Below, one piece after another: positions 1 to 64,000 of a stretch of DNA of 64,000 bases. The notes below the pieces were generated by a model. The model saw only the letters and a program-made list of their open reading frames with translations, made no database searches and was not told the DNA's origin. Within the stretch, counting starts at the first letter, position 1, and each line of letters opens with the position of its first letter. The stretch spans positions 864,001 to 928,000 of the forward strand of contig CAVVLJ010000016.1 of assembly GCA_963749075.1 (NCBI GenBank). Reading direction: 5' to 3'. A program made the position numbers and the translations under genes. The DNA is from an uncultured Pseudomonadota bacterium (GTDB lineage: Bacteria; Pseudomonadota; Alphaproteobacteria; JACZXZ01).

Positions 1-855
1 CGCACCGCCGCCCGCTTCTCGGCACCCATCCCGCTCGGCGAGACGATGCTCGCGGCGCTCCTCCTCGCCGAGGCCGGGCTCGCGGTGCCGGACGGGCCTC
101 TTTCCCTTGCGCCGGTCAATTGCCGCGACCGCCTGACCCTGCGGCGGCGCGGGGGCGGCTGGCACCTCGCGGGATCGGCGGCGCGCGTTCCCTGGGCGCG
201 CCATGCCCAAGCCCTTGTCCTCCTCGTCGCGGAGGGCAACCGCACGATGGCGGTGCGCCTCAAGCCGGACGCCGCGGCGATCAGGCAGGGCAGCAATCTG
301 GCCGGCGAGCCGCGCGACGATGTGATGCTCGACGCAGGCCTCGCGGGCGATGAGGTGGCGCCGCTCGAGGGCGGCCTCGACCGCCAACGCCTCCACGCCT
401 TGGGTGCGGCACTGCGCACCATCCAGATGGCAGGGGCGCTCGATCAGGCGTTGGAGACGACGGTGCGCTATGCCGGCGAGCGCGTGCAGTTCGGCCGGCC
501 GATCGCCAAGTTCCAGGCGGTGCAGCAGAACCTCGCCGTGCTGGCCGGGCAGGCGGCGGCGGCAGGGGCTGCGGCCAACATGGCGGTTGAGGCGCTCGCC
601 TCGGGCGCGAGCCCGCTCGCCATCGCCAGCGCCAAGCTGCGCGCCGGCGAGGCGGCCGGCATCGCCGCCGGGGTGGCCCACCAGGTCCACGGCGCCATCG
701 GCTTCACCCGCGAATACGCCCTCAATTACAGCACGCGGCGCCTCTGGGCCTGGCGCGACGAGTTCGGCAACGAGGCCGAATGGGCCGCCCTCCTCGGCAG
801 CCACGCCGCCGCCGCCGGCCCTGACGGCCTGTGGGCCGCGATCGCGGCGATATAG
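1..855 (+). CDS. Acyl-CoA dehydrogenase family protein (5' end outside window; short, probably non-catalytic partner-type subunit)
   Basis: C-terminal ACAD motifs ERVQFGRPIAKFQAVQ, AHQVHGAIGFTREY, EFGNE; frame is open from position 1. Confidence 0.9.
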   Translation, partial: RTAARFSAPIPLGETMLAALLLAEAGLAVPDGPLSLAPVNCRDRLTLRRRGGGWHLAGSAARVPWARHAQALVLLVAEGNRTMAVRLKPDAAAIRQGSNLAGEPRDDVMLDAGLAGDEVAPLEGGLDRQRLHALGAALRTIQMAGALDQALETTVRYAGERVQFGRPIAKFQAVQQNLAVLAGQAAAAGAAANMAVEALASGASPLAIASAKLRAGEAAGIAAGVAHQVHGAIGFTREYALNYSTRRLWAWRDEFGNEAEWAALLGSHAAAAGPDGLWAAIAAI

Positions 856-879
856 CGATCCCTCGCTGCCGCCGATTCG

Positions 880-1033
880 TTCCTCTCCTCCTTTAGGAGG
901 AGAGGAAGGGGCCCGTCGCGAAGCGATGGGAAGGTGAGGAGGCGGAGCGCATGAAAGCCTTTGCGACCGACGAAGTGTCTTGCAATGCCGCCTCCTCACC
1001 CCGACCCTCTCCTCCTAAAGGAGGAGAGGGGGA
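880..1033. repeat. REP-like palindromic intergenic element, two inverted copies
   Basis: TTCCTCTCCTCCT-TT-AGGAGGAGAGGAA hairpin (880-907) with side arm, and an inverted copy CCTCACCCCGACCCTCTCCTCCTAAAGGAGGAGAGGG (~991-1030); related to elements at 20754, 32841, 45185 and 52429. Confidence 0.85.
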
Positions 1034-1105
1034 TCGGCGCCGTCGTCGGACAACTGCGCGCATATGTATTACAATTGCTCGACGTAGCGGTTCGAGGCAA
1101 TTGCC

Positions 1106-1267
1106 ATGACGAAGACGCGTGACGTAAGCGTGGAGGCTTGGCAGGTCACGGAAATAAGGAAAGCTCTTGCCGAAGCGGACGATGGCTGCCTGGTCGCCCA
1201 CGAGGCGGTCGTGGAATGGGTCAGCTCTTGGGCGCGCGGCCGTAGGAAGCCGCGGCCGAGATCGTGA
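1106..1267 (+). pseudogene. Truncated CopG/RHH-type (ParD-like) antitoxin, C-terminal half only
   Basis: Manual translation MTKTRDVSVEAWQVTEIRKALAEADDGCLVAHEAVVEWVSSWARGRRKPRPRS* resembles the WQ..EI..ALAEAD.G..V.HE.V..W..SW tail of this antitoxin family; no RHH N-terminus. Confidence 0.7.
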
Positions 1268-1384
1268 GCATCCGTAGAGCGGATCGTGCCGTCGGTCGCC
1301 TATCGCGTCCATCTCGATGTCGTGCACATCCTTCGCGTGCTTCATGCCCGCCAGCGCTGGCCCGAGACGTTCGAGGAGCGATGA
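1264..1384 (+). pseudogene. ParE/RelE-family toxin remnant (internal deletion and frameshift)
   Basis: GTG start overlaps the antitoxin stop (GTGA); a different frame reads VAYRVHLDVVHILRVLHARQRWPETFEER*, a typical ParE C-terminus. Confidence 0.7.
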
Positions 1385-1385
1385 C

Positions 1386-3554
1386 GTGAGCGCCTCACCC
1401 GCCTCCCTCGCGAGCCTGCTCTCGCCCGCCTCGATCGCCGTCGTCGGCGCCTCGCCCGACGGCACCCGCATCCGCGGCGCGCTCCTCCACATGCTGCGGC
1501 GGAACGGCTACGGCGGGGGCATCTATGCGGTCAACCCGAGCTACCGGGAGATCGCGGGCGTGCCCTGCTTTCCCTCCATTGCCGAGATCGGAGCACCGGT
1601 CGATCTGGCGCTCATCGCCGTTCCGGCCGCGGCGGTGCCGGCGGTCCTCGAGGACTGCGCCGACGCGGGCGTGCGCCATGCCGTCGTCATCTCCTCGGGC
1701 TTCGCCGAGGGCGACGGCGCCGACCGCGCCCTCGAGGAGCGCGTGGCGGCCATCGCGCGGCGCACGCCCTTGCGCATATTGGGTCCCAATTCGGAGGGCT
1801 TCCACAACGAGCTGGCGCGGGTGACCGCGACCTTCAGCCCGGCGCTCGAGCCCAAAGAGGGCGAGGAGCCGCTCTCGGCCACCCCCCGCCGCATCGCCGT
1901 CGTGGCGCAGAGCGGCGGCATCGGCTTCTCCTTCCTCAACCGCGGCCGCGCGCTCGGGCTTGCCTTCAGCTCGCTCGTCAGCACCGGCAACGAGGCCGAT
2001 CTTACGGCGGCCAACTTCCTCGCCCATTTTGCCGCCGACAGCGAGAGCGATGTCATCCTCCTCTTCCTCGAATGCGTGCGCGATGCGGAGCGCTTTCTCG
2101 CCGCCGCCCGTGCCGCGGCCGCCGCCGCGAAGCCGGTGGTGATGATCAAGATCGGCCGCACGCGCGCCGGTGCCCGCGCCGCCGCCTCGCACACCGCCAG
2201 CATGGCGGGCTGGAGTGCCGCCTACGACGCCGCAGCCAAGAGCACCGGCATGATCCAAGCGGGCGATCCGGACGAGGCGCTCGCCTTAGCCGCACTCCTC
2301 GCCGCCTCGCCCTTGCCCGAGGGCAACCGCGTCGCCGTGGTTACGACCTCGGGCGGGGCGGGGGCCTGGATGGCGGATGCGCTCGCCGCGCGCGGGCTCG
2401 AGCTCCCGGAGCTCGGGGCCGAGACCCAGCGCGCCTTGGCCGCCCTGATGCCCTCCTACGGCTCCGCGCGCAATCCCGTCGATATCACTGCCCAGGTGGC
2501 GCTGAGCGGCGGTCTGACGCACGCCATCGAGCTCCTCTGCGGCAGCGACGAGATCGACGCCATCGTCGTCACCACCTCGCTCGCCCGCGAGAACCGCGTG
2601 ATCGTCGACCTCGAGGCCCTCCGCACTCTCGTCAAGCCCCAGGGCAAGCCGGTGCTGTTCTACAGCTATACCCTGCCCTCGGCCCTCGCGCGCCGCTCGT
2701 TCGCCGCATGCGGCATCGTGATCCATACGGGCCTCGCGGCGCTCGCGGGAGCGCTCGCTGCGGCGCTTTGGCGGCGGAACTACCGGCCGCCGGTGCCTGC
2801 GGCGCCGCGGCCCGAGGCTGCGAGGCGCGACGAGCTCCGCCGCCATCTCGAGGGGCCGGGACGCACGTTCTGCGAATACGAGGCGAAGCGCGTGCTTGCC
2901 GCCTACGGCTTCGTCCTGCCGACGGAGCGGCTGGTGGCCGACATGGAGGAGCTCGAGAGCGCCGCGGCCGTCTTCGGCTATCCGTTGGCACTCAAGGCGC
3001 AGTCGCCCGAGCTTCCCCACAAGAGCGAAGCGGGCGGCGTCCGCCTCGGCATCGCCGACGGTCCGGCGCTCCACGCCGCCTATGGCGCCATCCTCGGCGC
3101 CGTCGAGCGCCACCTCCCGGGCTTACGCCTCCATGGCGTGCTCGTGGCCGAGATGGCGCGGCCGGGTATCGAGATGATCGTGGGCGCCATGCGCGACGCG
3201 GTCTTCGGGCCCGTCGTCATGGTCGGCGCCGGCGGCGTCATGGCCGAGCTCTTCGAGGACGCGAGCTATCGCCTGGCGCCGGTCGACGAGGCTACGGCGA
3301 TGGAGATGCTGGACGAGCTCAAGAGCCGGCAGCTCCTGGACGGCTTCCGCGGCGCACCCGCCGCCGACAAGGAGGCGCTCGCCGCCGTCATCGCACGGCT
3401 CTCCGACTTTGCCGTCGACTATGGCGATCTCGTGCGCGAGGTGGAGATCAACCCGCTCGTCGTCCACTCCGTGGGCGAAGGCTGCACCATCGTCGACGCG
3501 CTCCTGGTGACCGAGCCCGTCGGCAAGAGGCCCTCCCGCGCCGGGAGTCATTGA
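1386..3554 (+). CDS. Acetate--CoA ligase family (NDP-forming acyl-CoA synthetase, fused alpha/beta)
   Basis: SIAVVGAS, ILGPNS, AQSGG, STGNEADL, phospho-His motif SHTAS, ATP-grasp HKSEAGGV and EINPL; GTG start chosen after GAGGAG RBS. Confidence 0.9.
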   Translation: MSASPASLASLLSPASIAVVGASPDGTRIRGALLHMLRRNGYGGGIYAVNPSYREIAGVPCFPSIAEIGAPVDLALIAVPAAAVPAVLEDCADAGVRHAVVISSGFAEGDGADRALEERVAAIARRTPLRILGPNSEGFHNELARVTATFSPALEPKEGEEPLSATPRRIAVVAQSGGIGFSFLNRGRALGLAFSSLVSTGNEADLTAANFLAHFAADSESDVILLFLECVRDAERFLAAARAAAAAAKPVVMIKIGRTRAGARAAASHTASMAGWSAAYDAAAKSTGMIQAGDPDEALALAALLAASPLPEGNRVAVVTTSGGAGAWMADALAARGLELPELGAETQRALAALMPSYGSARNPVDITAQVALSGGLTHAIELLCGSDEIDAIVVTTSLARENRVIVDLEALRTLVKPQGKPVLFYSYTLPSALARRSFAACGIVIHTGLAALAGALAAALWRRNYRPPVPAAPRPEAARRDELRRHLEGPGRTFCEYEAKRVLAAYGFVLPTERLVADMEELESAAAVFGYPLALKAQSPELPHKSEAGGVRLGIADGPALHAAYGAILGAVERHLPGLRLHGVLVAEMARPGIEMIVGAMRDAVFGPVVMVGAGGVMAELFEDASYRLAPVDEATAMEMLDELKSRQLLDGFRGAPAADKEALAAVIARLSDFAVDYGDLVREVEINPLVVHSVGEGCTIVDALLVTEPVGKRPSRAGSH

Positions 3555-3669
3555 CGCGTAGCCCGCCCCCCTTGTGTCTCAGAGATGGGCTAAGAGAAGC
3601 CTGGGGCAGCGGGGTGGCCATCCCGTTCCCCTCTCAAAAGGGAGGAAGGGTCTTTTTGGGTGCGGGAGC

Positions 3670-3853
3670 CCGCCTTGCCCGCTCTCGATCCGATCGAGAT
3701 GGCGTTCGCTAAGCTCAAAACTCTGCCCCGATCCGAAGGGAGCCTCAGAGAACTGTCGACGCATCGGACAGCTCCTCGACAACTTCACGCCAGCTGAATG
3801 CGCCAACAACCTCCAGGCCGCTGGCTATGGAGACTTATTGTGAAAATGCTCTA
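3670..3853 (+). mobile_element. IS630-family transposase 3' remnant with probable right end
   Basis: Broken frames read LDPIEMAFAKLKTL and RIGQLLDNFTPAECANNLQAAGYG, the usual IS630 C-terminus; ends ...GTGAAAATGCTCTA at a TA dinucleotide. Confidence 0.8.
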
Positions 3854-5173
3854 GGCATGTGCAGCGCGATATTTGTCTGCGTTCGTCGTGAATTCAGCGT
3901 GGCCATAGCGCGCCAGTTGCTTGGTCAGTTTGCGGACCAGCGAGCGGTCCGCCGCACCGCTGATCACCGGCAGGCGCGCGGCGATCGCATAGACGGTCAT
4001 CCGTGAGGCGATCAGAATGCCGGCCGCGGCGGCGCCAAGGCAGTCGGCCAAGCCAAGCTGAACCCCGACCCCGGCGGCCGCGCGTTTGTCGCCTCGCATG
4101 AAGTTCCGGACGAAATATACCTTGGCGAAGCCGCGCTCGAGCCAGGCATAGACGCGACTAGCGAGGGAACGATCCCAGGTGAGATCGGCGGCCATCGTCG
4201 CGCCGACCAGCGCGCTGCAATTCTGGTCGAAGCCGTGGAGGAGCGTGGCGTGGCGCGTCAGCATGATGTCGACGATGCCCTGGGGCGTATCCGCCAGCAG
4301 CTCCTCGGGCAGGCCGAGGAGGAAGCAGCGGTAGCGGGCCAACTCGGCGCGCGCGCGCTCGGCGGGGGTGAAGGTCGTGCGGCCGTGGCGCAGCGCCTTT
4401 TGCGCCAGCAGAAAGATCGAGACCAGGCCCGCGGGCATCTGATCGACCTGGGGAATCGGGATGCCGTAGATTTTGGCGTCCCAGCGGTCGCCGCGCCGCA
4501 GAATGTTGAACCGCACCATCGCGTGCATGAGCCGGACCATCGCCGCGGCCTTGAAGCCGGCGCCGTGGCGATCGAGCGCGCCGGGCATGACCGTGGTGGT
4601 GAAGAACGTCGCCGTCTCCTTCGCCCGGCGCGCCACCGACTCGTTCGACAGCGCGCCGGTCAGGGCCATCGGCAACGCGGAATATTTGTTCATGTAGGTG
4701 GCGATGAGGCCGCCCCGGAACACGAACGGCGCCCGGTGAGCATAGGCGTTGCGCTCGACCCGGGCGCCTTGTTCGATCAGCTTCATGTCCAGCCAAGCGG
4801 GGAGCCGCTCCATCTCGCGGATGAACCGGACCAGCTCCGGCGGCGGGGTGGGCACGTTCTCCACCCCGCGATCGCAGGCCTCCATCAGCATCGCGACCAG
4901 CCGCTGGAACCCGAATGTCGGCATCAACGCCGCGTAGGCGTCGGCGACGATGTCGCCGATCATGGTATAGGCCTTGATGCGGGCTACCTGTTCTTCATTG
5001 GCGAGCAGCTCCAGGCGCCGCGACGAAAACTCGGGGGCGAGATCGGTCCGGTCGTCCGGCGCCACCGTGAAGCGCTCGGGCGTGATGGAAAAATCCACGC
5101 GACCGTACATCGAGGGAATCTGAGCGGCTTGAGCCGCGATCTTCCCGGCAAGTTCCGTGATCGAGATACTCAT
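3851..5173 (-). CDS. Oxygenase MpaB / Lcp (DUF2236) family heme protein, no signal peptide
   Basis: GD.VADA, LPAWLD..LIEQG, RRAKETATF, VRLMHAMVR (putative heme-ligand His), PIPQVD, FLLGL. Confidence 0.85.
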   Translation of the reverse strand: MSISITELAGKIAAQAAQIPSMYGRVDFSITPERFTVAPDDRTDLAPEFSSRRLELLANEEQVARIKAYTMIGDIVADAYAALMPTFGFQRLVAMLMEACDRGVENVPTPPPELVRFIREMERLPAWLDMKLIEQGARVERNAYAHRAPFVFRGGLIATYMNKYSALPMALTGALSNESVARRAKETATFFTTTVMPGALDRHGAGFKAAAMVRLMHAMVRFNILRRGDRWDAKIYGIPIPQVDQMPAGLVSIFLLAQKALRHGRTTFTPAERARAELARYRCFLLGLPEELLADTPQGIVDIMLTRHATLLHGFDQNCSALVGATMAADLTWDRSLASRVYAWLERGFAKVYFVRNFMRGDKRAAAGVGVQLGLADCLGAAAAGILIASRMTVYAIAARLPVISGAADRSLVRKLTKQLARYGHAEFTTNADKYRAAHA

Positions 5174-5207
5174 GGCTCGTTAGGCCTCCTGTGCGCCACC
5201 TAGGATA

Positions 5208-5250
5208 CCTATCAAACGATAGGCTTCCATAGATATCTATCATGTGATAG
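5208..5250. promoter_or_regulatory. Twin palindromic operators CTATC-N4-GATAG in the divergent oxygenase/TetR intergenic region
   Basis: CCTATC-AAAC-GATAGG (5208-5223) and CTATCA-TG-TGATAG (5237-5250) in an AT-rich patch. Confidence 0.7.
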
Positions 5251-5380
5251 TGTTCTTGGCAAGGGCGAATCGGCTCCGTGCCTGAGGAGCATGATCCAGG
5301 CGGCGGCGCGGCTTGCCGCCGGCCGCGAAGCAGGACTAGACGCCGCTCCGCCTGCGGGTGGCGATCGATGGAGATGAAAG

Positions 5381-6088
5381 ATGTCGGAAACCGTCCCGGC
5401 GCCGCTCAAAGCGTCAAAGACGCGAGCCTTCGCCGGCGCCGGGTACCGGAAGGGGGAGGAGACCCGGCAGAGGATTCTCGACATGGCGCTGAAGGCGTTC
5501 GGCGAGGCCTCCTTCAAGGCCGCGACGACGCGTCGAATTTCACAGGCGGCCGGCGTCAGCCTGCCGACCCTGCAATATTACTTCGGCGGCAAGGAAGGTC
5601 TCTACCGCGCCTGCGCCGAAGCCATTGTCGAACGGTACCGCCACCGTACGGCGGCGGCTGCCGCGAAAGCGGCCGAAGCTTTGAACGAGGATCGCACGGC
5701 GGAGACGGCCCGGGTCCACCTGAAGGCACTAATCGGAGCCCTTGCCGGATTTCTTGTCGGCTCCAAGGAGGCCGAGCGCTGGGCCCAGTTCGTGGCCAGA
5801 GAATTGCGCGACCCCGGCCCGGCGTTCGAGATTCTGTATGAGAGCCTGTGGCGGCCGGGCGTCGAACTCACGGCACGACTGATCGCCCGCGTCCTGGGCA
5901 GACCCGAGAGCGATCCGGCCGCCCGCATTCAAGCGTTGCTGCTGATCTCCAGTCTGCTGGCATTCCAATCCGGGCGCAGTATCTCCTTGCGCACCATGCA
6001 TTGGTCGACGATCGGGCGTGAAGAACTGGCGATGGTTCTGTCCGGCCTGGACGCACAGATCGATGCCATCGGTCGCGATCGATTTTGA
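5381..6088 (+). CDS. TetR-family regulator with CerR/CecR-like (DUF1956-type) C-terminal domain
   Basis: ETRQRILDMALKAFG...TTRRISQAAGVSLPTLQYYFGGKEGLY HTH; FVARELRDPGPAFEILY. Confidence 0.88.
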   Translation: MSETVPAPLKASKTRAFAGAGYRKGEETRQRILDMALKAFGEASFKAATTRRISQAAGVSLPTLQYYFGGKEGLYRACAEAIVERYRHRTAAAAAKAAEALNEDRTAETARVHLKALIGALAGFLVGSKEAERWAQFVARELRDPGPAFEILYESLWRPGVELTARLIARVLGRPESDPAARIQALLLISSLLAFQSGRSISLRTMHWSTIGREELAMVLSGLDAQIDAIGRDRF

Positions 6089-6230
6089 CGGGGCGAGACA
6101 CGTCGTCGCCGAGCGTTGGTGCGGGCCCAGTTTGCCCGTCCGAGGGATGCCGATCCTGAAATTGCAGGAAGCGAAGGACGACCTCGCTTCGATGCGCGGC
6201 AAAGTGCGCGCATCTGTCCCGATACGGAAG

Positions 6231-6290
6231 GCCAACGAGGCGACGGCCCTCGAGATGCTGGGCGAGCTCAAGAGCCGGCGGCTCCTGGAC
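6231..6290 (+). repeat. Diverged direct repeat of 3282-3341 (segment of the acyl-CoA ligase gene)
   Basis: Manual alignment gives 52/60 identities; encodes NEATALEMLGELKSRRLLD versus DEATAMEMLDELKSRQLLD. Confidence 0.85.
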
Positions 6291-6366
6291 CCCGGTTTTC
6301 GCTGGGGTGACGACGGAGAGTTTTCTAGCTGATCGAGAGCCGCTCCTATAAAGCCGCCGGCCGCGG

Positions 6367-7854
6367 CTATTGAGCGAGGCCGTCGATGTGGCGCTTGACC
6401 TCGGCGTAGCCGGGCGTGCCGGGAGAGAGCCCGGCGAGGAGCTTGGTCCAGAGTCCGGCAGCCGCCTGCTTGTGCCCGTGCGCGGCCTCGTCGAGGCCTA
6501 CGACCCAGAGCGCCTCGGCACGCTTGTCGTCGAGCGCCAGCACCTGGCGCATGACCTCGACCGCTGCGGTAGGCGGCGGCTCGCCTGGCTTGGCATCGGC
6601 CATCAGCGCATTGCCGTAGACGGCCAGCACGTCCTCGTCCTTGGGCGCCAGCTTGGCCGCGTGGGAAAGGGCGTCCAGCGACCTCGCGTGCTCGCCGAGC
6701 ACCTGATAGGCGCGGGCGAGGCGGCGCCAGCCGTCGAGATCGTCGGGCTCTTTGGCCAGGCGCGCCGCGAGGTTATCGACCATGCTGTGGATCATCTTGT
6801 CGCGCTCCGCGGCGGACATGTTCTGGGCGGCGGCCATGTCGGCAGCACTCGGGCCGGGTGCGGCCGGGCCGGGTGCCGCTGGGCCGGCTGCCGTTGGGCC
6901 AGGGGCCGCTGGGGCCGGTGCCGTTGGGCCGGGTGCCGCCGGTGCCGCGGCGCTGGGCGCGCCGTTGGCAGCGCCCGGCGGGGCGAGCTTCGCGGGATCG
7001 AGCTTGAACTGGGCGGCGGCGCGCTCGATCTGGGTCTTGAGCGCCGGCATCCAGGGCGCATCGGCGGGCCCGTCCGCCTCGAGCTTGAGCCAGTCGCGGA
7101 TGGCGCCCTCGCCGTCGCCGGCCTGGGCCTTGGCGAGGCCGAGATAGAAGCGCGCGCGCGGGTCCTTCGGCAGTTTGGCCAGAACGACCTCGAAGAGGTG
7201 GTGGGCCGCGGCGCTCACGCTGCCGTCGCCGGCCATCACCATCATCTCGGCCTCCGCGGAGACGAGGTCGGGGCGTCCGCCCGTGAGGCTGACCGCCTTG
7301 GCATAGGCCGCCCTGGCATCGTCGAAGCGCTCGAGCGCCGCCTTGCTGCGGCCCAGCATCGCCCAGCCGTCCACGTCGTCGGGCTGCACCTTGAGGCGTG
7401 CCTCGAGCTGCGCCACCATCCGTTGGATGTCGTCGGCGCTCTCGCCATGGGTGGCCGCGGTGCGCTCGGCAAAGGGGAAGTCGGGAACGCCGGGCGAGCC
7501 GATGAGGAGATAGAGGCCGAATGCCGCGAGCGGCACCAGCGTCGCCACGCCGAGTGCTGCACGCCGCCGCGCCATGCGGCCGGGCGCTGCTTCCGCGGCC
7601 GCGGCCGGGGCCTCGCTTCCGGCCGGTGCCGCGGCGAGCAGGCGCCGCGCGATCTCGCGCTCCGCCGCGCGCGCCTCGGCGGCCGCGATGACGCCGCGCT
7701 TCTCGTCGCGCGCAACCTCGGCGAGCTGGTCGCGATAGATCTCGCGGTCATAGGCCGCGCGCGGGGCCGGTTTGGACGGCGCGCGGAAGAGCGGGCGCAG
7801 CACGTACCACAGGCAGGCAATCGTGAGGCCCGCGAGGATGAACCAGAGGATCAC
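6367..7854 (-). CDS. ccmI: c-type cytochrome biogenesis protein CcmI/CycH
   Basis: N-terminal TM, YRDQLAEV.RD..RGVI...EA.AA.REI.RRLL, LYLLIGSP, two TPR modules (P.D.DGW..L.R). Confidence 0.93.
   Translation of the reverse strand: MILWFILAGLTIACLWYVLRPLFRAPSKPAPRAAYDREIYRDQLAEVARDEKRGVIAAAEARAAEREIARRLLAAAPAGSEAPAAAAEAAPGRMARRRAALGVATLVPLAAFGLYLLIGSPGVPDFPFAERTAATHGESADDIQRMVAQLEARLKVQPDDVDGWAMLGRSKAALERFDDARAAYAKAVSLTGGRPDLVSAEAEMMVMAGDGSVSAAAHHLFEVVLAKLPKDPRARFYLGLAKAQAGDGEGAIRDWLKLEADGPADAPWMPALKTQIERAAAQFKLDPAKLAPPGAANGAPSAAAPAAPGPTAPAPAAPGPTAAGPAAPGPAAPGPSAADMAAAQNMSAAERDKMIHSMVDNLAARLAKEPDDLDGWRRLARAYQVLGEHARSLDALSHAAKLAPKDEDVLAVYGNALMADAKPGEPPPTAAVEVMRQVLALDDKRAEALWVVGLDEAAHGHKQAAAGLWTKLLAGLSPGTPGYAEVKRHIDGLAQ
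6851..6940 (-). repeat. Six imperfect 15-bp in-frame tandem repeats forming an (A/T)APGP-like linker in CcmI
   Basis: Units such as GGGCCGGGTGCCGCT repeated 6 times on the + strand. Confidence 0.85.
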
Positions 7855-8351
7855 GGCTCGCCCTCGTCCTCGACGAGCTGCTCGAGGCGCTGCTTCTCCT
7901 CGGCGCTGAGCGGTGCGGGCTCGCTAAGTGCCGCCCGCCGCCTGAGATGGAGGGCGATGCCGGCGGCGCCCAGGACGAGGATGAGCGCCGGGCCGAACCA
8001 CAAGAGGTAGGTCGCCGGCTCGACCCGCGGCCGCAGCAGCACGAACTGGCCATAGCGGTCGACGATGTACTGGATCGCCTGCTTGTTCGTGTCGCCGGCC
8101 TTAACGCGCACGCGCACGAGGACGCGCAGGTCATGGGCGAGATCGGCGTTCGAATCGTCGATCGACTGGTTCTGGCAGACGAGGCAGCGCAGCTCCTCGC
8201 TGATCGCGCGCGCGCGCGCCTCGAGCTTGGGGTCGGCGAGCATCTCGTCGGGCCGTACGGCCAAGGCCGGACCTAGGGCGAGGAGCCAAAGGACGGCGGC
8301 CCAAAGGAGGGCGGCCCAAAGGGGGGCTGCTAAGAGGGCTCTCCGCGTCAT
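7851..8351 (-). CDS. ccmH: Cytochrome c biogenesis protein CcmH/CycL
   Basis: LRCLVCQNQSIDDSNADLAHDLR, RYGQFVLLRP; ATG at 8351 overlaps the ccmG stop. Confidence 0.95.
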   Translation of the reverse strand: MTRRALLAAPLWAALLWAAVLWLLALGPALAVRPDEMLADPKLEARARAISEELRCLVCQNQSIDDSNADLAHDLRVLVRVRVKAGDTNKQAIQYIVDRYGQFVLLRPRVEPATYLLWFGPALILVLGAAGIALHLRRRAALSEPAPLSAEEKQRLEQLVEDEGEP

Positions 8352-8878
8352 CGCGCGAGTTGCCGCATGAGGGGGAGGATGGTCCCGGCGATGGTGTCCG
8401 CGCTGAGCGGTCCCACGTTCTTGTAGCGGATGGTACCGCCGCGATCGACGACGAAGGTCTCCGGCACGCCGTAAACGCCCCAATCGATCGCCACCCGGCC
8501 TTCGCGGTCGGCGCCGATGCGCTTGTAGGGATCGCCGAGATTGGCGAGCCATGTCCGCGCGTCCTCGGCGCTGTCCTTGTAGTCGATGCCGTAGAGCTCG
8601 ACCCCCTCCTTGGCAAGGCGCATGAGGAGCGGATGCTCCTCCCGGCACGGCACGCACCACGAGGCGAAGACGTTGATCAGCACGACCTTGCCCTTGAGGT
8701 CGCTCGAGGCAAGGCTCGCCTTGGCGTCGAGCAGTGCGGGGAGCGTGAAGCTCGGCATCGGCTTGCCGATGAGCGCGGACGGCACCAGCGCCGGGTCGCG
8801 CCCCAGCCCGGCAAGGAACATGAGCGCCAGGGCGAGAAACAGCACCGCGGGCAGGATGAAGATGAGCCGCTTCGCCAT
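8348..8878 (-). CDS. ccmG: Thiol:disulfide interchange protein CcmG/DsbE
   Basis: PSALIGKP, NVFASWCVPCREEHP, WGVYGVPETF. Confidence 0.95.
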   Translation of the reverse strand: MAKRLIFILPAVLFLALALMFLAGLGRDPALVPSALIGKPMPSFTLPALLDAKASLASSDLKGKVVLINVFASWCVPCREEHPLLMRLAKEGVELYGIDYKDSAEDARTWLANLGDPYKRIGADREGRVAIDWGVYGVPETFVVDRGGTIRYKNVGPLSADTIAGTILPLMRQLAR

Positions 8879-8879
8879 G

Positions 8880-10874
8880 TCAATCGCCGGCGGCGCCCAC
8901 GGCTCCGGCTGGGAGACGCCGGCGTGCCGGCGCGCCGACCCTGTAGCGGCGGTCGCTGAGGGAGACCAGGCCGCCGAACACCATGACGACCGCGCCGAAC
9001 CAGATCCACGGCGCCAGCGGATTGTTGTAGAGCCGCATCGTCCAGCCGCCCTTGCCGTCGGCATCGCCGAGCACGACGTAGAGATCGCTGAAGCCGGTGG
9101 TGCGGATCGCCGTCTGGGTCTCGTTGGTGTCGTCGCCCGCGACCGAGAAGAGGCGCTTCTCGGGATGCATCGTGGCGATCTCCTTGCCGTCCCTGCGCAC
9201 CACGACGGTGGCTCGGTCGGCGCGGAAATTGGCGCCCGCGACGGGCTCGACGTCCGCGAGGGTCACCTGATAGCCGGCGATCTCGGTCGCCTCGCCCACC
9301 CGCATGGTGCGGATATCCTCGGCCTTCCACGCGGTCGTGCCGATGATGCCGGCGAACACGATGCCGAGGCCGGCATGGGCAAGCGTGGTGCCGTAGCAGG
9401 AGCGCGGCAGATGGAGCGCCCGCTGCCAGCTCTCCGCGGCGGGCGCGCGCCCGATGCGCAGGCGCTCGGCGAGCTCGACGAGGGCGCCGACGAAGACCCA
9501 GGCGGCCAGCGCCATGCCGAAGACGGCGAGGAGCGGCCCGCCGCCGTGGAGATACCAGGCGACGGCAGCGGCCAGAACCGCGGCGACGCCCGCGAGCCAC
9601 AGGCGCTCGAGGGCGCCCAGGAGATCGGCACGCTTCCACGCCATGAGCGGCCCCAGCACCACCACGACGAGGAGCGGCGTCATGATCGGGGTGAAGGTCA
9701 TGTTGAAGAAGGGGGCGCCGACCGAGATCTTGGGGCCGCCGACCGCGTCGAGGAAGAGGGGATAGAGCGTCCCGATGAAGACCGTCGCGGCGGCGCACGA
9801 GAGCAGGAGGTTGTTGAGGAGAAGCGCACCCTCGCGGCTCACCGGCGCGAAGAGCCCGCCGCCCTGGAGCGTCGGCGCGCGCACGGCATAGAGGATGAGC
9901 GAGCCGCCGATGGCGACCACCAGGAGCCCGAGGATGAAGACGCCGCGCGTCGGATCCGTGGCGAAGGCATGCACCGAGGTGAGCACGCCCGAGCGCACCA
10001 GGAAGGTGCCGATGAGGCTCAGCGAGAAGGTGACGATGGCGAGGAGGATGGTCCAGCTCTTGAGCGCGTTGCGCCGCTCGACCACGATCGCCGAGTGCAG
10101 CAGTGCCGTGCCGGCGAGCCAGGGCATGAAGGAGGCGTTCTCGACCGGGTCCCAGAACCAGAAGCCGCCCCAGCCGAGGGTGTAATAGGCCCACCAGCTC
10201 CCCATGGCGATGCCGAGCGTGAGCACGCACCAGGCGGCCAGCGTCCACGGCCGCACCCAGCGCGCCCAGGCGGCGTCCACGCGGCCCTCGATCAGCGCCG
10301 CGACCGCGAAGGAGAAGGCCATCGAGAAGCCGACGTAGCCGAGATAGAGGAAGGGCGGATGGAAGGCGAGGCCCGGATCCTGGAGAAGCGGGTTCAGCCC
10401 GCGTCCGTCCGGCGGCGGCGGAAAGATGCGCGCAAAGGGGTTCGAGGTCAGGAGGATGAAGGTGAGGAAGCCCACCGCGATCATCGCCTGCACGGCGAGC
10501 ACGCGCGCCTGGAGGGCCGGCGGCAGGTTGCCGCCAAATGTCGCGACGCCGGCCCCGAAGAAGGTGAGGATGAGCACCCAGAGGACCATCGAGCCCTCGT
10601 GGTTGCCCCACACGCCCGCCACCTTGTAGAGGAGCGGCATGTCGGAGTGGGAATACTCGTAGGCGGTGAAGACCGAGAAGTCGGAGGTGACGAAGGCATT
10701 GATGAGCGCCAGGAAGGCGATGAGCACGAGGACGAATTGCACCTGGGCGGCCGGCCGCGCGAGTGCTATGAGCGGCCCATTGGCCCGCGCGGCGCCATAG
10801 AGCGGCACCGTCGCCTGCACCACGGCGATCAGCAGCGCCAGCACGAGTGCAAAATGGCCGATTTCGGCGATCAT
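8880..10874 (-). CDS. ccmF: Heme lyase CcmF/NrfE subunit
   Basis: WGNHEGS, LNPLLQDPGLAFHPP, WGGFWFWDPVENASFMPW, SVHAF. Confidence 0.97.
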   Translation of the reverse strand: MIAEIGHFALVLALLIAVVQATVPLYGAARANGPLIALARPAAQVQFVLVLIAFLALINAFVTSDFSVFTAYEYSHSDMPLLYKVAGVWGNHEGSMVLWVLILTFFGAGVATFGGNLPPALQARVLAVQAMIAVGFLTFILLTSNPFARIFPPPPDGRGLNPLLQDPGLAFHPPFLYLGYVGFSMAFSFAVAALIEGRVDAAWARWVRPWTLAAWCVLTLGIAMGSWWAYYTLGWGGFWFWDPVENASFMPWLAGTALLHSAIVVERRNALKSWTILLAIVTFSLSLIGTFLVRSGVLTSVHAFATDPTRGVFILGLLVVAIGGSLILYAVRAPTLQGGGLFAPVSREGALLLNNLLLSCAAATVFIGTLYPLFLDAVGGPKISVGAPFFNMTFTPIMTPLLVVVVLGPLMAWKRADLLGALERLWLAGVAAVLAAAVAWYLHGGGPLLAVFGMALAAWVFVGALVELAERLRIGRAPAAESWQRALHLPRSCYGTTLAHAGLGIVFAGIIGTTAWKAEDIRTMRVGEATEIAGYQVTLADVEPVAGANFRADRATVVVRRDGKEIATMHPEKRLFSVAGDDTNETQTAIRTTGFSDLYVVLGDADGKGGWTMRLYNNPLAPWIWFGAVVMVFGGLVSLSDRRYRVGAPARRRLPAGAVGAAGD

Positions 10875-11035
10875 CCCACGTCCACCCTTGTTCGGCCGCG
10901 CCGCGCAAAGCCCGCGGCTGTCCGGATGTTGCGTCGCAAACAGAACCTTTAGCGGACGCCCGCGGCGACCGCGTATACACTCTAGCGCGGAATGGCAGCG
11001 CCGGCCAAGCCGTAGTCGCCGCACGGAGCAGCCCC

Positions 11036-12187
11036 ATGCAAGCTCTCGCCTTTGCCCCGCCGCCGCCGTCGCCTGGGGCGGAGGCGCTCCGCGCCGAGGT
11101 GCGCGCCTTCCTGACGCGCGAGCTCGCCGGGCGCACGGCGCGCGAGCGGGCCGAGTCCTGGAGCGGCTTCGATCCCGAGTTCTCCCGTAAGCTCGGCCGC
11201 CGCGGCTGGATCGCCATGACCTGGCCCAAACGCTACGGCGGCCATGAGAAGAGCGCCCTCGAGCGCTACGTCGTGCTCGAGGAGCTGCTCGCGGCCGGCG
11301 CTCCGGTGAGCGCCCATTGGACGGCGGACCGCCAGAGCGGGCCGCTCATCCTGCGCTTCGGCAGCGAGGCGCAGCGCATGGCGGTGCTGCCGCGCATCGC
11401 CGCGGGCGAGTGCTCCATCTGCATCGGCATGAGCGAGCCCGATTCCGGCTCCGACCTCGCCTCGGTGCGCACCCGTGCGACAGCGGCCCCGGGCGGCTAC
11501 CGGGTGAGCGGCACCAAGCTTTGGACCTCGCACGCCCATCGCGCCCACTTCATGATCCTCTTCTGCCGCACGGGTGCCGCGGAGGCCGGCGACCGCCACG
11601 GCGGGATGAGCCAGTTCCTCGTCGATCTCAAGACGCCGGGCATCGCCATCAGGCCGATCCGCAACCTCGCGGGCGAGCATCACTTCAACGAGGTGGCGTT
11701 CGACGACGTGCTGCTGCCCGAGGGTGCGCTCATCGGCGAGCTCGGCCAAGGCTGGCGCCAGGTGACGAGCGAGCTCGCCTTCGAGCGCAGCGGGCCGGAG
11801 CGCTTCCTCTCGACCTTCACCCTCCTCGTCGAGCTGGTGCGCGCACTCGGGCCCGAGCCCTCGGAGCATGCCAGGGCCGTCCTCGGCCGCATCATGGCCC
11901 ATATCGTGACGCTGCGGCGCCTCTCGCGCTCGGTCGCCGGCATGCTGCAGGCAGGCGCCGATCCCGCCTTGCAGGCGGCCGTCGTCAAGGACCTGGGCAC
12001 CCTCCTCGAGCAGGAGATCCCCGAGTTGGCACGTCAGCTCGTGGCGACCGAGCCCGCCGCCGCCTCGAGCGAGGCCCTTCCGGCCGTGCTCGCGGCGACT
12101 ATCCTTTACGCGCCGTCCTTCTCGATCCGCGGCGGCACGCGGGAGATCCTGCGCGGTATCATCGCGCGCGGCCTGGGCTTGAGATGA
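11036..12187 (+). CDS. Acyl-CoA dehydrogenase
   Basis: IGMSEPDSGSDLAS, GTKLWTS, HFNEV.FDDV, FERSGPE, IRGGTREILR. Confidence 0.93.
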   Translation: MQALAFAPPPPSPGAEALRAEVRAFLTRELAGRTARERAESWSGFDPEFSRKLGRRGWIAMTWPKRYGGHEKSALERYVVLEELLAAGAPVSAHWTADRQSGPLILRFGSEAQRMAVLPRIAAGECSICIGMSEPDSGSDLASVRTRATAAPGGYRVSGTKLWTSHAHRAHFMILFCRTGAAEAGDRHGGMSQFLVDLKTPGIAIRPIRNLAGEHHFNEVAFDDVLLPEGALIGELGQGWRQVTSELAFERSGPERFLSTFTLLVELVRALGPEPSEHARAVLGRIMAHIVTLRRLSRSVAGMLQAGADPALQAAVVKDLGTLLEQEIPELARQLVATEPAAASSEALPAVLAATILYAPSFSIRGGTREILRGIIARGLGLR

Positions 12188-12218
12188 CGGCTGCATGACG
12201 GGAGGAGAAGGAGGGGCC

Positions 12219-13022
12219 ATGGCCGAGGAGCCGGTGCTTTACGCGGAGGAGGGCGGCATCGTCACGCTGACGCTGAACCGCCCGGAGCTGCGCAACGCGA
12301 TCACGGACGGCGACATCATCGAGCGGCTGGTGGAGGCGGTCGAGCGCATGAACGCCGACATGGGCGTGCGCGCCGCCATCCTGACCGGCGCTGGGAGCGC
12401 CTTCTGCTCGGGCGGCAACCTGAAGCGCATGGCCGAGCGCGCGGGCCCCGGCGCCGAGGCGCCGGTCGAATCGCGGCGCTGGTACAAGCTCGGCATCCAC
12501 CGCATCCCGTTGGCACTCGAGCGGCTCGAGGTGCCCATCATCGCCGCGGTCAACGGCCCCGCCATCGGCGCCGGCTGCGATCTCGCCTGCATGTGCGACA
12601 TCCGCATCGCCGGCGAGAGTGCGCGCTTCGCCGAGAGCTTCGTCAAGCTCGGCATCATCTCGGGCGACGGCGGCGCCTGGCTCCTGCCGCGCGTGGTCGG
12701 CTTCTCCAAGGCGAGCGAGATGACCTATACGGGAGATGCGATCGACGCGCGCGAGGCGCTCGCCTGCGGGCTCGTCTCGCGGGTGGTGCCCGATGCCGAG
12801 CTCATGCCCGCGGCGAAGGCGCTCGCCCAGCGCATCGCGGCCAATCCGCCCCATGCGGTGCGCATGACCAAGCGCCTCCTCCACGAGGGCCGCCACATGC
12901 GGCTCGACAGCCTGCTCGAGCTCGCGGCGGCCATGCAGTCGCTCGCCCACGCCACGGCCGACCACAAGGAGGCTGTCACCGCATTCCTCGAGAAGCGCAA
13001 GCCGAGCTTCAAGGGGGATTAG
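12219..13022 (+). CDS. Crotonase / enoyl-CoA hydratase family
   Basis: LTLNRPELRNA, AFCSGGNL, AAVNGPAIGAGCDLACMCDIR. Confidence 0.93.
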   Translation: MAEEPVLYAEEGGIVTLTLNRPELRNAITDGDIIERLVEAVERMNADMGVRAAILTGAGSAFCSGGNLKRMAERAGPGAEAPVESRRWYKLGIHRIPLALERLEVPIIAAVNGPAIGAGCDLACMCDIRIAGESARFAESFVKLGIISGDGGAWLLPRVVGFSKASEMTYTGDAIDAREALACGLVSRVVPDAELMPAAKALAQRIAANPPHAVRMTKRLLHEGRHMRLDSLLELAAAMQSLAHATADHKEAVTAFLEKRKPSFKGD

Positions 13023-13309
13023 CGGAGCCGCAGGGAGACGGCGCGGGAGGCCCGGCGCGCACGCCGAGCTGGTGAACCGTCACTCGCCGCCGGCACGACC
13101 TCCCTCTCGCCCTCCGTGGCAAAACCTAATGCGTCACCCACGCCCGCCGCCTGTGGACAGCCGGCTGCGGAGCACGTACACTTATTGCGAGTAAAAGCCG
13201 CGCCCATAGGGGGTCGGAGCGGCCGGCGGATCGCAACAAGATCGTCGATCGGCGCACCTGCCATCCGCCCGCCGTCCGGGAGGCGGGCACGTGGTCGAGG
13301 GAAGGCGTC

Positions 13310-14767
13310 ATGCGGCACATGGTGCTCGTCATCTCCGATCTTCATTTCGAGGAGGAGGCCGCCGACATCATCGGGACGCCGGGGACTCCCGGCGCCATCG
13401 ACTTCCGCAGGAACGTCCCGGGGCGGGCCTTCGAGGAAATGATGGTCGATGTCATGGGCATGGCGGAGACCCACGAGGCCGACAAATTGGACTTCGTCCT
13501 GGCCGGCGATATTTTCGATTTGCACCGGACCCAGCTTTGGTTCTCGCAGGCCGGCGCCCCGTCCTCGCCTCTGCGCCCCTATGTCGATTGCGGCGATGTC
13601 CGCGCGGGCTCGCCGCTCGAGGCGAAAATCCTCTCGGTCCTGGATCATATCGTCGCCGAGCCGGACGTGAGCCGCAGCCTCGCCGTCTTCCGCCGGTTGG
13701 CGGGCAATGAATTTCTGGCGAAGCCGGACGACCCGGGGTCGAGCCGGAAATGCGGCTTTCCGACCGAGCTGCATTACTTCCCCGGCAACCACGACCGCCT
13801 CGCCAACGCCACGCCGGACATCCGGAGCCGTATCCGCGGGCTCCTCGGCCTGCCGCCCGATCACGGCTCCTTCTCGCATCAGCTCATCCTTTCGGATCCG
13901 CCGATCCTGATCCGGCACGGGCATGAATACGACCGCTTCAATTTCGCCGTTGATCTGCGCAAGCAAAAGATCGCCGTCTCGCTTCCCGACGTTTGCTACG
14001 ACACGGCGACTTTCGGCGATTTCATCACGGTCATGGTCGCCGCGCGGCTGCCCAACCTCTTCCGCTCGATGAAGGGCGACGCCGTCATCCTCGATGATCC
14101 CGTGCTGCAGGCCATCTATTGCCGGCTGCTCGAATTCGATGATCTCCGGCCGCAATCCAAGATCGTCGATTTCTTTCTCAACACCACGGTTCCTCGGCAT
14201 TTGCGCGCGAGATTTGCAGACCGCGCGGATTGGCAACGGCAGATCTGGAAGGAGGTCGAGCCCGTTGTGAGACGGCTGCTCGACGAGGTGGTGTCCGACC
14301 CCTACTTCCTGCGCTGGAGCAGGCGGCTTCTCAAATTCTACCTGCGATGGCTGATGCGCGCGCGGCCCTGGCGCTTCGGCATTCCGCTGTGGGCCGTGCG
14401 GTTTGCCCGTTACTTTCTCGGCAGCGGGGACGACGGGCCGCAAACCTTCGCCGCGCGCGAGGAGGCGCTCGAGACCGAGGCGGCCTGCTTCATCGTGGCG
14501 GGGCATACGCATAAGCCGAACGTCGCGCATCTCTTCACGCAACACCATCTCAAGAAATATTTCGTCGACACGGGAACCTGGCGGAACGCCATCCTGGCGG
14601 GCACGAACAAGTCCTCCTATGGGCGGGTGAATGCCACGACCTATGTGGCGTTCTACGGCGCGGAGCCGGCGCCGGGCGGCGCCACGCACGTCGCGGGTCC
14701 CGAGCGCGGGTTCGAGTTCTGGACCGGCTTCAATCAGAATTGGCCAGTCGACGGCTACGACCAGTAG
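13310..14767 (+). CDS. Uncharacterised calcineurin-like metallophosphoesterase with a large insertion
   Basis: All five motifs present: ISDLH, AGDIFD, GNHD, HGHEYD, GHTH; C-terminal DTGTWR. Confidence 0.8.
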   Translation: MRHMVLVISDLHFEEEAADIIGTPGTPGAIDFRRNVPGRAFEEMMVDVMGMAETHEADKLDFVLAGDIFDLHRTQLWFSQAGAPSSPLRPYVDCGDVRAGSPLEAKILSVLDHIVAEPDVSRSLAVFRRLAGNEFLAKPDDPGSSRKCGFPTELHYFPGNHDRLANATPDIRSRIRGLLGLPPDHGSFSHQLILSDPPILIRHGHEYDRFNFAVDLRKQKIAVSLPDVCYDTATFGDFITVMVAARLPNLFRSMKGDAVILDDPVLQAIYCRLLEFDDLRPQSKIVDFFLNTTVPRHLRARFADRADWQRQIWKEVEPVVRRLLDEVVSDPYFLRWSRRLLKFYLRWLMRARPWRFGIPLWAVRFARYFLGSGDDGPQTFAAREEALETEAACFIVAGHTHKPNVAHLFTQHHLKKYFVDTGTWRNAILAGTNKSSYGRVNATTYVAFYGAEPAPGGATHVAGPERGFEFWTGFNQNWPVDGYDQ

Positions 14768-14790
14768 CGGCCCCGGCCAAGGGGCGGGCA

Positions 14791-16509
14791 ATGGCGGAAT
14801 ACGACTACGACGTCGTGGTGATCGGCAGCGGCTTCGGCGGCTCGATCGCCGCCTGCCGGACGGCCATGAAATGGCCGGGCCGCGTGCTCCTGCTCGAGCG
14901 CGGCAAGCGCTATCCGATGGGATCCTTCCCGCGCACGCCTCGCGCGCTGGCGGCCAATTTCTGGAACCTGCCATCGGAAGATCGCGCCCGTCCCGCGCAT
15001 GTCGCGAAGCATGAGCTGCACGGTATGTTCGACATCCGCAACTACCGCCACCTCGACGCCGTCCTATGCGCCGGCCTCGGCGGCGGCTCGCTGATCTACG
15101 CCAATGTCTTTCTCGAGCCGCCCAAGGAAGTCTTCGCGGCGGGCTGGCCGAAGGCGCTGAGCATGGACATGCTGGTACCCTATTACGCCGTGGCCAAGTC
15201 CGTGCTGGGGGCAAGGACGATCCCGCAGAACGGCGACCCGCGCCGCGATATTCTTCGCACGAGGCTGTTCGAGGAGGTGGCGCGGCATCAGGGACGCTCG
15301 ACCCGGCTCGCGGAGATCAACGTCTTTTTCGGCAACGATTTCGAGACCCCGCTCGAGATCGGGGTGCAAGAGCGCAATCGCTACGGCGCATTGCAGACCT
15401 CCTGCGTCTACTGCGGCGAATGCGATGTCGGCTGCAACACGCATTCGAAGAACACGCTCGACCTCAACTACCTTCACGTTGCCGAGAAGCACCACGGGGC
15501 GAAGGTCCTCACCGAGCATCTGGCGACGAGGATCGCGCCGGCGGGGACGGACGGCAGGGATGACCCGACGACCGCGGGCGAGAGCGGCTACCGCGTCTAT
15601 TTCGACGATCTCGCCGCCGGAACGTCGTCGTCGGTGCTTGCGCGACGGGTGGTCGTCTCGTCGGGCGCGATGGGATCGACGGAGCTCCTCATGCGCTGCC
15701 GCGACGTGCACGGCACGCTGCCCCATATCTCGCTTGAGCTCGGCCGCCGCTTCTCGGCCAACGGCGACTTCCTCTCCTTCGTCGTCGCCGGCAAGAAGCC
15801 GGCCGATCCGAATTACGGCCCGGTGATCACCCGCTACATCGATTACAACCTTTTCACGGGCTTCGATCGCGACCGTGCCTTCATCCTCGAGGACGCCGCC
15901 TATCCCGCTTTCGCCGCCTGGTATGTCGAAGGCGTGCGGCCGGCGCTGACGACAATCCCGGCGATCGCGAAGGCGCTTGCCCATCTGGTGAGACGCTGGC
16001 TCGGGGGCGCCTCGCTGGGGCGGATGGGGTTCCTCTTCGCCGATGTCCTCAAAGGCGACCTGTCCTTCCACAGCGCCGTGCTTCTCTGCATGGGCCTCGA
16101 CCAAGCCACCGGCAGGATGGCGCTCAATCGCAACGGCTACCTCGAGATCGACTGGCCCTATCGTGACAGCCTGCCGCTCTACGATGCGATCAACCGGACG
16201 GCGCGCGCCTTCGGCCGGGAGATCGGAGCGCAGGCGGTGACGGCCCTCCCCAACTGGTGGTGGCCGCTGCGCAAGAACATCACCGTCCACTCGCTCGGCG
16301 GCTGCCGCCTGGGCGACGATGCGCGGGCCGGCGTGACCGACGCCGCGCCCGGCCGGATGGGGCAGGTCTTCGGCTATGCCGGCCTTTACGTGGCCAACGG
16401 CTCGATCGTCCCGACGGCGCTCGGCGCGAACCCGGTGGCGACGATCTCGGCGCTTTCGGAGATGGTGGCCGAGGGCATCACCGGTATTGCGCCGACGGCG
16501 GCGTTGTGA
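14791..16509 (+). CDS. GMC oxidoreductase, cholesterol-oxidase-like (ChoD-type)
   Basis: GSGFGG, LLERG, GLGGGSLIYANV, CVYCGECDVGC, SKNTLDLNYL, TVHSLGG, GANPVATI. Confidence 0.9.
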   Translation: MAEYDYDVVVIGSGFGGSIAACRTAMKWPGRVLLLERGKRYPMGSFPRTPRALAANFWNLPSEDRARPAHVAKHELHGMFDIRNYRHLDAVLCAGLGGGSLIYANVFLEPPKEVFAAGWPKALSMDMLVPYYAVAKSVLGARTIPQNGDPRRDILRTRLFEEVARHQGRSTRLAEINVFFGNDFETPLEIGVQERNRYGALQTSCVYCGECDVGCNTHSKNTLDLNYLHVAEKHHGAKVLTEHLATRIAPAGTDGRDDPTTAGESGYRVYFDDLAAGTSSSVLARRVVVSSGAMGSTELLMRCRDVHGTLPHISLELGRRFSANGDFLSFVVAGKKPADPNYGPVITRYIDYNLFTGFDRDRAFILEDAAYPAFAAWYVEGVRPALTTIPAIAKALAHLVRRWLGGASLGRMGFLFADVLKGDLSFHSAVLLCMGLDQATGRMALNRNGYLEIDWPYRDSLPLYDAINRTARAFGREIGAQAVTALPNWWWPLRKNITVHSLGGCRLGDDARAGVTDAAPGRMGQVFGYAGLYVANGSIVPTALGANPVATISALSEMVAEGITGIAPTAAL

Positions 16510-16555
16510 CAAGCCGCCCCCGGCCGCCTATCAAGGATGCAAAGGGGACGCGACC

Positions 16556-18355
16556 ATGAACGGGCAGGACCAGGCGATCCGCTTCCAGTTCACCGAGGAT
16601 ATGAGGGGCTTCATCGCCTTCGGTCAATCCAACTACCAGGACGGCTACGACCAGGGCGTGAAAGACGGCACGCCCTTCATGTTCCATCTCACCCTCAAGA
16701 CGGATGACCTCGATCGCTTCCTCTCGACGCCGCAGCATGAGGCCGAGGCGATCGGCTACGTCGATTGTGCCGCTCTCGGCGGGCGCTGCCCGGTCGAGCG
16801 CGGCTGGTTCAATCTTTTCATCGACACCGCCGATGCCGATCGCAAGCTGATGACCTATCGCCTTTTCTTCCGCGACGCCGAGAACCGGCCCTTGACGCTG
16901 AGCGGCCATAAGCAGGTGCAGGACAAGCCGGGCTTCAACGTCTGGAAGGATACCACGACGCTCTTCACCAATCTGTTTGCCGGCCATATCGCGAAGGACG
17001 AGGAAGCGTCGGAGTCGCTCAAGGCGGTCGGGATTCTCCATATCGGCATGCTCGATTTCGCCAAGGAGCTCGCCACGGTCCGCGCCTTCGCCCCGACCTT
17101 TGCCGGCCGCGTGGCGGCGCTGGAGAGGTTCGGCCGCTACTTCCTCGGCTCCTTATGGCAGACCTACGGTCACTTGCCGTCCCTCAAGATGGGCCGCTTC
17201 GACCGCGAGATCCCGCTTTACACGACCGAGGGGGTGGTGGGCGCTGAGATCACCAGCCATCCCTTCACCACCGGCGACAAGCTGGGATTGAGCATGCTGC
17301 GCTTCCAAAAGGCCCCCGCCGACGATGTCGTGCTGATCATCCACGGGCTCACCACCTCGAGCGACATGTTCATCATGCCCGAGCATTACAATCTGGTGCA
17401 ATTCCTGCTGGACAACGGCTTCTCCGACGTTTGGACCCTCGATTTCCGCATGAGCAATCGCTTCTCCTACAATCTGCACCGCAACCGCTACAACATGGAC
17501 AACGTCGCGCTGTTCGACTATCCGGCGGCGCTCGCGACCCTGCGCGCGCGGATCGGGCACGGCGCGCGGCTCCACGTCATCTGCCACTGCCTCGGCTCGG
17601 TCTCCTTCACGATGAGCCTGTTCGGCAAGGCGGTGACGGGTGTCTCGAGCGTCATCGCCAACAGCGTCGCGCTGACGCCCTGTGTGCCGGGCTGGTCGCG
17701 GTTCAAGCTCACCCTCGCGCCGTTCCTTTGCGATTACGTCTTCGGAATCGAGTACGCCAATCCCTATTGGCGGCGCGAGCCGGGCTTCTCGGTGGGGAAG
17801 GTCCTGGCGACGATGGTCTCGGCGTTCCATCGCGAGTGCGACGTGCCCGAATGCCACATGCTGAGCTTCATGTGGGGCACGGGATGGCCCGCGCTCTACA
17901 GCCACGAAAACCTGCACGACTTGACCCATCGCCGGGGCGGCGATCTCTACGGCGGCGTCAGCTTCCAATATTTCCGCCATGTTCTGAAGATGGTGTCGGC
18001 GGGCAACACGGCCGTCAAATACGACGAGCGCGATCCGACATATTCATCCCTGCCCAGCGACTATCTGCAATATGCCCGGGAGATCGAGACCCCCGTTCTG
18101 TTCATGACGGGAGAGGACAACCACATCTTCGCGGATTCCAATATCCGATGCTACGAGCGGTTGCAAAAGCTCGTGCCCGGCCGGCATGAGCTGCAGGTTT
18201 TTCCGAATTACGGCCATCAGGACGTGTTCATGGGCAAGAATTGCCATATCAACGTCTTTCCGCGCCTGCTCGAATTCCTCAAGCGTCAACGCGACAAGCA
18301 CCGGTCGCCAACCGCCGTCGTGCCGCCCGCTCGAGCGGCGAGCGGCGGCGGCTGA
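16556..18355 (+). CDS. Two-domain protein: unassigned ~200-aa N-terminal domain plus alpha/beta-hydrolase with a Cys nucleophile
   Basis: VLIIHGL, VWTLDFR, elbow ICHCLGS, PVLFMTGEDN, YGHQD. Confidence 0.82.
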   Translation: MNGQDQAIRFQFTEDMRGFIAFGQSNYQDGYDQGVKDGTPFMFHLTLKTDDLDRFLSTPQHEAEAIGYVDCAALGGRCPVERGWFNLFIDTADADRKLMTYRLFFRDAENRPLTLSGHKQVQDKPGFNVWKDTTTLFTNLFAGHIAKDEEASESLKAVGILHIGMLDFAKELATVRAFAPTFAGRVAALERFGRYFLGSLWQTYGHLPSLKMGRFDREIPLYTTEGVVGAEITSHPFTTGDKLGLSMLRFQKAPADDVVLIIHGLTTSSDMFIMPEHYNLVQFLLDNGFSDVWTLDFRMSNRFSYNLHRNRYNMDNVALFDYPAALATLRARIGHGARLHVICHCLGSVSFTMSLFGKAVTGVSSVIANSVALTPCVPGWSRFKLTLAPFLCDYVFGIEYANPYWRREPGFSVGKVLATMVSAFHRECDVPECHMLSFMWGTGWPALYSHENLHDLTHRRGGDLYGGVSFQYFRHVLKMVSAGNTAVKYDERDPTYSSLPSDYLQYAREIETPVLFMTGEDNHIFADSNIRCYERLQKLVPGRHELQVFPNYGHQDVFMGKNCHINVFPRLLEFLKRQRDKHRSPTAVVPPARAASGGG

Positions 18356-18527
18356 GGGCAGCCCGCCCCTCGAGAGCGAACCCGAGCCTGGCCCGGTCGG
18401 TCCTCCCTTACGGGCGGGGCGGCGCCTGGTCTCGCGCAGCGCTGCCGCATTCTCCTTGTGAGCACCCCTCGTTGGCGGCACAATATCCGCGCAAGACCGG
18501 CGGCGGCACGGCGATAGGGGGACAACC

Positions 18528-19820
18528 ATGGTCGCGGCAACCCGGCACGAGAACGCCCCGGCGCACGGCTCGTCGAAGCAAGCGGTTGCGGCCGCGGTCG
18601 TCGGCAACGTGCTCGAGTGGTACGACTTCTCGGTCTACGCCTACGTCGCCACCACCATCGCCAAGAAGTTCTTCCCGGCCGGCGACAACGTCTCGGCGCT
18701 GCTCTCCACCTTTCTCGTCTTCGGCCTCGGCTTCCTGGCACGACCGCTCGGCGGCATCGTGATCGGGCGCTACGGCGACGTGCGCGGGCGCAAGGCCGCC
18801 CTCGTGCTCACCATCATGTTGATGGCCTCGGGCACCGTGCTGATCGGCGTCATTCCGAGCTATGCCTCGATCGGCGTCTTGGCTCCCATCCTCCTCGTCT
18901 TAGCGCGCCTGATGCAGGGCTTTTCCGCGGGCGGCGAGTGGGGCGGCTCGACGGCGTTCCTCGTCGAATGGGCGCCCGAGCCCCGCCGCGGGCTCTACGG
19001 CAGCTTTCAGCAGGCGAGCGTGGTGGGCGGCATCGTGCTGGGCTCCGGCATCGCGGCACTGGTCAGCACGATCCTCTCGCCGGACGCCATGGACGGCTGG
19101 GGCTGGCGCGTTCTCTTCCTGCTCGGCGGCATCCTGGGGCCGGTCGGCATGTACATGCGCCGGAACATCGGCGAGACGCCGGCCTACGAGCGCAGCAAGC
19201 GCGAGCCGGCGCCGGCGGCGCGCCTAGGCAACGTCTCCCCGCTCTGGCTTGCCGTGCGCGCCTTCGGCTTCACCATCAACTGGACGGTGATCTTCTATAT
19301 CTTCCTCTCCTACATGCCGACCTTCGCCCAGAAATACCTGCACATCGGACGGCCCGAGTCGCTGTGGTCGAACACCATCGGGGTGGTCGTGCTCATGGCG
19401 GCGATCCCGCTCATGGGCCATCTCTCGGACCGCTACGGCCGCAAGCCTTTTCTGCTGCTCTGCTGCGCGTGCTTCATCCTGCTGCCCTATCCCATCTTCG
19501 CCCTCATGCTCTCGGGCGTGTCGCTCGGCACCTTCATCCTGATCCAGGTCGCCGTCGGCCTGATGATCTCGCTCTTCTCCGGTCCGGGGCCGGCCGCCAT
19601 CTCGGAGATCTTCCCGACGCGGGTGCGCTCCACCTGGATGACGAGCGGCTATGCGCTCGCGGTCGCCATCTTCGGCGGCTTCGCGCCCTCCATCGCCATC
19701 TGGCTCATCGCCGTGACCGGGTCGCCGATCTCGCCGGTCTATTACGTGATCGCGGCGGCGGCGGTGAGCGCCATCTTCATCGCCAACCTCAAGGAGACGG
19801 CGCACGGGCGCCTGCCTTGA
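18528..19820 (+). CDS. MFS transporter, MHS (ProP-like) family
   Basis: GNVLEWYDF, RPLGG, RLMQGFSAGGEWGG, LSDRYGRK. Confidence 0.93.
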   Translation: MVAATRHENAPAHGSSKQAVAAAVVGNVLEWYDFSVYAYVATTIAKKFFPAGDNVSALLSTFLVFGLGFLARPLGGIVIGRYGDVRGRKAALVLTIMLMASGTVLIGVIPSYASIGVLAPILLVLARLMQGFSAGGEWGGSTAFLVEWAPEPRRGLYGSFQQASVVGGIVLGSGIAALVSTILSPDAMDGWGWRVLFLLGGILGPVGMYMRRNIGETPAYERSKREPAPAARLGNVSPLWLAVRAFGFTINWTVIFYIFLSYMPTFAQKYLHIGRPESLWSNTIGVVVLMAAIPLMGHLSDRYGRKPFLLLCCACFILLPYPIFALMLSGVSLGTFILIQVAVGLMISLFSGPGPAAISEIFPTRVRSTWMTSGYALAVAIFGGFAPSIAIWLIAVTGSPISPVYYVIAAAAVSAIFIANLKETAHGRLP

Positions 19821-19845
19821 GCGGAGAGAACGGCCGGAGGATGTC

Positions 19846-20748
19846 ATGAACGTGCAAGCCCCCACCCTCGAGCCCTGGCAGTGGCCGGAGGAGCATTGGC
19901 GGAAGCTCGTCGCCCGGGTGCGCGCAGGCAGGCCGCTCAGGCCCAAGGCATGGAAGGACGGTGCGCGCTGCGCCATCGCACTCTCCTTCGATTCCGATCA
20001 CGAGACGAACGAGCTCAGGGACGGCGGCAAGTCGATCGGCCGGCTGGCTTGGGGGCAATACGGCACCCGCGTGGGCGTGCCGCGCATCCTCAAGATTCTC
20101 GACAGGTACGGCGTCAAGGCGAGCTTCTACGTGCCCGCGGTCGCCGCCCTCCTCCATCCCGAGGAGCAGCGCCGCGTCGTGGCCGAAGGCCATGAGATCG
20201 GCATCCACGGCTGGATCCACGAGCTCAACTCGGTGCTGCCGTATGACGCCGAGCGCGATCTCATGCTGCGCTCGGCCGACACGCTCGAGAAAATCGCCGG
20301 CGTGCGCCCGGTGGGCTTGCGGACGCCGTCATGGGATTTCAGTCCGAACACGCTCGCCATCGAGAAGGAGATGGGCCTCGCCTACAACTCCTCGCTGATG
20401 TCCGACGAGGACTGCTACGAGCTGGTGATGGACGGCGAGCCAACCGGCATCGTCGAGCTCCCGGTCGAATGGGTGCGCGACGACGCGGTCTATTTCATGA
20501 TGCACCGCTTCCAGCAGCTCAGGCCCTATACCCCGCCCGCCGCCGTCTTCGACATCTTCCGCCGCGAGCTCGACGCGGCCTACGAGGAGGGCGGCATCTT
20601 CCAGCTCACCATGCACCCGCACGTCATCGGCTACCGCTCGCGCTCCTGGATCATCGAGGAGATCATCCGCCACGCCCGCGCCAAGGGCGACGTGTGGTTC
20701 GCGACGCATGCGGAGGTCGCGGCGTGGGCGAAGACGCATGCGGGGTGA
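19846..20748 (+). CDS. Polysaccharide deacetylase (CE4; HpPgdA/PuuE-like) family
   Basis: SFDSD, YGTRVGVPRIL, HEIGIHGWIHE, RTPSW, TMHPHVIG. Confidence 0.88.
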   Translation: MNVQAPTLEPWQWPEEHWRKLVARVRAGRPLRPKAWKDGARCAIALSFDSDHETNELRDGGKSIGRLAWGQYGTRVGVPRILKILDRYGVKASFYVPAVAALLHPEEQRRVVAEGHEIGIHGWIHELNSVLPYDAERDLMLRSADTLEKIAGVRPVGLRTPSWDFSPNTLAIEKEMGLAYNSSLMSDEDCYELVMDGEPTGIVELPVEWVRDDAVYFMMHRFQQLRPYTPPAAVFDIFRRELDAAYEEGGIFQLTMHPHVIGYRSRSWIIEEIIRHARAKGDVWFATHAEVAAWAKTHAG

Positions 20749-20753
20749 GTGGA

Positions 20754-20830
20754 CCCCCCCACCCCAACCCTCTCCCGCAAGCGGGAGAGGGAGGGACCCA
20801 TGGCTGAGAGGCCATGGGAGGGTGAGGGAC
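20754..20830. repeat. REP-like palindromic element between convergent genes
   Basis: CCCACCCCAACCCTCTCCCGCAAGCGGGAGAGGG...CCCATGGC-TGAGAG-GCCATGGG...GGGTGAGGGAC. Confidence 0.85.
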
Positions 20831-20837
20831 AGCACCG

Positions 20838-22229
20838 CTACTGCACCAGCCCCGGCCGCCGCTTCGCCCACTCGGTCGCCTTCTCATAGGCGTGCCCGGC
20901 GCGCAGCACGAGCGCCTCCTCGAAGGGGCGGCCGGCGATCTGCATGCCGAGCGGCAGGCCGCTCTCCGTGAAGCCGCAGCGTAGCGCCAAGGCGGGTGCC
21001 CCCGTGACGTTGTAGGGGAAGGTGAGGGACGGGCGCTCGAACGAGCTGAACTTGCCGACCTCCTCGATGAGCGGCGCCTCGCTCGGCATCACCGCGGAAA
21101 TGACGAGATCGACCTCGCGCATGAGCTCGGCATAACGCGCGCAAAGCTCACGTCGAAAGCGTTGGGCCTCGATGTAGTCGGCGGCGGTGACGAAGGCGGC
21201 GAGGCGCAGGCGGTCGCGCATGTATTCGCCGTAGTCCTGCGGCCGCGACTTGAGCCACGGCCCGTGGAGGGTGAAGGCCTCGCTCATCATGATCAGCATG
21301 CCGCAGGCATGCCAGTCGTCGAGCGGCGGGAGGCGCACGTCGCGCACCTCGGCGCCGAGCGCCTGGAAGACCGGAAGCGCTGCCTCGAGCGCTCCCCTGA
21401 CCGCGTCGTTGGCCGGGTTGTCGCGCTCGTGGAAATGGCGGACGAAGCCGATGCTGAGGCCCTTGAGCGAGCCGCCAAGGCCGGCGCGGTAGTCGGGGAT
21501 CGCTACCTTGGCGCTCCCGGGGTCCTCGGGGTCGTGGCCGGCCATCGCCTGGAGGAGGATGGCGCAGTCCTCCACGCACCAGGCCATGGGCCCGGCATGG
21601 TCGAGGGAATAGGCGAGCGGCAGGATGCCGCGGCGCGAGACGAGGCCGTAGGTCGGCTTGATGCCGGCAATACCGCAATAGAAGGCGGGCCCGCGGATCG
21701 AGCCGCCGGTATCCGAGCCGGTGCCGCCGAGGATGAGCCCGGCCGCGACCGCGGCTCCCGTGCCGCTCGACGAGCCGCCGGTGAAGCGCCGCGTATCCCA
21801 GGGGTTGCGCGCGGGCGGCCAGGGCAGGTCGAACGACGGCCCGCCCCAGGCGAACTCGTGGGTGGCGAGCTTGCCGAGCATGACCGTGCCCGCCTCGGCG
21901 AGCCTGGCGACGGCGACCGCATCCTCCGCGGGCACATCGTCGATGAGCAGCTTCGAATGCGCAGTTGTCGTCAGGCCCTTGGTGCAATAGATGTCCTTGT
22001 GGGCGATGGGGATGCCGTGAAGCGGCCCCTTGGATCGCCCGGCCATGATCGCCGCCTCGGCGGCCTTGGCCTCGGCAAGGGCGCGCTCCTCCGTCACGCG
22101 GATGAAGGCGTTGAGCGTGCCGTTGAGCCGCGCCACGCGCGCGAGGCAGGCCCGCGTGAGCTCGACCGGGGAGAGCTTGCGCGCCGCGATCAGTGCCGCG
22201 GCTTCGGCGATCGTCGGGATGTCGGCCAC
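20838..22229 (-). CDS. Amidase-signature family enzyme
   Basis: GPLHGIPIAHKD, GGSSSG, GSDTGGSIRGPA, GIKPTYG; GTG start inferred. Confidence 0.92.
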   Translation of the reverse strand: MADIPTIAEAAALIAARKLSPVELTRACLARVARLNGTLNAFIRVTEERALAEAKAAEAAIMAGRSKGPLHGIPIAHKDIYCTKGLTTTAHSKLLIDDVPAEDAVAVARLAEAGTVMLGKLATHEFAWGGPSFDLPWPPARNPWDTRRFTGGSSSGTGAAVAAGLILGGTGSDTGGSIRGPAFYCGIAGIKPTYGLVSRRGILPLAYSLDHAGPMAWCVEDCAILLQAMAGHDPEDPGSAKVAIPDYRAGLGGSLKGLSIGFVRHFHERDNPANDAVRGALEAALPVFQALGAEVRDVRLPPLDDWHACGMLIMMSEAFTLHGPWLKSRPQDYGEYMRDRLRLAAFVTAADYIEAQRFRRELCARYAELMREVDLVISAVMPSEAPLIEEVGKFSSFERPSLTFPYNVTGAPALALRCGFTESGLPLGMQIAGRPFEEALVLRAGHAYEKATEWAKRRPGLVQ

Positions 22230-22236
22230 GGCGCGC

Positions 22237-22431
22237 TCAGCTCCCGGCCTTGAAGACGACCGCCAGCTCCGCCTCCCGCGGGCGCCGGCCGTCGCCGCGC
22301 ACGCGGGCGGCCATGGCCTCGACGTGGCCATAGACCTCGTAGAGCTCGCCCTTCTCCTTGTCCGTGAGCGCTAAGCCGCTGCGCACGACGAGCGCCTCGA
22401 AGATGTCGCGGCTAATGCTGGGCTTCGGCAT
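22237..22431 (-). CDS. 64-aa small protein, likely AtzG/GatC-like amidase partner
   Basis: MPKPSISRDIFEALVVRSGLALT...EAELAVVFKAGS; ends 7 bp before the amidase start; helical with an E(P/L)A.VF-type tail. Confidence 0.65.
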   Translation of the reverse strand: MPKPSISRDIFEALVVRSGLALTDKEKGELYEVYGHVEAMAARVRGDGRRPREAELAVVFKAGS

Positions 22432-22696
22432 GGGATGTCGCGCTAGGCGCTCCTCCTCACATAGCCGTCGTACCGGTTGCTGAGGCCCACGCCCGACCGG
22501 ACGCACTCGCCGCCCACCGCGGCGAGGCCGGCGCCCTCGATGAGCGCGCGCCTCGAGCCGTCCGGCGCAGCCGTCGCCATGGTCCCCTCCCTCGCTTGCG
22601 GCCTCAGCTCCGTGCTTAGCGTGAATCGAAGCACTTTCACTGGCACGTGGCAATGGCGCCACACGGCTTGCTGCCGGCGGGTTGAGCGTGCCGCTC

Positions 22697-22739
22697 TTGA
22701 ACATCGCTCAGCCTGGCATATACTAATGTATATGCCAGG
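22697..22739 (+). promoter_or_regulatory. vapBC sigma70 promoter with an overlapping perfect inverted-repeat operator
   Basis: TTGAAC (22697)-16 nt-TATACT (22719); CCTGGCATATAC-TAAT-GTATATGCCAGG (22712-22739); AAGGAGG RBS follows. Confidence 0.8.
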
Positions 22740-22757
22740 GCAAAAGGAGGTGGGATC

Positions 22758-22985
22758 ATGCGGAGAAAAGCCAAGATTTTCATGAACAACCGTAGCCAAG
22801 CCGTGCGGCTCCCAAAGGAGTATCAATTCGACACGCAAGAAGTGTTCATCCGCAAGGTGGGCGACGAGGTCATCCTGTCGCCACGCCCGGCGGATTGGTC
22901 GTCATACCTGGCGAACGGACCCGTGGCCTCGGCGGATTTCATGAGCGGCGTGGAGGATCTGCCGGTGCAGGAGCGCGAGCATTAA
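22758..22985 (+). CDS. vapB: Antitoxin VapB (AbrB/SpoVT fold)
   Basis: AKIFMNNRSQAVRLPKEYQF...VFIRKVGDEVILSP. Confidence 0.93.
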   Translation: MRRKAKIFMNNRSQAVRLPKEYQFDTQEVFIRKVGDEVILSPRPADWSSYLANGPVASADFMSGVEDLPVQEREH

Positions 22986-23389
22986 TGCCGCGTTACATGC
23001 TGGACACCGATATATGCTCCTGCATCATGAAGCGTTCGAACGATGCGGTACTGAGGCGCTTGCAAAGCGTGCCGGTGGATGATGTCTGCATCTCGGTCAT
23101 TACGACGTCGGAGCTTCTGTTCGGGGTCGAATTGTCTTCTCGACGGCGCCAGGACGGCGCCGCCGTCGAGGCCTTCCTTCGCCACGTCGCCGTCCTCGAT
23201 TTTCCGAGCGACGCGGCGGCCCACCATGCCGATATCCGCGCCGGCCTGAAGGTGCTGGGCGAAATGATCGGCGCGAACGATCTGTTCATCGCCGCCCATG
23301 CGCGCGCTCTCGATTTGACGCTGGTCACGAACAACACGCGGGAGTTCGGTCGAGTGCCGGGGCTGATGATCGAAAATTGGACGGAGTGA
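22985..23389 (+). CDS. vapC: Toxin VapC (PIN-domain ribonuclease)
   Basis: YMLDTD, SEL..G, IGANDLFIAAHA, LVTNNTREF; TAATG coupling to vapB. Confidence 0.93.
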   Translation: MPRYMLDTDICSCIMKRSNDAVLRRLQSVPVDDVCISVITTSELLFGVELSSRRRQDGAAVEAFLRHVAVLDFPSDAAAHHADIRAGLKVLGEMIGANDLFIAAHARALDLTLVTNNTREFGRVPGLMIENWTE

Positions 23390-23550
23390 CGAAGGCAAGG
23401 CTGTCTGGGCGAACCGCCTTGCCCCATGCCAATGGATGGCGGATAGTGCGGTTCGTTGGCGCCTTGGCGCGCCCCGTCCGAGCCCGGCCGTAGAAGCCGG
23501 ATTGCCGCTGCAATGGCGCGCGGGACGGCTCACGGGAGGAGGGCAACAGC

Positions 23551-24588
23551 ATGAAGCGCAGGAGCTTTCTCCAGGCGACGGCCGCGGCATCGGCGCTCGC
23601 CATGATGGCAACGGCCGCGCGCGCGGAAGCTGCGGAGGCGGCGGATGTCGAGGCGGCCAAGAAGGAAGGCGAAGTGAGCTGGTACACGGCGCACTTCGAC
23701 ACCCAGACCGCGGAGGCCCTCGGCAACGGCTTCATGAAGCAGTATCCGGGGATCAAGGCGACCGTGTTCCGCAGCACCGCCCAGGTCGTCTACCAGCGCC
23801 TGAGCCAGGACATGCGCGCCGGCGTTGCCGAGTGCGACGTCTTCAGCTCGACGGACGTGGGCCACTACGTGCATCTCAAGCCCATGGGCGTCTTCCTCAA
23901 ATGGACGCCGCCCAACGAGAGCGGCCTGATCGCGGCCTTCAGGGGCCTCGACCCGGACGGCGAATATTTCACGACCTCGATCGGGCTCGTCTGCATCAAC
24001 TACAACAAGACGAAGGTGAAGGAGGACGAGCTGCCGAGGAGCTGGGCGGATCTGCTCGATCCCAAGTGGAAGAACCAGATTTCCGTGGGTCACCCCGGCT
24101 TCAGCGGCTACGTCGGCACCTGGGTCGTCGAGATGCGCAAGCTCTACGGCTGGGACTATTTCGAGAAGCTCAAGGCGAACAATCCCCAGATCGGCCGCTC
24201 GATCAACGACACGGTGACCATGCTCAATTCGGGCGAGCGTACGCTCGGCGCCGGGCCCGAGGGGCTGACGCTCGAGACCGCGGCCAGGGGGAACCCGCTC
24301 GGCGTCGTCTATCCGAGCGACGGCACGCTCCTCATGATCTCGCCCTCGGCGATCATGAAGAATACGCGGCGGCCCAACGCGTCCAAGCTCTTCATGGATT
24401 ATCTGATGAGCGCGGAAGGCTCCAAGGTGCTGGCGGAACATTTCCAAGACCCGATGGTGCCGGGTGTCGCACCGGCACCGGGCGCCAAGTCGCTGACGGA
24501 GATCAAGACGATACGGCCCACCGTGGACGAGATCTCGAGCGGCATTCCCGAGGTCATCAAGGCGTGGCGGGAAACCTTCGGCGTATGA
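23551..24588 (+). CDS. ABC substrate-binding protein (Fe3+/thiamine-like cluster) with Tat-type signal
   Basis: MKRRSFLQ, AAKKEGEVSWY, PRSWADLLDPKWK, LFMDYLMS. Confidence 0.88.
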   Translation: MKRRSFLQATAAASALAMMATAARAEAAEAADVEAAKKEGEVSWYTAHFDTQTAEALGNGFMKQYPGIKATVFRSTAQVVYQRLSQDMRAGVAECDVFSSTDVGHYVHLKPMGVFLKWTPPNESGLIAAFRGLDPDGEYFTTSIGLVCINYNKTKVKEDELPRSWADLLDPKWKNQISVGHPGFSGYVGTWVVEMRKLYGWDYFEKLKANNPQIGRSINDTVTMLNSGERTLGAGPEGLTLETAARGNPLGVVYPSDGTLLMISPSAIMKNTRRPNASKLFMDYLMSAEGSKVLAEHFQDPMVPGVAPAPGAKSLTEIKTIRPTVDEISSGIPEVIKAWRETFGV

Positions 24589-24616
24589 CGGTCCGGCCGG
24601 CGATCGGGGAGGCGCG

Positions 24617-26365
24617 ATGGCCGAGCTGACGCCGGCCATGGCCTCGGCGCCCGCGCCCGTGCTTGTGCGGGCCAATCTCTTCGCGCGTCTCAAGCGGCTC
24701 GACCCGGCACTCGCGGTCTGGCTCGTCCTCATCGCACTCCTGCTGTTCCTCGTGGTGGGGCCGATCCTCTCGCTCATCGAGCAAGGCTTCCAGACCGAGG
24801 GCGGCAAGGGCCTGACGCTCGGCAATTACGCGGCCGCGTTCGGCGACCGGCTCGATCTCGTGGCACTCGTCAACTCGCTCATCCTCGGCAGCGGCGTCGC
24901 GGTCCTCGCAGCACTCCTCGGCGTGCCGCTCGCCTGGGCCGTCTCGCGCACCGACATGCCGGGCAAGGATCTCGTGCGCCTCATCGTGCTCGGCGCCTTC
25001 GTGACGCCGCCCTATCTCGGCGCCATCGGCTGGATACTGCTCGCCGGACCCAACGCCGGCTGGATCAACCGCGTCTGGATGGCGCTTACGGGCGACGCCA
25101 GCGGCATCGTCAATATCTTCAGCTTTCCCGGCCTCATCGTCGCGATCGCCGTCTATTCCTATCCCTATACCTTCATCTTCACCTCGGCAGCGCTCGACGC
25201 GGTGTCGTCGGAGATGGAGGATGCCGCCAACATCCTCGGCTCGGGCGGCCTGCGCACGACCTTCAAGATCACGCTTCCGCTCGTGTGGCCGGCGATCCTC
25301 GGCGGGCTCATCATCAGCTTCCTCGAGGCGATAGCACTCTTCGGCACGCCCGCCATCATCGGGCTGCCCGCCCACATCAACGTGGTGACGACGCAGCTTT
25401 GGCAGTTCTTCGAGTACCCGGTGCGCACCGAGGTCGCGGCGGCCTATGCCATGCCGCTCCTCGGCATCACCGCCGTGCTCTTCTGGGTGCAGCGCAAGAG
25501 CTTCGGCCGCAAGGGCTACGTCACCATCACGGGCAAGGGCGGCGAGCGCCGCCTCTTACGCCTCGGCCGCTGGCGCTGGCTCGTGGTGGGCTATACGCTC
25601 TTCGTCGCCGCGATCTCCGTGCTGCTGCCCTTCGTGGTGCTGGCCCAGGCCGCCTTCAGCCGCGCCTGGGGCCGCGGCTTCTCGCTCGCCAACCTGACGC
25701 TTTCGAACTTCCACTATGTGCTGGTCGAGCACACCACCGCCGGCCGCTCGATCGTGCACAGCTTCGTCTACGGCGCCATCACCGCCAGCCTGGCACTCGT
25801 GCTGGCGCTCGCCATCGCCTATGTGGTGAACCGGCGGCTCTTGCCGTGGGCGAACGTGCTCGCCTTCCTCTGCGTGGCCCCCTTCGTCATCCCCGGCATC
25901 GTGCTGGCGCTCGGCTATTATGCCGCCTACGCCCCGCCGCCGGTGCGGCTCTACGGCACCGCCGCACTCGTCATCCTCGCCTTCACCACGCGCTTCCTCC
26001 CCATCGCCTACACCAACAGCGACGCCGGCGTGCGCAGCATCAATCCGGAGATGGAGGATGCCGTGCGCATCCTCGGCGGCGGACGGCTCAAGGCGCTCAG
26101 CAAGGTGGTGGCGCCGCTCCTGCGCCGCTCCCTCATCGGCGGCTGGATACTGGTCTTCATCCCGGCCACGCGCGAGCTCAGCGCCGCGATCTTCCTCTCC
26201 GGCCCCGACACCCAGGTCATGTCGGTCGTGCTCTACGAGCTGAGCGGGGAGGGCAATTTCGAGTACGTTGCAGCACTCGGCGGCGTGCTCCTGGCCGCCA
26301 CCATCGTCATCGTCGCCGTGAGCTTCAAGCTCGTCGGGCGCGACTTCATGTTGCGCAGGAGCTGA
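24617..26365 (+). CDS. ABC permease (fused two-domain, FbpB-like)
   Basis: Two EAA loops (EMEDAANILG, EMEDAVRILG), multiple TM segments. Confidence 0.9.
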   Translation: MAELTPAMASAPAPVLVRANLFARLKRLDPALAVWLVLIALLLFLVVGPILSLIEQGFQTEGGKGLTLGNYAAAFGDRLDLVALVNSLILGSGVAVLAALLGVPLAWAVSRTDMPGKDLVRLIVLGAFVTPPYLGAIGWILLAGPNAGWINRVWMALTGDASGIVNIFSFPGLIVAIAVYSYPYTFIFTSAALDAVSSEMEDAANILGSGGLRTTFKITLPLVWPAILGGLIISFLEAIALFGTPAIIGLPAHINVVTTQLWQFFEYPVRTEVAAAYAMPLLGITAVLFWVQRKSFGRKGYVTITGKGGERRLLRLGRWRWLVVGYTLFVAAISVLLPFVVLAQAAFSRAWGRGFSLANLTLSNFHYVLVEHTTAGRSIVHSFVYGAITASLALVLALAIAYVVNRRLLPWANVLAFLCVAPFVIPGIVLALGYYAAYAPPPVRLYGTAALVILAFTTRFLPIAYTNSDAGVRSINPEMEDAVRILGGGRLKALSKVVAPLLRRSLIGGWILVFIPATRELSAAIFLSGPDTQVMSVVLYELSGEGNFEYVAALGGVLLAATIVIVAVSFKLVGRDFMLRRS

Positions 26366-26370
26366 GAGGC

Positions 26371-27443
<1,073 letters not shown>

Positions 27444-27447
<4 letters not shown>

Positions 27448-28616
27448 GCAAGCTGCCGCTCTCCCGCTTCAAGGTCATCGATCTCACGCGCGTGCGCGCG
27501 GGCCCGACCGCGGTGCGCCAGCTCGCCGACTGGGGGGCCGAGGTCGTCAAGATCGAGGCGCCGGAGGGCGACGGCGGCCTCGGCGGCGAGCGTCTGGGCC
27601 CGGATTTCCAGAACATCCACCGCAACAAGCGCAGCATCACCCTCAACCTCAAGGCTCCCGAGGGCGTCGCCATTCTGAAGCGGCTCGCCGTCGAGGCCGA
27701 CGTGCTGGTGGAGAATTACCGGCCCGACGTAAAGTTCCGCCTCGGCATCGACTACGAGAGCTTGAAGGGCCTCAACCCGCGCCTCGTCTATGCCAGCATC
27801 TCCGGCTTCGGCCAGGACGGGCCCTACCGCGACCGGCCCGGCTTCGACCAGGTGGCGCAAGGCATGGGCGGCCTCATGTCGATCACCGGCCTGCCGGGCC
27901 AGGGTCCGGTGCGCGTCGGCATTCCGGTCGCCGACCTCACCGCCGGCATCTTCTGCGCCATGGGCGTGCTCGTAGCGCTCCTCGAGCGCGAGGAGTCGGG
28001 CGAGGGGCAATGGGTGCAGTCCTCGCTTCTGGGCGCCCAGATCGCCATGCTCGATTTCCAGGCGGCACGCTGGCTCATCGCCAAGGAGGTGCCGGGCCAG
28101 GCCGGCAACAACCATCCGACCAGCATCCCGACGGGTGTCTTCCGCACCAATGACGGCTACGTCAACATCGCGGCGGCAGGCGAGGACATCTACCGCCGCT
28201 TCTGCGCGGCGATCGGCGCCGGGCATCTCGCGGGCAATCCGGATTACGCGACCGCCAAGGCGCGCTCCAAGAACCGCGACCGGCTCAATGCCGAGATCGA
28301 GGCGATCACCAAGGAGCGCGGCTCGGCCGAGCTCGTGGCGGCGCTGAACGAGGCCGGCGTGCCGAGCGGCCCGATCTACCGCATCGACGAGGTGTTCGCC
28401 GATCCGCAGGTGCGCCACCTGGGCATCGCGCAAGCCGTCGAGCATCCCAAGCTCGGCCGCATCGAGCTCGTGGGCCAGGCGGTGAGCTTGAGCCGTACGC
28501 CGTCGAGCTTGCGCACGGCAACGCCCGAGCGCGGCGAGCATACCGATGGGGTGCTCGGCGAGCTCGGCTACGACGCCGCGGCGATCGCAGACTTGCGCCA
28601 GCGCGGCGTGATTTGA
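27444..28616 (+). CDS. CaiB/BaiF family III CoA transferase
   Basis: VIDLTRVRAGP, RNKRSITLNLK, ENYRP, SISGFGQDGPY, GFDQVAQ. Confidence 0.93.
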
Positions 28617-28630
28617 GGGGAGCAGGCCGC

Positions 28631-29425
28631 ATGATTTCGCCGAGCGAACGCATGATCGTCGAGACGGACGGCGCCATCGGCTGGATCACCTTCAACAATC
28701 CGGCGCGGCACAACGCGGTCTCGCAGGACATGTGGGAGGCGATCCCGCCCATCATCGCGCATTTCGAGCAGGACCCGGCGGTGCGCGTCATCGTGGTCAA
28801 GGGTGCGGGCGACAAGGCCTTCGTCTCGGGCGCCGACATCTCCCAGTTCGAGAAGCTGCGCTCCTCGCCCGAGGCGGTCAGGCAATACGACGCCGTCGGC
28901 GACGCGGCGCAGCGCCGCCTCCAGGGGGCGGCGAAGCCGACCATCGCCATGATCCGCGGCTACTGCATCGGCGGCGGCGTCGGCGTGGCCATCTCGTGCG
29001 ACCTGCGCATCGCAGCCGACAGCGCGCGCTTCGGCGTGCCGGCGGCGCGCCTCGGCCTCGGCTACCGCTGGGCCGGCGTCAAGAAGCTCGTCGATCTCGT
29101 GGGACCTGCCTACGCCAAGGAGATCTTCTTCACCGCCCGCCAGTTCAGCGCCGCCGAGGCGCTCGCCATGGGCCTCATCAACCGCACCCTCCCCGAGGCC
29201 GAGCTCGAGGCCTACGTGCGCTCCTACTGCGCCATGATCGCCGAGAACGCGCCGCTCACGCTCCAGGCGGTCAAGGGCACCGTCCACGAGCTCGGCAAGG
29301 CGGCCTTGAGCTTCGATGCCAAGCATTGCGATGAGCTTGTGGCGCGCTGCTTCGCGAGCGAGGACTACATCGAAGGCCGCCGCGCCTTCATGGAGAAGCG
29401 CAAGCCGGCGTTCCAGGGACGGTAG
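28631..29425 (+). CDS. Enoyl-CoA hydratase/isomerase family
   Basis: AFVSGADISQF, GYCIGGG, CDLRIA, EGRRAFMEKRKP. Confidence 0.92.
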   Translation: MISPSERMIVETDGAIGWITFNNPARHNAVSQDMWEAIPPIIAHFEQDPAVRVIVVKGAGDKAFVSGADISQFEKLRSSPEAVRQYDAVGDAAQRRLQGAAKPTIAMIRGYCIGGGVGVAISCDLRIAADSARFGVPAARLGLGYRWAGVKKLVDLVGPAYAKEIFFTARQFSAAEALAMGLINRTLPEAELEAYVRSYCAMIAENAPLTLQAVKGTVHELGKAALSFDAKHCDELVARCFASEDYIEGRRAFMEKRKPAFQGR

Positions 29426-29446
29426 CGGCGTCTGCGGCGCGCCCGC

Positions 29447-30567
29447 TCACTTGCTCGCGGCCTCCGCCAGGCTGCTCCCTGCCGCCGCGGCGTTGCCGCC
29501 GAGCGCGCTCGCGGTCTTCATTTCGAGTTTGGTGATCAGCCCGTCGGCACTGAGGGCCACTTCGACGGCGGCGTCCTGGGCGAAGCCGCTATGGACGCGG
29601 ACGAGAAAGCGGTTGCCGAGCTGCGGCACGGTCGCCTCGCGCGAGGGGAGAATGCTCAAGAGAGCCAGCGTATGCAGCCCGGCGGACAGCACGGCCGCAT
29701 TGCACGCGGCGTCGCAGACCCGCGCGCTCATCATCGTCCGTACGGCGCTGCGCAGCACCAGGCCCTTCACCAGGGGCGGCGTCCGCGACGCGCATGCGGC
29801 GGCACCCGAGGGGCAGGTCCCGGCGGCGAACGTGATCTCCGAGGACTCGCGCGCAGGTCCTGCGGCAGCCGGAGCTCGACGATGGCGTTGGGAACGACCC
29901 AGCGCGGGTTCCCCAGCTTGAAGTTGCGGGCGAGGCCGGCGAGCGAGGCGTCGACCGTATAGCTCAGCGACGCGGGCACCTGCGGCGTCCAGAGGTCCTC
30001 CTCCTCGACGACGAGGCGGGGATCGTCGGGATGCTCCTTGAGGGCCGCATTCAGCTCCTGGCAATTCGACGAGGCCGGGGGAGCCGGGCCCGCGGTCGCC
30101 ATGGCGGCCAATGGAGATGTGAAAAGCGGCACCAGCGAGCCGGTAGCTCCCGCGGCGATCGGCGCCACCTGATCCTTGATCGAGGCGGATAGCGACTTGA
30201 GCGTGCCGTTGTCGTAGGCCTCGACGCTGTAATCGAGGTTCTTCGAGCGCGAGCCGCTCTCGAAATAGATGTAATATTGCTGCGACGGATCGACGCCGAC
30301 CCGCTCGTCGATGGCGAGCTTGGTCGTCCCGGAAATCTCCTCCCCACTGAGCGTCTGGACGCAGCCCGTGACCGCGGTCGTGGTGGCGAGGACGAAGGTC
30401 TTCTCTGCCAGGGAATAGGGAATCGCCGTCGAGGGATATTCCGGCGACGCCGCGGTGATCTGGCCGGTCTCGAGGTCGGAGGGATCGCCGCGGTCCCAGG
30501 CGGCATAGGCCCCGATGAGCACGGCTACGATCAGAACGCCCAAGAGCAGCTTGACGATGATCCGCAT
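29447..30567 (-). pseudogene. Membrane-anchored/secreted hypothetical protein split by a frameshift near 29850
   Basis: N-terminal TM (MRIIVKLLLGVLIVAVLIGAYAAW); protein-like sequence continues in the 29447..30625 frame (ESSEITFAAG...VPQLGNRF...DGLITKLE). Confidence 0.6.
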
Positions 30568-30679
30568 CTCCGCCTCCCGCGTCAGCCGGCCCGCTCATCA
30601 TCGGGCAAATTCCGCGCGTGTGCAAAGGCAGCTTGAATATGCAACCGCCGCGAAGACGCCCGGCCCGCGCCGCCGACCG

Positions 30680-31477
30680 TCAGCCCTCTTTCCCCACGAG
30701 GTAGGCCGCCGCCTTCTCGCGCAGCTCCGGCGGAATGGGCGTCGAGCGGCGCGTCGAGAGGTCGAAGTGGGCGCCCGCCTGGCTGGCGGAAGCCACGAGG
30801 CGGCCGCTCGAGGCGTCGTAGAGGCGATGCAGCATCTCGAGGGAGGAGCTGCCGAGGCGGCTCAGCGCGCTCTCGAGCCGCAGGCGCGCGCCCGCGCGCG
30901 GCCGCGGCCCGTGGAGCTCGAGGCGGATCTCGAAGGTGGCGAAGCCGCGGCCGGCCGTGCGCAGGTAGTCCGGCGTGATACCGATGGCGCCGAGGAGCTG
31001 CATCGAGCCGGCGGAGGTGCGATGGATGTGCCCGGCGAGTGCCAATCCTCCGCCGGTGTCGACCTCGGCGGGCTGCACCACGTCGCGCGCGCTCGCCATG
31101 AAGCCTTTGCCGCTCTCGGGAGGCGCTCTCTCTTCCGGCGTGGTGACGAGAGCTTCCTCGACCGTCGTGGCCGTCTCGCCGCTGATCGAGTTCACCACCC
31201 GGTGGCCGAGCCTCAGGCGCCCGGCGCTCGCCTCGACGAGGCTGCTCTCGATGTGGAGGCCGTCGCCGGCGCGGAGCTCGCGCTCGAAGCGGGCGAGATA
31301 GTGTGCCGCGTGCCAGCGCTCGGCGGGCGGGAGCCGCCCGCGCTCGCGCAAAATCGCGAGTGCCGCCGCCGACGCCTCGCCGAAGCGGGCGAAGTAATAG
31401 GCGACGGTGAAATGCCCGAAGCCGTCGCACTCCCAGGCGCGCACCGAGCCGCGGTGGGTCTCGAAGGGCTCGCTCAT
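30680..31477 (-). CDS. Double hot-dog acyl-CoA thioesterase family
   Basis: THRGSVRAWECDGFGH, RELRAGD, second repeat VVQPAEVD..G, FDLSTRRSTPIP. Confidence 0.8.
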   Translation of the reverse strand: MSEPFETHRGSVRAWECDGFGHFTVAYYFARFGEASAAALAILRERGRLPPAERWHAAHYLARFERELRAGDGLHIESSLVEASAGRLRLGHRVVNSISGETATTVEEALVTTPEERAPPESGKGFMASARDVVQPAEVDTGGGLALAGHIHRTSAGSMQLLGAIGITPDYLRTAGRGFATFEIRLELHGPRPRAGARLRLESALSRLGSSSLEMLHRLYDASSGRLVASASQAGAHFDLSTRRSTPIPPELREKAAAYLVGKEG

Positions 31478-32148
31478 CCGAGGCGCCTCCTCACGCCGAG
31501 CTCGCGGTCGATGCGCCGCTCGAGATGCTGGCTCAGGAGCGAGAGCGGCCAGCAGAGGAGGAAATAGAGGCCGGCGACCACGGGATAGACGATCATGGGC
31601 TGGAAGGTCACGTTGGTGATGAGCTGGCCCGCGCGCGTGAGCTCGACGAAGCCGATGATCGCCGCGATCGAGGTGCCCTTGACGAGCTGGACGAGGAAGC
31701 CGACGGTCGGCGGGATCGAGATGCGCATGGCCTGCGGCAGGATGACGTAGCGCAGCGACTGCGCGAAGTTGAGCGCGAGACTCCGCGCCCCCTCCCACTG
31801 CTGGCGCGGGATCGCCTGGATCGAGCCGCGCCAGATTTCGCCGAGGAAGGCGCCCGAATAGAGCGTGAAGGCGAGCGACACGGCGGGCCAGGCGCCGAGC
31901 TCGATGTGGAAGAGCACCGCAAGCCCGTAATAGGCGACGAAGAGCTGCATAAGGACGGGCGTGCCCTGGAAGAGCTGGATGTAGCCGGTGGCGAGCCAGC
32001 GCAAGGGGGCGAGGGGGACGATGCGTAGGATGGCGATGACGGTGCCCACGATGCCGCCGCCCGCGAAGGCGATGAGCGAGAGCAGAAGCGTCCAGCGCAG
32101 GCTCTTGACGAGGAAGAGGAACTCGGGCGTGGCGAAGTCGCGGCTCAT
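31474..32148 (-). CDS. Polar amino-acid ABC permease
   Basis: FQGTPVLMQL, GEIWRGSIQAIPRQQWE, ILPQA. Confidence 0.92.
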   Translation of the reverse strand: MSRDFATPEFLFLVKSLRWTLLLSLIAFAGGGIVGTVIAILRIVPLAPLRWLATGYIQLFQGTPVLMQLFVAYYGLAVLFHIELGAWPAVSLAFTLYSGAFLGEIWRGSIQAIPRQQWEGARSLALNFAQSLRYVILPQAMRISIPPTVGFLVQLVKGTSIAAIIGFVELTRAGQLITNVTFQPMIVYPVVAGLYFLLCWPLSLLSQHLERRIDRELGVRRRLG

Positions 32149-32819
32149 CAGGCCGCCGCCCTGCGCTGGAAGACCGCGAAATAGATGAGGCCGAGCGCTC
32201 CGCGGAAGCCGAGCGCCATGGCGAGATAGAGGCCCGTCGTCACGAAATAGAACTCGAAGGAGCGGAAGGTCGTGGATTGCAGGGAGTTGGTGACGGCGGT
32301 GAGCTCGACCGCCGAGATCGCCGACACCACGCTCGAGCCGAGCATGAGGAGGATGAACTGGCTGGCGAGCGCCGGGAAGACGGTCTTGAGCGCCTGGAAG
32401 AGGACGACGTGGCGGAAGACGGCGAGCCGCCCGAGGCCGAGCGCGCGCGCCGCCTCGATCTGGCCGTGGGGTACGGCGTCGATACCGGCGCGCACGATCT
32501 CGGTCGCATAGGCGCCGAGGTTGATCGTCATGGCCGCGAGTGCCGCCTCGTCCGCCTCGAGGCGGATGCCGAGCGCCGGCAGCGAGAAATAGATGATGAA
32601 GATCTGCACGAGGAAGGGCGTATTGCGGATGAGCTCGACGTAGCCGGCGACGAGGAGGCGGAGCGGCCGCGGCGCCGCCATCTTCGCGTACGCGCAGACG
32701 ACCGCGAGTGCGAGGCCGAGCGCCATCGCCATCGCCGAGATCCGGATGGTGAGCCAGGCGCCCTCCAAGAGCTCCGGCAGATGGTCGAAGACGACGTTGA
32801 AGTGGAAGACGTAGTTCAC
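32148..32819 (-). CDS. Polar amino-acid ABC permease
   Basis: RNTPFLVQ, AYATEIVRAG, GQIEAARALG. Confidence 0.92.
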   Translation of the reverse strand: MNYVFHFNVVFDHLPELLEGAWLTIRISAMAMALGLALAVVCAYAKMAAPRPLRLLVAGYVELIRNTPFLVQIFIIYFSLPALGIRLEADEAALAAMTINLGAYATEIVRAGIDAVPHGQIEAARALGLGRLAVFRHVVLFQALKTVFPALASQFILLMLGSSVVSAISAVELTAVTNSLQSTTFRSFEFYFVTTGLYLAMALGFRGALGLIYFAVFQRRAAA

Positions 32820-32840
32820 GTGCCGCTCCGGCAGCGCCGC

Positions 32841-32910
32841 TGTCCCTCACCCGGCTCGCTTACGCTCGCCACCCTCTCCCGCAAGCGGGAGAGGGAAGGG
32901 GTGAGGGACG
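32841..32910. repeat. REP-like palindromic element between binding-protein and permease genes
   Basis: GTCCCTCACCC...CCCTCTCCCGCAAGCGGGAGAGGG...GGGTGAGGGAC. Confidence 0.85.
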
Positions 32911-32931
32911 GCTACGCCGCGCCCGCCGGCC

Positions 32932-33732
32932 TCAGAACACCGGCAGCGCGGGCAGGTCGACGCCGGTGTATTTCTTGTAGATGTCGGCGAGCACGCCGTT
33001 CTCGGTGTTGAGGAACACCCAGGTGTTGATCCATTGCAGGAGCTCGAAGTCCCCGGGTCGCAGGGCGGCGGCGTAATAGGCGGTCGTCACCGTGAACTTG
33101 TTCTCGAGCTTCTTGTCGGGATTGCGCTGGGCGACGGACTTGGCGGCGAAGGCCGACATGCCGGCGGCGTCGATCTGGCCGGAGAGGAGGGCCTGGATGG
33201 TGGCCGCGATGTCGTCGAAATAGACGAGCTTGGCGTCCTTCGGCGCCAGCTTCGGCACCGTCGCCTCCTCGAGGGTGGCGCGCGTGAGCCCGACGCGTTT
33301 TCCCGCGAGGTCGGCCGCACTCTTGATGGCTGTGCCCGCGGGTGCGGTGATGACGATTGAGAGGGCGCCGTGGGGATTGGCGAACATCACGGTCTTGGCG
33401 CGCTCGAAGGTGATGCTGAGCGAGGAGATCGCCACGTCGGCGCGGCCGGCGAGAAGGGCCGGGATGCGGTTCGGTGCCGTCACCTGCACGAGCTCGAGCT
33501 CGACGCCCAGGTCCTTGGCAAGCTGGCGCGCGGTCGCGATCTCCGAGCCGTCGGGCTTGCCGTCCTTGTCGAGGATGCCGAAGGGCGGCGAGGTGACCTC
33601 GGCGGTGATGCGGATCTTCTTCTCGCGCAGGATGCGGTCGAGCGTGGTCTCGGCCTTGGCCGCGTGCATGGCGGCAAGTCCCGGCGCAAGTGCGACCAGT
33701 GCGATGGCGAGCAACCTCAGACTGCGTCTCAT
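32932..33732 (-). CDS. Polar amino-acid ABC substrate-binding protein (SBP family 3)
   Basis: Signal peptide, PPFG, LAKDLGV, NRIPALLAGRAD, SITFER. Confidence 0.9.
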   Translation of the reverse strand: MRRSLRLLAIALVALAPGLAAMHAAKAETTLDRILREKKIRITAEVTSPPFGILDKDGKPDGSEIATARQLAKDLGVELELVQVTAPNRIPALLAGRADVAISSLSITFERAKTVMFANPHGALSIVITAPAGTAIKSAADLAGKRVGLTRATLEEATVPKLAPKDAKLVYFDDIAATIQALLSGQIDAAGMSAFAAKSVAQRNPDKKLENKFTVTTAYYAAALRPGDFELLQWINTWVFLNTENGVLADIYKKYTGVDLPALPVF

Positions 33733-33763
33733 GGCGTTTCCTCCTTTTGTGTGCGTGTCCCGC

Positions 33764-34552
33764 TTATGCGCCCGTCCCACCGAGCGCCTTGAGCCCGGCC
33801 GCAAGCGCGCCTTGCAGCAGGGCGATGTCCGTGCCGTAGCCGAGGCAACGGAAGCCGCGCGCGCGCCACAACTCGGCCGAGGCCGGGTCGGTCACGAGAA
33901 ACCCCGGCGCCTTGCCGTGGCGCTTGCAGGCCGCGAGCAGCCGCTCGACCGCGGCCAGGAAGTCGGGATGCGCGAACTCCCCGGTGATGCCGAGCGAATT
34001 GCTGAGGTCGTAATGGCCGAGCCACACCACGTCGATGCCGGGGACCGCCGCGATCCCCTCGATGTTGGCGATGCCCGCCGCCGTCTCGACGAGGGCTATG
34101 GTGAGCGTGCGCGCGTTGGCCGCCGCCATCTTCGCCACCACGTCGCCGCCCGTATAGTCGTCATGGGCCATGCCGAAGGCGAGGCCGCGCGCGCCCTCCG
34201 GCCGGTAGCGGCACCATTTGGCGAGGCTCTCGGCCTGCGCCACGGTCTCGACCATGGGCACCATGATGCCCATGGCGCCGGCATCGAGCACCGGGGCGAT
34301 CAGGTGATAGTGGCAGCCCGGCACGCGCACCATGGGCACGATGCCGACCCCGCGCGCCGCGGCGATCTGCATCTTGATGGTCTCGATGCCGATGCCGCTA
34401 TGCTCCATGTCGAGGAGGACGAACTCGGCTCCGGCGGCGGCGAGCACCGCAGGCAGGCCGGGCGTGAAGAACTCGAACGCCATGGTGCCGAGCGCAGTGC
34501 CGCCTGCGAGCAGCTTCTCGCGCATGGGATTCGGGCGCATGGGGCTCGTCAC
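33764..34552 (-). CDS. HpcH/HpaI aldolase family
   Basis: LDMEHS, MVRVP, LDAGAMGIMVPMV, YRPEGARG, ALVET, GHYDLS. Confidence 0.9.
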   Translation of the reverse strand: MTSPMRPNPMREKLLAGGTALGTMAFEFFTPGLPAVLAAAGAEFVLLDMEHSGIGIETIKMQIAAARGVGIVPMVRVPGCHYHLIAPVLDAGAMGIMVPMVETVAQAESLAKWCRYRPEGARGLAFGMAHDDYTGGDVVAKMAAANARTLTIALVETAAGIANIEGIAAVPGIDVVWLGHYDLSNSLGITGEFAHPDFLAAVERLLAACKRHGKAPGFLVTDPASAELWRARGFRCLGYGTDIALLQGALAAGLKALGGTGA

Positions 34553-34581
34553 GATGCGCGCTCTCCGCTGGGGGGCAAGGC

Positions 34582-34881
34582 TCAGGATGCTGAGAGGAGA
34601 TCGAGGGCCGTGATGGTGCGGCCCGTGACCATGTCCTTGGTCGCCGCGGCGAAGGACTTGAAATGGGGCGACCTCAAGTGCGCCTGGAACGCCGCCTCGT
34701 CGTCGTAGATCTCGTAGAGGAAGACGCGGTTGGGCCCGTCGTGCGGCAGCGCCACGTCGAAGCGGCGGCAGCCCGGCTCGTCCGCGAGCGAGCGCTTGGC
34801 GTTCTCCCGTACGAGCGTCACGAAGTGTTTATGTTGGTCGGGCGCAATCTCGAAATCGACGGTTATCACATAGCCGGCCAT
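34582..34881 (-). CDS. Antibiotic-biosynthesis-monooxygenase (putative quinol monooxygenase/LsrG-like) protein
   Basis: EPGCRRFDV, FLYEIYDDEAAFQAH..SPHF. Confidence 0.88.
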   Translation of the reverse strand: MAGYVITVDFEIAPDQHKHFVTLVRENAKRSLADEPGCRRFDVALPHDGPNRVFLYEIYDDEAAFQAHLRSPHFKSFAAATKDMVTGRTITALDLLSAS

Positions 34882-34894
34882 GCTCTTTTTCCTC

Positions 34895-35803
34895 TCACGG
34901 CAGCTCGCGGATTTTGACGCCGTTGAGCTCGGCGAGGATGCCCGGCAGCGTCGGCATGAAGCGCTCGCCGTGGCCGCGGATATTGGCGAGCTGATAGGTC
35001 TGGTTGACCGCCTGGGCGATGAAGGCGGCGGCGGGCGCGGATTCGGCGAGCCGCGTGTAGAAGCGCATGTCCTTGCCGGCGATGCGGATGGGGCCCTTGA
35101 GCCGGCTGTCGTCGCCCTCCAGCACCCACGGCATCATCATCTGGAACATGGCGCTGTTGGCGCCCCCTGCCGACACCACCTCGTAGAGCTTGGCGAGATC
35201 GACGCCGAGCTTGGCCGCGGTCGCCACCGCCTCGGCGATCACGGCGCTGGTGCCGATCGAGATGAAATTGTTGAGGAGCTTGAGCGTGTGCGCCATGCCG
35301 AGCGGCCCCGCCTCGATGATGGTGTCGGCGTAGCAGGCGATGATCGGGCGCACCTTGGCGAGAGCGTCTGGGTCGCCGGCGATGAAGGTCGAGAGGCGGC
35401 CCTCCTCGGCCTCCTTCGGCGTGCGGCCGACCGGCGCATCGACGATTCTGCAGCCGCGCGCGGCATAGTCCTTGGCGAGGCGGCGCGTCGAGCTGGGATC
35501 GGCGGTCGTCTGGTCGACGTGGATCATGCCGGGATGGGCACCCGCGAGAATGCCGCCCTCGCCCAGCACCGCCGCCTCCACCTCGACGGAGGAGGGGAGG
35601 CAGGTGAAGACCACGTCCGACGCCGCGGCGACCGCGGCGGCCGTCGGCATCTCGAGCGCACCCCGCGCCACCAGGTCCTCGACCGGCTGGCGGTTGCGGT
35701 GGCCGAGAATGGTAAGCGGGTGGCCCTTGGCGAGGATGTTCTTGGCGGCGCCGTGGCCCATGAGGCCGACGCCGATATAGCCGACGCGCAACTTGTCGCT
35801 CAA
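34895..35803 (-). CDS. beta-hydroxyacid dehydrogenase family (3-hydroxyisobutyrate DH / tartronate-semialdehyde reductase-like)
   Basis: GYIGVGLMG, DAPVGR, KLLNN; TTG start inferred after GGGGAGG. Confidence 0.9.
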   Translation of the reverse strand: MSDKLRVGYIGVGLMGHGAAKNILAKGHPLTILGHRNRQPVEDLVARGALEMPTAAAVAAASDVVFTCLPSSVEVEAAVLGEGGILAGAHPGMIHVDQTTADPSSTRRLAKDYAARGCRIVDAPVGRTPKEAEEGRLSTFIAGDPDALAKVRPIIACYADTIIEAGPLGMAHTLKLLNNFISIGTSAVIAEAVATAAKLGVDLAKLYEVVSAGGANSAMFQMMMPWVLEGDDSRLKGPIRIAGKDMRFYTRLAESAPAAAFIAQAVNQTYQLANIRGHGERFMPTLPGILAELNGVKIRELP

Positions 35804-35914
35804 GCAGCCTCCCCGCATTTCCGCCGGGGCCCGTAGCGCGGGCCTCTCGATCCGCGGCCGAGCCTGTCACACAAATCCGCTCGCTGCAAGAATGACCGCA
35901 GCGAGAGGCTCGGC

Positions 35915-36835
35915 TCAGATCGGGTCCCAGCAGAAGACGTCGCCCGAGCGCTCGAGGGGATAGAAGCTCGGCTTGAGCGCGGGCAGCATCTGCTCGGCAA
36001 GAGCGGCCGGCGTCCAGCCCTCGGCGCGGTGCACCGAGCGGACGGGCCGCGGCTGGCTCATGAGGAAGACCTCGTTCTTGCGCACGGCGAAAATCTGGCC
36101 GCTCACCTCCTTGGCAAGGTCGCTAGCTAAGAAGACGACGAGCGGGGCGATCTTCTCGGGTCCCATGGTCTTGACCCGGGCGACGCGCGCCTGCTCCTCC
36201 GCCGTCTCCGTAGGGATGGTGCCGATGAGCCGGCTCCAGGCAAAGGGCGAGACGCAGTTGGAGCGCACGTTGAAGCGTGCCATGTCGAGGGCGATCGATT
36301 TCGAGAGCCCGACGATGCCCATCTTGGCCGCGGCGTAGTTCGCCTGGCCGAAATTGCCGACGAGGCCAGAGGTCGAGGTGAAGTGCACGTAGCTGCCGCT
36401 CTCCTGCTCGCGGAAATGGCGTGCCGCCGCCTTGGCGACGTAGAAGCTGCCGAGGAGATGGACGCGGATCACCGCCTCGAAATCGGCGACGCTCATCTTG
36501 TGGAAGATGCGGTCGCGCAGGATGCCGGCGTTGTTGACCACGCAATCTATGCGCCCGAAGGCATCGAGCGCCGACTTGACGATGCTCTCGCCGCCCTTGG
36601 GCTCAGCGACGCTGTCGGTGTTGGCGACCGCCCGGCCGCCCGCCCTCTTGATCTCCTCGACGACCGCCTGCGCGGGACCCGCGTCCTGGCCTTCGCCCTC
36701 GGCGCTGCCGCCCAGGTCGTTCACCACCACCTGCCCGCCTTCGGCTGCGGCGAGGAGGGCGATCTCGCGGCCGATGCCGCGGCCGGCACCTGTGACCACG
36801 ACGACCTTGCCCTCGAGGCACTTCGTTCTCCCCAT
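35915..36835 (-). CDS. SDR oxidoreductase (3-hydroxyacyl-CoA dehydrogenase, MFE-2-like)
   Basis: TGAGRGIG, VVNDLG, NNAGILRD, NYAAAK. Confidence 0.92.
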   Translation of the reverse strand: MGRTKCLEGKVVVVTGAGRGIGREIALLAAAEGGQVVVNDLGGSAEGEGQDAGPAQAVVEEIKRAGGRAVANTDSVAEPKGGESIVKSALDAFGRIDCVVNNAGILRDRIFHKMSVADFEAVIRVHLLGSFYVAKAAARHFREQESGSYVHFTSTSGLVGNFGQANYAAAKMGIVGLSKSIALDMARFNVRSNCVSPFAWSRLIGTIPTETAEEQARVARVKTMGPEKIAPLVVFLASDLAKEVSGQIFAVRKNEVFLMSQPRPVRSVHRAEGWTPAALAEQMLPALKPSFYPLERSGDVFCWDPI

Positions 36836-36990
36836 CGCGGACTCCTTCCGTCTTTTGCTTTGCCGCGGCGGAAACTCTCGCATGGCGCTTCGGCGGGCGT
36901 CAACGCAATCGGCCCCGTACCCGCCGCATTGACGCTCGAATCTCGCCCGTGCGAGAGTGCGCGCGCAACCGGGCGGGGGGAGTGCTGCGC

Positions 36991-37851
36991 GTGGCGATCG
37001 ACCATCAGACGCTGGTGAATTGGCGCTTCGGCGATCTCGAGCATGCGTATTCGGCGCGCGACACCATCCTTTATGCGCTCGGGGTCGGGCTCGGCGCCCC
37101 GCCGGACGACCGCGACCAGCTCGCCTTCGTCTATGAGGACGGCCTCAAGGCACTCCCCACCATGGCGGTTGTGCTCGGCTATCCCGGCTTCTGGATCAAG
37201 GACCCGCGCACGGGCATCGACTGGACGCGCGCGCTCCACGGCGAGCAGGGCCTCGTCCTCTTCGCTCCGCTGCCGGCAAGCGGCACGGTGATCGGCCGCA
37301 CGCGCATCACCGGGCTCGTCGACAAGGGTGCCAGGCGGGGAGCGCTCCTCATCTCCGAGCGCGAGGTGATCGACAAGGCGAGCGGCGTGCTCCTCTGCCG
37401 CCTCTCCCAGACGGCGGTGCTGCGCGGCGACGGCGGCTTCGGCGGGCCCGGCGGCCCCACGCCCGAGCCGCACCCGATCCCCGCCCGTACGCCGGATTCT
37501 GCCTGCGAGCTCCCGACGCTCCCCCAGGCCGCCCTCATCTACCGCCTCTCGGGCGATTACAATCCGCTACATGCCGATCCCGCGGTCGCCGCCAAGGCCG
37601 GCTTCGAGCGCCCGATCCTTCACGGCCTTTGTACGTTCGGCGTCGTGGGCCATGCCTTGCTCAAGACGCTCTGCGCCTACCGCCCGGAACGGCTCAAGAG
37701 CATGCAGGTGCGCTTCTCGGCACCGGTCTTCCCGGGCGAGACCATCCGCACGGAGATGTGGCGGGACGGCCACATGGTATCGTTCCGCGCGCGCTCGCTT
37801 GAGCGCGACGTGGTGGTGATCAACAACGGTCGGGCCGAGATCGGGACCTGA
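36991..37851 (+). CDS. MaoC-type (R)-specific enoyl-CoA hydratase 2
   Basis: ILYALGVG, LHGEQ, YRLSGDYNPLHADP, ILHGLCT. Confidence 0.92.
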   Translation: MAIDHQTLVNWRFGDLEHAYSARDTILYALGVGLGAPPDDRDQLAFVYEDGLKALPTMAVVLGYPGFWIKDPRTGIDWTRALHGEQGLVLFAPLPASGTVIGRTRITGLVDKGARRGALLISEREVIDKASGVLLCRLSQTAVLRGDGGFGGPGGPTPEPHPIPARTPDSACELPTLPQAALIYRLSGDYNPLHADPAVAAKAGFERPILHGLCTFGVVGHALLKTLCAYRPERLKSMQVRFSAPVFPGETIRTEMWRDGHMVSFRARSLERDVVVINNGRAEIGT

Positions 37852-37870
37852 CGAGAGGGGGAGGAGAGCC

Positions 37871-39988
37871 GTGCCGGGAGCGGAGCCGTCGCTCAGCGCG
37901 CTGTTCCGGCCGCGCTCGCTCGTCGTGCTCGGCGCCTCGGCCGATCCGGCCAAGCTCGGCCACCGCACCTATGTCAATCTCCTGGAGCGCTTTCCCGGGC
38001 GGCTTTATGGCGTGAACGCGCGGGGCGGCGAGGTGCGCGGCCGAGCGCTCCACAGAAGCGTGGCCGAGCTGCCTGAGTGTCCCGATCTTGCCGTGCTCTC
38101 GGTTCCCGTCGAGGGGGCGCTCGAGACGCTCGCGGCCTGTGCCGCGAGGGGAATCAAGAGCGCCGTCGTCTTCACCTCCGGCTTCGCCGAGCTCGGCCCC
38201 GAGGGGCGCCGGCTCCAGGAGCGCCTGCTGGCCATCGCGCGCGGCCACGGCATGCGCCTCCTGGGTCCCAACTGCATGGGTTTCATGGACATCGCGCGCG
38301 GCGTGATCGCGAGCTTCATGGGTCCGGCTACGCTCGCCGGCGTGCTTCCCGGACGCGTGGCGATCTTGAGCCAGAGCGGCGCCATCGGCACGCTCTCGCT
38401 CGCCTTCGCGCGCGAGCGCGGCCTCGGCATCAGCCTCTGGATCACCACGGGAAACCAGTGCGACGCGGACTTCGCCGAATGCCTCGCCTATCTCGCCGAG
38501 GACGACGGCACCGACGTCATCATAGCCGGGCTCGAGGGCTCGGCGGCGGGGGACGCGCTCTGCCATGCCCTTCGCCTCGCGCACGCGCGGAAGAAGCCGG
38601 TCGTCATGCTCAAGATCGGCCGCAGCGAGGTCGGGGCGGCGGCCATCGTCTCCCACACCGGCGTGCTCGCCGGCAACGACGCGGTCTACGACGCCGTCTT
38701 CCGCGCCCACGGCGTCCACCGCGCCGCGGATTTTTCCGAGCTCATGGACGTGGCCGAGGCGGCGGCGGCAGGGCTCTTTCCCGAGAACGCGCGGATCGGC
38801 CTCGTCACGGTCTCGGGCGGGGTCGGCGTCATGATGGCGGACGAGGCGGTTGAGCGCGGCCTCGAGGTCGCAGCCATGCCCGAGCGCGCGCAACGGCGCC
38901 TCAAGGCGATCGTGCCGTTCGCGAGCCCGCGCAATCCGGTCGACGCCACGACGGTCATCATTTCGGACCCGCCGGTCTTGCGCCGCTTCCTCGAGGAGAC
39001 GCTGGCCCAAGGCCGCTACGGCGCCGTCGTCGTCTTCCTCGCCACGCTGGGGCTCAACCTCGCCCATATGGAGCGCACGCTCGCGGCCCTCGACGGCTTG
39101 AGGCAGTCCTATCCGCGGCGGCCCATCGTCTTCGTCATGGCGGCGACGCCCGAGACGCGGGCGCTGACCGAGGCCGCGGGCTTCCGGGTGCTCGACGAGC
39201 CGGTGCGCGCGGTGGCAGCCCTTGCGGCGCTCGAGCGCATGCGCGAGGCGTGGCGGCGGCCCGCGCCGAAGCCGGCAGGCAGGTTGCGCGCCCGGCCGCT
39301 CGCGGTGCCGCCGCGGAACGAGGACGAGGCGCTGGCGTTTCTCGCACGCCTCGGCATCCCGGTGGTGAAGCGCCGCCTCGTCGCCTCGCGCGCGGCGGCG
39401 GAGCGCGCGGCGGCCGGATTGGGCTTTCCGGTTGCGCTCAAGATCGTCTCGCCCGACATCGCGCACAAGTCCGACATCGGCGGCGTGGCGCTCGACGTGG
39501 CGACGCGGGCGGCGGCGGGCGAGGCCTTCCGGCGCATCATGCGGCGCGTGGCACAGCAGAAGCCGCGGGCGCGGCTGGACGGCGTCCTCGTGGCGCCGAT
39601 GGTCAAGGGTGGGGTCGAGCTCATCCTCGGCGCGCGCCGCGACGCGGTCTTCGGGCCGGTCGTCATGCTCGGCATGGGCGGCATCCATGCCGAGACCCTC
39701 AAGGACGTGAGCCTGCGGCTGGCACCGCTCGACGCGCGCGAGGCGATCGCCATGATCCGCGAGCTCGCCGGCTATCCGCTCCTCGCCGGCGCGCGCGGCC
39801 GACAGCTGCTCGATCTCGCCGCCCTCGCCCGCGCCATCGCGGCACTCTCGCGCGCCGCCGCGGCTTATCGCGACAGCATCGAGAGCATCGACATCAATCC
39901 CTTCGTCCTGCTCGCGAAGGGGGGCATGGCGCTCGATGCTCTCGTGCTGCCCCTCAGAGCGCCGCGACGACGCGGATCTCCACCTTGA
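37871..39988 (+). CDS. Acetate--CoA ligase family (NDP-forming acyl-CoA synthetase), second paralog
   Basis: LGPNCMG, SQSG, SHTG, HKSDIGGV, DINP. Confidence 0.9.
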   Translation: MPGAEPSLSALFRPRSLVVLGASADPAKLGHRTYVNLLERFPGRLYGVNARGGEVRGRALHRSVAELPECPDLAVLSVPVEGALETLAACAARGIKSAVVFTSGFAELGPEGRRLQERLLAIARGHGMRLLGPNCMGFMDIARGVIASFMGPATLAGVLPGRVAILSQSGAIGTLSLAFARERGLGISLWITTGNQCDADFAECLAYLAEDDGTDVIIAGLEGSAAGDALCHALRLAHARKKPVVMLKIGRSEVGAAAIVSHTGVLAGNDAVYDAVFRAHGVHRAADFSELMDVAEAAAAGLFPENARIGLVTVSGGVGVMMADEAVERGLEVAAMPERAQRRLKAIVPFASPRNPVDATTVIISDPPVLRRFLEETLAQGRYGAVVVFLATLGLNLAHMERTLAALDGLRQSYPRRPIVFVMAATPETRALTEAAGFRVLDEPVRAVAALAALERMREAWRRPAPKPAGRLRARPLAVPPRNEDEALAFLARLGIPVVKRRLVASRAAAERAAAGLGFPVALKIVSPDIAHKSDIGGVALDVATRAAAGEAFRRIMRRVAQQKPRARLDGVLVAPMVKGGVELILGARRDAVFGPVVMLGMGGIHAETLKDVSLRLAPLDAREAIAMIRELAGYPLLAGARGRQLLDLAALARAIAALSRAAAAYRDSIESIDINPFVLLAKGGMALDALVLPLRAPRRRGSPP

Positions 39989-40298
39989 GGTCCGCCCGCG
40001 CGAGCTTGCTCTCGACGCAGGCGCGCGCCGGGGTATTGCCCTGGGAGACCCAGGCGTCCCACACCTTGTTCATCTGATCGAAGGTCTTGATGTCGGCGAG
40101 CCAGATGGTGGCCGAGAGCATCTTGCTCTTGTCGCTGCCGGCCTCCTTGAGATAGGCGTCGATCTTGGCGACGATCTGCTGGGTCTGGCCGGCCACGTCG
40201 ACCGTGGCATCGTCGGCGACGACGCCGGCGAGATAGACCGTGTCGCCGTGGATCACGATCTGGCTCATGCGGGGGCCTACTCTCAAGCGCTTGATCAT
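39954..40298 (-). CDS. RidA/YjgF family (YoaB-like)
   Basis: RMSQIVIHGDTVYLAG, MNKVWDAW, PARACVE. Confidence 0.92.
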   Translation of the reverse strand: MIKRLRVGPRMSQIVIHGDTVYLAGVVADDATVDVAGQTQQIVAKIDAYLKEAGSDKSKMLSATIWLADIKTFDQMNKVWDAWVSQGNTPARACVESKLARADLKVEIRVVAAL

Positions 40299-40427
40299 GG
40301 CGTTCTCCCTTAGGGTTTCCGGCCGATCATAGCGGGCCGGGGCGCCGCTACCAACCGTGCCGATATCACCTTGCGCCGGGCGCGCAAGGCAGCCATGCTC
40401 ACGGCGAGCAACAGGGAGAGTGCCTAT

Positions 40428-43236
<2,809 letters not shown>

Positions 43237-43245
43237 GGCCTCTCC

Positions 43246-44130
43246 TCACATGCGCCGCGCGAGGCGCGGATCGAGCGCGTCGCGCAAGCCGTCGCCCACG
43301 AGGTTGACCGCGAGCACGGTCGCCGAGAGGAAGAGGGCTGGGAAGATGATCATGTAGGGCGACACCTCGAAGAGGCTGCGCCCCTCGGCCATGATGTTGC
43401 CCCAGCTCGGGATGTTGGGCGGCGTGCCGGCGCCGATGAAGGAGAGGATGGCCTCGGTGATCATGGCGGAGGCGCAGATATAGGTGCCCTGCACCAGGAT
43501 CGGCGCCACCGTATTGGGGAGGATGTGGCGCGAGAGCGTGCGGAAGAAGCCGGTGCCGGCGGCGACCGCGGCCTCGACGAAGGGCTGCTCGCGCAAGGAG
43601 AGCACGACGCCGCGCACGAGCCGCGTCACGCGCGGCACCTCGGACACGGTGATGGCGAAGATGACGTTTCCCAGGCTCGCCCTGGTGAGCGCCATGAGGG
43701 CGATCGCCAGCAGCACCGAGGGGATCGACATGAGCCCGTCCATGATCCGCATGACGATGGCGTCGGCCCAGCGGTTGAAGCCGGTGACGAGGCCGATTGC
43801 GAGGCCGGCCGCGGTCGAGAAGAGCGCCACGCTGAGGCCGACCGCGAGCGAGACGCGCGCGCCATAGACGGTGCGGCTGTAGATGTCGCGGCCGAGCATG
43901 TCGGTGCCGAACCAATAGGCCGCGGAGGGCACGCGCAGGCGCTTGATGGGCGCCACGGCCTGGGGGTCCGAGGTCCAGAGATAGGGTGCCAGGATCGCCA
44001 TCAGCGCCATCAGGAGGAGGAGGGCTGAGCCCACGACGATGGTCGGGTGGCGGCGCATCGCCTCGCGCACGAAGCCGCGCCTGGCGGGTGAGGCGATCAG
44101 CGGCGCGCTCGCGAGCGGCTCGGCGGTCAT
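43246..44130 (-). CDS. Peptide ABC permease (DppC/OppC-like)
   Basis: FGTDMLGRD, FVEAA, HILPN, GDGLRDALDP. Confidence 0.93.
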   Translation of the reverse strand: MTAEPLASAPLIASPARRGFVREAMRRHPTIVVGSALLLLMALMAILAPYLWTSDPQAVAPIKRLRVPSAAYWFGTDMLGRDIYSRTVYGARVSLAVGLSVALFSTAAGLAIGLVTGFNRWADAIVMRIMDGLMSIPSVLLAIALMALTRASLGNVIFAITVSEVPRVTRLVRGVVLSLREQPFVEAAVAAGTGFFRTLSRHILPNTVAPILVQGTYICASAMITEAILSFIGAGTPPNIPSWGNIMAEGRSLFEVSPYMIIFPALFLSATVLAVNLVGDGLRDALDPRLARRM

Positions 44131-44132
44131 CC

Positions 44133-45074
44133 TCAGTACCTTACGCGCGGATCGAGGAGCGTGTAGCTCACGTCGACGAGCAGGTTGACCAGCACGAAGA
44201 CGGCCGAGAAGAGGAGGGTGACGCCCTGGATGATCGGGTAGTCGCGGCGGAGGATGGCGTCGACCGTGAGGCGGCCGAGGCCCGGAATGGCGAACACCGT
44301 CTCGGTCACGATGACGCCGCTGATGAGAAGGGCGACGCCGATGCCGATGATGGTCGCGATGGGCACCGCCGCGTTCTTGAGCGCATGGCCGATGAGCACG
44401 TCGCGCGTGGCGAGCCCCTTGGCCCGCGCGGTGCGGATATAGTCCTGGCTCAAGACCTCGAGCATGCTGGCCCGCGTGATGCGCGCGATCAGCGCGGCAT
44501 AGATGAGGCCGAGGGAGAGCGAGGGCAGCACGATGTGGGCGAGGAAGGGGAGGAAGCCCACGCGGATGCTGACGTAGCCCTGCACGGGGAGGAGGTCGAG
44601 CTCGACCGAGAAGACGAGGATGAGGAGATAGGCGAGCACGAAGGCGGGGAGCGAGAAGCCGAGCACCGCGAAAGCCATGGCCGCGCGGTCGATCCAGGTG
44701 CCCACCTTCCAGGCAGCTAGGACGCCGATGGGAATCGCGATCGCGATGGCGACGATCATGGTGGTGACGGTGAGCGCCACGGTCGGCTCGAGGCGCTGGG
44801 CGATGAGCGTGCTGACCGGCAGGTTGGTGAAGATCGAGATGCCGAGGTCGCCGTGGAGCACGCCCCAGAACCATTTGCCGAAGCGCAAGAGGAAGGGCTC
44901 GTCGAGGCCGAGCTGCTGGTGGATGCGCGCGATGTCCGCGGGCGTCGCGAGATCCCCCGCGATGATCGCGGCCGGATCGCCGGGTGCCAGATAGAGGAGC
45001 GAGAAGACGAAGACGGCGACGACCCCCATGACGGGAATCGTCGCAAGCAGCCGTCGGGCGATATAGGCGATCAC
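44133..45074 (-). CDS. Peptide ABC permease (DppB/OppB-like)
   Basis: LAPGDPA, GDLG.S, DYIRTARAKG, RDYP.IQG, DPR. Confidence 0.93.
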   Translation of the reverse strand: MIAYIARRLLATIPVMGVVAVFVFSLLYLAPGDPAAIIAGDLATPADIARIHQQLGLDEPFLLRFGKWFWGVLHGDLGISIFTNLPVSTLIAQRLEPTVALTVTTMIVAIAIAIPIGVLAAWKVGTWIDRAAMAFAVLGFSLPAFVLAYLLILVFSVELDLLPVQGYVSIRVGFLPFLAHIVLPSLSLGLIYAALIARITRASMLEVLSQDYIRTARAKGLATRDVLIGHALKNAAVPIATIIGIGVALLISGVIVTETVFAIPGLGRLTVDAILRRDYPIIQGVTLLFSAVFVLVNLLVDVSYTLLDPRVRY

Positions 45075-45148
45075 GGGACCAGCCGCCGCATCACTCTCAC
45101 CGTGGCGTCGCGTTCGCGATGTTACCCGCTCGCGGGCGGGCTTGACAC

Positions 45149-45164
45149 AGCAAATAGCGTGCCA
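45149..45164 (-). promoter_or_regulatory. Sigma54 (-24/-12) promoter upstream of the dppBCDF-like operon
   Basis: Minus strand reads TGGCAC-GCTAT-TTGCT, an exact TGGCAC-N5-TTGCW match, about 75 nt upstream of the permease start. Confidence 0.75.
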
Positions 45165-45184
45165 GGGGGTTAGTTAGGATGGAA

Positions 45185-45285
45185 CCCCCCACCCCAACCC
45201 TCCCCCTCAAGGGGGGAGGGGGCCCTTATTGCGCTCGCCCGTGGATTTCCCTCCCCCCTTGAGGGGGAGGGTAGGGAGGGGGGTG
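45185..45285. repeat. REP-like palindromic element, two inverted copies
   Basis: CCCACCCCAACCCTCCCCCTCAAGGGGGGAGGG ... CCCTCCCCCCTTGAGGGGGAGGGTAGGGAGGGGG. Confidence 0.85.
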
Positions 45286-45310
45286 AAGATCGTAAGACGC
45301 CGGCGCGCCC

Positions 45311-46408
<1,098 letters not shown>

Positions 46409-46425
46409 GCTTGGGACTCCCGGGA

Positions 46426-47322
46426 TCAGCCCTTGGTGGCGCCGGCGGTGAGCCCGGCAATGTAATAGTCCATGAGAAAGGCGTAGATGACGAGCGGAGG
46501 TGCCGCCGCGATGAGGGCGGCGGTCATGATCATGCCCCACTGGTAGACGTCGCCCTTGACGAGGGTGGTCACCGTGCCGGCCGTGAGGACGAGCTGGTCG
46601 GAGCTGAAGATGAAGGCCATGGGATAGACGAACTCGGACCACGACACCGTGAAGGCGAAGATCGTTGCCGCGATGAGGCCGGGCAGCGCCACGGGGATGA
46701 AGATCTTGAAGAGCATCTGGACGTGGTTGGCGCCGTCGATGAGGGCCGCCTCGTCGAGCTCCTTGGGGATGCTCTGGAAGTAGCCGATCATGATCCAGGT
46801 GCAAAACGGCACCGTGAGCGTCGGATAGACCAGCACCAGCGCCCAATACGAGTTCAGCAGCCCGAGCGCGCCCACGATCTTGAACATCGGGATGAAGAGC
46901 AGCGAATCCGGCACGAGATAGGTGAGGAATACTCCCGTCGCGAAGACGCCCGAGCCCCAGAACTTCATGCGCCCGAGTGCAAAGGCGGCCGGCACGCTGA
47001 TCACCATGCTGATCGCCACGGTGAGCAGCGTCACGATGACGGTGTTGAGGAAGTAGATGGGAAAATCCGTGTGATACAGCAGGGTCGTGATGTTCTCGGA
47101 GGTCGGCGGCAACGCCGGCGTCCAGGGATCGAGGGTCTGGTTCGAGATCTGCGAGCTCGTCTTGGTCGCGGTGACGAGCGCGTAGAAAGGCGGGGTCAAG
47201 AAGAAGATCGCGAAGACGATGAGGAAGACGTAGGACAGGATGAGCGCCCAGCGCCGGTTGCGCGAGAGGCTGCCGCGGAAGGAGAGCCGAGGCGCTGCGA
47301 CGGCGGCGGCGTCGGCCGTCAT
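46426..47322 (-). CDS. Carbohydrate ABC permease (MalG-like)
   Basis: YFQSIPKELDEAALIDGA. Confidence 0.92.
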   Translation of the reverse strand: MTADAAAVAAPRLSFRGSLSRNRRWALILSYVFLIVFAIFFLTPPFYALVTATKTSSQISNQTLDPWTPALPPTSENITTLLYHTDFPIYFLNTVIVTLLTVAISMVISVPAAFALGRMKFWGSGVFATGVFLTYLVPDSLLFIPMFKIVGALGLLNSYWALVLVYPTLTVPFCTWIMIGYFQSIPKELDEAALIDGANHVQMLFKIFIPVALPGLIAATIFAFTVSWSEFVYPMAFIFSSDQLVLTAGTVTTLVKGDVYQWGMIMTAALIAAAPPLVIYAFLMDYYIAGLTAGATKG

Positions 47323-48272
47323 CAGATCTCCCTCCCGCGCCGCATCACGCCGCGCAGGATGAAGAAGGCGGAGACGCCGAGGATGGGGAACATGAAGAGG
47401 GACACCGCCGAGCCGAGCGGAATGTCGCCCACCTGGATGCCCAGCTGGAAGGCGTAAGTTGCGAACACGTGGGTCATGTTGCGCGGACCGCCCGAGGTCA
47501 ACACGCGGACGATGTCGTAGTTCGCGAAGGTGACGATGAGCGAGAGCAGGACGGTGATGGCGATGATGTTACGCATCATGGGCAGCGTGATGTGGACGAA
47601 GCGCTGCCAGGCGCTGGCTCCGTCGATGGACGCCGCCTCATAGAGCTGCTCGGGCACCGACTTGATGGCGGCCAGGTACATGATCAGGAAGAAGGGCGCG
47701 CCGTACCAGACGTTGACCAGCACCGCGCAGAAGCGTGCCCAATAGGGCTCGCTGAGCCAGGCCACGTGCATGCCGAAGTGGCCGAGGATCCAGTTGAAGG
47801 CGCTGTAGGTGGGATCGAACATCCACCACCAGGTCAGCGTCGAGAGCGAAAGCGGCATGACCCAGGGCACCAGCAGCATGCCGCGCCATTTGCGCTGGCC
47901 CTTGGAGGGCAGATTGTTCACGAGATGCGCCGTGATGATGCCGATGAGCGCCTTGAAGAACACCGCGCTGACCGCGAAGATCGTCGATTGCTCGACCACC
48001 ATCCAGAAGGTGTCGCGGCCCAGGAGAAACGTGAAATTGCCGAGACCGATGAACTTGGTCTGGGCCTTGTTCAGCAGCGAGAGATAGATCGAATAGAGGA
48101 AGGGAAAGAGCACCAGCCCTATCACAAGGGCCATGAGCGGGGTGCACCACAGGACCGCGATCGTCGTCCGCCGTTGCATCAGCTTGTGCAGGCTGCTGCG
48201 CGACGGGCGCGGCAAGGTCGCGGCACCCAGGAAATCGGCCGCGCCGAGCGGCTTGTGGACTTGGTCGACCAT
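47322..48272 (-). CDS. Carbohydrate ABC permease (MalF-like)
   Basis: LYEAASIDGASAWQRF.HITLP. Confidence 0.92.
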   Translation of the reverse strand: MVDQVHKPLGAADFLGAATLPRPSRSSLHKLMQRRTTIAVLWCTPLMALVIGLVLFPFLYSIYLSLLNKAQTKFIGLGNFTFLLGRDTFWMVVEQSTIFAVSAVFFKALIGIITAHLVNNLPSKGQRKWRGMLLVPWVMPLSLSTLTWWWMFDPTYSAFNWILGHFGMHVAWLSEPYWARFCAVLVNVWYGAPFFLIMYLAAIKSVPEQLYEAASIDGASAWQRFVHITLPMMRNIIAITVLLSLIVTFANYDIVRVLTSGGPRNMTHVFATYAFQLGIQVGDIPLGSAVSLFMFPILGVSAFFILRGVMRRGREI

Positions 48273-48425
48273 GGCGATCAGCTCCCGCTGTTGCCGTTCC
48301 ACAATCGGGAGCGGGCGTGCCCCGCCGGCAGCCCGCTCTCAAGAACCCGGATGGAAACGGCGGCCGTCATGCCGAAGCGGCGGTGCGCCGTTCCACCGAT
48401 ACCTGTCCCGTCCTCCGCGCGGCGA

Positions 48426-49779
48426 TCAGGTGCGGAGATAGCCCTCAAGCTCGCCCGACGCCCACTTGATGACCTCGTCGATCTTCTGCTTGCCCTGGGC
48501 GACCTTCGCGATCATGACGGTCTGCAGGGCCTGATTGTAAATCTGCGCCGCGATATCGGGCCGCGCCGGATATCCGGCCATGCTGTATTGCTCGTCCCCG
48601 CGCGGCGGATAGTTGTAGACGGTGCCCAAGGGCGGCTCGACCGTCTTCCAGGTATCGAAATCATAGTAGCTCTTGAAGGACGGCAGGTCGTAGCCGCTCG
48701 AGGCGGCAACGAGACGCCTCGCTTGCGGCTTGTCCACGATATAGTGGACGAGCTCCTTGGCGGCCGTCTTGTTGGTGCCGAAATTCCAAATGCCGTAGAT
48801 GAACGGCAGGTGGGGGGCGAAGCGGCCCTTGGGTCCGCGCGGCATGTCGTGGGTCCAGCACTGCTCGCCCACGGGACGGTTGTCGCGCACCGCGACGGCC
48901 CAGGCGCTCGGCGGATTCATGATGTTCGAGCCCTTGCCCGAGATGAGCCAGCGGTTGTTGCCGGCGTCGTCCCAGGCATAGACGTTCAGGCGAATTGGCC
49001 GCCATCAGTTTCGCGGCGTATTCGAGGACGGTGCGGGTCTCGGGCGAATCGATCTTGATCTGGTCCTTCTCGTCGACGAAGACCGAGCCGTGGCCGCGGA
49101 AGAGGGCGCCCACCCAGTCGATGGCGTCGCTCGTCTGGCCCATGGGCAAACCGACCGGGAAGCCGCCCTTGAAGAGCTGCTCCGCGGTCTTGAGGTACAT
49201 CGCCCAGTCCCAACTCTCGACCAGCGCCTTGTCGCGCTCCACGCCCGGGCCGGGAAACATCTTCACGATGTCGACGTCGCAATACTTCTTGTAGAGATCG
49301 ATGCGCGAGCAGCACGGCTTGACCTGGCTGCCGCAGATAGCCGGAATGCCCATCCAGTGGCCGTCGAACTTGGAGAGATACTCGCAAGTGTCGGCGATCG
49401 GCCCATGGTCCTTGATGAGCGCCGAGATCACGTCGTCGGTAGGCTCGAGCTTGGCGCGGTGAACCGTGATCTGCCAGGCGCGATGGGAGAAGATGTCGTG
49501 GCCGGTGCCGGCTTGCGCCTCGGCGCTTCCGGTCAAGAGATCCTTGTCGCCGATCGTGGTGATGTAGTCGATGTGGATCTCGACCTTGTTCTTCTCGCCC
49601 CATTCGTTGACGATCGCCGTCAAGGTATCGTTGGCGCCGGGGACCCAGTGGTCCCAGGCCCCGATGGCTAGCTTGCCGGCAGCATAGCTCGTGCGCATGT
49701 AGGGTGCTGCCACGAGCGCAGTCGTGGCCAGCGCGGTCTTCGCGATGAACTTGCGGCGTGAAATCTTGCTCCGAGTCAT
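48426..49779 (-). CDS. Carbohydrate-type ABC substrate-binding protein (Tat-type signal), one extra base near 48985
   Basis: SRRKF signal, WDHWVPGAN; removing one A joins the frames as NSPDVYAWDDAGNNRWLISGKGSNIMNPPSAW. Confidence 0.82.
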
Positions 49780-50007
49780 CTCTGCTCCTCCCAAGGTCGC
49801 GGGCGATCACTGCACCCGATCGTTGATATCATTGAGTCCGATAATATAACCGAATGCGGGCAAGAGGAATAGGCCGATCGTAGCGGCAAGCAAAAGGCCG
49901 CGGCCTCGGGCGGAGGTGCTGCAAATCCAGGCAAAAATGCGGCACGAGGCCGCCAAACGTCCCGGCCGGGCCGTTGCCCCGGTCGCCCCGCCCGGCCGCC
50001 GGCGCGC

Positions 50008-52338
50008 TCAGGCGCGCCCGTTGCCGCGGATCGCCTGCCAGATGCGCTCCGGCGTGGCCGGCATGTCGATGTGCTCGATGCCGTGCTCCGCGAGCGCATC
50101 GACGAGGGCATTGATGACCGCGGGCGGCGCGCCGATGGCGCCCGCCTCGCCGGCACCCTTGACGCCGAGCGGATTGCTGCGGCAGGGCACGATGTTGTAG
50201 CTGCTCTCGATGGCGGGGACGTTGTCGGCGCGCGGCATGCAGTAGTCCATGAACGAGCCGGTGACGAGCTGGCCGGTGGCCTGATCGTAGACGCAGCTCT
50301 CGAGGAGGGCCTGGCCGATGCCCTGCACGACGCCGCCGTGGATCTGGCCGTCGAGCAGCAGCGGGTTGAGCACGACGCCCACGTCGTCGACCACGAGATA
50401 GCGCGCGATGCTGACGCTGCCCGTCTCGGGATCGACCTCGAGCTCGCAGAGGTGGCAGCCGTTGGGAAAGGTGGAGGCCGGCGGCGTGAAGTGCGCCTTG
50501 GCGCCGAACCCGGGCTCGATCTCGGGCGGCAGCTGCAAGGGATCGTAGGCCGCCTGCGCCACCTTGGCGAAGCTCACGCTGCGGTCGGTGCCGGCGATGC
50601 GGTAATGACCCTCGGCGAACTCCACGTCGGCGGCCGAGGCCTCGAGGATATGGGCGGCGATGGGCTTGCCGCGCTCGATCACCCGGCGCGCCGCGAGATC
50701 GACGGCAACCCCGCCCACGGGAAGCGAGCGCGAGCCGCCGGTGCCGCGGCCATAGGCCACCACGTCGGTGTCGCCCTGCACCACGCGGATCTCCTCGAAG
50801 GGAACGCCGAGCGTCTCGGCGAGGATCTGCGCGTAGGCGGTCTGGTGGCCCTGTCCGCTCGATTGCGTGCCGACGAGGAGCGAGACGGAGCCGCTCGGAT
50901 CGACGCGCACCTCGGCCGATTCGTCCGGGCCGCCGCCGCACTGCTCGATGTAGGTCGAAAAGCCGAAGCCGCGCAGCTTGCCTGCCTTGCGCGCCGCCGC
51001 CTTGCGCTGGGCGAAGCCCGCCCGATCCGCGAGCTTGAGCGCGTCCTCCATGTTGCGCGCGAAATGGCCGCTGTCGTAGGTGAGGCCCATCGAGGTCGTA
51101 TAGGGCATCTTCTCCGGCGGGATGAAGTTGCGCCGGCGAAGCTCGTCTGGCGCAATGCCGGCCTTGCGCGCCGCATGGTCGACCATGCGCTCGATGACGT
51201 AGGCCGCCTCCGGCCGGCCGGCGCCGCGATAGGCATCGACGGGTGCGGTGTTGGTGAAGACGCCTTTGACCGAGACGTGGATGGCCGGCACCACATAGAC
51301 GCCGACCAGGAGCTGGGTCCCGCAGAGCGTCGGGATGAAGGTGCTGAAGTTGGAGAGATAGGCGCCGAGGTTGGCGACCGTCGCTACCCGCATGGCGAGG
51401 AAGCGGCCATCCTTGTCGAGGCCGAGCTCGGCCTCGGTCACGTTGTCGCGGCCGTGGGTGTCGGCGAGGAAGCAGTCGGCGCGCTCGCCCGACCACTTGA
51501 CCGGGCGGCCGAGCTTCTTCGCGGCATAGAGCACGAGGGCGTGCTCGCGGTAGAGGAATATTTTGGCGCCGAAGCCGCCGCCCACGTCCGGCGTCACCAC
51601 GCGGATGTCGTGCTCCGGCACCTTGAGGACGTGCTTGGCGAGCAACTCGCGCACGAAGTGGGAGCCCTGGCTCGAGGTATAGAGCAGGTAGCGCTCCTCG
51701 CCGCGCTCGTAGGCGCCGAGGGCCGAGCGCGGCTCCATCGGATTGGGCACCAGGCGGTTGTTGACGAGGCGCAGCTTGACCACGTTGGCCGCCTTCGCCA
51801 TCGCCTTGTCGGCGGCCGCCTTGTCGCCGATCTCCCAGTCGAAGCAGAGGTTGCCCGGCGCCTCGTCCCAGATGCGCGCCGGATGCTTGGCGTCCGCCAC
51901 CGCCGTCTCGCTCCAGGCCGGCAGGCTCTCGTAATCGATCTCGACGAGCTCGGCCGCGTCGCGCGCCGCGTCGAGGGTCTCGGCCACGACGAGGGCGACC
52001 GCGTCGCCCACGTAGCGCACGCGGTCGACGGCGAGGCAGGGATAGGGCGGCGAGGGATTGGTGCTGCCGTCGCGGTTGGTCGTCGGCGTGAGAAGGGGGA
52101 TGGTGCCGATGCCGTCGTTCGCGAGATCGGCGCCGGTGAAGACCGCAAGCACGCCGGCTGCCGCCTTGGCCTCAGCGGCGTCGATGCTGCGGATGCGCGC
52201 ATGGGCATGGGGCGAGCGCAGGATATAGGCGTAGCTCTGCCGCGGCAGGCTGATGTCGTCGGCGTAGCAGCCCTCTCCGGTCAGGAAGCGCGCATCCTCG
52301 CGCCTGCGGATCGCCTGGCCGAAAGCAAACTTGCCCAT
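50008..52338 (-). CDS. Xanthine dehydrogenase family molybdopterin-binding subunit (CoxL form II-like)
   Basis: [45 protein letters not shown]. Confidence 0.92.
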
Positions 52339-52428
52339 GCTGGATCTCCCGGGATGTCTCGGACGCAACAGTAGGCCGAGCGGGGACTAGGCGCCAAGGG
52401 TCTTGTCGTTTTTCGACAAGAGCCCGCT

Positions 52429-52520
52429 GTCCCTCACCCTTCCCATCGCTTGCGCGATGGGCCCCTTCCCTCTCCCGCAAGCGGGAGAGGGTGGCGAGCG
52501 TCAGCGAGCCGGGTGAGGGA
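52429..52520. repeat. REP-like palindromic element (composite form with both side arms)
   Basis: CCCTCACCC-TTCCCATCGCTTGCGCGATGGG...CCCTCTCCCGCAAGCGGGAGAGGG...GCGAGCGTCAGCGAGCC-GGGTGAGGG. Confidence 0.87.
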
Positions 52521-52536
52521 TAGCGACCACGCGCCG

Positions 52537-53563
52537 CTATTTGCTCTTCCGCATCGCTTCGTTGTAGTAGCTCGCATCGTAGAAGCGCATGGGATCGCCG
52601 AGCGTCATCTGCGGCTTGCCGTATTCGCTGCGCAGTGCCAGCACCTTGCGAGCGCCGGTCACGTCGAACTTGACCTTATGGGTGAAGCCGGTCTTGGCGT
52701 CGAACAGCACCTTGTAGCTCTCGGCCGCGACCTCGGGCGACATCTGCGGCAGGTTCTTCCTCAGGATCGCGATGCCCTCCTCGCGGTTGCGCGGGTCGTA
52801 GAGCCAGTCGACCGCCTGCGAGAAGCCGCGGATGTAGGCGACCACTTTCTCCCTGTTGTCCTTGGCCCAGGGCCGGCGCGCAGCACCCACTAGGCCCTGG
52901 TAGCGGTGGTAGACGTTGATCGCGCGGACGACCTGATTGAAGCCCTCGGCCTTGGCCACGACCTCGAAGGGCGTGAGCAGCAGCGTACCGTCGTGCTTCT
53001 TCTCATGCAGGTCCTGCCAGCGCTGCAGCACGCCGCCCACGATGTCGACCTTGTAGTCGCCGGGCTTGAGACCGCCGCGCTTCAAGAGATCGAAGAGCAC
53101 GAAGGCATAGCCGGTGGTGAGCGCGTCGACCGTGACGCTCCTCCCCTTGAGCGCCGCGACGCTCTTCACCTCGGGCACGGTCACGACGCTGAGAGAGCCG
53201 TTGTCCACCCCCATGAAGGCGAAGAGCTCGGGATGCGCTCCGACCGGCGCCTCGCCTTGGCCGACCGCATAGGCGACGACGTTGTCGTAGGCGGTCATGG
53301 CGATGTCCCACTTGCCGTCGATCAGGCCGGTCAGCTGCATGACGGAGCCCGTCGTCGGCGTGAGGCTGACGCTGATGCCGCGCGAGGCGAAGAAGCCCTT
53401 CTCCTCGGCCACCCAGATCGGCCAGTTGAAGCCGCCGGGAAAGACGATGACCGAGACAGGCTTCGGCTCGTCGGCCCGTGCCGCCGCCGAGAACTCCCGC
53501 AAGACTGGCGATCATGGCCGCCGCCACGCGCGCCACGCGCCAATAGCGCCGCAATGCCCCCAT
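52537..53563 (-). CDS. ABC substrate-binding protein (NMT1/SsuA-like), frameshift at the end of the signal peptide (~53480-53500)
   Basis: Signal MGALRRYW...MIASLAGVL after a G-rich RBS; mature ADEPKPV...WVAEEKGFF, VDALTTGYA lies in another frame. Confidence 0.78.
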
Positions 53564-53767
53564 CAGTTCCCCCCCTTTGTCGACCCGCCGGTTCTGCCGC
53601 CGGCATCTCGACTTCGGCATCGACTATGGCGCCGGGCCGGCCTGCCATCAACGGGAATTCGCGGCGACGGCGCCCTCGGCCGGTCTTGACTTGTCGGGCG
53701 CGGGGCGGAATGTTGGGCCAAGCGCCTCCGGCCGCCGGAGCGCAAAACAAGGAAAGGGGAATTCGCC

Positions 53768-55116
53768 ATGTCCGCCGTCAGCGAGCTTCTCGAGCTCGAC
53801 CAGCAGCATCTCATCCATCCGCTTCATCACCCCAAGGACCGCGAGCATCCGCTCCTCATGGTCGAGGGGGAGGGCGAGATGCTGCGCGACGCGGAGGGCA
53901 AGTCCTACATCGACGGTCTCTCCGGCCTGTGGAACGTTAACGTCGGCCACGGCCGCAGGGAGCTCGGCGAGGCCGCCTCCAAGCAGATGTCGAAGCTCGC
54001 CTTCGCCTCGGCCTACATCGGCGCCTCGAACGAGCCGGCCATCCGCCTCGCCGACCGCCTGGTGAAGCTCGCCTATGCCAACATCTCGGCGGTCTATTTC
54101 ACGACGGCCGGGGCGGAATCGAACGAATCCGCCTTCAAGTTCGCGCGCTATCACTGGAAGGTGCGGGGCAAGCCGGAGAAGGTGAAGATCTTCTCCCGCG
54201 TCCATGCCTATCACGGCGTCACCATGGCGGCGATGAGCGCCACGGGCATGGCGGTCTATCACAAGATGTTCGGCCCGCTGGTGCCCAACTTCCATCAGGT
54301 GCCCGCACCCTACCCCTACCGCTGGCCGGGCAACGGCGACCCCGGCATCGAGGCGGCGGACGCCCTCGAGGAGGCCATCCTCAAGGAAGGCCCGGGCACC
54401 GTCGCCGCGGTGATCGCCGAGCCGGTGATGGGGGCGGGCGGCGTCATCGTGCCGCCCGAGACCTACTTCCCGCGCCTGCGCGAGATCTGCGACCGCCACG
54501 ACGTGCTGCTCATCGCGGACGAGGTGATCACCGGCTTCGGCCGCACGGGCCGCTGGTTCGCGCTCGGCCATTGGGGCGTCGAGCCCGATCTCGTCTCCTT
54601 CGCCAAGGGGGTTACCAGCGCCTATCTGCCGCTCGGCGGCGTGCTGGTCTCCAAGCGCGTGCACCGCTCGCTCGAGGAAGCGCCCGCCGACCAGCGCTTC
54701 ATGCATGCGGCCACCTATTCGGGCCATCCGGTGTGCTGCGCCGTGGCCTTGCGCAACCTCGACATCATCGAGAAGGAAGGGCTCGTCGAGCGCGCCGCCA
54801 CCGTGGGCCGCCGTCTCCTCGCCGGGCTCGAGTCTTGCGCGATCTTCCCGCGGTGGGAGACGTGCGCGGCCTCGGCATGATGTGCGGCGTCGAGCTCGTG
54901 GAGAGCCGCGAGACGCGCAAGCCCGCGATCGGGCTCGGCGGCAAGGTGGTGCGCGCGGCGCTCGCCCGCGGCCTCTTGGTGCGCATCCGCGCGGGCGGCG
55001 CCAATCCCGCCATCGGCGACACCCTTTGCATCGCTCCGCCGCTCATGACGCCGGTCGAGACCATCGACCGCATCGTGGAGATCGTGCGCGCGTCGATCGT
55101 GGCGGCGGCGAGATGA
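53768..55116 (+). CDS. Class III PLP aminotransferase, one missing base near 54834
   Basis: YIDGLSGLW, AYHG, AEPVMG, DEVITGFGRTG, FAKG; C-terminal LRDLPAVGDVRGLGMM...IAPPL is in a different frame. Confidence 0.87.
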
Positions 55117-55166
55117 CGAGATGACAAGATAGCAAGATAGAGGGACAGGGCAACGGGAGGATCACC

Positions 55167-56198
55167 ATGACTCGCATCATCGCAGCGTTCTTCGCGACCG
55201 CGCTCTTTGCGGCAGCGGCCCACGCCGAGGACAAGACCCTCTACGTGGCGGCCTACGGCGGCTCCTTCGAGCAGACCTTGCGCAAGGAGGTCTTCCCGCC
55301 CTTCGCCAAGGCGCACGGCATCGACATCGAGTACGTCGCCGGCAACTCGACGGACAACCTCGCCAAGCTCCAGGCCCAGAAGGGCAGCGAGCAGATCGAC
55401 GTGGCGATCCTCGACGACGGTCCGATGTACCAGGCGGTGGCGCTCGGCTTCTGCGCGCCGCTCGCCAAGGCCGCGGTCTACGGCGACCTCTACGGCCTTG
55501 CCAAGCTGCCCTCGGGCAAGGGGGTGCTCATCGGCATCACCGCGACCGGCATCATGTACAACACCAAGGTCTTCGCCGAGAACCACTGGCCGGCGCCCAC
55601 CTCCTGGCAGGACCTCAAGGACCCGAAGTTCAAGCAAAAGCTGGTGATCCCACCGCTCAACAACACTTACGGCCTCCACGCCCTCGTCGTCTATGCCAAG
55701 GCCGGCGGCGGCGGGGAGAAGAACATCGAGCCGGGCTTCAAGGCCTTCAAGGACGAGATCGGCCCCAACGTGCTCGCCTACGAGCCGTCGCCGGGCAAGA
55801 TGACCGAGCTCTTCCAGAGCGGCCAAGCCATCGTCGCCATCTGGGGTGCTGGTCGCGAGAAAGCGCTGGCGGACACGGGCTTTCCGGTCGCCTTCGTCTA
55901 TCCCAAGGAAGGCGGGGTCGCCCTCGGCGTCGCGGCCTGCCCGGTCGCCGGCGGCAAGGACAAGCCCGAGGCGCAGCTTTTCATCCAGCACCTCCTCTCC
56001 CCGGAGATGCAAGCCGTCCTCGCGGCCGGCGCCGGGCTCGGCCCGGTCAACAAGAAGGTCGTGCTGCCGCCGGATAAGCGGGCCGGCATCCCCTACGGCC
56101 TCGAGCAGATCGGCAAGCTCGTGACGATCGATTGGGATACGGTCAACGAGCACCGGGAGGAATGGAACAAGCGCTGGGTGCGCGAGATCGAGCGCTGA
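55167..56198 (+). CDS. ABC substrate-binding protein (polyamine/opine-like)
   Basis: Signal peptide, YGGSFE, PTSWQDL, PKEG, DWDTVN. Confidence 0.88.
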   Translation: MTRIIAAFFATALFAAAAHAEDKTLYVAAYGGSFEQTLRKEVFPPFAKAHGIDIEYVAGNSTDNLAKLQAQKGSEQIDVAILDDGPMYQAVALGFCAPLAKAAVYGDLYGLAKLPSGKGVLIGITATGIMYNTKVFAENHWPAPTSWQDLKDPKFKQKLVIPPLNNTYGLHALVVYAKAGGGGEKNIEPGFKAFKDEIGPNVLAYEPSPGKMTELFQSGQAIVAIWGAGREKALADTGFPVAFVYPKEGGVALGVAACPVAGGKDKPEAQLFIQHLLSPEMQAVLAAGAGLGPVNKKVVLPPDKRAGIPYGLEQIGKLVTIDWDTVNEHREEWNKRWVREIER

Positions 56199-56220
56199 CC
56201 CGCGGGAGTGCCGTCGAGCG

Positions 56221-57075
56221 ATGCGCGCGCCGCTCGCACCCTATCTCCTCTCGGGGCCGGCGGTCCTTCTCTTCGCCGCCATGGTGTTGACGCCGCTCGC
56301 GGCGACGGCCCTCCTCTCGCTCCACAGCTTCAGCCTCTACAAGGGCATCGAGGACGTCTATCGCCTCGCCAACTACGCCGACATCCTGAGCGACAGCTAT
56401 TTCTACGGCATCTTCGCGCGCACCTTCCGCCTGGCGCTCCTGGTCACGCTCATCGCCGTCATCATCGGCACGCCAGAGGCCTATATCCTCAACCGAATGC
56501 GCCCGCCCTGGCGCGGCATCTTCCTCCTGGTGGTGCTCGGCCCGCTCCTCATCTCGGTCGTCTCGCGCACCCTCGGCTGGGCGCTCCTCTTCGGCTCGAC
56601 GGGGCTCATCAACCAGGGGCTCGAGGCCCTGGGGCTGATCGCAGCACCGCTCCGCTTCATGTATACCGAGACCGGCATCGTGATCGCGCTCACCCACGTG
56701 CTGGTCCCCTTCATGGTGATCTCGGTGTGGGCGTCGCTCCAGCGCCTCGACCCGCAGATCGAGAACGCGGCGGCCTCGCTCGGCGCCGGCAGCTTCACCG
56801 TGCTGCGGCGCATCACGCTGCCGCAGGTGATGCCGGGCGTGCTCTCGGGCGCCATCATCGTCTTTGCCCTCGCGGCGAGCGCCTTCGCGACGCCCGCCAT
56901 CATCGGCGGACGGCGCCTCAAGGTGGCCTCGACGCTCGCCTACGACGAGTTCCTCAACACCCTCAACTGGCCGCTCGGTGCCGCCGTGGCCGTGCTACTC
57001 CTCGCCGCCAACGTGGCGATCATCGTGGGCTGCAACCGCCTCATCGAGCGGCGCTATGCCGAGGTGTTCCGGTGA
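56221..57075 (+). CDS. ABC permease (PotB-like)
   Basis: RTLGW, PFMV, IENAAASLGA. Confidence 0.9.
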   Translation: MRAPLAPYLLSGPAVLLFAAMVLTPLAATALLSLHSFSLYKGIEDVYRLANYADILSDSYFYGIFARTFRLALLVTLIAVIIGTPEAYILNRMRPPWRGIFLLVVLGPLLISVVSRTLGWALLFGSTGLINQGLEALGLIAAPLRFMYTETGIVIALTHVLVPFMVISVWASLQRLDPQIENAAASLGAGSFTVLRRITLPQVMPGVLSGAIIVFALAASAFATPAIIGGRRLKVASTLAYDEFLNTLNWPLGAAVAVLLLAANVAIIVGCNRLIERRYAEVFR

Positions 57076-57872
57076 GACGAAACGGACCCGCAGCACTCCT
57101 CTTCCACGCGCTCTTCATCGCCTTCATCGTGGCGCCGATCGCCGTCGTCTGCCTCGTCGCCTTCACGCCCGAGGGCTATCTATCGCTGCCGACGCACGGC
57201 TTCTCGCTGCGCTGGTTCCGCGCCATTGGCGCCAATCCCGAGTTCGTCGAGGCGTTCTGGACGAGCCTCTGGCTCGGCGCCCTCTCCTCGACGATCGCCG
57301 TCGGCTTCTCGGTGCCGAGCGCCTTGGCGCTCGCGCGCTTCCGCTTCCCCGGCCGCGAGGCGATCGCCGCACTCTTCCAATCGCCGCTCATGATCCCGCA
57401 GGTCGTGCTCGGCATCGCCTTCCTGCGCTTCTTCACCGAGATCGGGCTCGGCGGCACTTTCGCCGGGCTCGTGCTCGGCCATATCGTCATCGTGATGCCC
57501 TTTGCACTTCGCCTGGTGCTCGCCGCGGCGACCGGCCTCGATCCGCGCATCGAGCGCGCGGCGGTGTCGCTCGGCGCCTCCTGGTGGAGCACCTTCCGCC
57601 AGATCACCCTGCCGCTCATCCTGCCGGGGCTGGCGAGCGGCTGGCTGCTCGCCTTCATCACCAGCTTCGACGAGGTGACCATGACGGTGTTCATCGCCTC
57701 GCCCAAGGCCACGACCTTGCCGGTGCGCCTCTTCCTCTACATCCAGGACAACATCGATCCCCTGGTGGCGGCGGTCTCGGCCGCCCTCATCGGCCTCACC
57801 GCCGTGGCGATCGTCCTGCTCGACCGTCTCTACGGACTGGAGCGGCTCCTCGTCGGCCGCGGCCGGGACTGA
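57072..57872 (+). CDS. ABC permease (PotC-like)
   Basis: FSLRWF, IERAAVSLGA, SFDEV, TLPV; GTG start overlaps the upstream stop. Confidence 0.9.
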   Translation: MRRNGPAALLFHALFIAFIVAPIAVVCLVAFTPEGYLSLPTHGFSLRWFRAIGANPEFVEAFWTSLWLGALSSTIAVGFSVPSALALARFRFPGREAIAALFQSPLMIPQVVLGIAFLRFFTEIGLGGTFAGLVLGHIVIVMPFALRLVLAAATGLDPRIERAAVSLGASWWSTFRQITLPLILPGLASGWLLAFITSFDEVTMTVFIASPKATTLPVRLFLYIQDNIDPLVAAVSAALIGLTAVAIVLLDRLYGLERLLVGRGRD

Positions 57873-57898
57873 GGAGGGGAAGAGTGGCGGGCGGCTCC

Positions 57899-59029
57899 AT
57901 GGAGTTCGAGGTTGCGGTGATCGGCGGCGGGCTGCTCGGCTCCGCCATTGCGTGGGGACTTCAGCGCCTCGGCCAACGCACGGCGGTGCTCGACGAGGGC
58001 GACGTCGCCTACCGCGCCTCGCGCGGCAATTTCGCCCTCGTCTGGGTGCAGAGCAAGGGGCTCGGCCTGCCCGAGTACGCCGCCTGGAGCAAGCGCTCGT
58101 CCGACGGCTGGGGCGGCTTCGCGGCCGAGCTCAAGGAGACGACCGGCCACGACACGGCCTTTGCGCGTCCCGGCGGCTTCCATCTCTGCCTCTCGGAGCG
58201 CGAGCTCGAGGCGCGCGCGGCGACCTTGAAGCGCCTGCACAACCAGCCGAACATGGTGCGCTACCCTTACGAGATGCTCGAACGTGCGGCGCTCGAGAAG
58301 CTTTTGCCGCGCATCGGCCCGGAGGTCGCGGGCGCCTCCTATTGCCCGCTCGACGGCCATTGCAACTCGTTGCGCCTGCTCAAGGCGCTGCATGCCGGCA
58401 TGCAGGCGCTCGGCGCGCGCTATCTCCCGGAGCATCGCGTCGAGCGCATCGAGCAGGGCTCCGGCGGCTTCCGCCTGGCGAGCAAGGCGGGCGAGGTGCG
58501 CGCCGGGAGGCTCGTGCTCGCCGCCGGCAACGGCAATGCGCGGCTCGCCCCCATGGTCGGGCTCAAGGCGCCGGTCAGGCCCCAGCGCGGCCAGATCATC
58601 GTGACCGAGAAGGTGCGCCCCTTCTTCGACTACCCCATGTCGACCCTGCGCCAGACCGACGAAGGCGGCATCCTCATCGGCAACTCCCTCGAGGAGGCGG
58701 GCTTCGACGACGCGGTCGGCATCGGCGTCATCTCGGCCCTTGCGGCGCGCGCGGTGCGCTTCTTCCCCGAGCTCGCCGGCCTCAACGTGGTGCGCAGCTG
58801 GGCGGCGCTCCGCGTCATGACGGAGGACGGCTTTCCCGTCTACGACCAATCGGCGAGCGCTCCGGGCGCCTTCATCGCGACCTGCCACAGCGGCGTCACC
58901 CTTGCCGCCAATCACGCGCTCGTGCTGGCGCCCATGGTGGCAGCGGGGCGGCTCGCACCCGAGCTCGATGTCTTCAGCGCCCGGAGGTTCGATGTTTCCC
59001 AAAGGTCCGATGTTCCGGCGTCTGCCTGA
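57899..59029 (+). CDS. FAD-dependent DAO-family subunit (OoxB/OdhB/HcnC-like)
   Basis: IGGGLLG, ASRGNFALVWVQSKG, RGQI, HSGVTLA. Confidence 0.88.
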   Translation: MEFEVAVIGGGLLGSAIAWGLQRLGQRTAVLDEGDVAYRASRGNFALVWVQSKGLGLPEYAAWSKRSSDGWGGFAAELKETTGHDTAFARPGGFHLCLSERELEARAATLKRLHNQPNMVRYPYEMLERAALEKLLPRIGPEVAGASYCPLDGHCNSLRLLKALHAGMQALGARYLPEHRVERIEQGSGGFRLASKAGEVRAGRLVLAAGNGNARLAPMVGLKAPVRPQRGQIIVTEKVRPFFDYPMSTLRQTDEGGILIGNSLEEAGFDDAVGIGVISALAARAVRFFPELAGLNVVRSWAALRVMTEDGFPVYDQSASAPGAFIATCHSGVTLAANHALVLAPMVAAGRLAPELDVFSARRFDVSQRSDVPASA

Positions 59030-59306
59030 TCCTGCCGGCGGGAGTGTCACGCTCACCGTCGACGGCCGCGCGATCAACGCGCGCGCCGGCGACAGCGTTG
59101 CCGCGGCGCTCCTTGCCGCCGGCATCGCGGCCTGCCGCACCACGCCCGTCTCCGGCGCTCCGCGCGCACCTTACTGCCTGATGGGCGTGTGCTTCGAATG
59201 CCTCGTCGCCATCGACGGGCGGCAGAACCGCCAGGCCTGCATGGTGCCGGCGGCAAACGGCATGACCGTCGAGACGCAGAGCGGCAAGCGGGAGGTCGGG
59301 CGGTGA
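59010..59306 (+). CDS. [2Fe-2S] subunit (OdhC/HcnA-like)
   Basis: GDSVAAALL, YCLMGVCFECLV.IDG....QAC. Confidence 0.9.
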   Translation: MFRRLPDPAGGSVTLTVDGRAINARAGDSVAAALLAAGIAACRTTPVSGAPRAPYCLMGVCFECLVAIDGRQNRQACMVPAANGMTVETQSGKREVGR

Positions 59307-60727
59307 GCGCCGCAGCCGCCCTCAAGGAGAGCTACGAGCTCGCGGTGATCGGCGCCGGGCCGGCCGGCCTCGCCGCGGCGACGCTGGCAGCTACGCTCGG
59401 CATCGATACCGTGCTGCTCGACGAGCAGCAGGCGCCTGGGGGGCAGATCTATCGCGGAATTGCCGAGCCGCCGATCCGCGAGCGCGGCATCCTCGGCGCC
59501 GACTATTGGCATGGTGCTACGCTCCTGGCACCCTTCCGGGCAAGCGGGGCGCACTACGTGCCGGGTGCCACCGTGTGGAGCGTCTCCCGCGAGCTCGAGA
59601 TCGGCGTCTCGCTGGGAGGTGCAGCGCGGCTTCTGCAGGCGAAGCACGTCATCGTCGCTACGGGTGCGCTCGAGCGCCCGTTTCCCATCCCGGGCTGGAC
59701 CCTGCCCGGCGTCATGACCGCGGGTGGCGCGCAAATCCTCCTCAAATCCTCGGGCCTCGTGGCGGAGGGCAAGGTCGTGCTGGCCGGCAGCGGACCGCTT
59801 CTCTGGCTGATCGCCGCGCAACATTTGCGCGCGGGCGGGCGCATCGCGGCACTCCTCGATACCACCCCACGCAAGAACCGGCGCGCGGCATGGCCGCACC
59901 TGCCGGCCTTCCTCGCCTCCAACTATTTCGCCAAGGGATGGCGGCTCCTCGCGCAAGTGAAGCGCCGCGTGCGCGTCGTGCGCGGCGTTAGCTCGCTTCG
60001 CGCCGAGGGCGACGGCTGGCTGGCCGCGGTCGTCTACGCAACGGGCCGCGGCGAGGAGCGGCTTGCCGCGGACCTTCTTCTTCTGCACCAGGGCGTCGTG
60101 CCCAACGTCAACCTCGCCAACGCGATCGGCTGCACCCATGGCTGGGACGAGGTGCTGCTCTGCTTCAAGCCGCTCGTCGACGAGTGGGGTGCCAGTTCGG
60201 TGGAAGGTGTCGCCATCGCCGGCGACGGCGCCGGGATCGCGGGCGCCGTTGCCGCCGAGCAGCGCGGCCGCCTTGCAGCGCTCGCCGCGGCTGCCCGGCT
60301 CGGGCGCATCGATGCGGCGCAGCGCGACAGCAGCGCGGCACCCCATCGGGCGGCACTGCAGCGTGCTGAGCGCGGGCGCGCCTTCCTCGATGCGCTCTAC
60401 CGTCCGGCCAGGGCCTTCCGCGTGCCGCAAGGCGATACCATCGTCTGCCGTTGCGAGGAGGTCACGGCACGGCAGATCGTGGAGACCGTGGCACTCGGCT
60501 GCGTCGGGCCCAACCAGATGAAGTCTTTTCTGCGCTGCGGCATGGGACCGTGCCAGGGACGTCTTTGCGGCCTCGCGGTGAGCGAGCTCATCGCGGGCGC
60601 GCGCGGCGTCTCGCCGGGCGAAGTCGGCTATTATCGCCTGCGCCCGCCGGTCAAGCCGATCACCGTCGCCGAGCTTGCCGCACTGCCGCGGAGCCCCGAG
60701 GCGGTCAAGGCCGTGGAGCGCGGCTGA
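59303..60727 (+). CDS. NAD(P)/FAD oxidoreductase with BFD-like Cys cluster (OoxA/OdhA/HcnB-like)
   Basis: GAGPAG, PGGQIYR, ATGALERP.PIPGWTLPGV, VCRCEEV, RCGMGPCQGRLC. Confidence 0.9.
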   Translation: MSAAAALKESYELAVIGAGPAGLAAATLAATLGIDTVLLDEQQAPGGQIYRGIAEPPIRERGILGADYWHGATLLAPFRASGAHYVPGATVWSVSRELEIGVSLGGAARLLQAKHVIVATGALERPFPIPGWTLPGVMTAGGAQILLKSSGLVAEGKVVLAGSGPLLWLIAAQHLRAGGRIAALLDTTPRKNRRAAWPHLPAFLASNYFAKGWRLLAQVKRRVRVVRGVSSLRAEGDGWLAAVVYATGRGEERLAADLLLLHQGVVPNVNLANAIGCTHGWDEVLLCFKPLVDEWGASSVEGVAIAGDGAGIAGAVAAEQRGRLAALAAAARLGRIDAAQRDSSAAPHRAALQRAERGRAFLDALYRPARAFRVPQGDTIVCRCEEVTARQIVETVALGCVGPNQMKSFLRCGMGPCQGRLCGLAVSELIAGARGVSPGEVGYYRLRPPVKPITVAELAALPRSPEAVKAVERG

Positions 60728-60734
60728 GGCGGCG

Positions 60735-61871
60735 ATGGCGCTGCCCGACGTCATCGTCATCGGCGGCGGGCTGCACGGCTGCTCGACCGCCGTCCACCTG
60801 GCGCGCCGCGGCGTCAAGGTGACGCTGCTCGAGAAGGATCACGTTGGCCGCCACGCCTCGGGCGTCAATGCGGGCGGCGTGCGCCGGCTCGGCCGCCACC
60901 TCGCCGAGATCCCGCTTTCGCTTGCCGCCATGGAGCTGTGGCACGGCATCCGCGATCTCGTCGACGACGACTGCGGCTTCGAGAGCCATGGCCAGGTGAA
61001 GGTCGCGGAGAGCGAGGGGGAGCTCGCCACGCTCAACCGACGCGTGGCGCAACTGAGGGAGCTCGGCTACAGCCACGAGGAGCTGGTGGATGCCGCCGAG
61101 CTGCGCGAGCTCTTGCCGGCGCTCTCGCAGCACTGCGTCGGCGGCATCGTCTGCCGGGCGGATGGTGCCGCCAATCCCTACCGCACCACCATGGCCTTCA
61201 AGCGCAAGGCCGAAAGCCTCGGCGCCGTGATCGTGGAGGGCAGCCGCGTGGTCGGCCTCGCGCGAGCCGGGACGCTCTGGCGGGTCGTAACCGCGGACGG
61301 CGGCCAGAGAGAGGCGCCGGCCGTGGTCAATTGCGCCGGCGCCTGGGCCGACCGCATTGCAGCGCTCCTCGGCGAGCCGGTGCCGCTCGAGGTATGGGCG
61401 CTCATGCTCATGATCAGCCAGCGCCTGCCGCCTTTCGTCAAGCCGGTGGTGGGGGCTGCCGGGCGCCCGCTCTCCTTCAAGCAGTTTGCCAACGGCACGG
61501 TGCTCATCGGCGGCGGCTACCGCGGACGGGCCGAGCGCGAGAGCAATGCGACCGAGCTCGACTTCGCCGGCCTCGCCGCGAGTGCGGCAACCGTAGCCGA
61601 GCTCTTTCCCGTCATGCGCGATGCCGGGATCGTGCGCGCCTGGGCCGGCATCGAGGCGCGCATGCCCGACGACATCCCGGTGATCGGCCCGAGCTCGACC
61701 TCGGAGAGCCTGTTTCACGCCTTCGGATTCTCTGGGCACGGCTTCCAGCTCGGTCCCATTGTGGGCGCCGTGATCGCCGAGCTCCTGACCACCGGGCGGA
61801 GCAATCTTCCCCTCGCGCCGTTTCAAATCGGCCGCTTCAAGGAAAACCAAGTTGTGACGAATTGTGGATAA
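60735..61871 (+). CDS. Second FAD-dependent DAO-family subunit (OoxB/SoxB-like)
   Basis: IGGGLHG, ASGVNAGGVR, GFSGHGFQLGP. Confidence 0.88.
   Translation: MALPDVIVIGGGLHGCSTAVHLARRGVKVTLLEKDHVGRHASGVNAGGVRRLGRHLAEIPLSLAAMELWHGIRDLVDDDCGFESHGQVKVAESEGELATLNRRVAQLRELGYSHEELVDAAELRELLPALSQHCVGGIVCRADGAANPYRTTMAFKRKAESLGAVIVEGSRVVGLARAGTLWRVVTADGGQREAPAVVNCAGAWADRIAALLGEPVPLEVWALMLMISQRLPPFVKPVVGAAGRPLSFKQFANGTVLIGGGYRGRAERESNATELDFAGLAASAATVAELFPVMRDAGIVRAWAGIEARMPDDIPVIGPSSTSESLFHAFGFSGHGFQLGPIVGAVIAELLTTGRSNLPLAPFQIGRFKENQVVTNCG
61863..61871 (-). promoter_or_regulatory. Consensus DnaA box upstream of the HU gene
   Basis: TGTGGATAA on + equals TTATCCACA on -; lies at the start of the AT-richer HU upstream region. 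Confidence 0.45.
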
Positions 61872-61958
61872 CATCGCCGGCGCCCTTGCCAAATCCAACG
61901 GGCGCGATTACAGGTCAATTGATTTACGCTCTCAAACCTTCAAGGGGGGTTAGGGGAC

Positions 61959-62234
61959 ATGAACCAGGCAGAGCTCATCGCGCAGATCGCGAAGAAGAAT
62001 AAGCTCAGCGCGCGCCAGGCCAAGGACGCGGTTCAAGCGGTGCTTGCGGCGGTAGAAACCGCTCTCGTCAAGGGCCAGTCGGTGCGCACGACGCTCGGCA
62101 CCTTCTCGATCTCCAAACGCGCGGCGCGCATGGGACGCAATCCCCAGACCGGAGCGCCGGTCCAGATCAAGGCCTCCAAGGGCGTGCGCTTCAAGGTCTC
62201 GCGTACGATCAAAGGCGCGCTCAACAAGCGCTGA
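61959..62234 (+). CDS. hup: HU family DNA-binding protein
   Basis: MNQAELIAQIA, GTFSISKRAARMGRNPQTG..VQIKA. Confidence 0.93.
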   Translation: MNQAELIAQIAKKNKLSARQAKDAVQAVLAAVETALVKGQSVRTTLGTFSISKRAARMGRNPQTGAPVQIKASKGVRFKVSRTIKGALNKR

Positions 62235-62438
62235 GCGGCGCCGCGGTCCGCCGGCTCCCGCAAGGGAGGGCGGCGCTCCGAGACCGTTCGCCTCGCCGAT
62301 CCGCTTCGCATCTGCGATCTAGCTCGGCGGCAGGGCTCCGATGCCTGCCGCCCGGAGCCTCCTGCACCTCTCCTGAGGCATGAGCGTCCGGGCGGGGCGC
62401 TTGCTTTGCCGGCCGCCTTCGACGGGGAGGACGCGATC

Positions 62439-63950
62439 ATGAGCGCGATCGTGAGTTCGGGGGGCGAAGCGCTTCATTTCGACGTGGTGGTGGTGGGCTC
62501 CGGCATCGCCGGCCTCGCCGCGGCCGTCTCGGCTTTGCAGGCCGGGGCGAAGACGGCGATCCTCGAGCGCGCGCCCAAGGAGGAGCGCGGCGGCAATACG
62601 CGTTGGACCGAGGCGATGCTGCGCATGCGAAGCGAGGACGCGGTGGCCGACGACTTCGAGAGCCATTTCGCGGCGAACTCCGGCCACTACCTCGACCCCA
62701 AGCTCGTCAATGAGGCGGCCGGCAGCTTCGAGAGCTGGTCCTCGATCGTGAAAGTGCTCGGCTTCACCGACCCCGAGGTCATCGCCACCTTCGCCGAGCG
62801 CGCCGGGGCCACGCTCGGCTGGCTCAAGGGCTTCGGCCTGCGCTTCGCTTTCCTGCCCGGCTATTTCATCACCACCTGCACGACGCGCATGGCGCCGGTG
62901 GGCGGCGGTCTGGCGCTCGTCGAGACGCTCGGCGACTGGGCCGAGAGGAACGGCGCCGCCGTGCATTACCGCACCACGGCACGGCGGCTCATCGAGGACG
63001 CCTCGGGCGCCGTGGTCGGGCTCGCGGCGGTCGGCCCCGGCAATCGGGCGCTCGAGTTCAGGGCACCTTCCGTCGTCCTCGCGAGCGGCGGCTTCGAGGG
63101 CAACCCGGAGATGCTGGTGCGCTACATGGGGCCGCGCGCCCGCTATCTCCGCCCGGTGGCGCGCGGCGGCTATTACAACAAGGGCGAGGGCATCCGTATG
63201 GCGCTCGACATCGGTGCCGCACCCTGCGGCGACTTCGGCAGCATCCACGCCGAGCCGCTCGACCCGCGCTCGGGCACGGGCGAGCCGATCGTGCTCGTCT
63301 TCAATTACGGCATCCTCGTCAACAAGCGGGGCGAGCGCTTCGTCGACGAGGCGCCGGCCACGGTCGACGCCACCTACGAGGCGATCACGCGCCTCATCAA
63401 CGAGCAGCCCGAGGGCATCGCCTACGCGATCCTCGACGGCAAGCTCGACGAGGTGCCGGGCTGGAAGCGCTCGGTGCGCTCGGACCAGCCGCCGATCGCG
63501 GCGGCGGCGCTCGCCGAGCTCGCCGCCAGGATCGGCGTGGCCGCCGAGCCGCTCGCGGCGACGGTCGCTGCCTATAACGCGGCGTGCCCGCCGGACGGTG
63601 CCTTCAAGCCGCTCGAGATCGACGGCCTCGCGACCCGCCCGGGCTACGCACCGCCGAAATCGAACTGGTCGCGGCCCATCGAGCGCGCCCCCTTCATGGC
63701 CTATCCGATCATCTGCGGCAATTGCTTCACCTTCGGCGGCGTCAAGGTGAACAGCAGGAGCCAGGTCCTCAACTGCGACGGCGAGGTCATCCCCGGCCTC
63801 TATGCCGCGGGCGAGACGATCGGGCTCTACTACGGCACCTACACCGGCGCCACCTCGGTGCTGCGCGGCGCCGTGTTCGGCCGCATCGCCGGCCTCGATG
63901 CCGCGGCAAGGGCGCGCGGTGCGGGCGGCCGGAGCTCGGCAGTCACCTGA
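62439..63950 (+). CDS. FAD-dependent TcuA/flavocytochrome-c-like (succinate DH/fumarate reductase flavoprotein family) oxidoreductase
   Basis: VVVGSGIAG, ERAP..ERGGN, LASGGFEGN, VNKRGERF.DE, FTFGGV, GLYAAGE, VFGRIAG. Confidence 0.85.
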   Translation: MSAIVSSGGEALHFDVVVVGSGIAGLAAAVSALQAGAKTAILERAPKEERGGNTRWTEAMLRMRSEDAVADDFESHFAANSGHYLDPKLVNEAAGSFESWSSIVKVLGFTDPEVIATFAERAGATLGWLKGFGLRFAFLPGYFITTCTTRMAPVGGGLALVETLGDWAERNGAAVHYRTTARRLIEDASGAVVGLAAVGPGNRALEFRAPSVVLASGGFEGNPEMLVRYMGPRARYLRPVARGGYYNKGEGIRMALDIGAAPCGDFGSIHAEPLDPRSGTGEPIVLVFNYGILVNKRGERFVDEAPATVDATYEAITRLINEQPEGIAYAILDGKLDEVPGWKRSVRSDQPPIAAAALAELAARIGVAAEPLAATVAAYNAACPPDGAFKPLEIDGLATRPGYAPPKSNWSRPIERAPFMAYPIICGNCFTFGGVKVNSRSQVLNCDGEVIPGLYAAGETIGLYYGTYTGATSVLRGAVFGRIAGLDAAARARGAGGRSSAVT

Positions 63951-64000
63951 AATGCACGGACGCCGCCGGCCGTTTACGCTCCCGGCAACTCGCCGTCTGC

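Follow-up and report, generated by a model that had tools for sequence, protein, structure and literature searches.

Three co-oriented genes lie together on the forward strand of the window, the 64,000-nucleotide stretch of DNA analysed here: gene A (13310-14767, 485 aa), gene B (14791-16509, 572 aa with its start at the ATG downstream of an SD-like AAGGGG) and gene C (16556-18355, 599 aa). The open reading frame coordinates bear out the layout described in an earlier note on this DNA, with inner gaps of just 23 bp (A-B) and 46 bp (B-C) and longer gaps around the trio, of 287 bp upstream and 172 bp downstream (18356-18527). The upstream intergenic region (13023..13309), running from the stop of an enoyl-CoA hydratase gene to the start of A, is presumed to contain the promoter of the trio. 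It holds a single sigma-70-like match (13154-13182), which does not rise above shuffled sequences, and neither an Rfam element nor an inverted repeat was found in these 287 bp. As the same note had proposed, signal peptides are absent from all three proteins, each of which begins directly with catalytic or FAD motifs; motif alignments confirm that the catalytic motifs are kept in A, B and C, and all three proteins look cytoplasmic. The window neighbours of the trio are ordinary metabolism and transport genes. None of those specific to the window (MFS transporter, deacetylase, enoyl-CoA hydratase, acyl-CoA dehydrogenase) recurs in the 80 loci compared, about 25 of which are Noviherbaspirillum-like and 8 Methylomonas-like, so that the loci are not independent; we count this absence in favour of reading A-B-C as an operon-like unit.

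An excess of A/T-ending codons had been noted by eye and taken as a possible sign of horizontal transfer. The excess is real but slight: GC3 is 0.833 in A, 0.869 in B and 0.852 in C, whereas the 36 other gene-like ORFs of the window average 0.888 (sd 0.040), which gives z-scores of -1.35, -0.46 and -0.90, respectively, and a one-sided Mann-Whitney p of 0.044 for the trio being lower than background. Depending on the gene, 5 to 10 background genes have a GC3 equal to or below that of the trio member, and further GC dips occur elsewhere in the window. The small size of this shift, together with the placement of C within an alphaproteobacterial clade on its tree, leaves little to support horizontal transfer.

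The product of gene A carries the motifs of a metallophosphoesterase (D10/H12, G66-D67..D70, G159-N-H-D162, H203 and G398-H-T-H401), and these metal motifs are invariant across 30 sequences in a full-length alignment. No Pfam or NCBIfam model matches A above threshold, the best Pfam model, Metallophos_2, reaching E = 0.086 and thus falling short of E ≤ 0.01; since Pfam did not recognise the protein, its assignment is based on its motifs and fold and on the presence of PF00149 in homologues. In comparisons of the AlphaFold model (pLDDT 89.7) with the PDB, the top 23 matches at E ≤ 0.001 are all LpxH (E 9e-6 to 3e-4), with foldseek TM-scores of 0.40-0.49 on the target but low values on the query (0.22-0.26), which we attribute to a cap without a solved counterpart. 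A profile of the A family also matches LpxH, with E = 0.007 over a partial stretch. Judged from the model, A is a metallophosphoesterase of LpxH-like type that bears a large helical cap. This cap is an insertion between the H203 motif and GHTH (13922..14494, forward strand; approximately residues 205-395), modelled as helical over residues 227-388 and rich in Trp, Arg and Phe, for example at residues 331-369, and may have a role at the membrane interface. A resembles LpxH in its calcineurin-like metal centre and in the helical lid that separates the fifth metal motif from GHTH, and its family is automatically named LpxH by JGI. However, A is twice as large (485 versus about 240 aa, the cap accounting for about 190 residues), has no curated LpxH assignment in NCBIfam or Pfam, and has no lpx genes nearby, its neighbours being acyl-CoA and transport genes. 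Two subfamilies of A share only 16-21% pairwise identity.

Gene B is predicted from its sequence to encode an FAD-dependent GMC oxidoreductase of the cholesterol-oxidase clade. Both GMC_oxred_N and GMC_oxred_C exceed their Pfam cut-offs, the GxGxxG motif is present, and a profile of the B family matches class I cholesterol oxidases with E = 2e-59, the next GMC family following at 4e-16. The FAD motif begins within about 45 residues of the ORF start, mostly about 25, in the 23 B homologues listed. Class I cholesterol oxidases (ChoA 1B4V, Brevibacterium 1COY) are by far the nearest solved relatives, sharing with B the fold family, the FAD motif and the aligned His and Asn. These predicted catalytic residues, His500 and Asn547 (16288..16431, forward strand), are invariant in the family alignment (A4) and align with the 'YHPLGGC' and 'GVNP' stretches of the Streptomyces enzyme (1B4V); such a His/Asn pair is catalytic in cholesterol oxidase according to a published account (PMC6719666). 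In contrast to the class I enzymes, B lacks a signal peptide and is paired or fused with a Cys hydrolase.

A further difference is a ferredoxin-type CX2CX2CX3C motif (C205, C208, C211 and C215; 15403..15435, forward strand), a candidate Fe-S site. The motif is family-wide, being invariant or nearly so in the same alignment and found in 70 of 76 GMC ORFs at the compared loci and in 27 of the 29 long proteins inspected, but Streptomyces cholesterol oxidase 1B4V lacks it where the two align. For this reason B may act as a dehydrogenase and not as an oxidase. The label 'cholesterol-oxidase-like' given by the earlier note holds for the clade, whereas B is unlikely to be a plain oxidase; its score with NCBIfam NF058674 (CholsOxChoxAB) is 214.8 bits, below the 850-bit equivalog cut-off. 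Precedent comes from GMC dehydrogenases such as the FAD-glucose dehydrogenase of Burkholderia cepacia and fructose dehydrogenase, in which a Cys-rich loop near residue 200 houses a 3Fe-4S cluster that relays electrons from FAD (PMC6719666). These enzymes are GMC flavoproteins with a His/Asn catalytic pair, as B is, but their Cys spacing is a different one, C-C-x4-C-x3-C, and the likeness of B to them is confined to the FAD-binding start (best stretch 11-51 for 6A2U). Moreover, no cytochrome or Tat-hitchhiker subunit, nor any other electron-acceptor gene, adjoins the trio in the window; a cytochrome c gene, RoxA-like and di-haem, was seen only inside a Ralstonia cluster. The Fe-S reading is drawn from the motif counts, the absence of the motif from cholesterol oxidase, the 3Fe-4S precedent and this Ralstonia gene. 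Alternatively, the four cysteines could bind Zn or form disulfides.

Gene C begins with a beta-rich domain (16556..17185, forward strand; about residues 1-210) that belongs to no Pfam family and whose model consists of eight long strands and, after them, a long helix, with pLDDT mostly >90. Pfam gave no match to this N-domain either in C or in 18 short proteins containing it, some together with other parts. The domain is separable, being fused elsewhere to a GMC C-terminus, patatin or SRPBCC, and the N-domain or the whole unit is found fused to patatin, SRPBCC, PLAT and C2 domains, the last two on eukaryotic versions of the unit. An alpha/beta-hydrolase domain follows (17228..18298, forward strand), matching Abhydrolase_1 and Abhydrolase_6 above cut-off, with a predicted nucleophile, Cys345, in the elbow C-H-C345-L-G, and with His554 and Asp556. 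Cys occupies the nucleophile site in 188 of 191 aligned sequences (G in 2, L in 1, Ser in 0). The best PDB matches to the model of C are gastric and lysosomal acid lipases, with TM-scores of 0.71-0.74 on the target, and the C family profile matches 1HLG with E = 5e-18; PF04083, for the N-terminal lipase region of that family, reaches 16.4 bits on the window protein, however, the cut-off being 27. With the acid lipases (gastric 1HLG/1K8Q; lysosomal, or cholesteryl ester hydrolase, 6V7N) C appears to share an alpha/beta-hydrolase core with a cap and an HG oxyanion motif. It differs from them in having a Cys nucleophile where they have the Ser of GxSxG, in the additional N-terminal domain, in a conserved C428/C433/H450/H458 set in the cap and in its apparently cytoplasmic location. 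Homologues of C with 60-79% identity occur in several proteobacterial classes and in Actinomycetota, and the genome collection holds 591 relatives.

The earlier note had named a lack of clustering of the three genes elsewhere as grounds for refuting its idea, and clustering is in fact observed: a GMC (B) homologue lies within 10 kb of a C homologue in 76 of the 80 loci, and a phosphoesterase adjoins the pair in 48. The B homologue is co-oriented with C and no more than 300 bp away in 57 loci. Furthermore, at least 28 B-C fusions, proteins of at least 1090 aa whose C-terminal half contains the C-like part, are present among the 150 representatives listed, and GMC domains were confirmed by Pfam in all 9 fusion proteins scanned. 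B-C adjacency spans at least nine phyla, and the fused form is about 1150 aa long. The core unit is the obligate B+C pair, adjacent in most loci and often a single polypeptide.

As a third partner the phosphoesterase recurs but can be replaced, being recruited from different metallophosphoesterase subfamilies by lineage. Because tblastn with A itself finds a close homologue in just 1 of the 80 loci, the wider link needs a profile. One built from 120 A homologues places an A-family gene beside the pair in 35 loci, directly downstream of C in 34 of them and upstream and divergent in L021. Other subfamilies adjoin the pair in 13 more. Eight of these loci have a 'c17' PF00149 protein and L020 has a segment of one; L016 and L070 carry PF00149 proteins of other kinds, as does, by likeness, L017, and the neighbour in L019 is PhoD-like. 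A c17-type phosphoesterase is also fused to C (P0331), and in the one Ralstonia megaplasmid region examined (H5, strain HA4-1) another lies two genes downstream of a fused B-C. On the C tree the phosphoesterase type switches at least 17 times, and the closest relatives of the window C carry the other type. No phosphoesterase adjoins the pair in 32 of the 80 loci, among them all 8 Actinomadura-type loci with full flanks and 3 of 4 Chitinimonas loci, so the third enzyme is either dispensable or encoded elsewhere in those genomes. The proposed three-gene module recurs as a trio, but only B+C is its invariant part. It could be argued that B and C alone form the functional unit and that A is an unrelated upstream neighbour in the window genome, as the single tblastn hit and the 32 loci without a phosphoesterase would suggest; no A-family fusion was found among the longer proteins either, an absence that weighs little. 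We hold this to be very unlikely: A-family genes adjoin the pair in three gene orders besides that of the window, other phosphoesterase subfamilies occupy the same place, one of them fused to C, and A lies so close to B.

The explanation we prefer, at a confidence nearing an even call, is that the trio forms an operon-like unit encoding a conserved, uncharacterised, cytoplasmic and probably membrane-peripheral lipid-processing module that works as follows. The phosphoesterase would strip a phosphate, pyrophosphate or phosphodiester head group off a lipid or lipid precursor. B would then dehydrogenate the alcohol made accessible, with electrons passing from FAD through a cluster bound by CX2CX2CX3C to an acceptor other than O2. 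Cys345 of C would take up an acyl chain as a thioester acyl-enzyme, the chain being removed or transferred, while the N-domain of C might join B to C as a module for lipid binding or docking. We infer these chemical steps by analogy with related families, and our best guess is that the module is lipid-remodelling or lipid-catabolic. The earlier suggestion of a lipid-like metabolite is strengthened in part, since the nearest solved relatives of the three proteins are all lipid enzymes (LpxH, cholesterol oxidase and gastric/lysosomal acid lipase) and since the fusion partners include patatin, SRPBCC, PLAT and C2 domains. In agreement with the earlier note, our literature searches turned up no published pathway for the trio and no description of the module.

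Several other functions can be set against this lipid-processing module. A sterol or hopanoid turnover unit would combine a steryl-ester hydrolase with a true 3-beta-hydroxysteroid oxidase, the phosphoesterase being accessory. Class I cholesterol oxidases and lysosomal acid lipase/cholesteryl ester hydrolase are indeed the closest solved structures to B and C, JGI labels B-like and C-like proteins 'cholesterol oxidase', and some host groups (Methylococcales, Myxococcota and Planctomycetota) make sterols or hopanoids. However, many hosts, such as Noviherbaspirillum, Gallionella, Chitinimonas and Ralstonia, are not known to make sterols, and the trio is flanked by no steroid-catabolism genes in the window. 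With B scoring so far below the equivalog cut-off, carrying an extra Cys motif and lacking a signal peptide, and with a C nucleophile that is Cys and never Ser, a sterol role is improbable. A biosynthetic unit, in which C would be a PhaC-like thiol transacylase or polymerase that joins hydroxy-acyl units, which B makes or modifies, into an ester-linked product, has still less to recommend it. PhaC is an alpha/beta-hydrolase with a Cys-His-Asp centre, matching the invariant Cys nucleophile of C with its His and Asp, and class I PHA synthases are two-domain proteins of about 590 aa, a size like that of C. Yet the likeness is marginal (profile E = 0.052 to 5HZ2; PhaC 9KNJ at foldseek rank 48), acid lipases match C far better, no PhaC_N or PHA synthase model in Pfam or NCBIfam matches it, and no conserved CoA ligase, phasin or pha genes lie nearby.

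A conflict or stress effector governed by sensor proteins and attacking membranes or producing reactive oxygen is similarly hard to credit. In its favour, the pair stands beside STAND NTPases, TPR-S/MAP3K-TRAF-binding proteins, PP2C-kinase proteins, trypsin-like peptidases, subtilase or Fic at L003, L013, L018, L020 and L068, the N-domain of C is fused to patatin phospholipases, and eukaryotic versions bear C2 or PLAT domains. Nevertheless, the stress or defence unit entertained by the earlier note finds no direct support: PADLOC-DB 2.0 gives 0 matches for A, B and C at E ≤ 1, the window context is one of ordinary metabolism and transport, the commonest regulators are two-component, LuxR-type and MarR proteins, and no conserved immunity or toxin partner accompanies the pair.

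A broader form of the lipid-processing reading, which we regard as somewhat unlikely, is that the unit represents an unrecognised widespread lipid pathway. In this pathway a new Fe-S branch of the cholesterol-oxidase clade would act as a dehydrogenase; a new lipid-binding beta-domain would couple it physically to an acyl-enzyme that resembles a lipase but uses a thiol (Cys), and a phosphoesterase would join them. The pathway would span at least nine bacterial phyla, with Leptospira and the plant pathogen Ralstonia among its carriers. Some eukaryotes would also have acquired it, there joined to the membrane-targeting domains C2 or PLAT. Should the coupling be genuine, it would supply a concrete hypothesis for three uncharacterised enzyme families together. 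A possible Fe-S branch of the cholesterol-oxidase clade would be of interest for biosensor and dehydrogenase enzymology, and C may exemplify a lipase fold with an obligate Cys nucleophile. Since the unit is found in Ralstonia megaplasmids, Leptospira and methanotrophs, a lipid-remodelling step may also matter for membrane biology in these studied organisms. In hundreds of genomes the automatic names given to the unit are misleading ('cholesterol oxidase', 'choline dehydrogenase', 'LpxH' and 'alpha/beta fold hydrolase'), and 127 Ralstonia records match C.

The three genes of the trio, A (13310-14767; 485 aa; an LpxH-like metallophosphoesterase), B (14791-16509; 572 aa; a GMC flavoprotein of the cholesterol-oxidase clade) and C (16556-18355; 599 aa; a beta-rich N-terminal part, here the N-domain, joined to a Cys alpha/beta-hydrolase), form a conserved, unnamed enzyme module rather than a categorically new system. 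Each protein can be placed in an established superfamily, but none passes every defining test of the characterised family closest to it. The ORF coordinates confirm a single orientation with inner gaps of 23 bp and 46 bp, both carrying an SD-like purine run, and the longer outer gaps reported in the earlier note measure 287 bp and 172 bp. The trio is flanked upstream by ccmF, acyl-CoA dehydrogenase and enoyl-CoA hydratase genes, and downstream by genes for an MFS transporter, a polysaccharide deacetylase and an amidase. Neither flanking gap contains inverted repeats, and a promoter and terminator scan returned counts no higher than in shuffled sequence. The sole Rfam match in 12800-18700, to SAM-IV, lies within a coding region, scores 23 bits where the gathering threshold is 38 (E = 0.89) and was taken as chance. 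The ORFs called for ccmF (minus strand) and for the acyl-CoA dehydrogenase (plus strand) share 178 bp at their 5' ends (10847-11024); since the Pfam match of the dehydrogenase begins at residue 78, at least one of the two starts was probably called too far upstream.

The suggestion that the trio carries more A/T-ending codons than its surroundings holds, though weakly. GC3 is lower in the trio (0.83-0.87) than in the 36 other ORFs of the window (mean 0.888, sd 0.040; one-sided Mann-Whitney p = 0.044), but remains within the window's range. Overall, the GC of the window is about 0.69, and its lowest-GC stretch, at 46000-50000 (0.635-0.637 in 2-kb windows), lies below the trio's region.

Protein A has no Pfam or NCBIfam match at E <= 0.01. 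In an end-to-end alignment with 29 relatives, all its calcineurin-type metal motifs are invariant, and its structural model (pLDDT 89.7) combines a phosphoesterase sandwich with a sizeable inserted helical region. All of the first 23 PDB matches of this model (E <= 0.001) are LpxH, followed by the glycerophosphodiesterase GpdQ and the sphingomyelinase-like SMPDL3, and the profile of the A-family, the A-like phosphoesterases, reaches LpxH at E = 0.007. No longer, fused version of A turned up when such forms were searched for, which is weak evidence.

Protein B is assigned to the GMC flavoproteins by Pfam, and its family profile hits class I cholesterol oxidases at E = 2e-59, the next GMC family following at 4e-16. 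The catalytic His and Asn of the Streptomyces cholesterol oxidase correspond in the alignment to H500 and N547. B scores only 214.8 bits against the NCBI cholesterol oxidase model, which requires 850. B further differs in a cysteine motif, C205-x2-C208-x2-C211-x3-C215, all four residues of which are missing from the aligned cholesterol oxidase. This motif is present in 70 of the 76 GMC ORFs of related loci and in 27 of the 29 long proteins examined for it, among them eukaryotic forms and forms only 28-35% identical. An iron-sulfur cluster in a Cys-rich loop has a precedent among GMC dehydrogenases, in the Burkholderia FAD-glucose dehydrogenase (PMC6719666).

Protein C is modelled in two parts (pLDDT 92): a beta-rich domain ending in a long helix (residues 1 to ~210), and an alpha/beta-hydrolase with a cap (residues ~225-581). 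The best structural matches of the hydrolase are gastric and lysosomal acid lipases (TM 0.71-0.74 on target), and the family profile matches acid lipases at E = 5e-18. Among 230 aligned C-like sequences, the nucleophile position is occupied in 191, by Cys in 188 and by Ser in none. H554, D556, R298 and S300 are essentially invariant, and a C428/C433/H450/H458 set in the cap (residues 425-458), found in ~90% of 187-188 aligned sequences, may represent a metal or redox site. The statement that all three proteins retain their catalytic motifs is borne out, with the metal motifs of A, the His and Asn of B and the Cys, His and Asp of C all conserved, and a signal peptide is absent from A, B and C alike, as had been proposed.

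The N-domain is matched by no Pfam family, either in C itself or in 18 short carrier proteins, where the sole confident Pfam match is the extra SRPBCC part of library protein P0317, and an ESM Atlas search with it returned nothing but unnamed hypothetical clusters. It is separable from the hydrolase: actinomycete, Sphingomonas, Nitrospina and Myxococcota loci have it at the C-terminus of the GMC protein or apart from the hydrolase. Complex prediction for B with residues 1-215 of C scored 0.00, below the mark, and counts as evidence neither way.

The core of the module is the B-C pair. A genome scan anchored on the C alignment recovered 591 relatives, and the best 80 loci, which were kept, span Alpha-, Beta- and Gammaproteobacteria, Planctomycetota, Acidobacteriota, Actinomycetota, Chloroflexota, Nitrospinota, Myxococcota and Rhodothermota. 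Clustering of the genes in other genomes, raised as a check in the earlier note, was found: tblastn places a B homologue in 76 of the 80 loci, and a phosphoesterase of any kind adjoins the B-C pair in 48. In 57 loci, B is co-oriented with C and less than 300 bp away. L004, L014, L031 and L049 are the four loci without a B homologue. Three of them lie on contigs that stop where the C match starts, or shortly before that point, and would not show an upstream GMC gene. None of the 80 loci has counterparts of the genes that surround the trio in the window (MFS, deacetylase, hydratase, acyl-CoA dehydrogenase). ORF clustering revealed no cross-lineage conserved partner besides GMC, C and phosphoesterases; lineage-specific partners are a 7TMR-DISM histidine kinase (23 loci), LuxR-type STAND regulators (8 loci) and MarR (8 loci). 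At L003, L013, L018, L020 and L068, loci that have no A-type phosphoesterase, the pair adjoins signalling or conflict-type genes, including MAP3K-TRAF-binding/TPR-S, subtilase, PP2C-kinase, cyclase-STAND-TPR, Fic, tyrosinase-trypsin and kinase-STAND.

Gene fusions tie B and C together as well. In a library-wide search, 28 of the best 150 proteins are at least 1090 aa long with a C-like part in the C-terminal half, and all nine of those scanned combine GMC domains with the hydrolase. Other architectures include PLAT + GMC + C (P0375, Fabomonas), C2 + GMC + C (P0354), SRPBCC + C (P0321), N-domain + SRPBCC (P0317), patatin + N-domain (P0283, P0320, P0368) and Metallophos + C (P0331). Eukaryotic or eukaryote-like fused versions are P0375, P0386 and P0354, comprising the PLAT-bearing form of Fabomonas tropica, a form from the bdelloid rotifer Didymodactylos carnosus and the C2-bearing form.

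Whether the module calls for A itself or for a phosphoesterase more generally can be weighed from the partners of the pair. With A as a tblastn query, only L021 (Reyranella) was found among the 80 loci; with a profile of 120 A homologues, an A-family gene adjoins the pair in 35, in 34 of them directly downstream of C and co-oriented. The two A subfamilies are only 16-21% identical, yet still align end to end with every motif kept. The c17 family, a separate PF00149 phosphoesterase subfamily, takes the place at eight loci (L001, L002, L008-L011, L015, L067) and as a segment inside an ORF of L020; other PF00149 proteins occur at L016, L070 and L017 (the last assigned by likeness to L016), and a PhoD-like phosphatase at L019. 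Before L020 was added, the total stood at 47 of 80; in that count, a phosphoesterase is present at 36 of the 58 loci whose flanking sequence extends 2.5 kb or more in both directions from the pair. It is likewise a c17-type phosphoesterase (E = 3e-28 to the L015 protein) that is joined to C in P0331. Against the link stand the 32 of 80 loci with no adjoining phosphoesterase and the phylogenetic clumping of the 80 loci. On a tree of the C hydrolase domain (80 rows, 79 loci plus the window; quick IQ-TREE, SH-aLRT support only), phosphoesterase type requires 17 changes, and the window's C groups with alphaproteobacterial rows of differing type: L001 and L002 (c17), L021 (A type) and L013 (no phosphoesterase). 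That unrelated subfamilies replace one another in this way is the best argument for a module that depends on phosphoesterase activity, not on A in particular.

Two rows of this tree, L029 and L015, fall within clades of a different class or phylum (Cypionkella inside a methanotroph clade, and an Actinomycetota MAG with Acidobacteriota), which could reflect past gene transfer or binning errors. Additionally, the largest contigs of three A and three C homologues are of identical size (86190, 837376 and 6214 bp), which hints at more A/C co-occurrence on the same contigs.

The coupling of B to C, the recurrent phosphoesterase, the intact catalytic centres and the lack of export signals are established features of the module. 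Judging from the nearest families and the fusions to lipid domains, it would act on a lipid on the cytoplasmic side of the membrane. A would take off a phosphate-containing group, B would dehydrogenate an alcohol and relay electrons via a candidate Cys-bound cluster, and C would process an acyl chain by way of a Cys345 thioester, with the N-domain either binding lipid or docking B to C. Literature searches found no description of the trio, of a fused B-C protein or of the B Cys motif, nor any characterised pathway with the trio, in keeping with its proposal as undescribed; the available part of the lipocone paper contains no mention of GMC enzymes (PMC12419801).

Fused forms also occur on plasmids. 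Ralstonia accounts for 127 of the 143 plasmid records with a C match, and one Ralstonia region was opened (H5, strain HA4-1; L081, 5249-11957, from a Ralstonia solanacearum megaplasmid). There, a fused B-C gene, whose 1150-aa GMC/N-domain/Cys-hydrolase product is annotated 'choline dehydrogenase', is followed by genes for a RoxA-like cytochrome c (628 aa, membrane-bound, two CxxCH motifs) and a c17-type metallophosphoesterase. Genes named 'cholesterol oxidase', known by annotation alone, are listed in two Leptospira transcriptome papers; in a Leptospira interrogans transcriptome, an 'alpha/beta fold hydrolase' gene and a 'cholesterol oxidase' gene beside it, again known by annotation alone, are both down-regulated (PMC13066512). 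L083, from Leptospira borgpetersenii plasmid lbp2, carries the fused form at 5288-8692, annotated 'alpha/beta fold hydrolase', with sphingomyelin phosphodiesterase and adenylate cyclase genes a few kb away.
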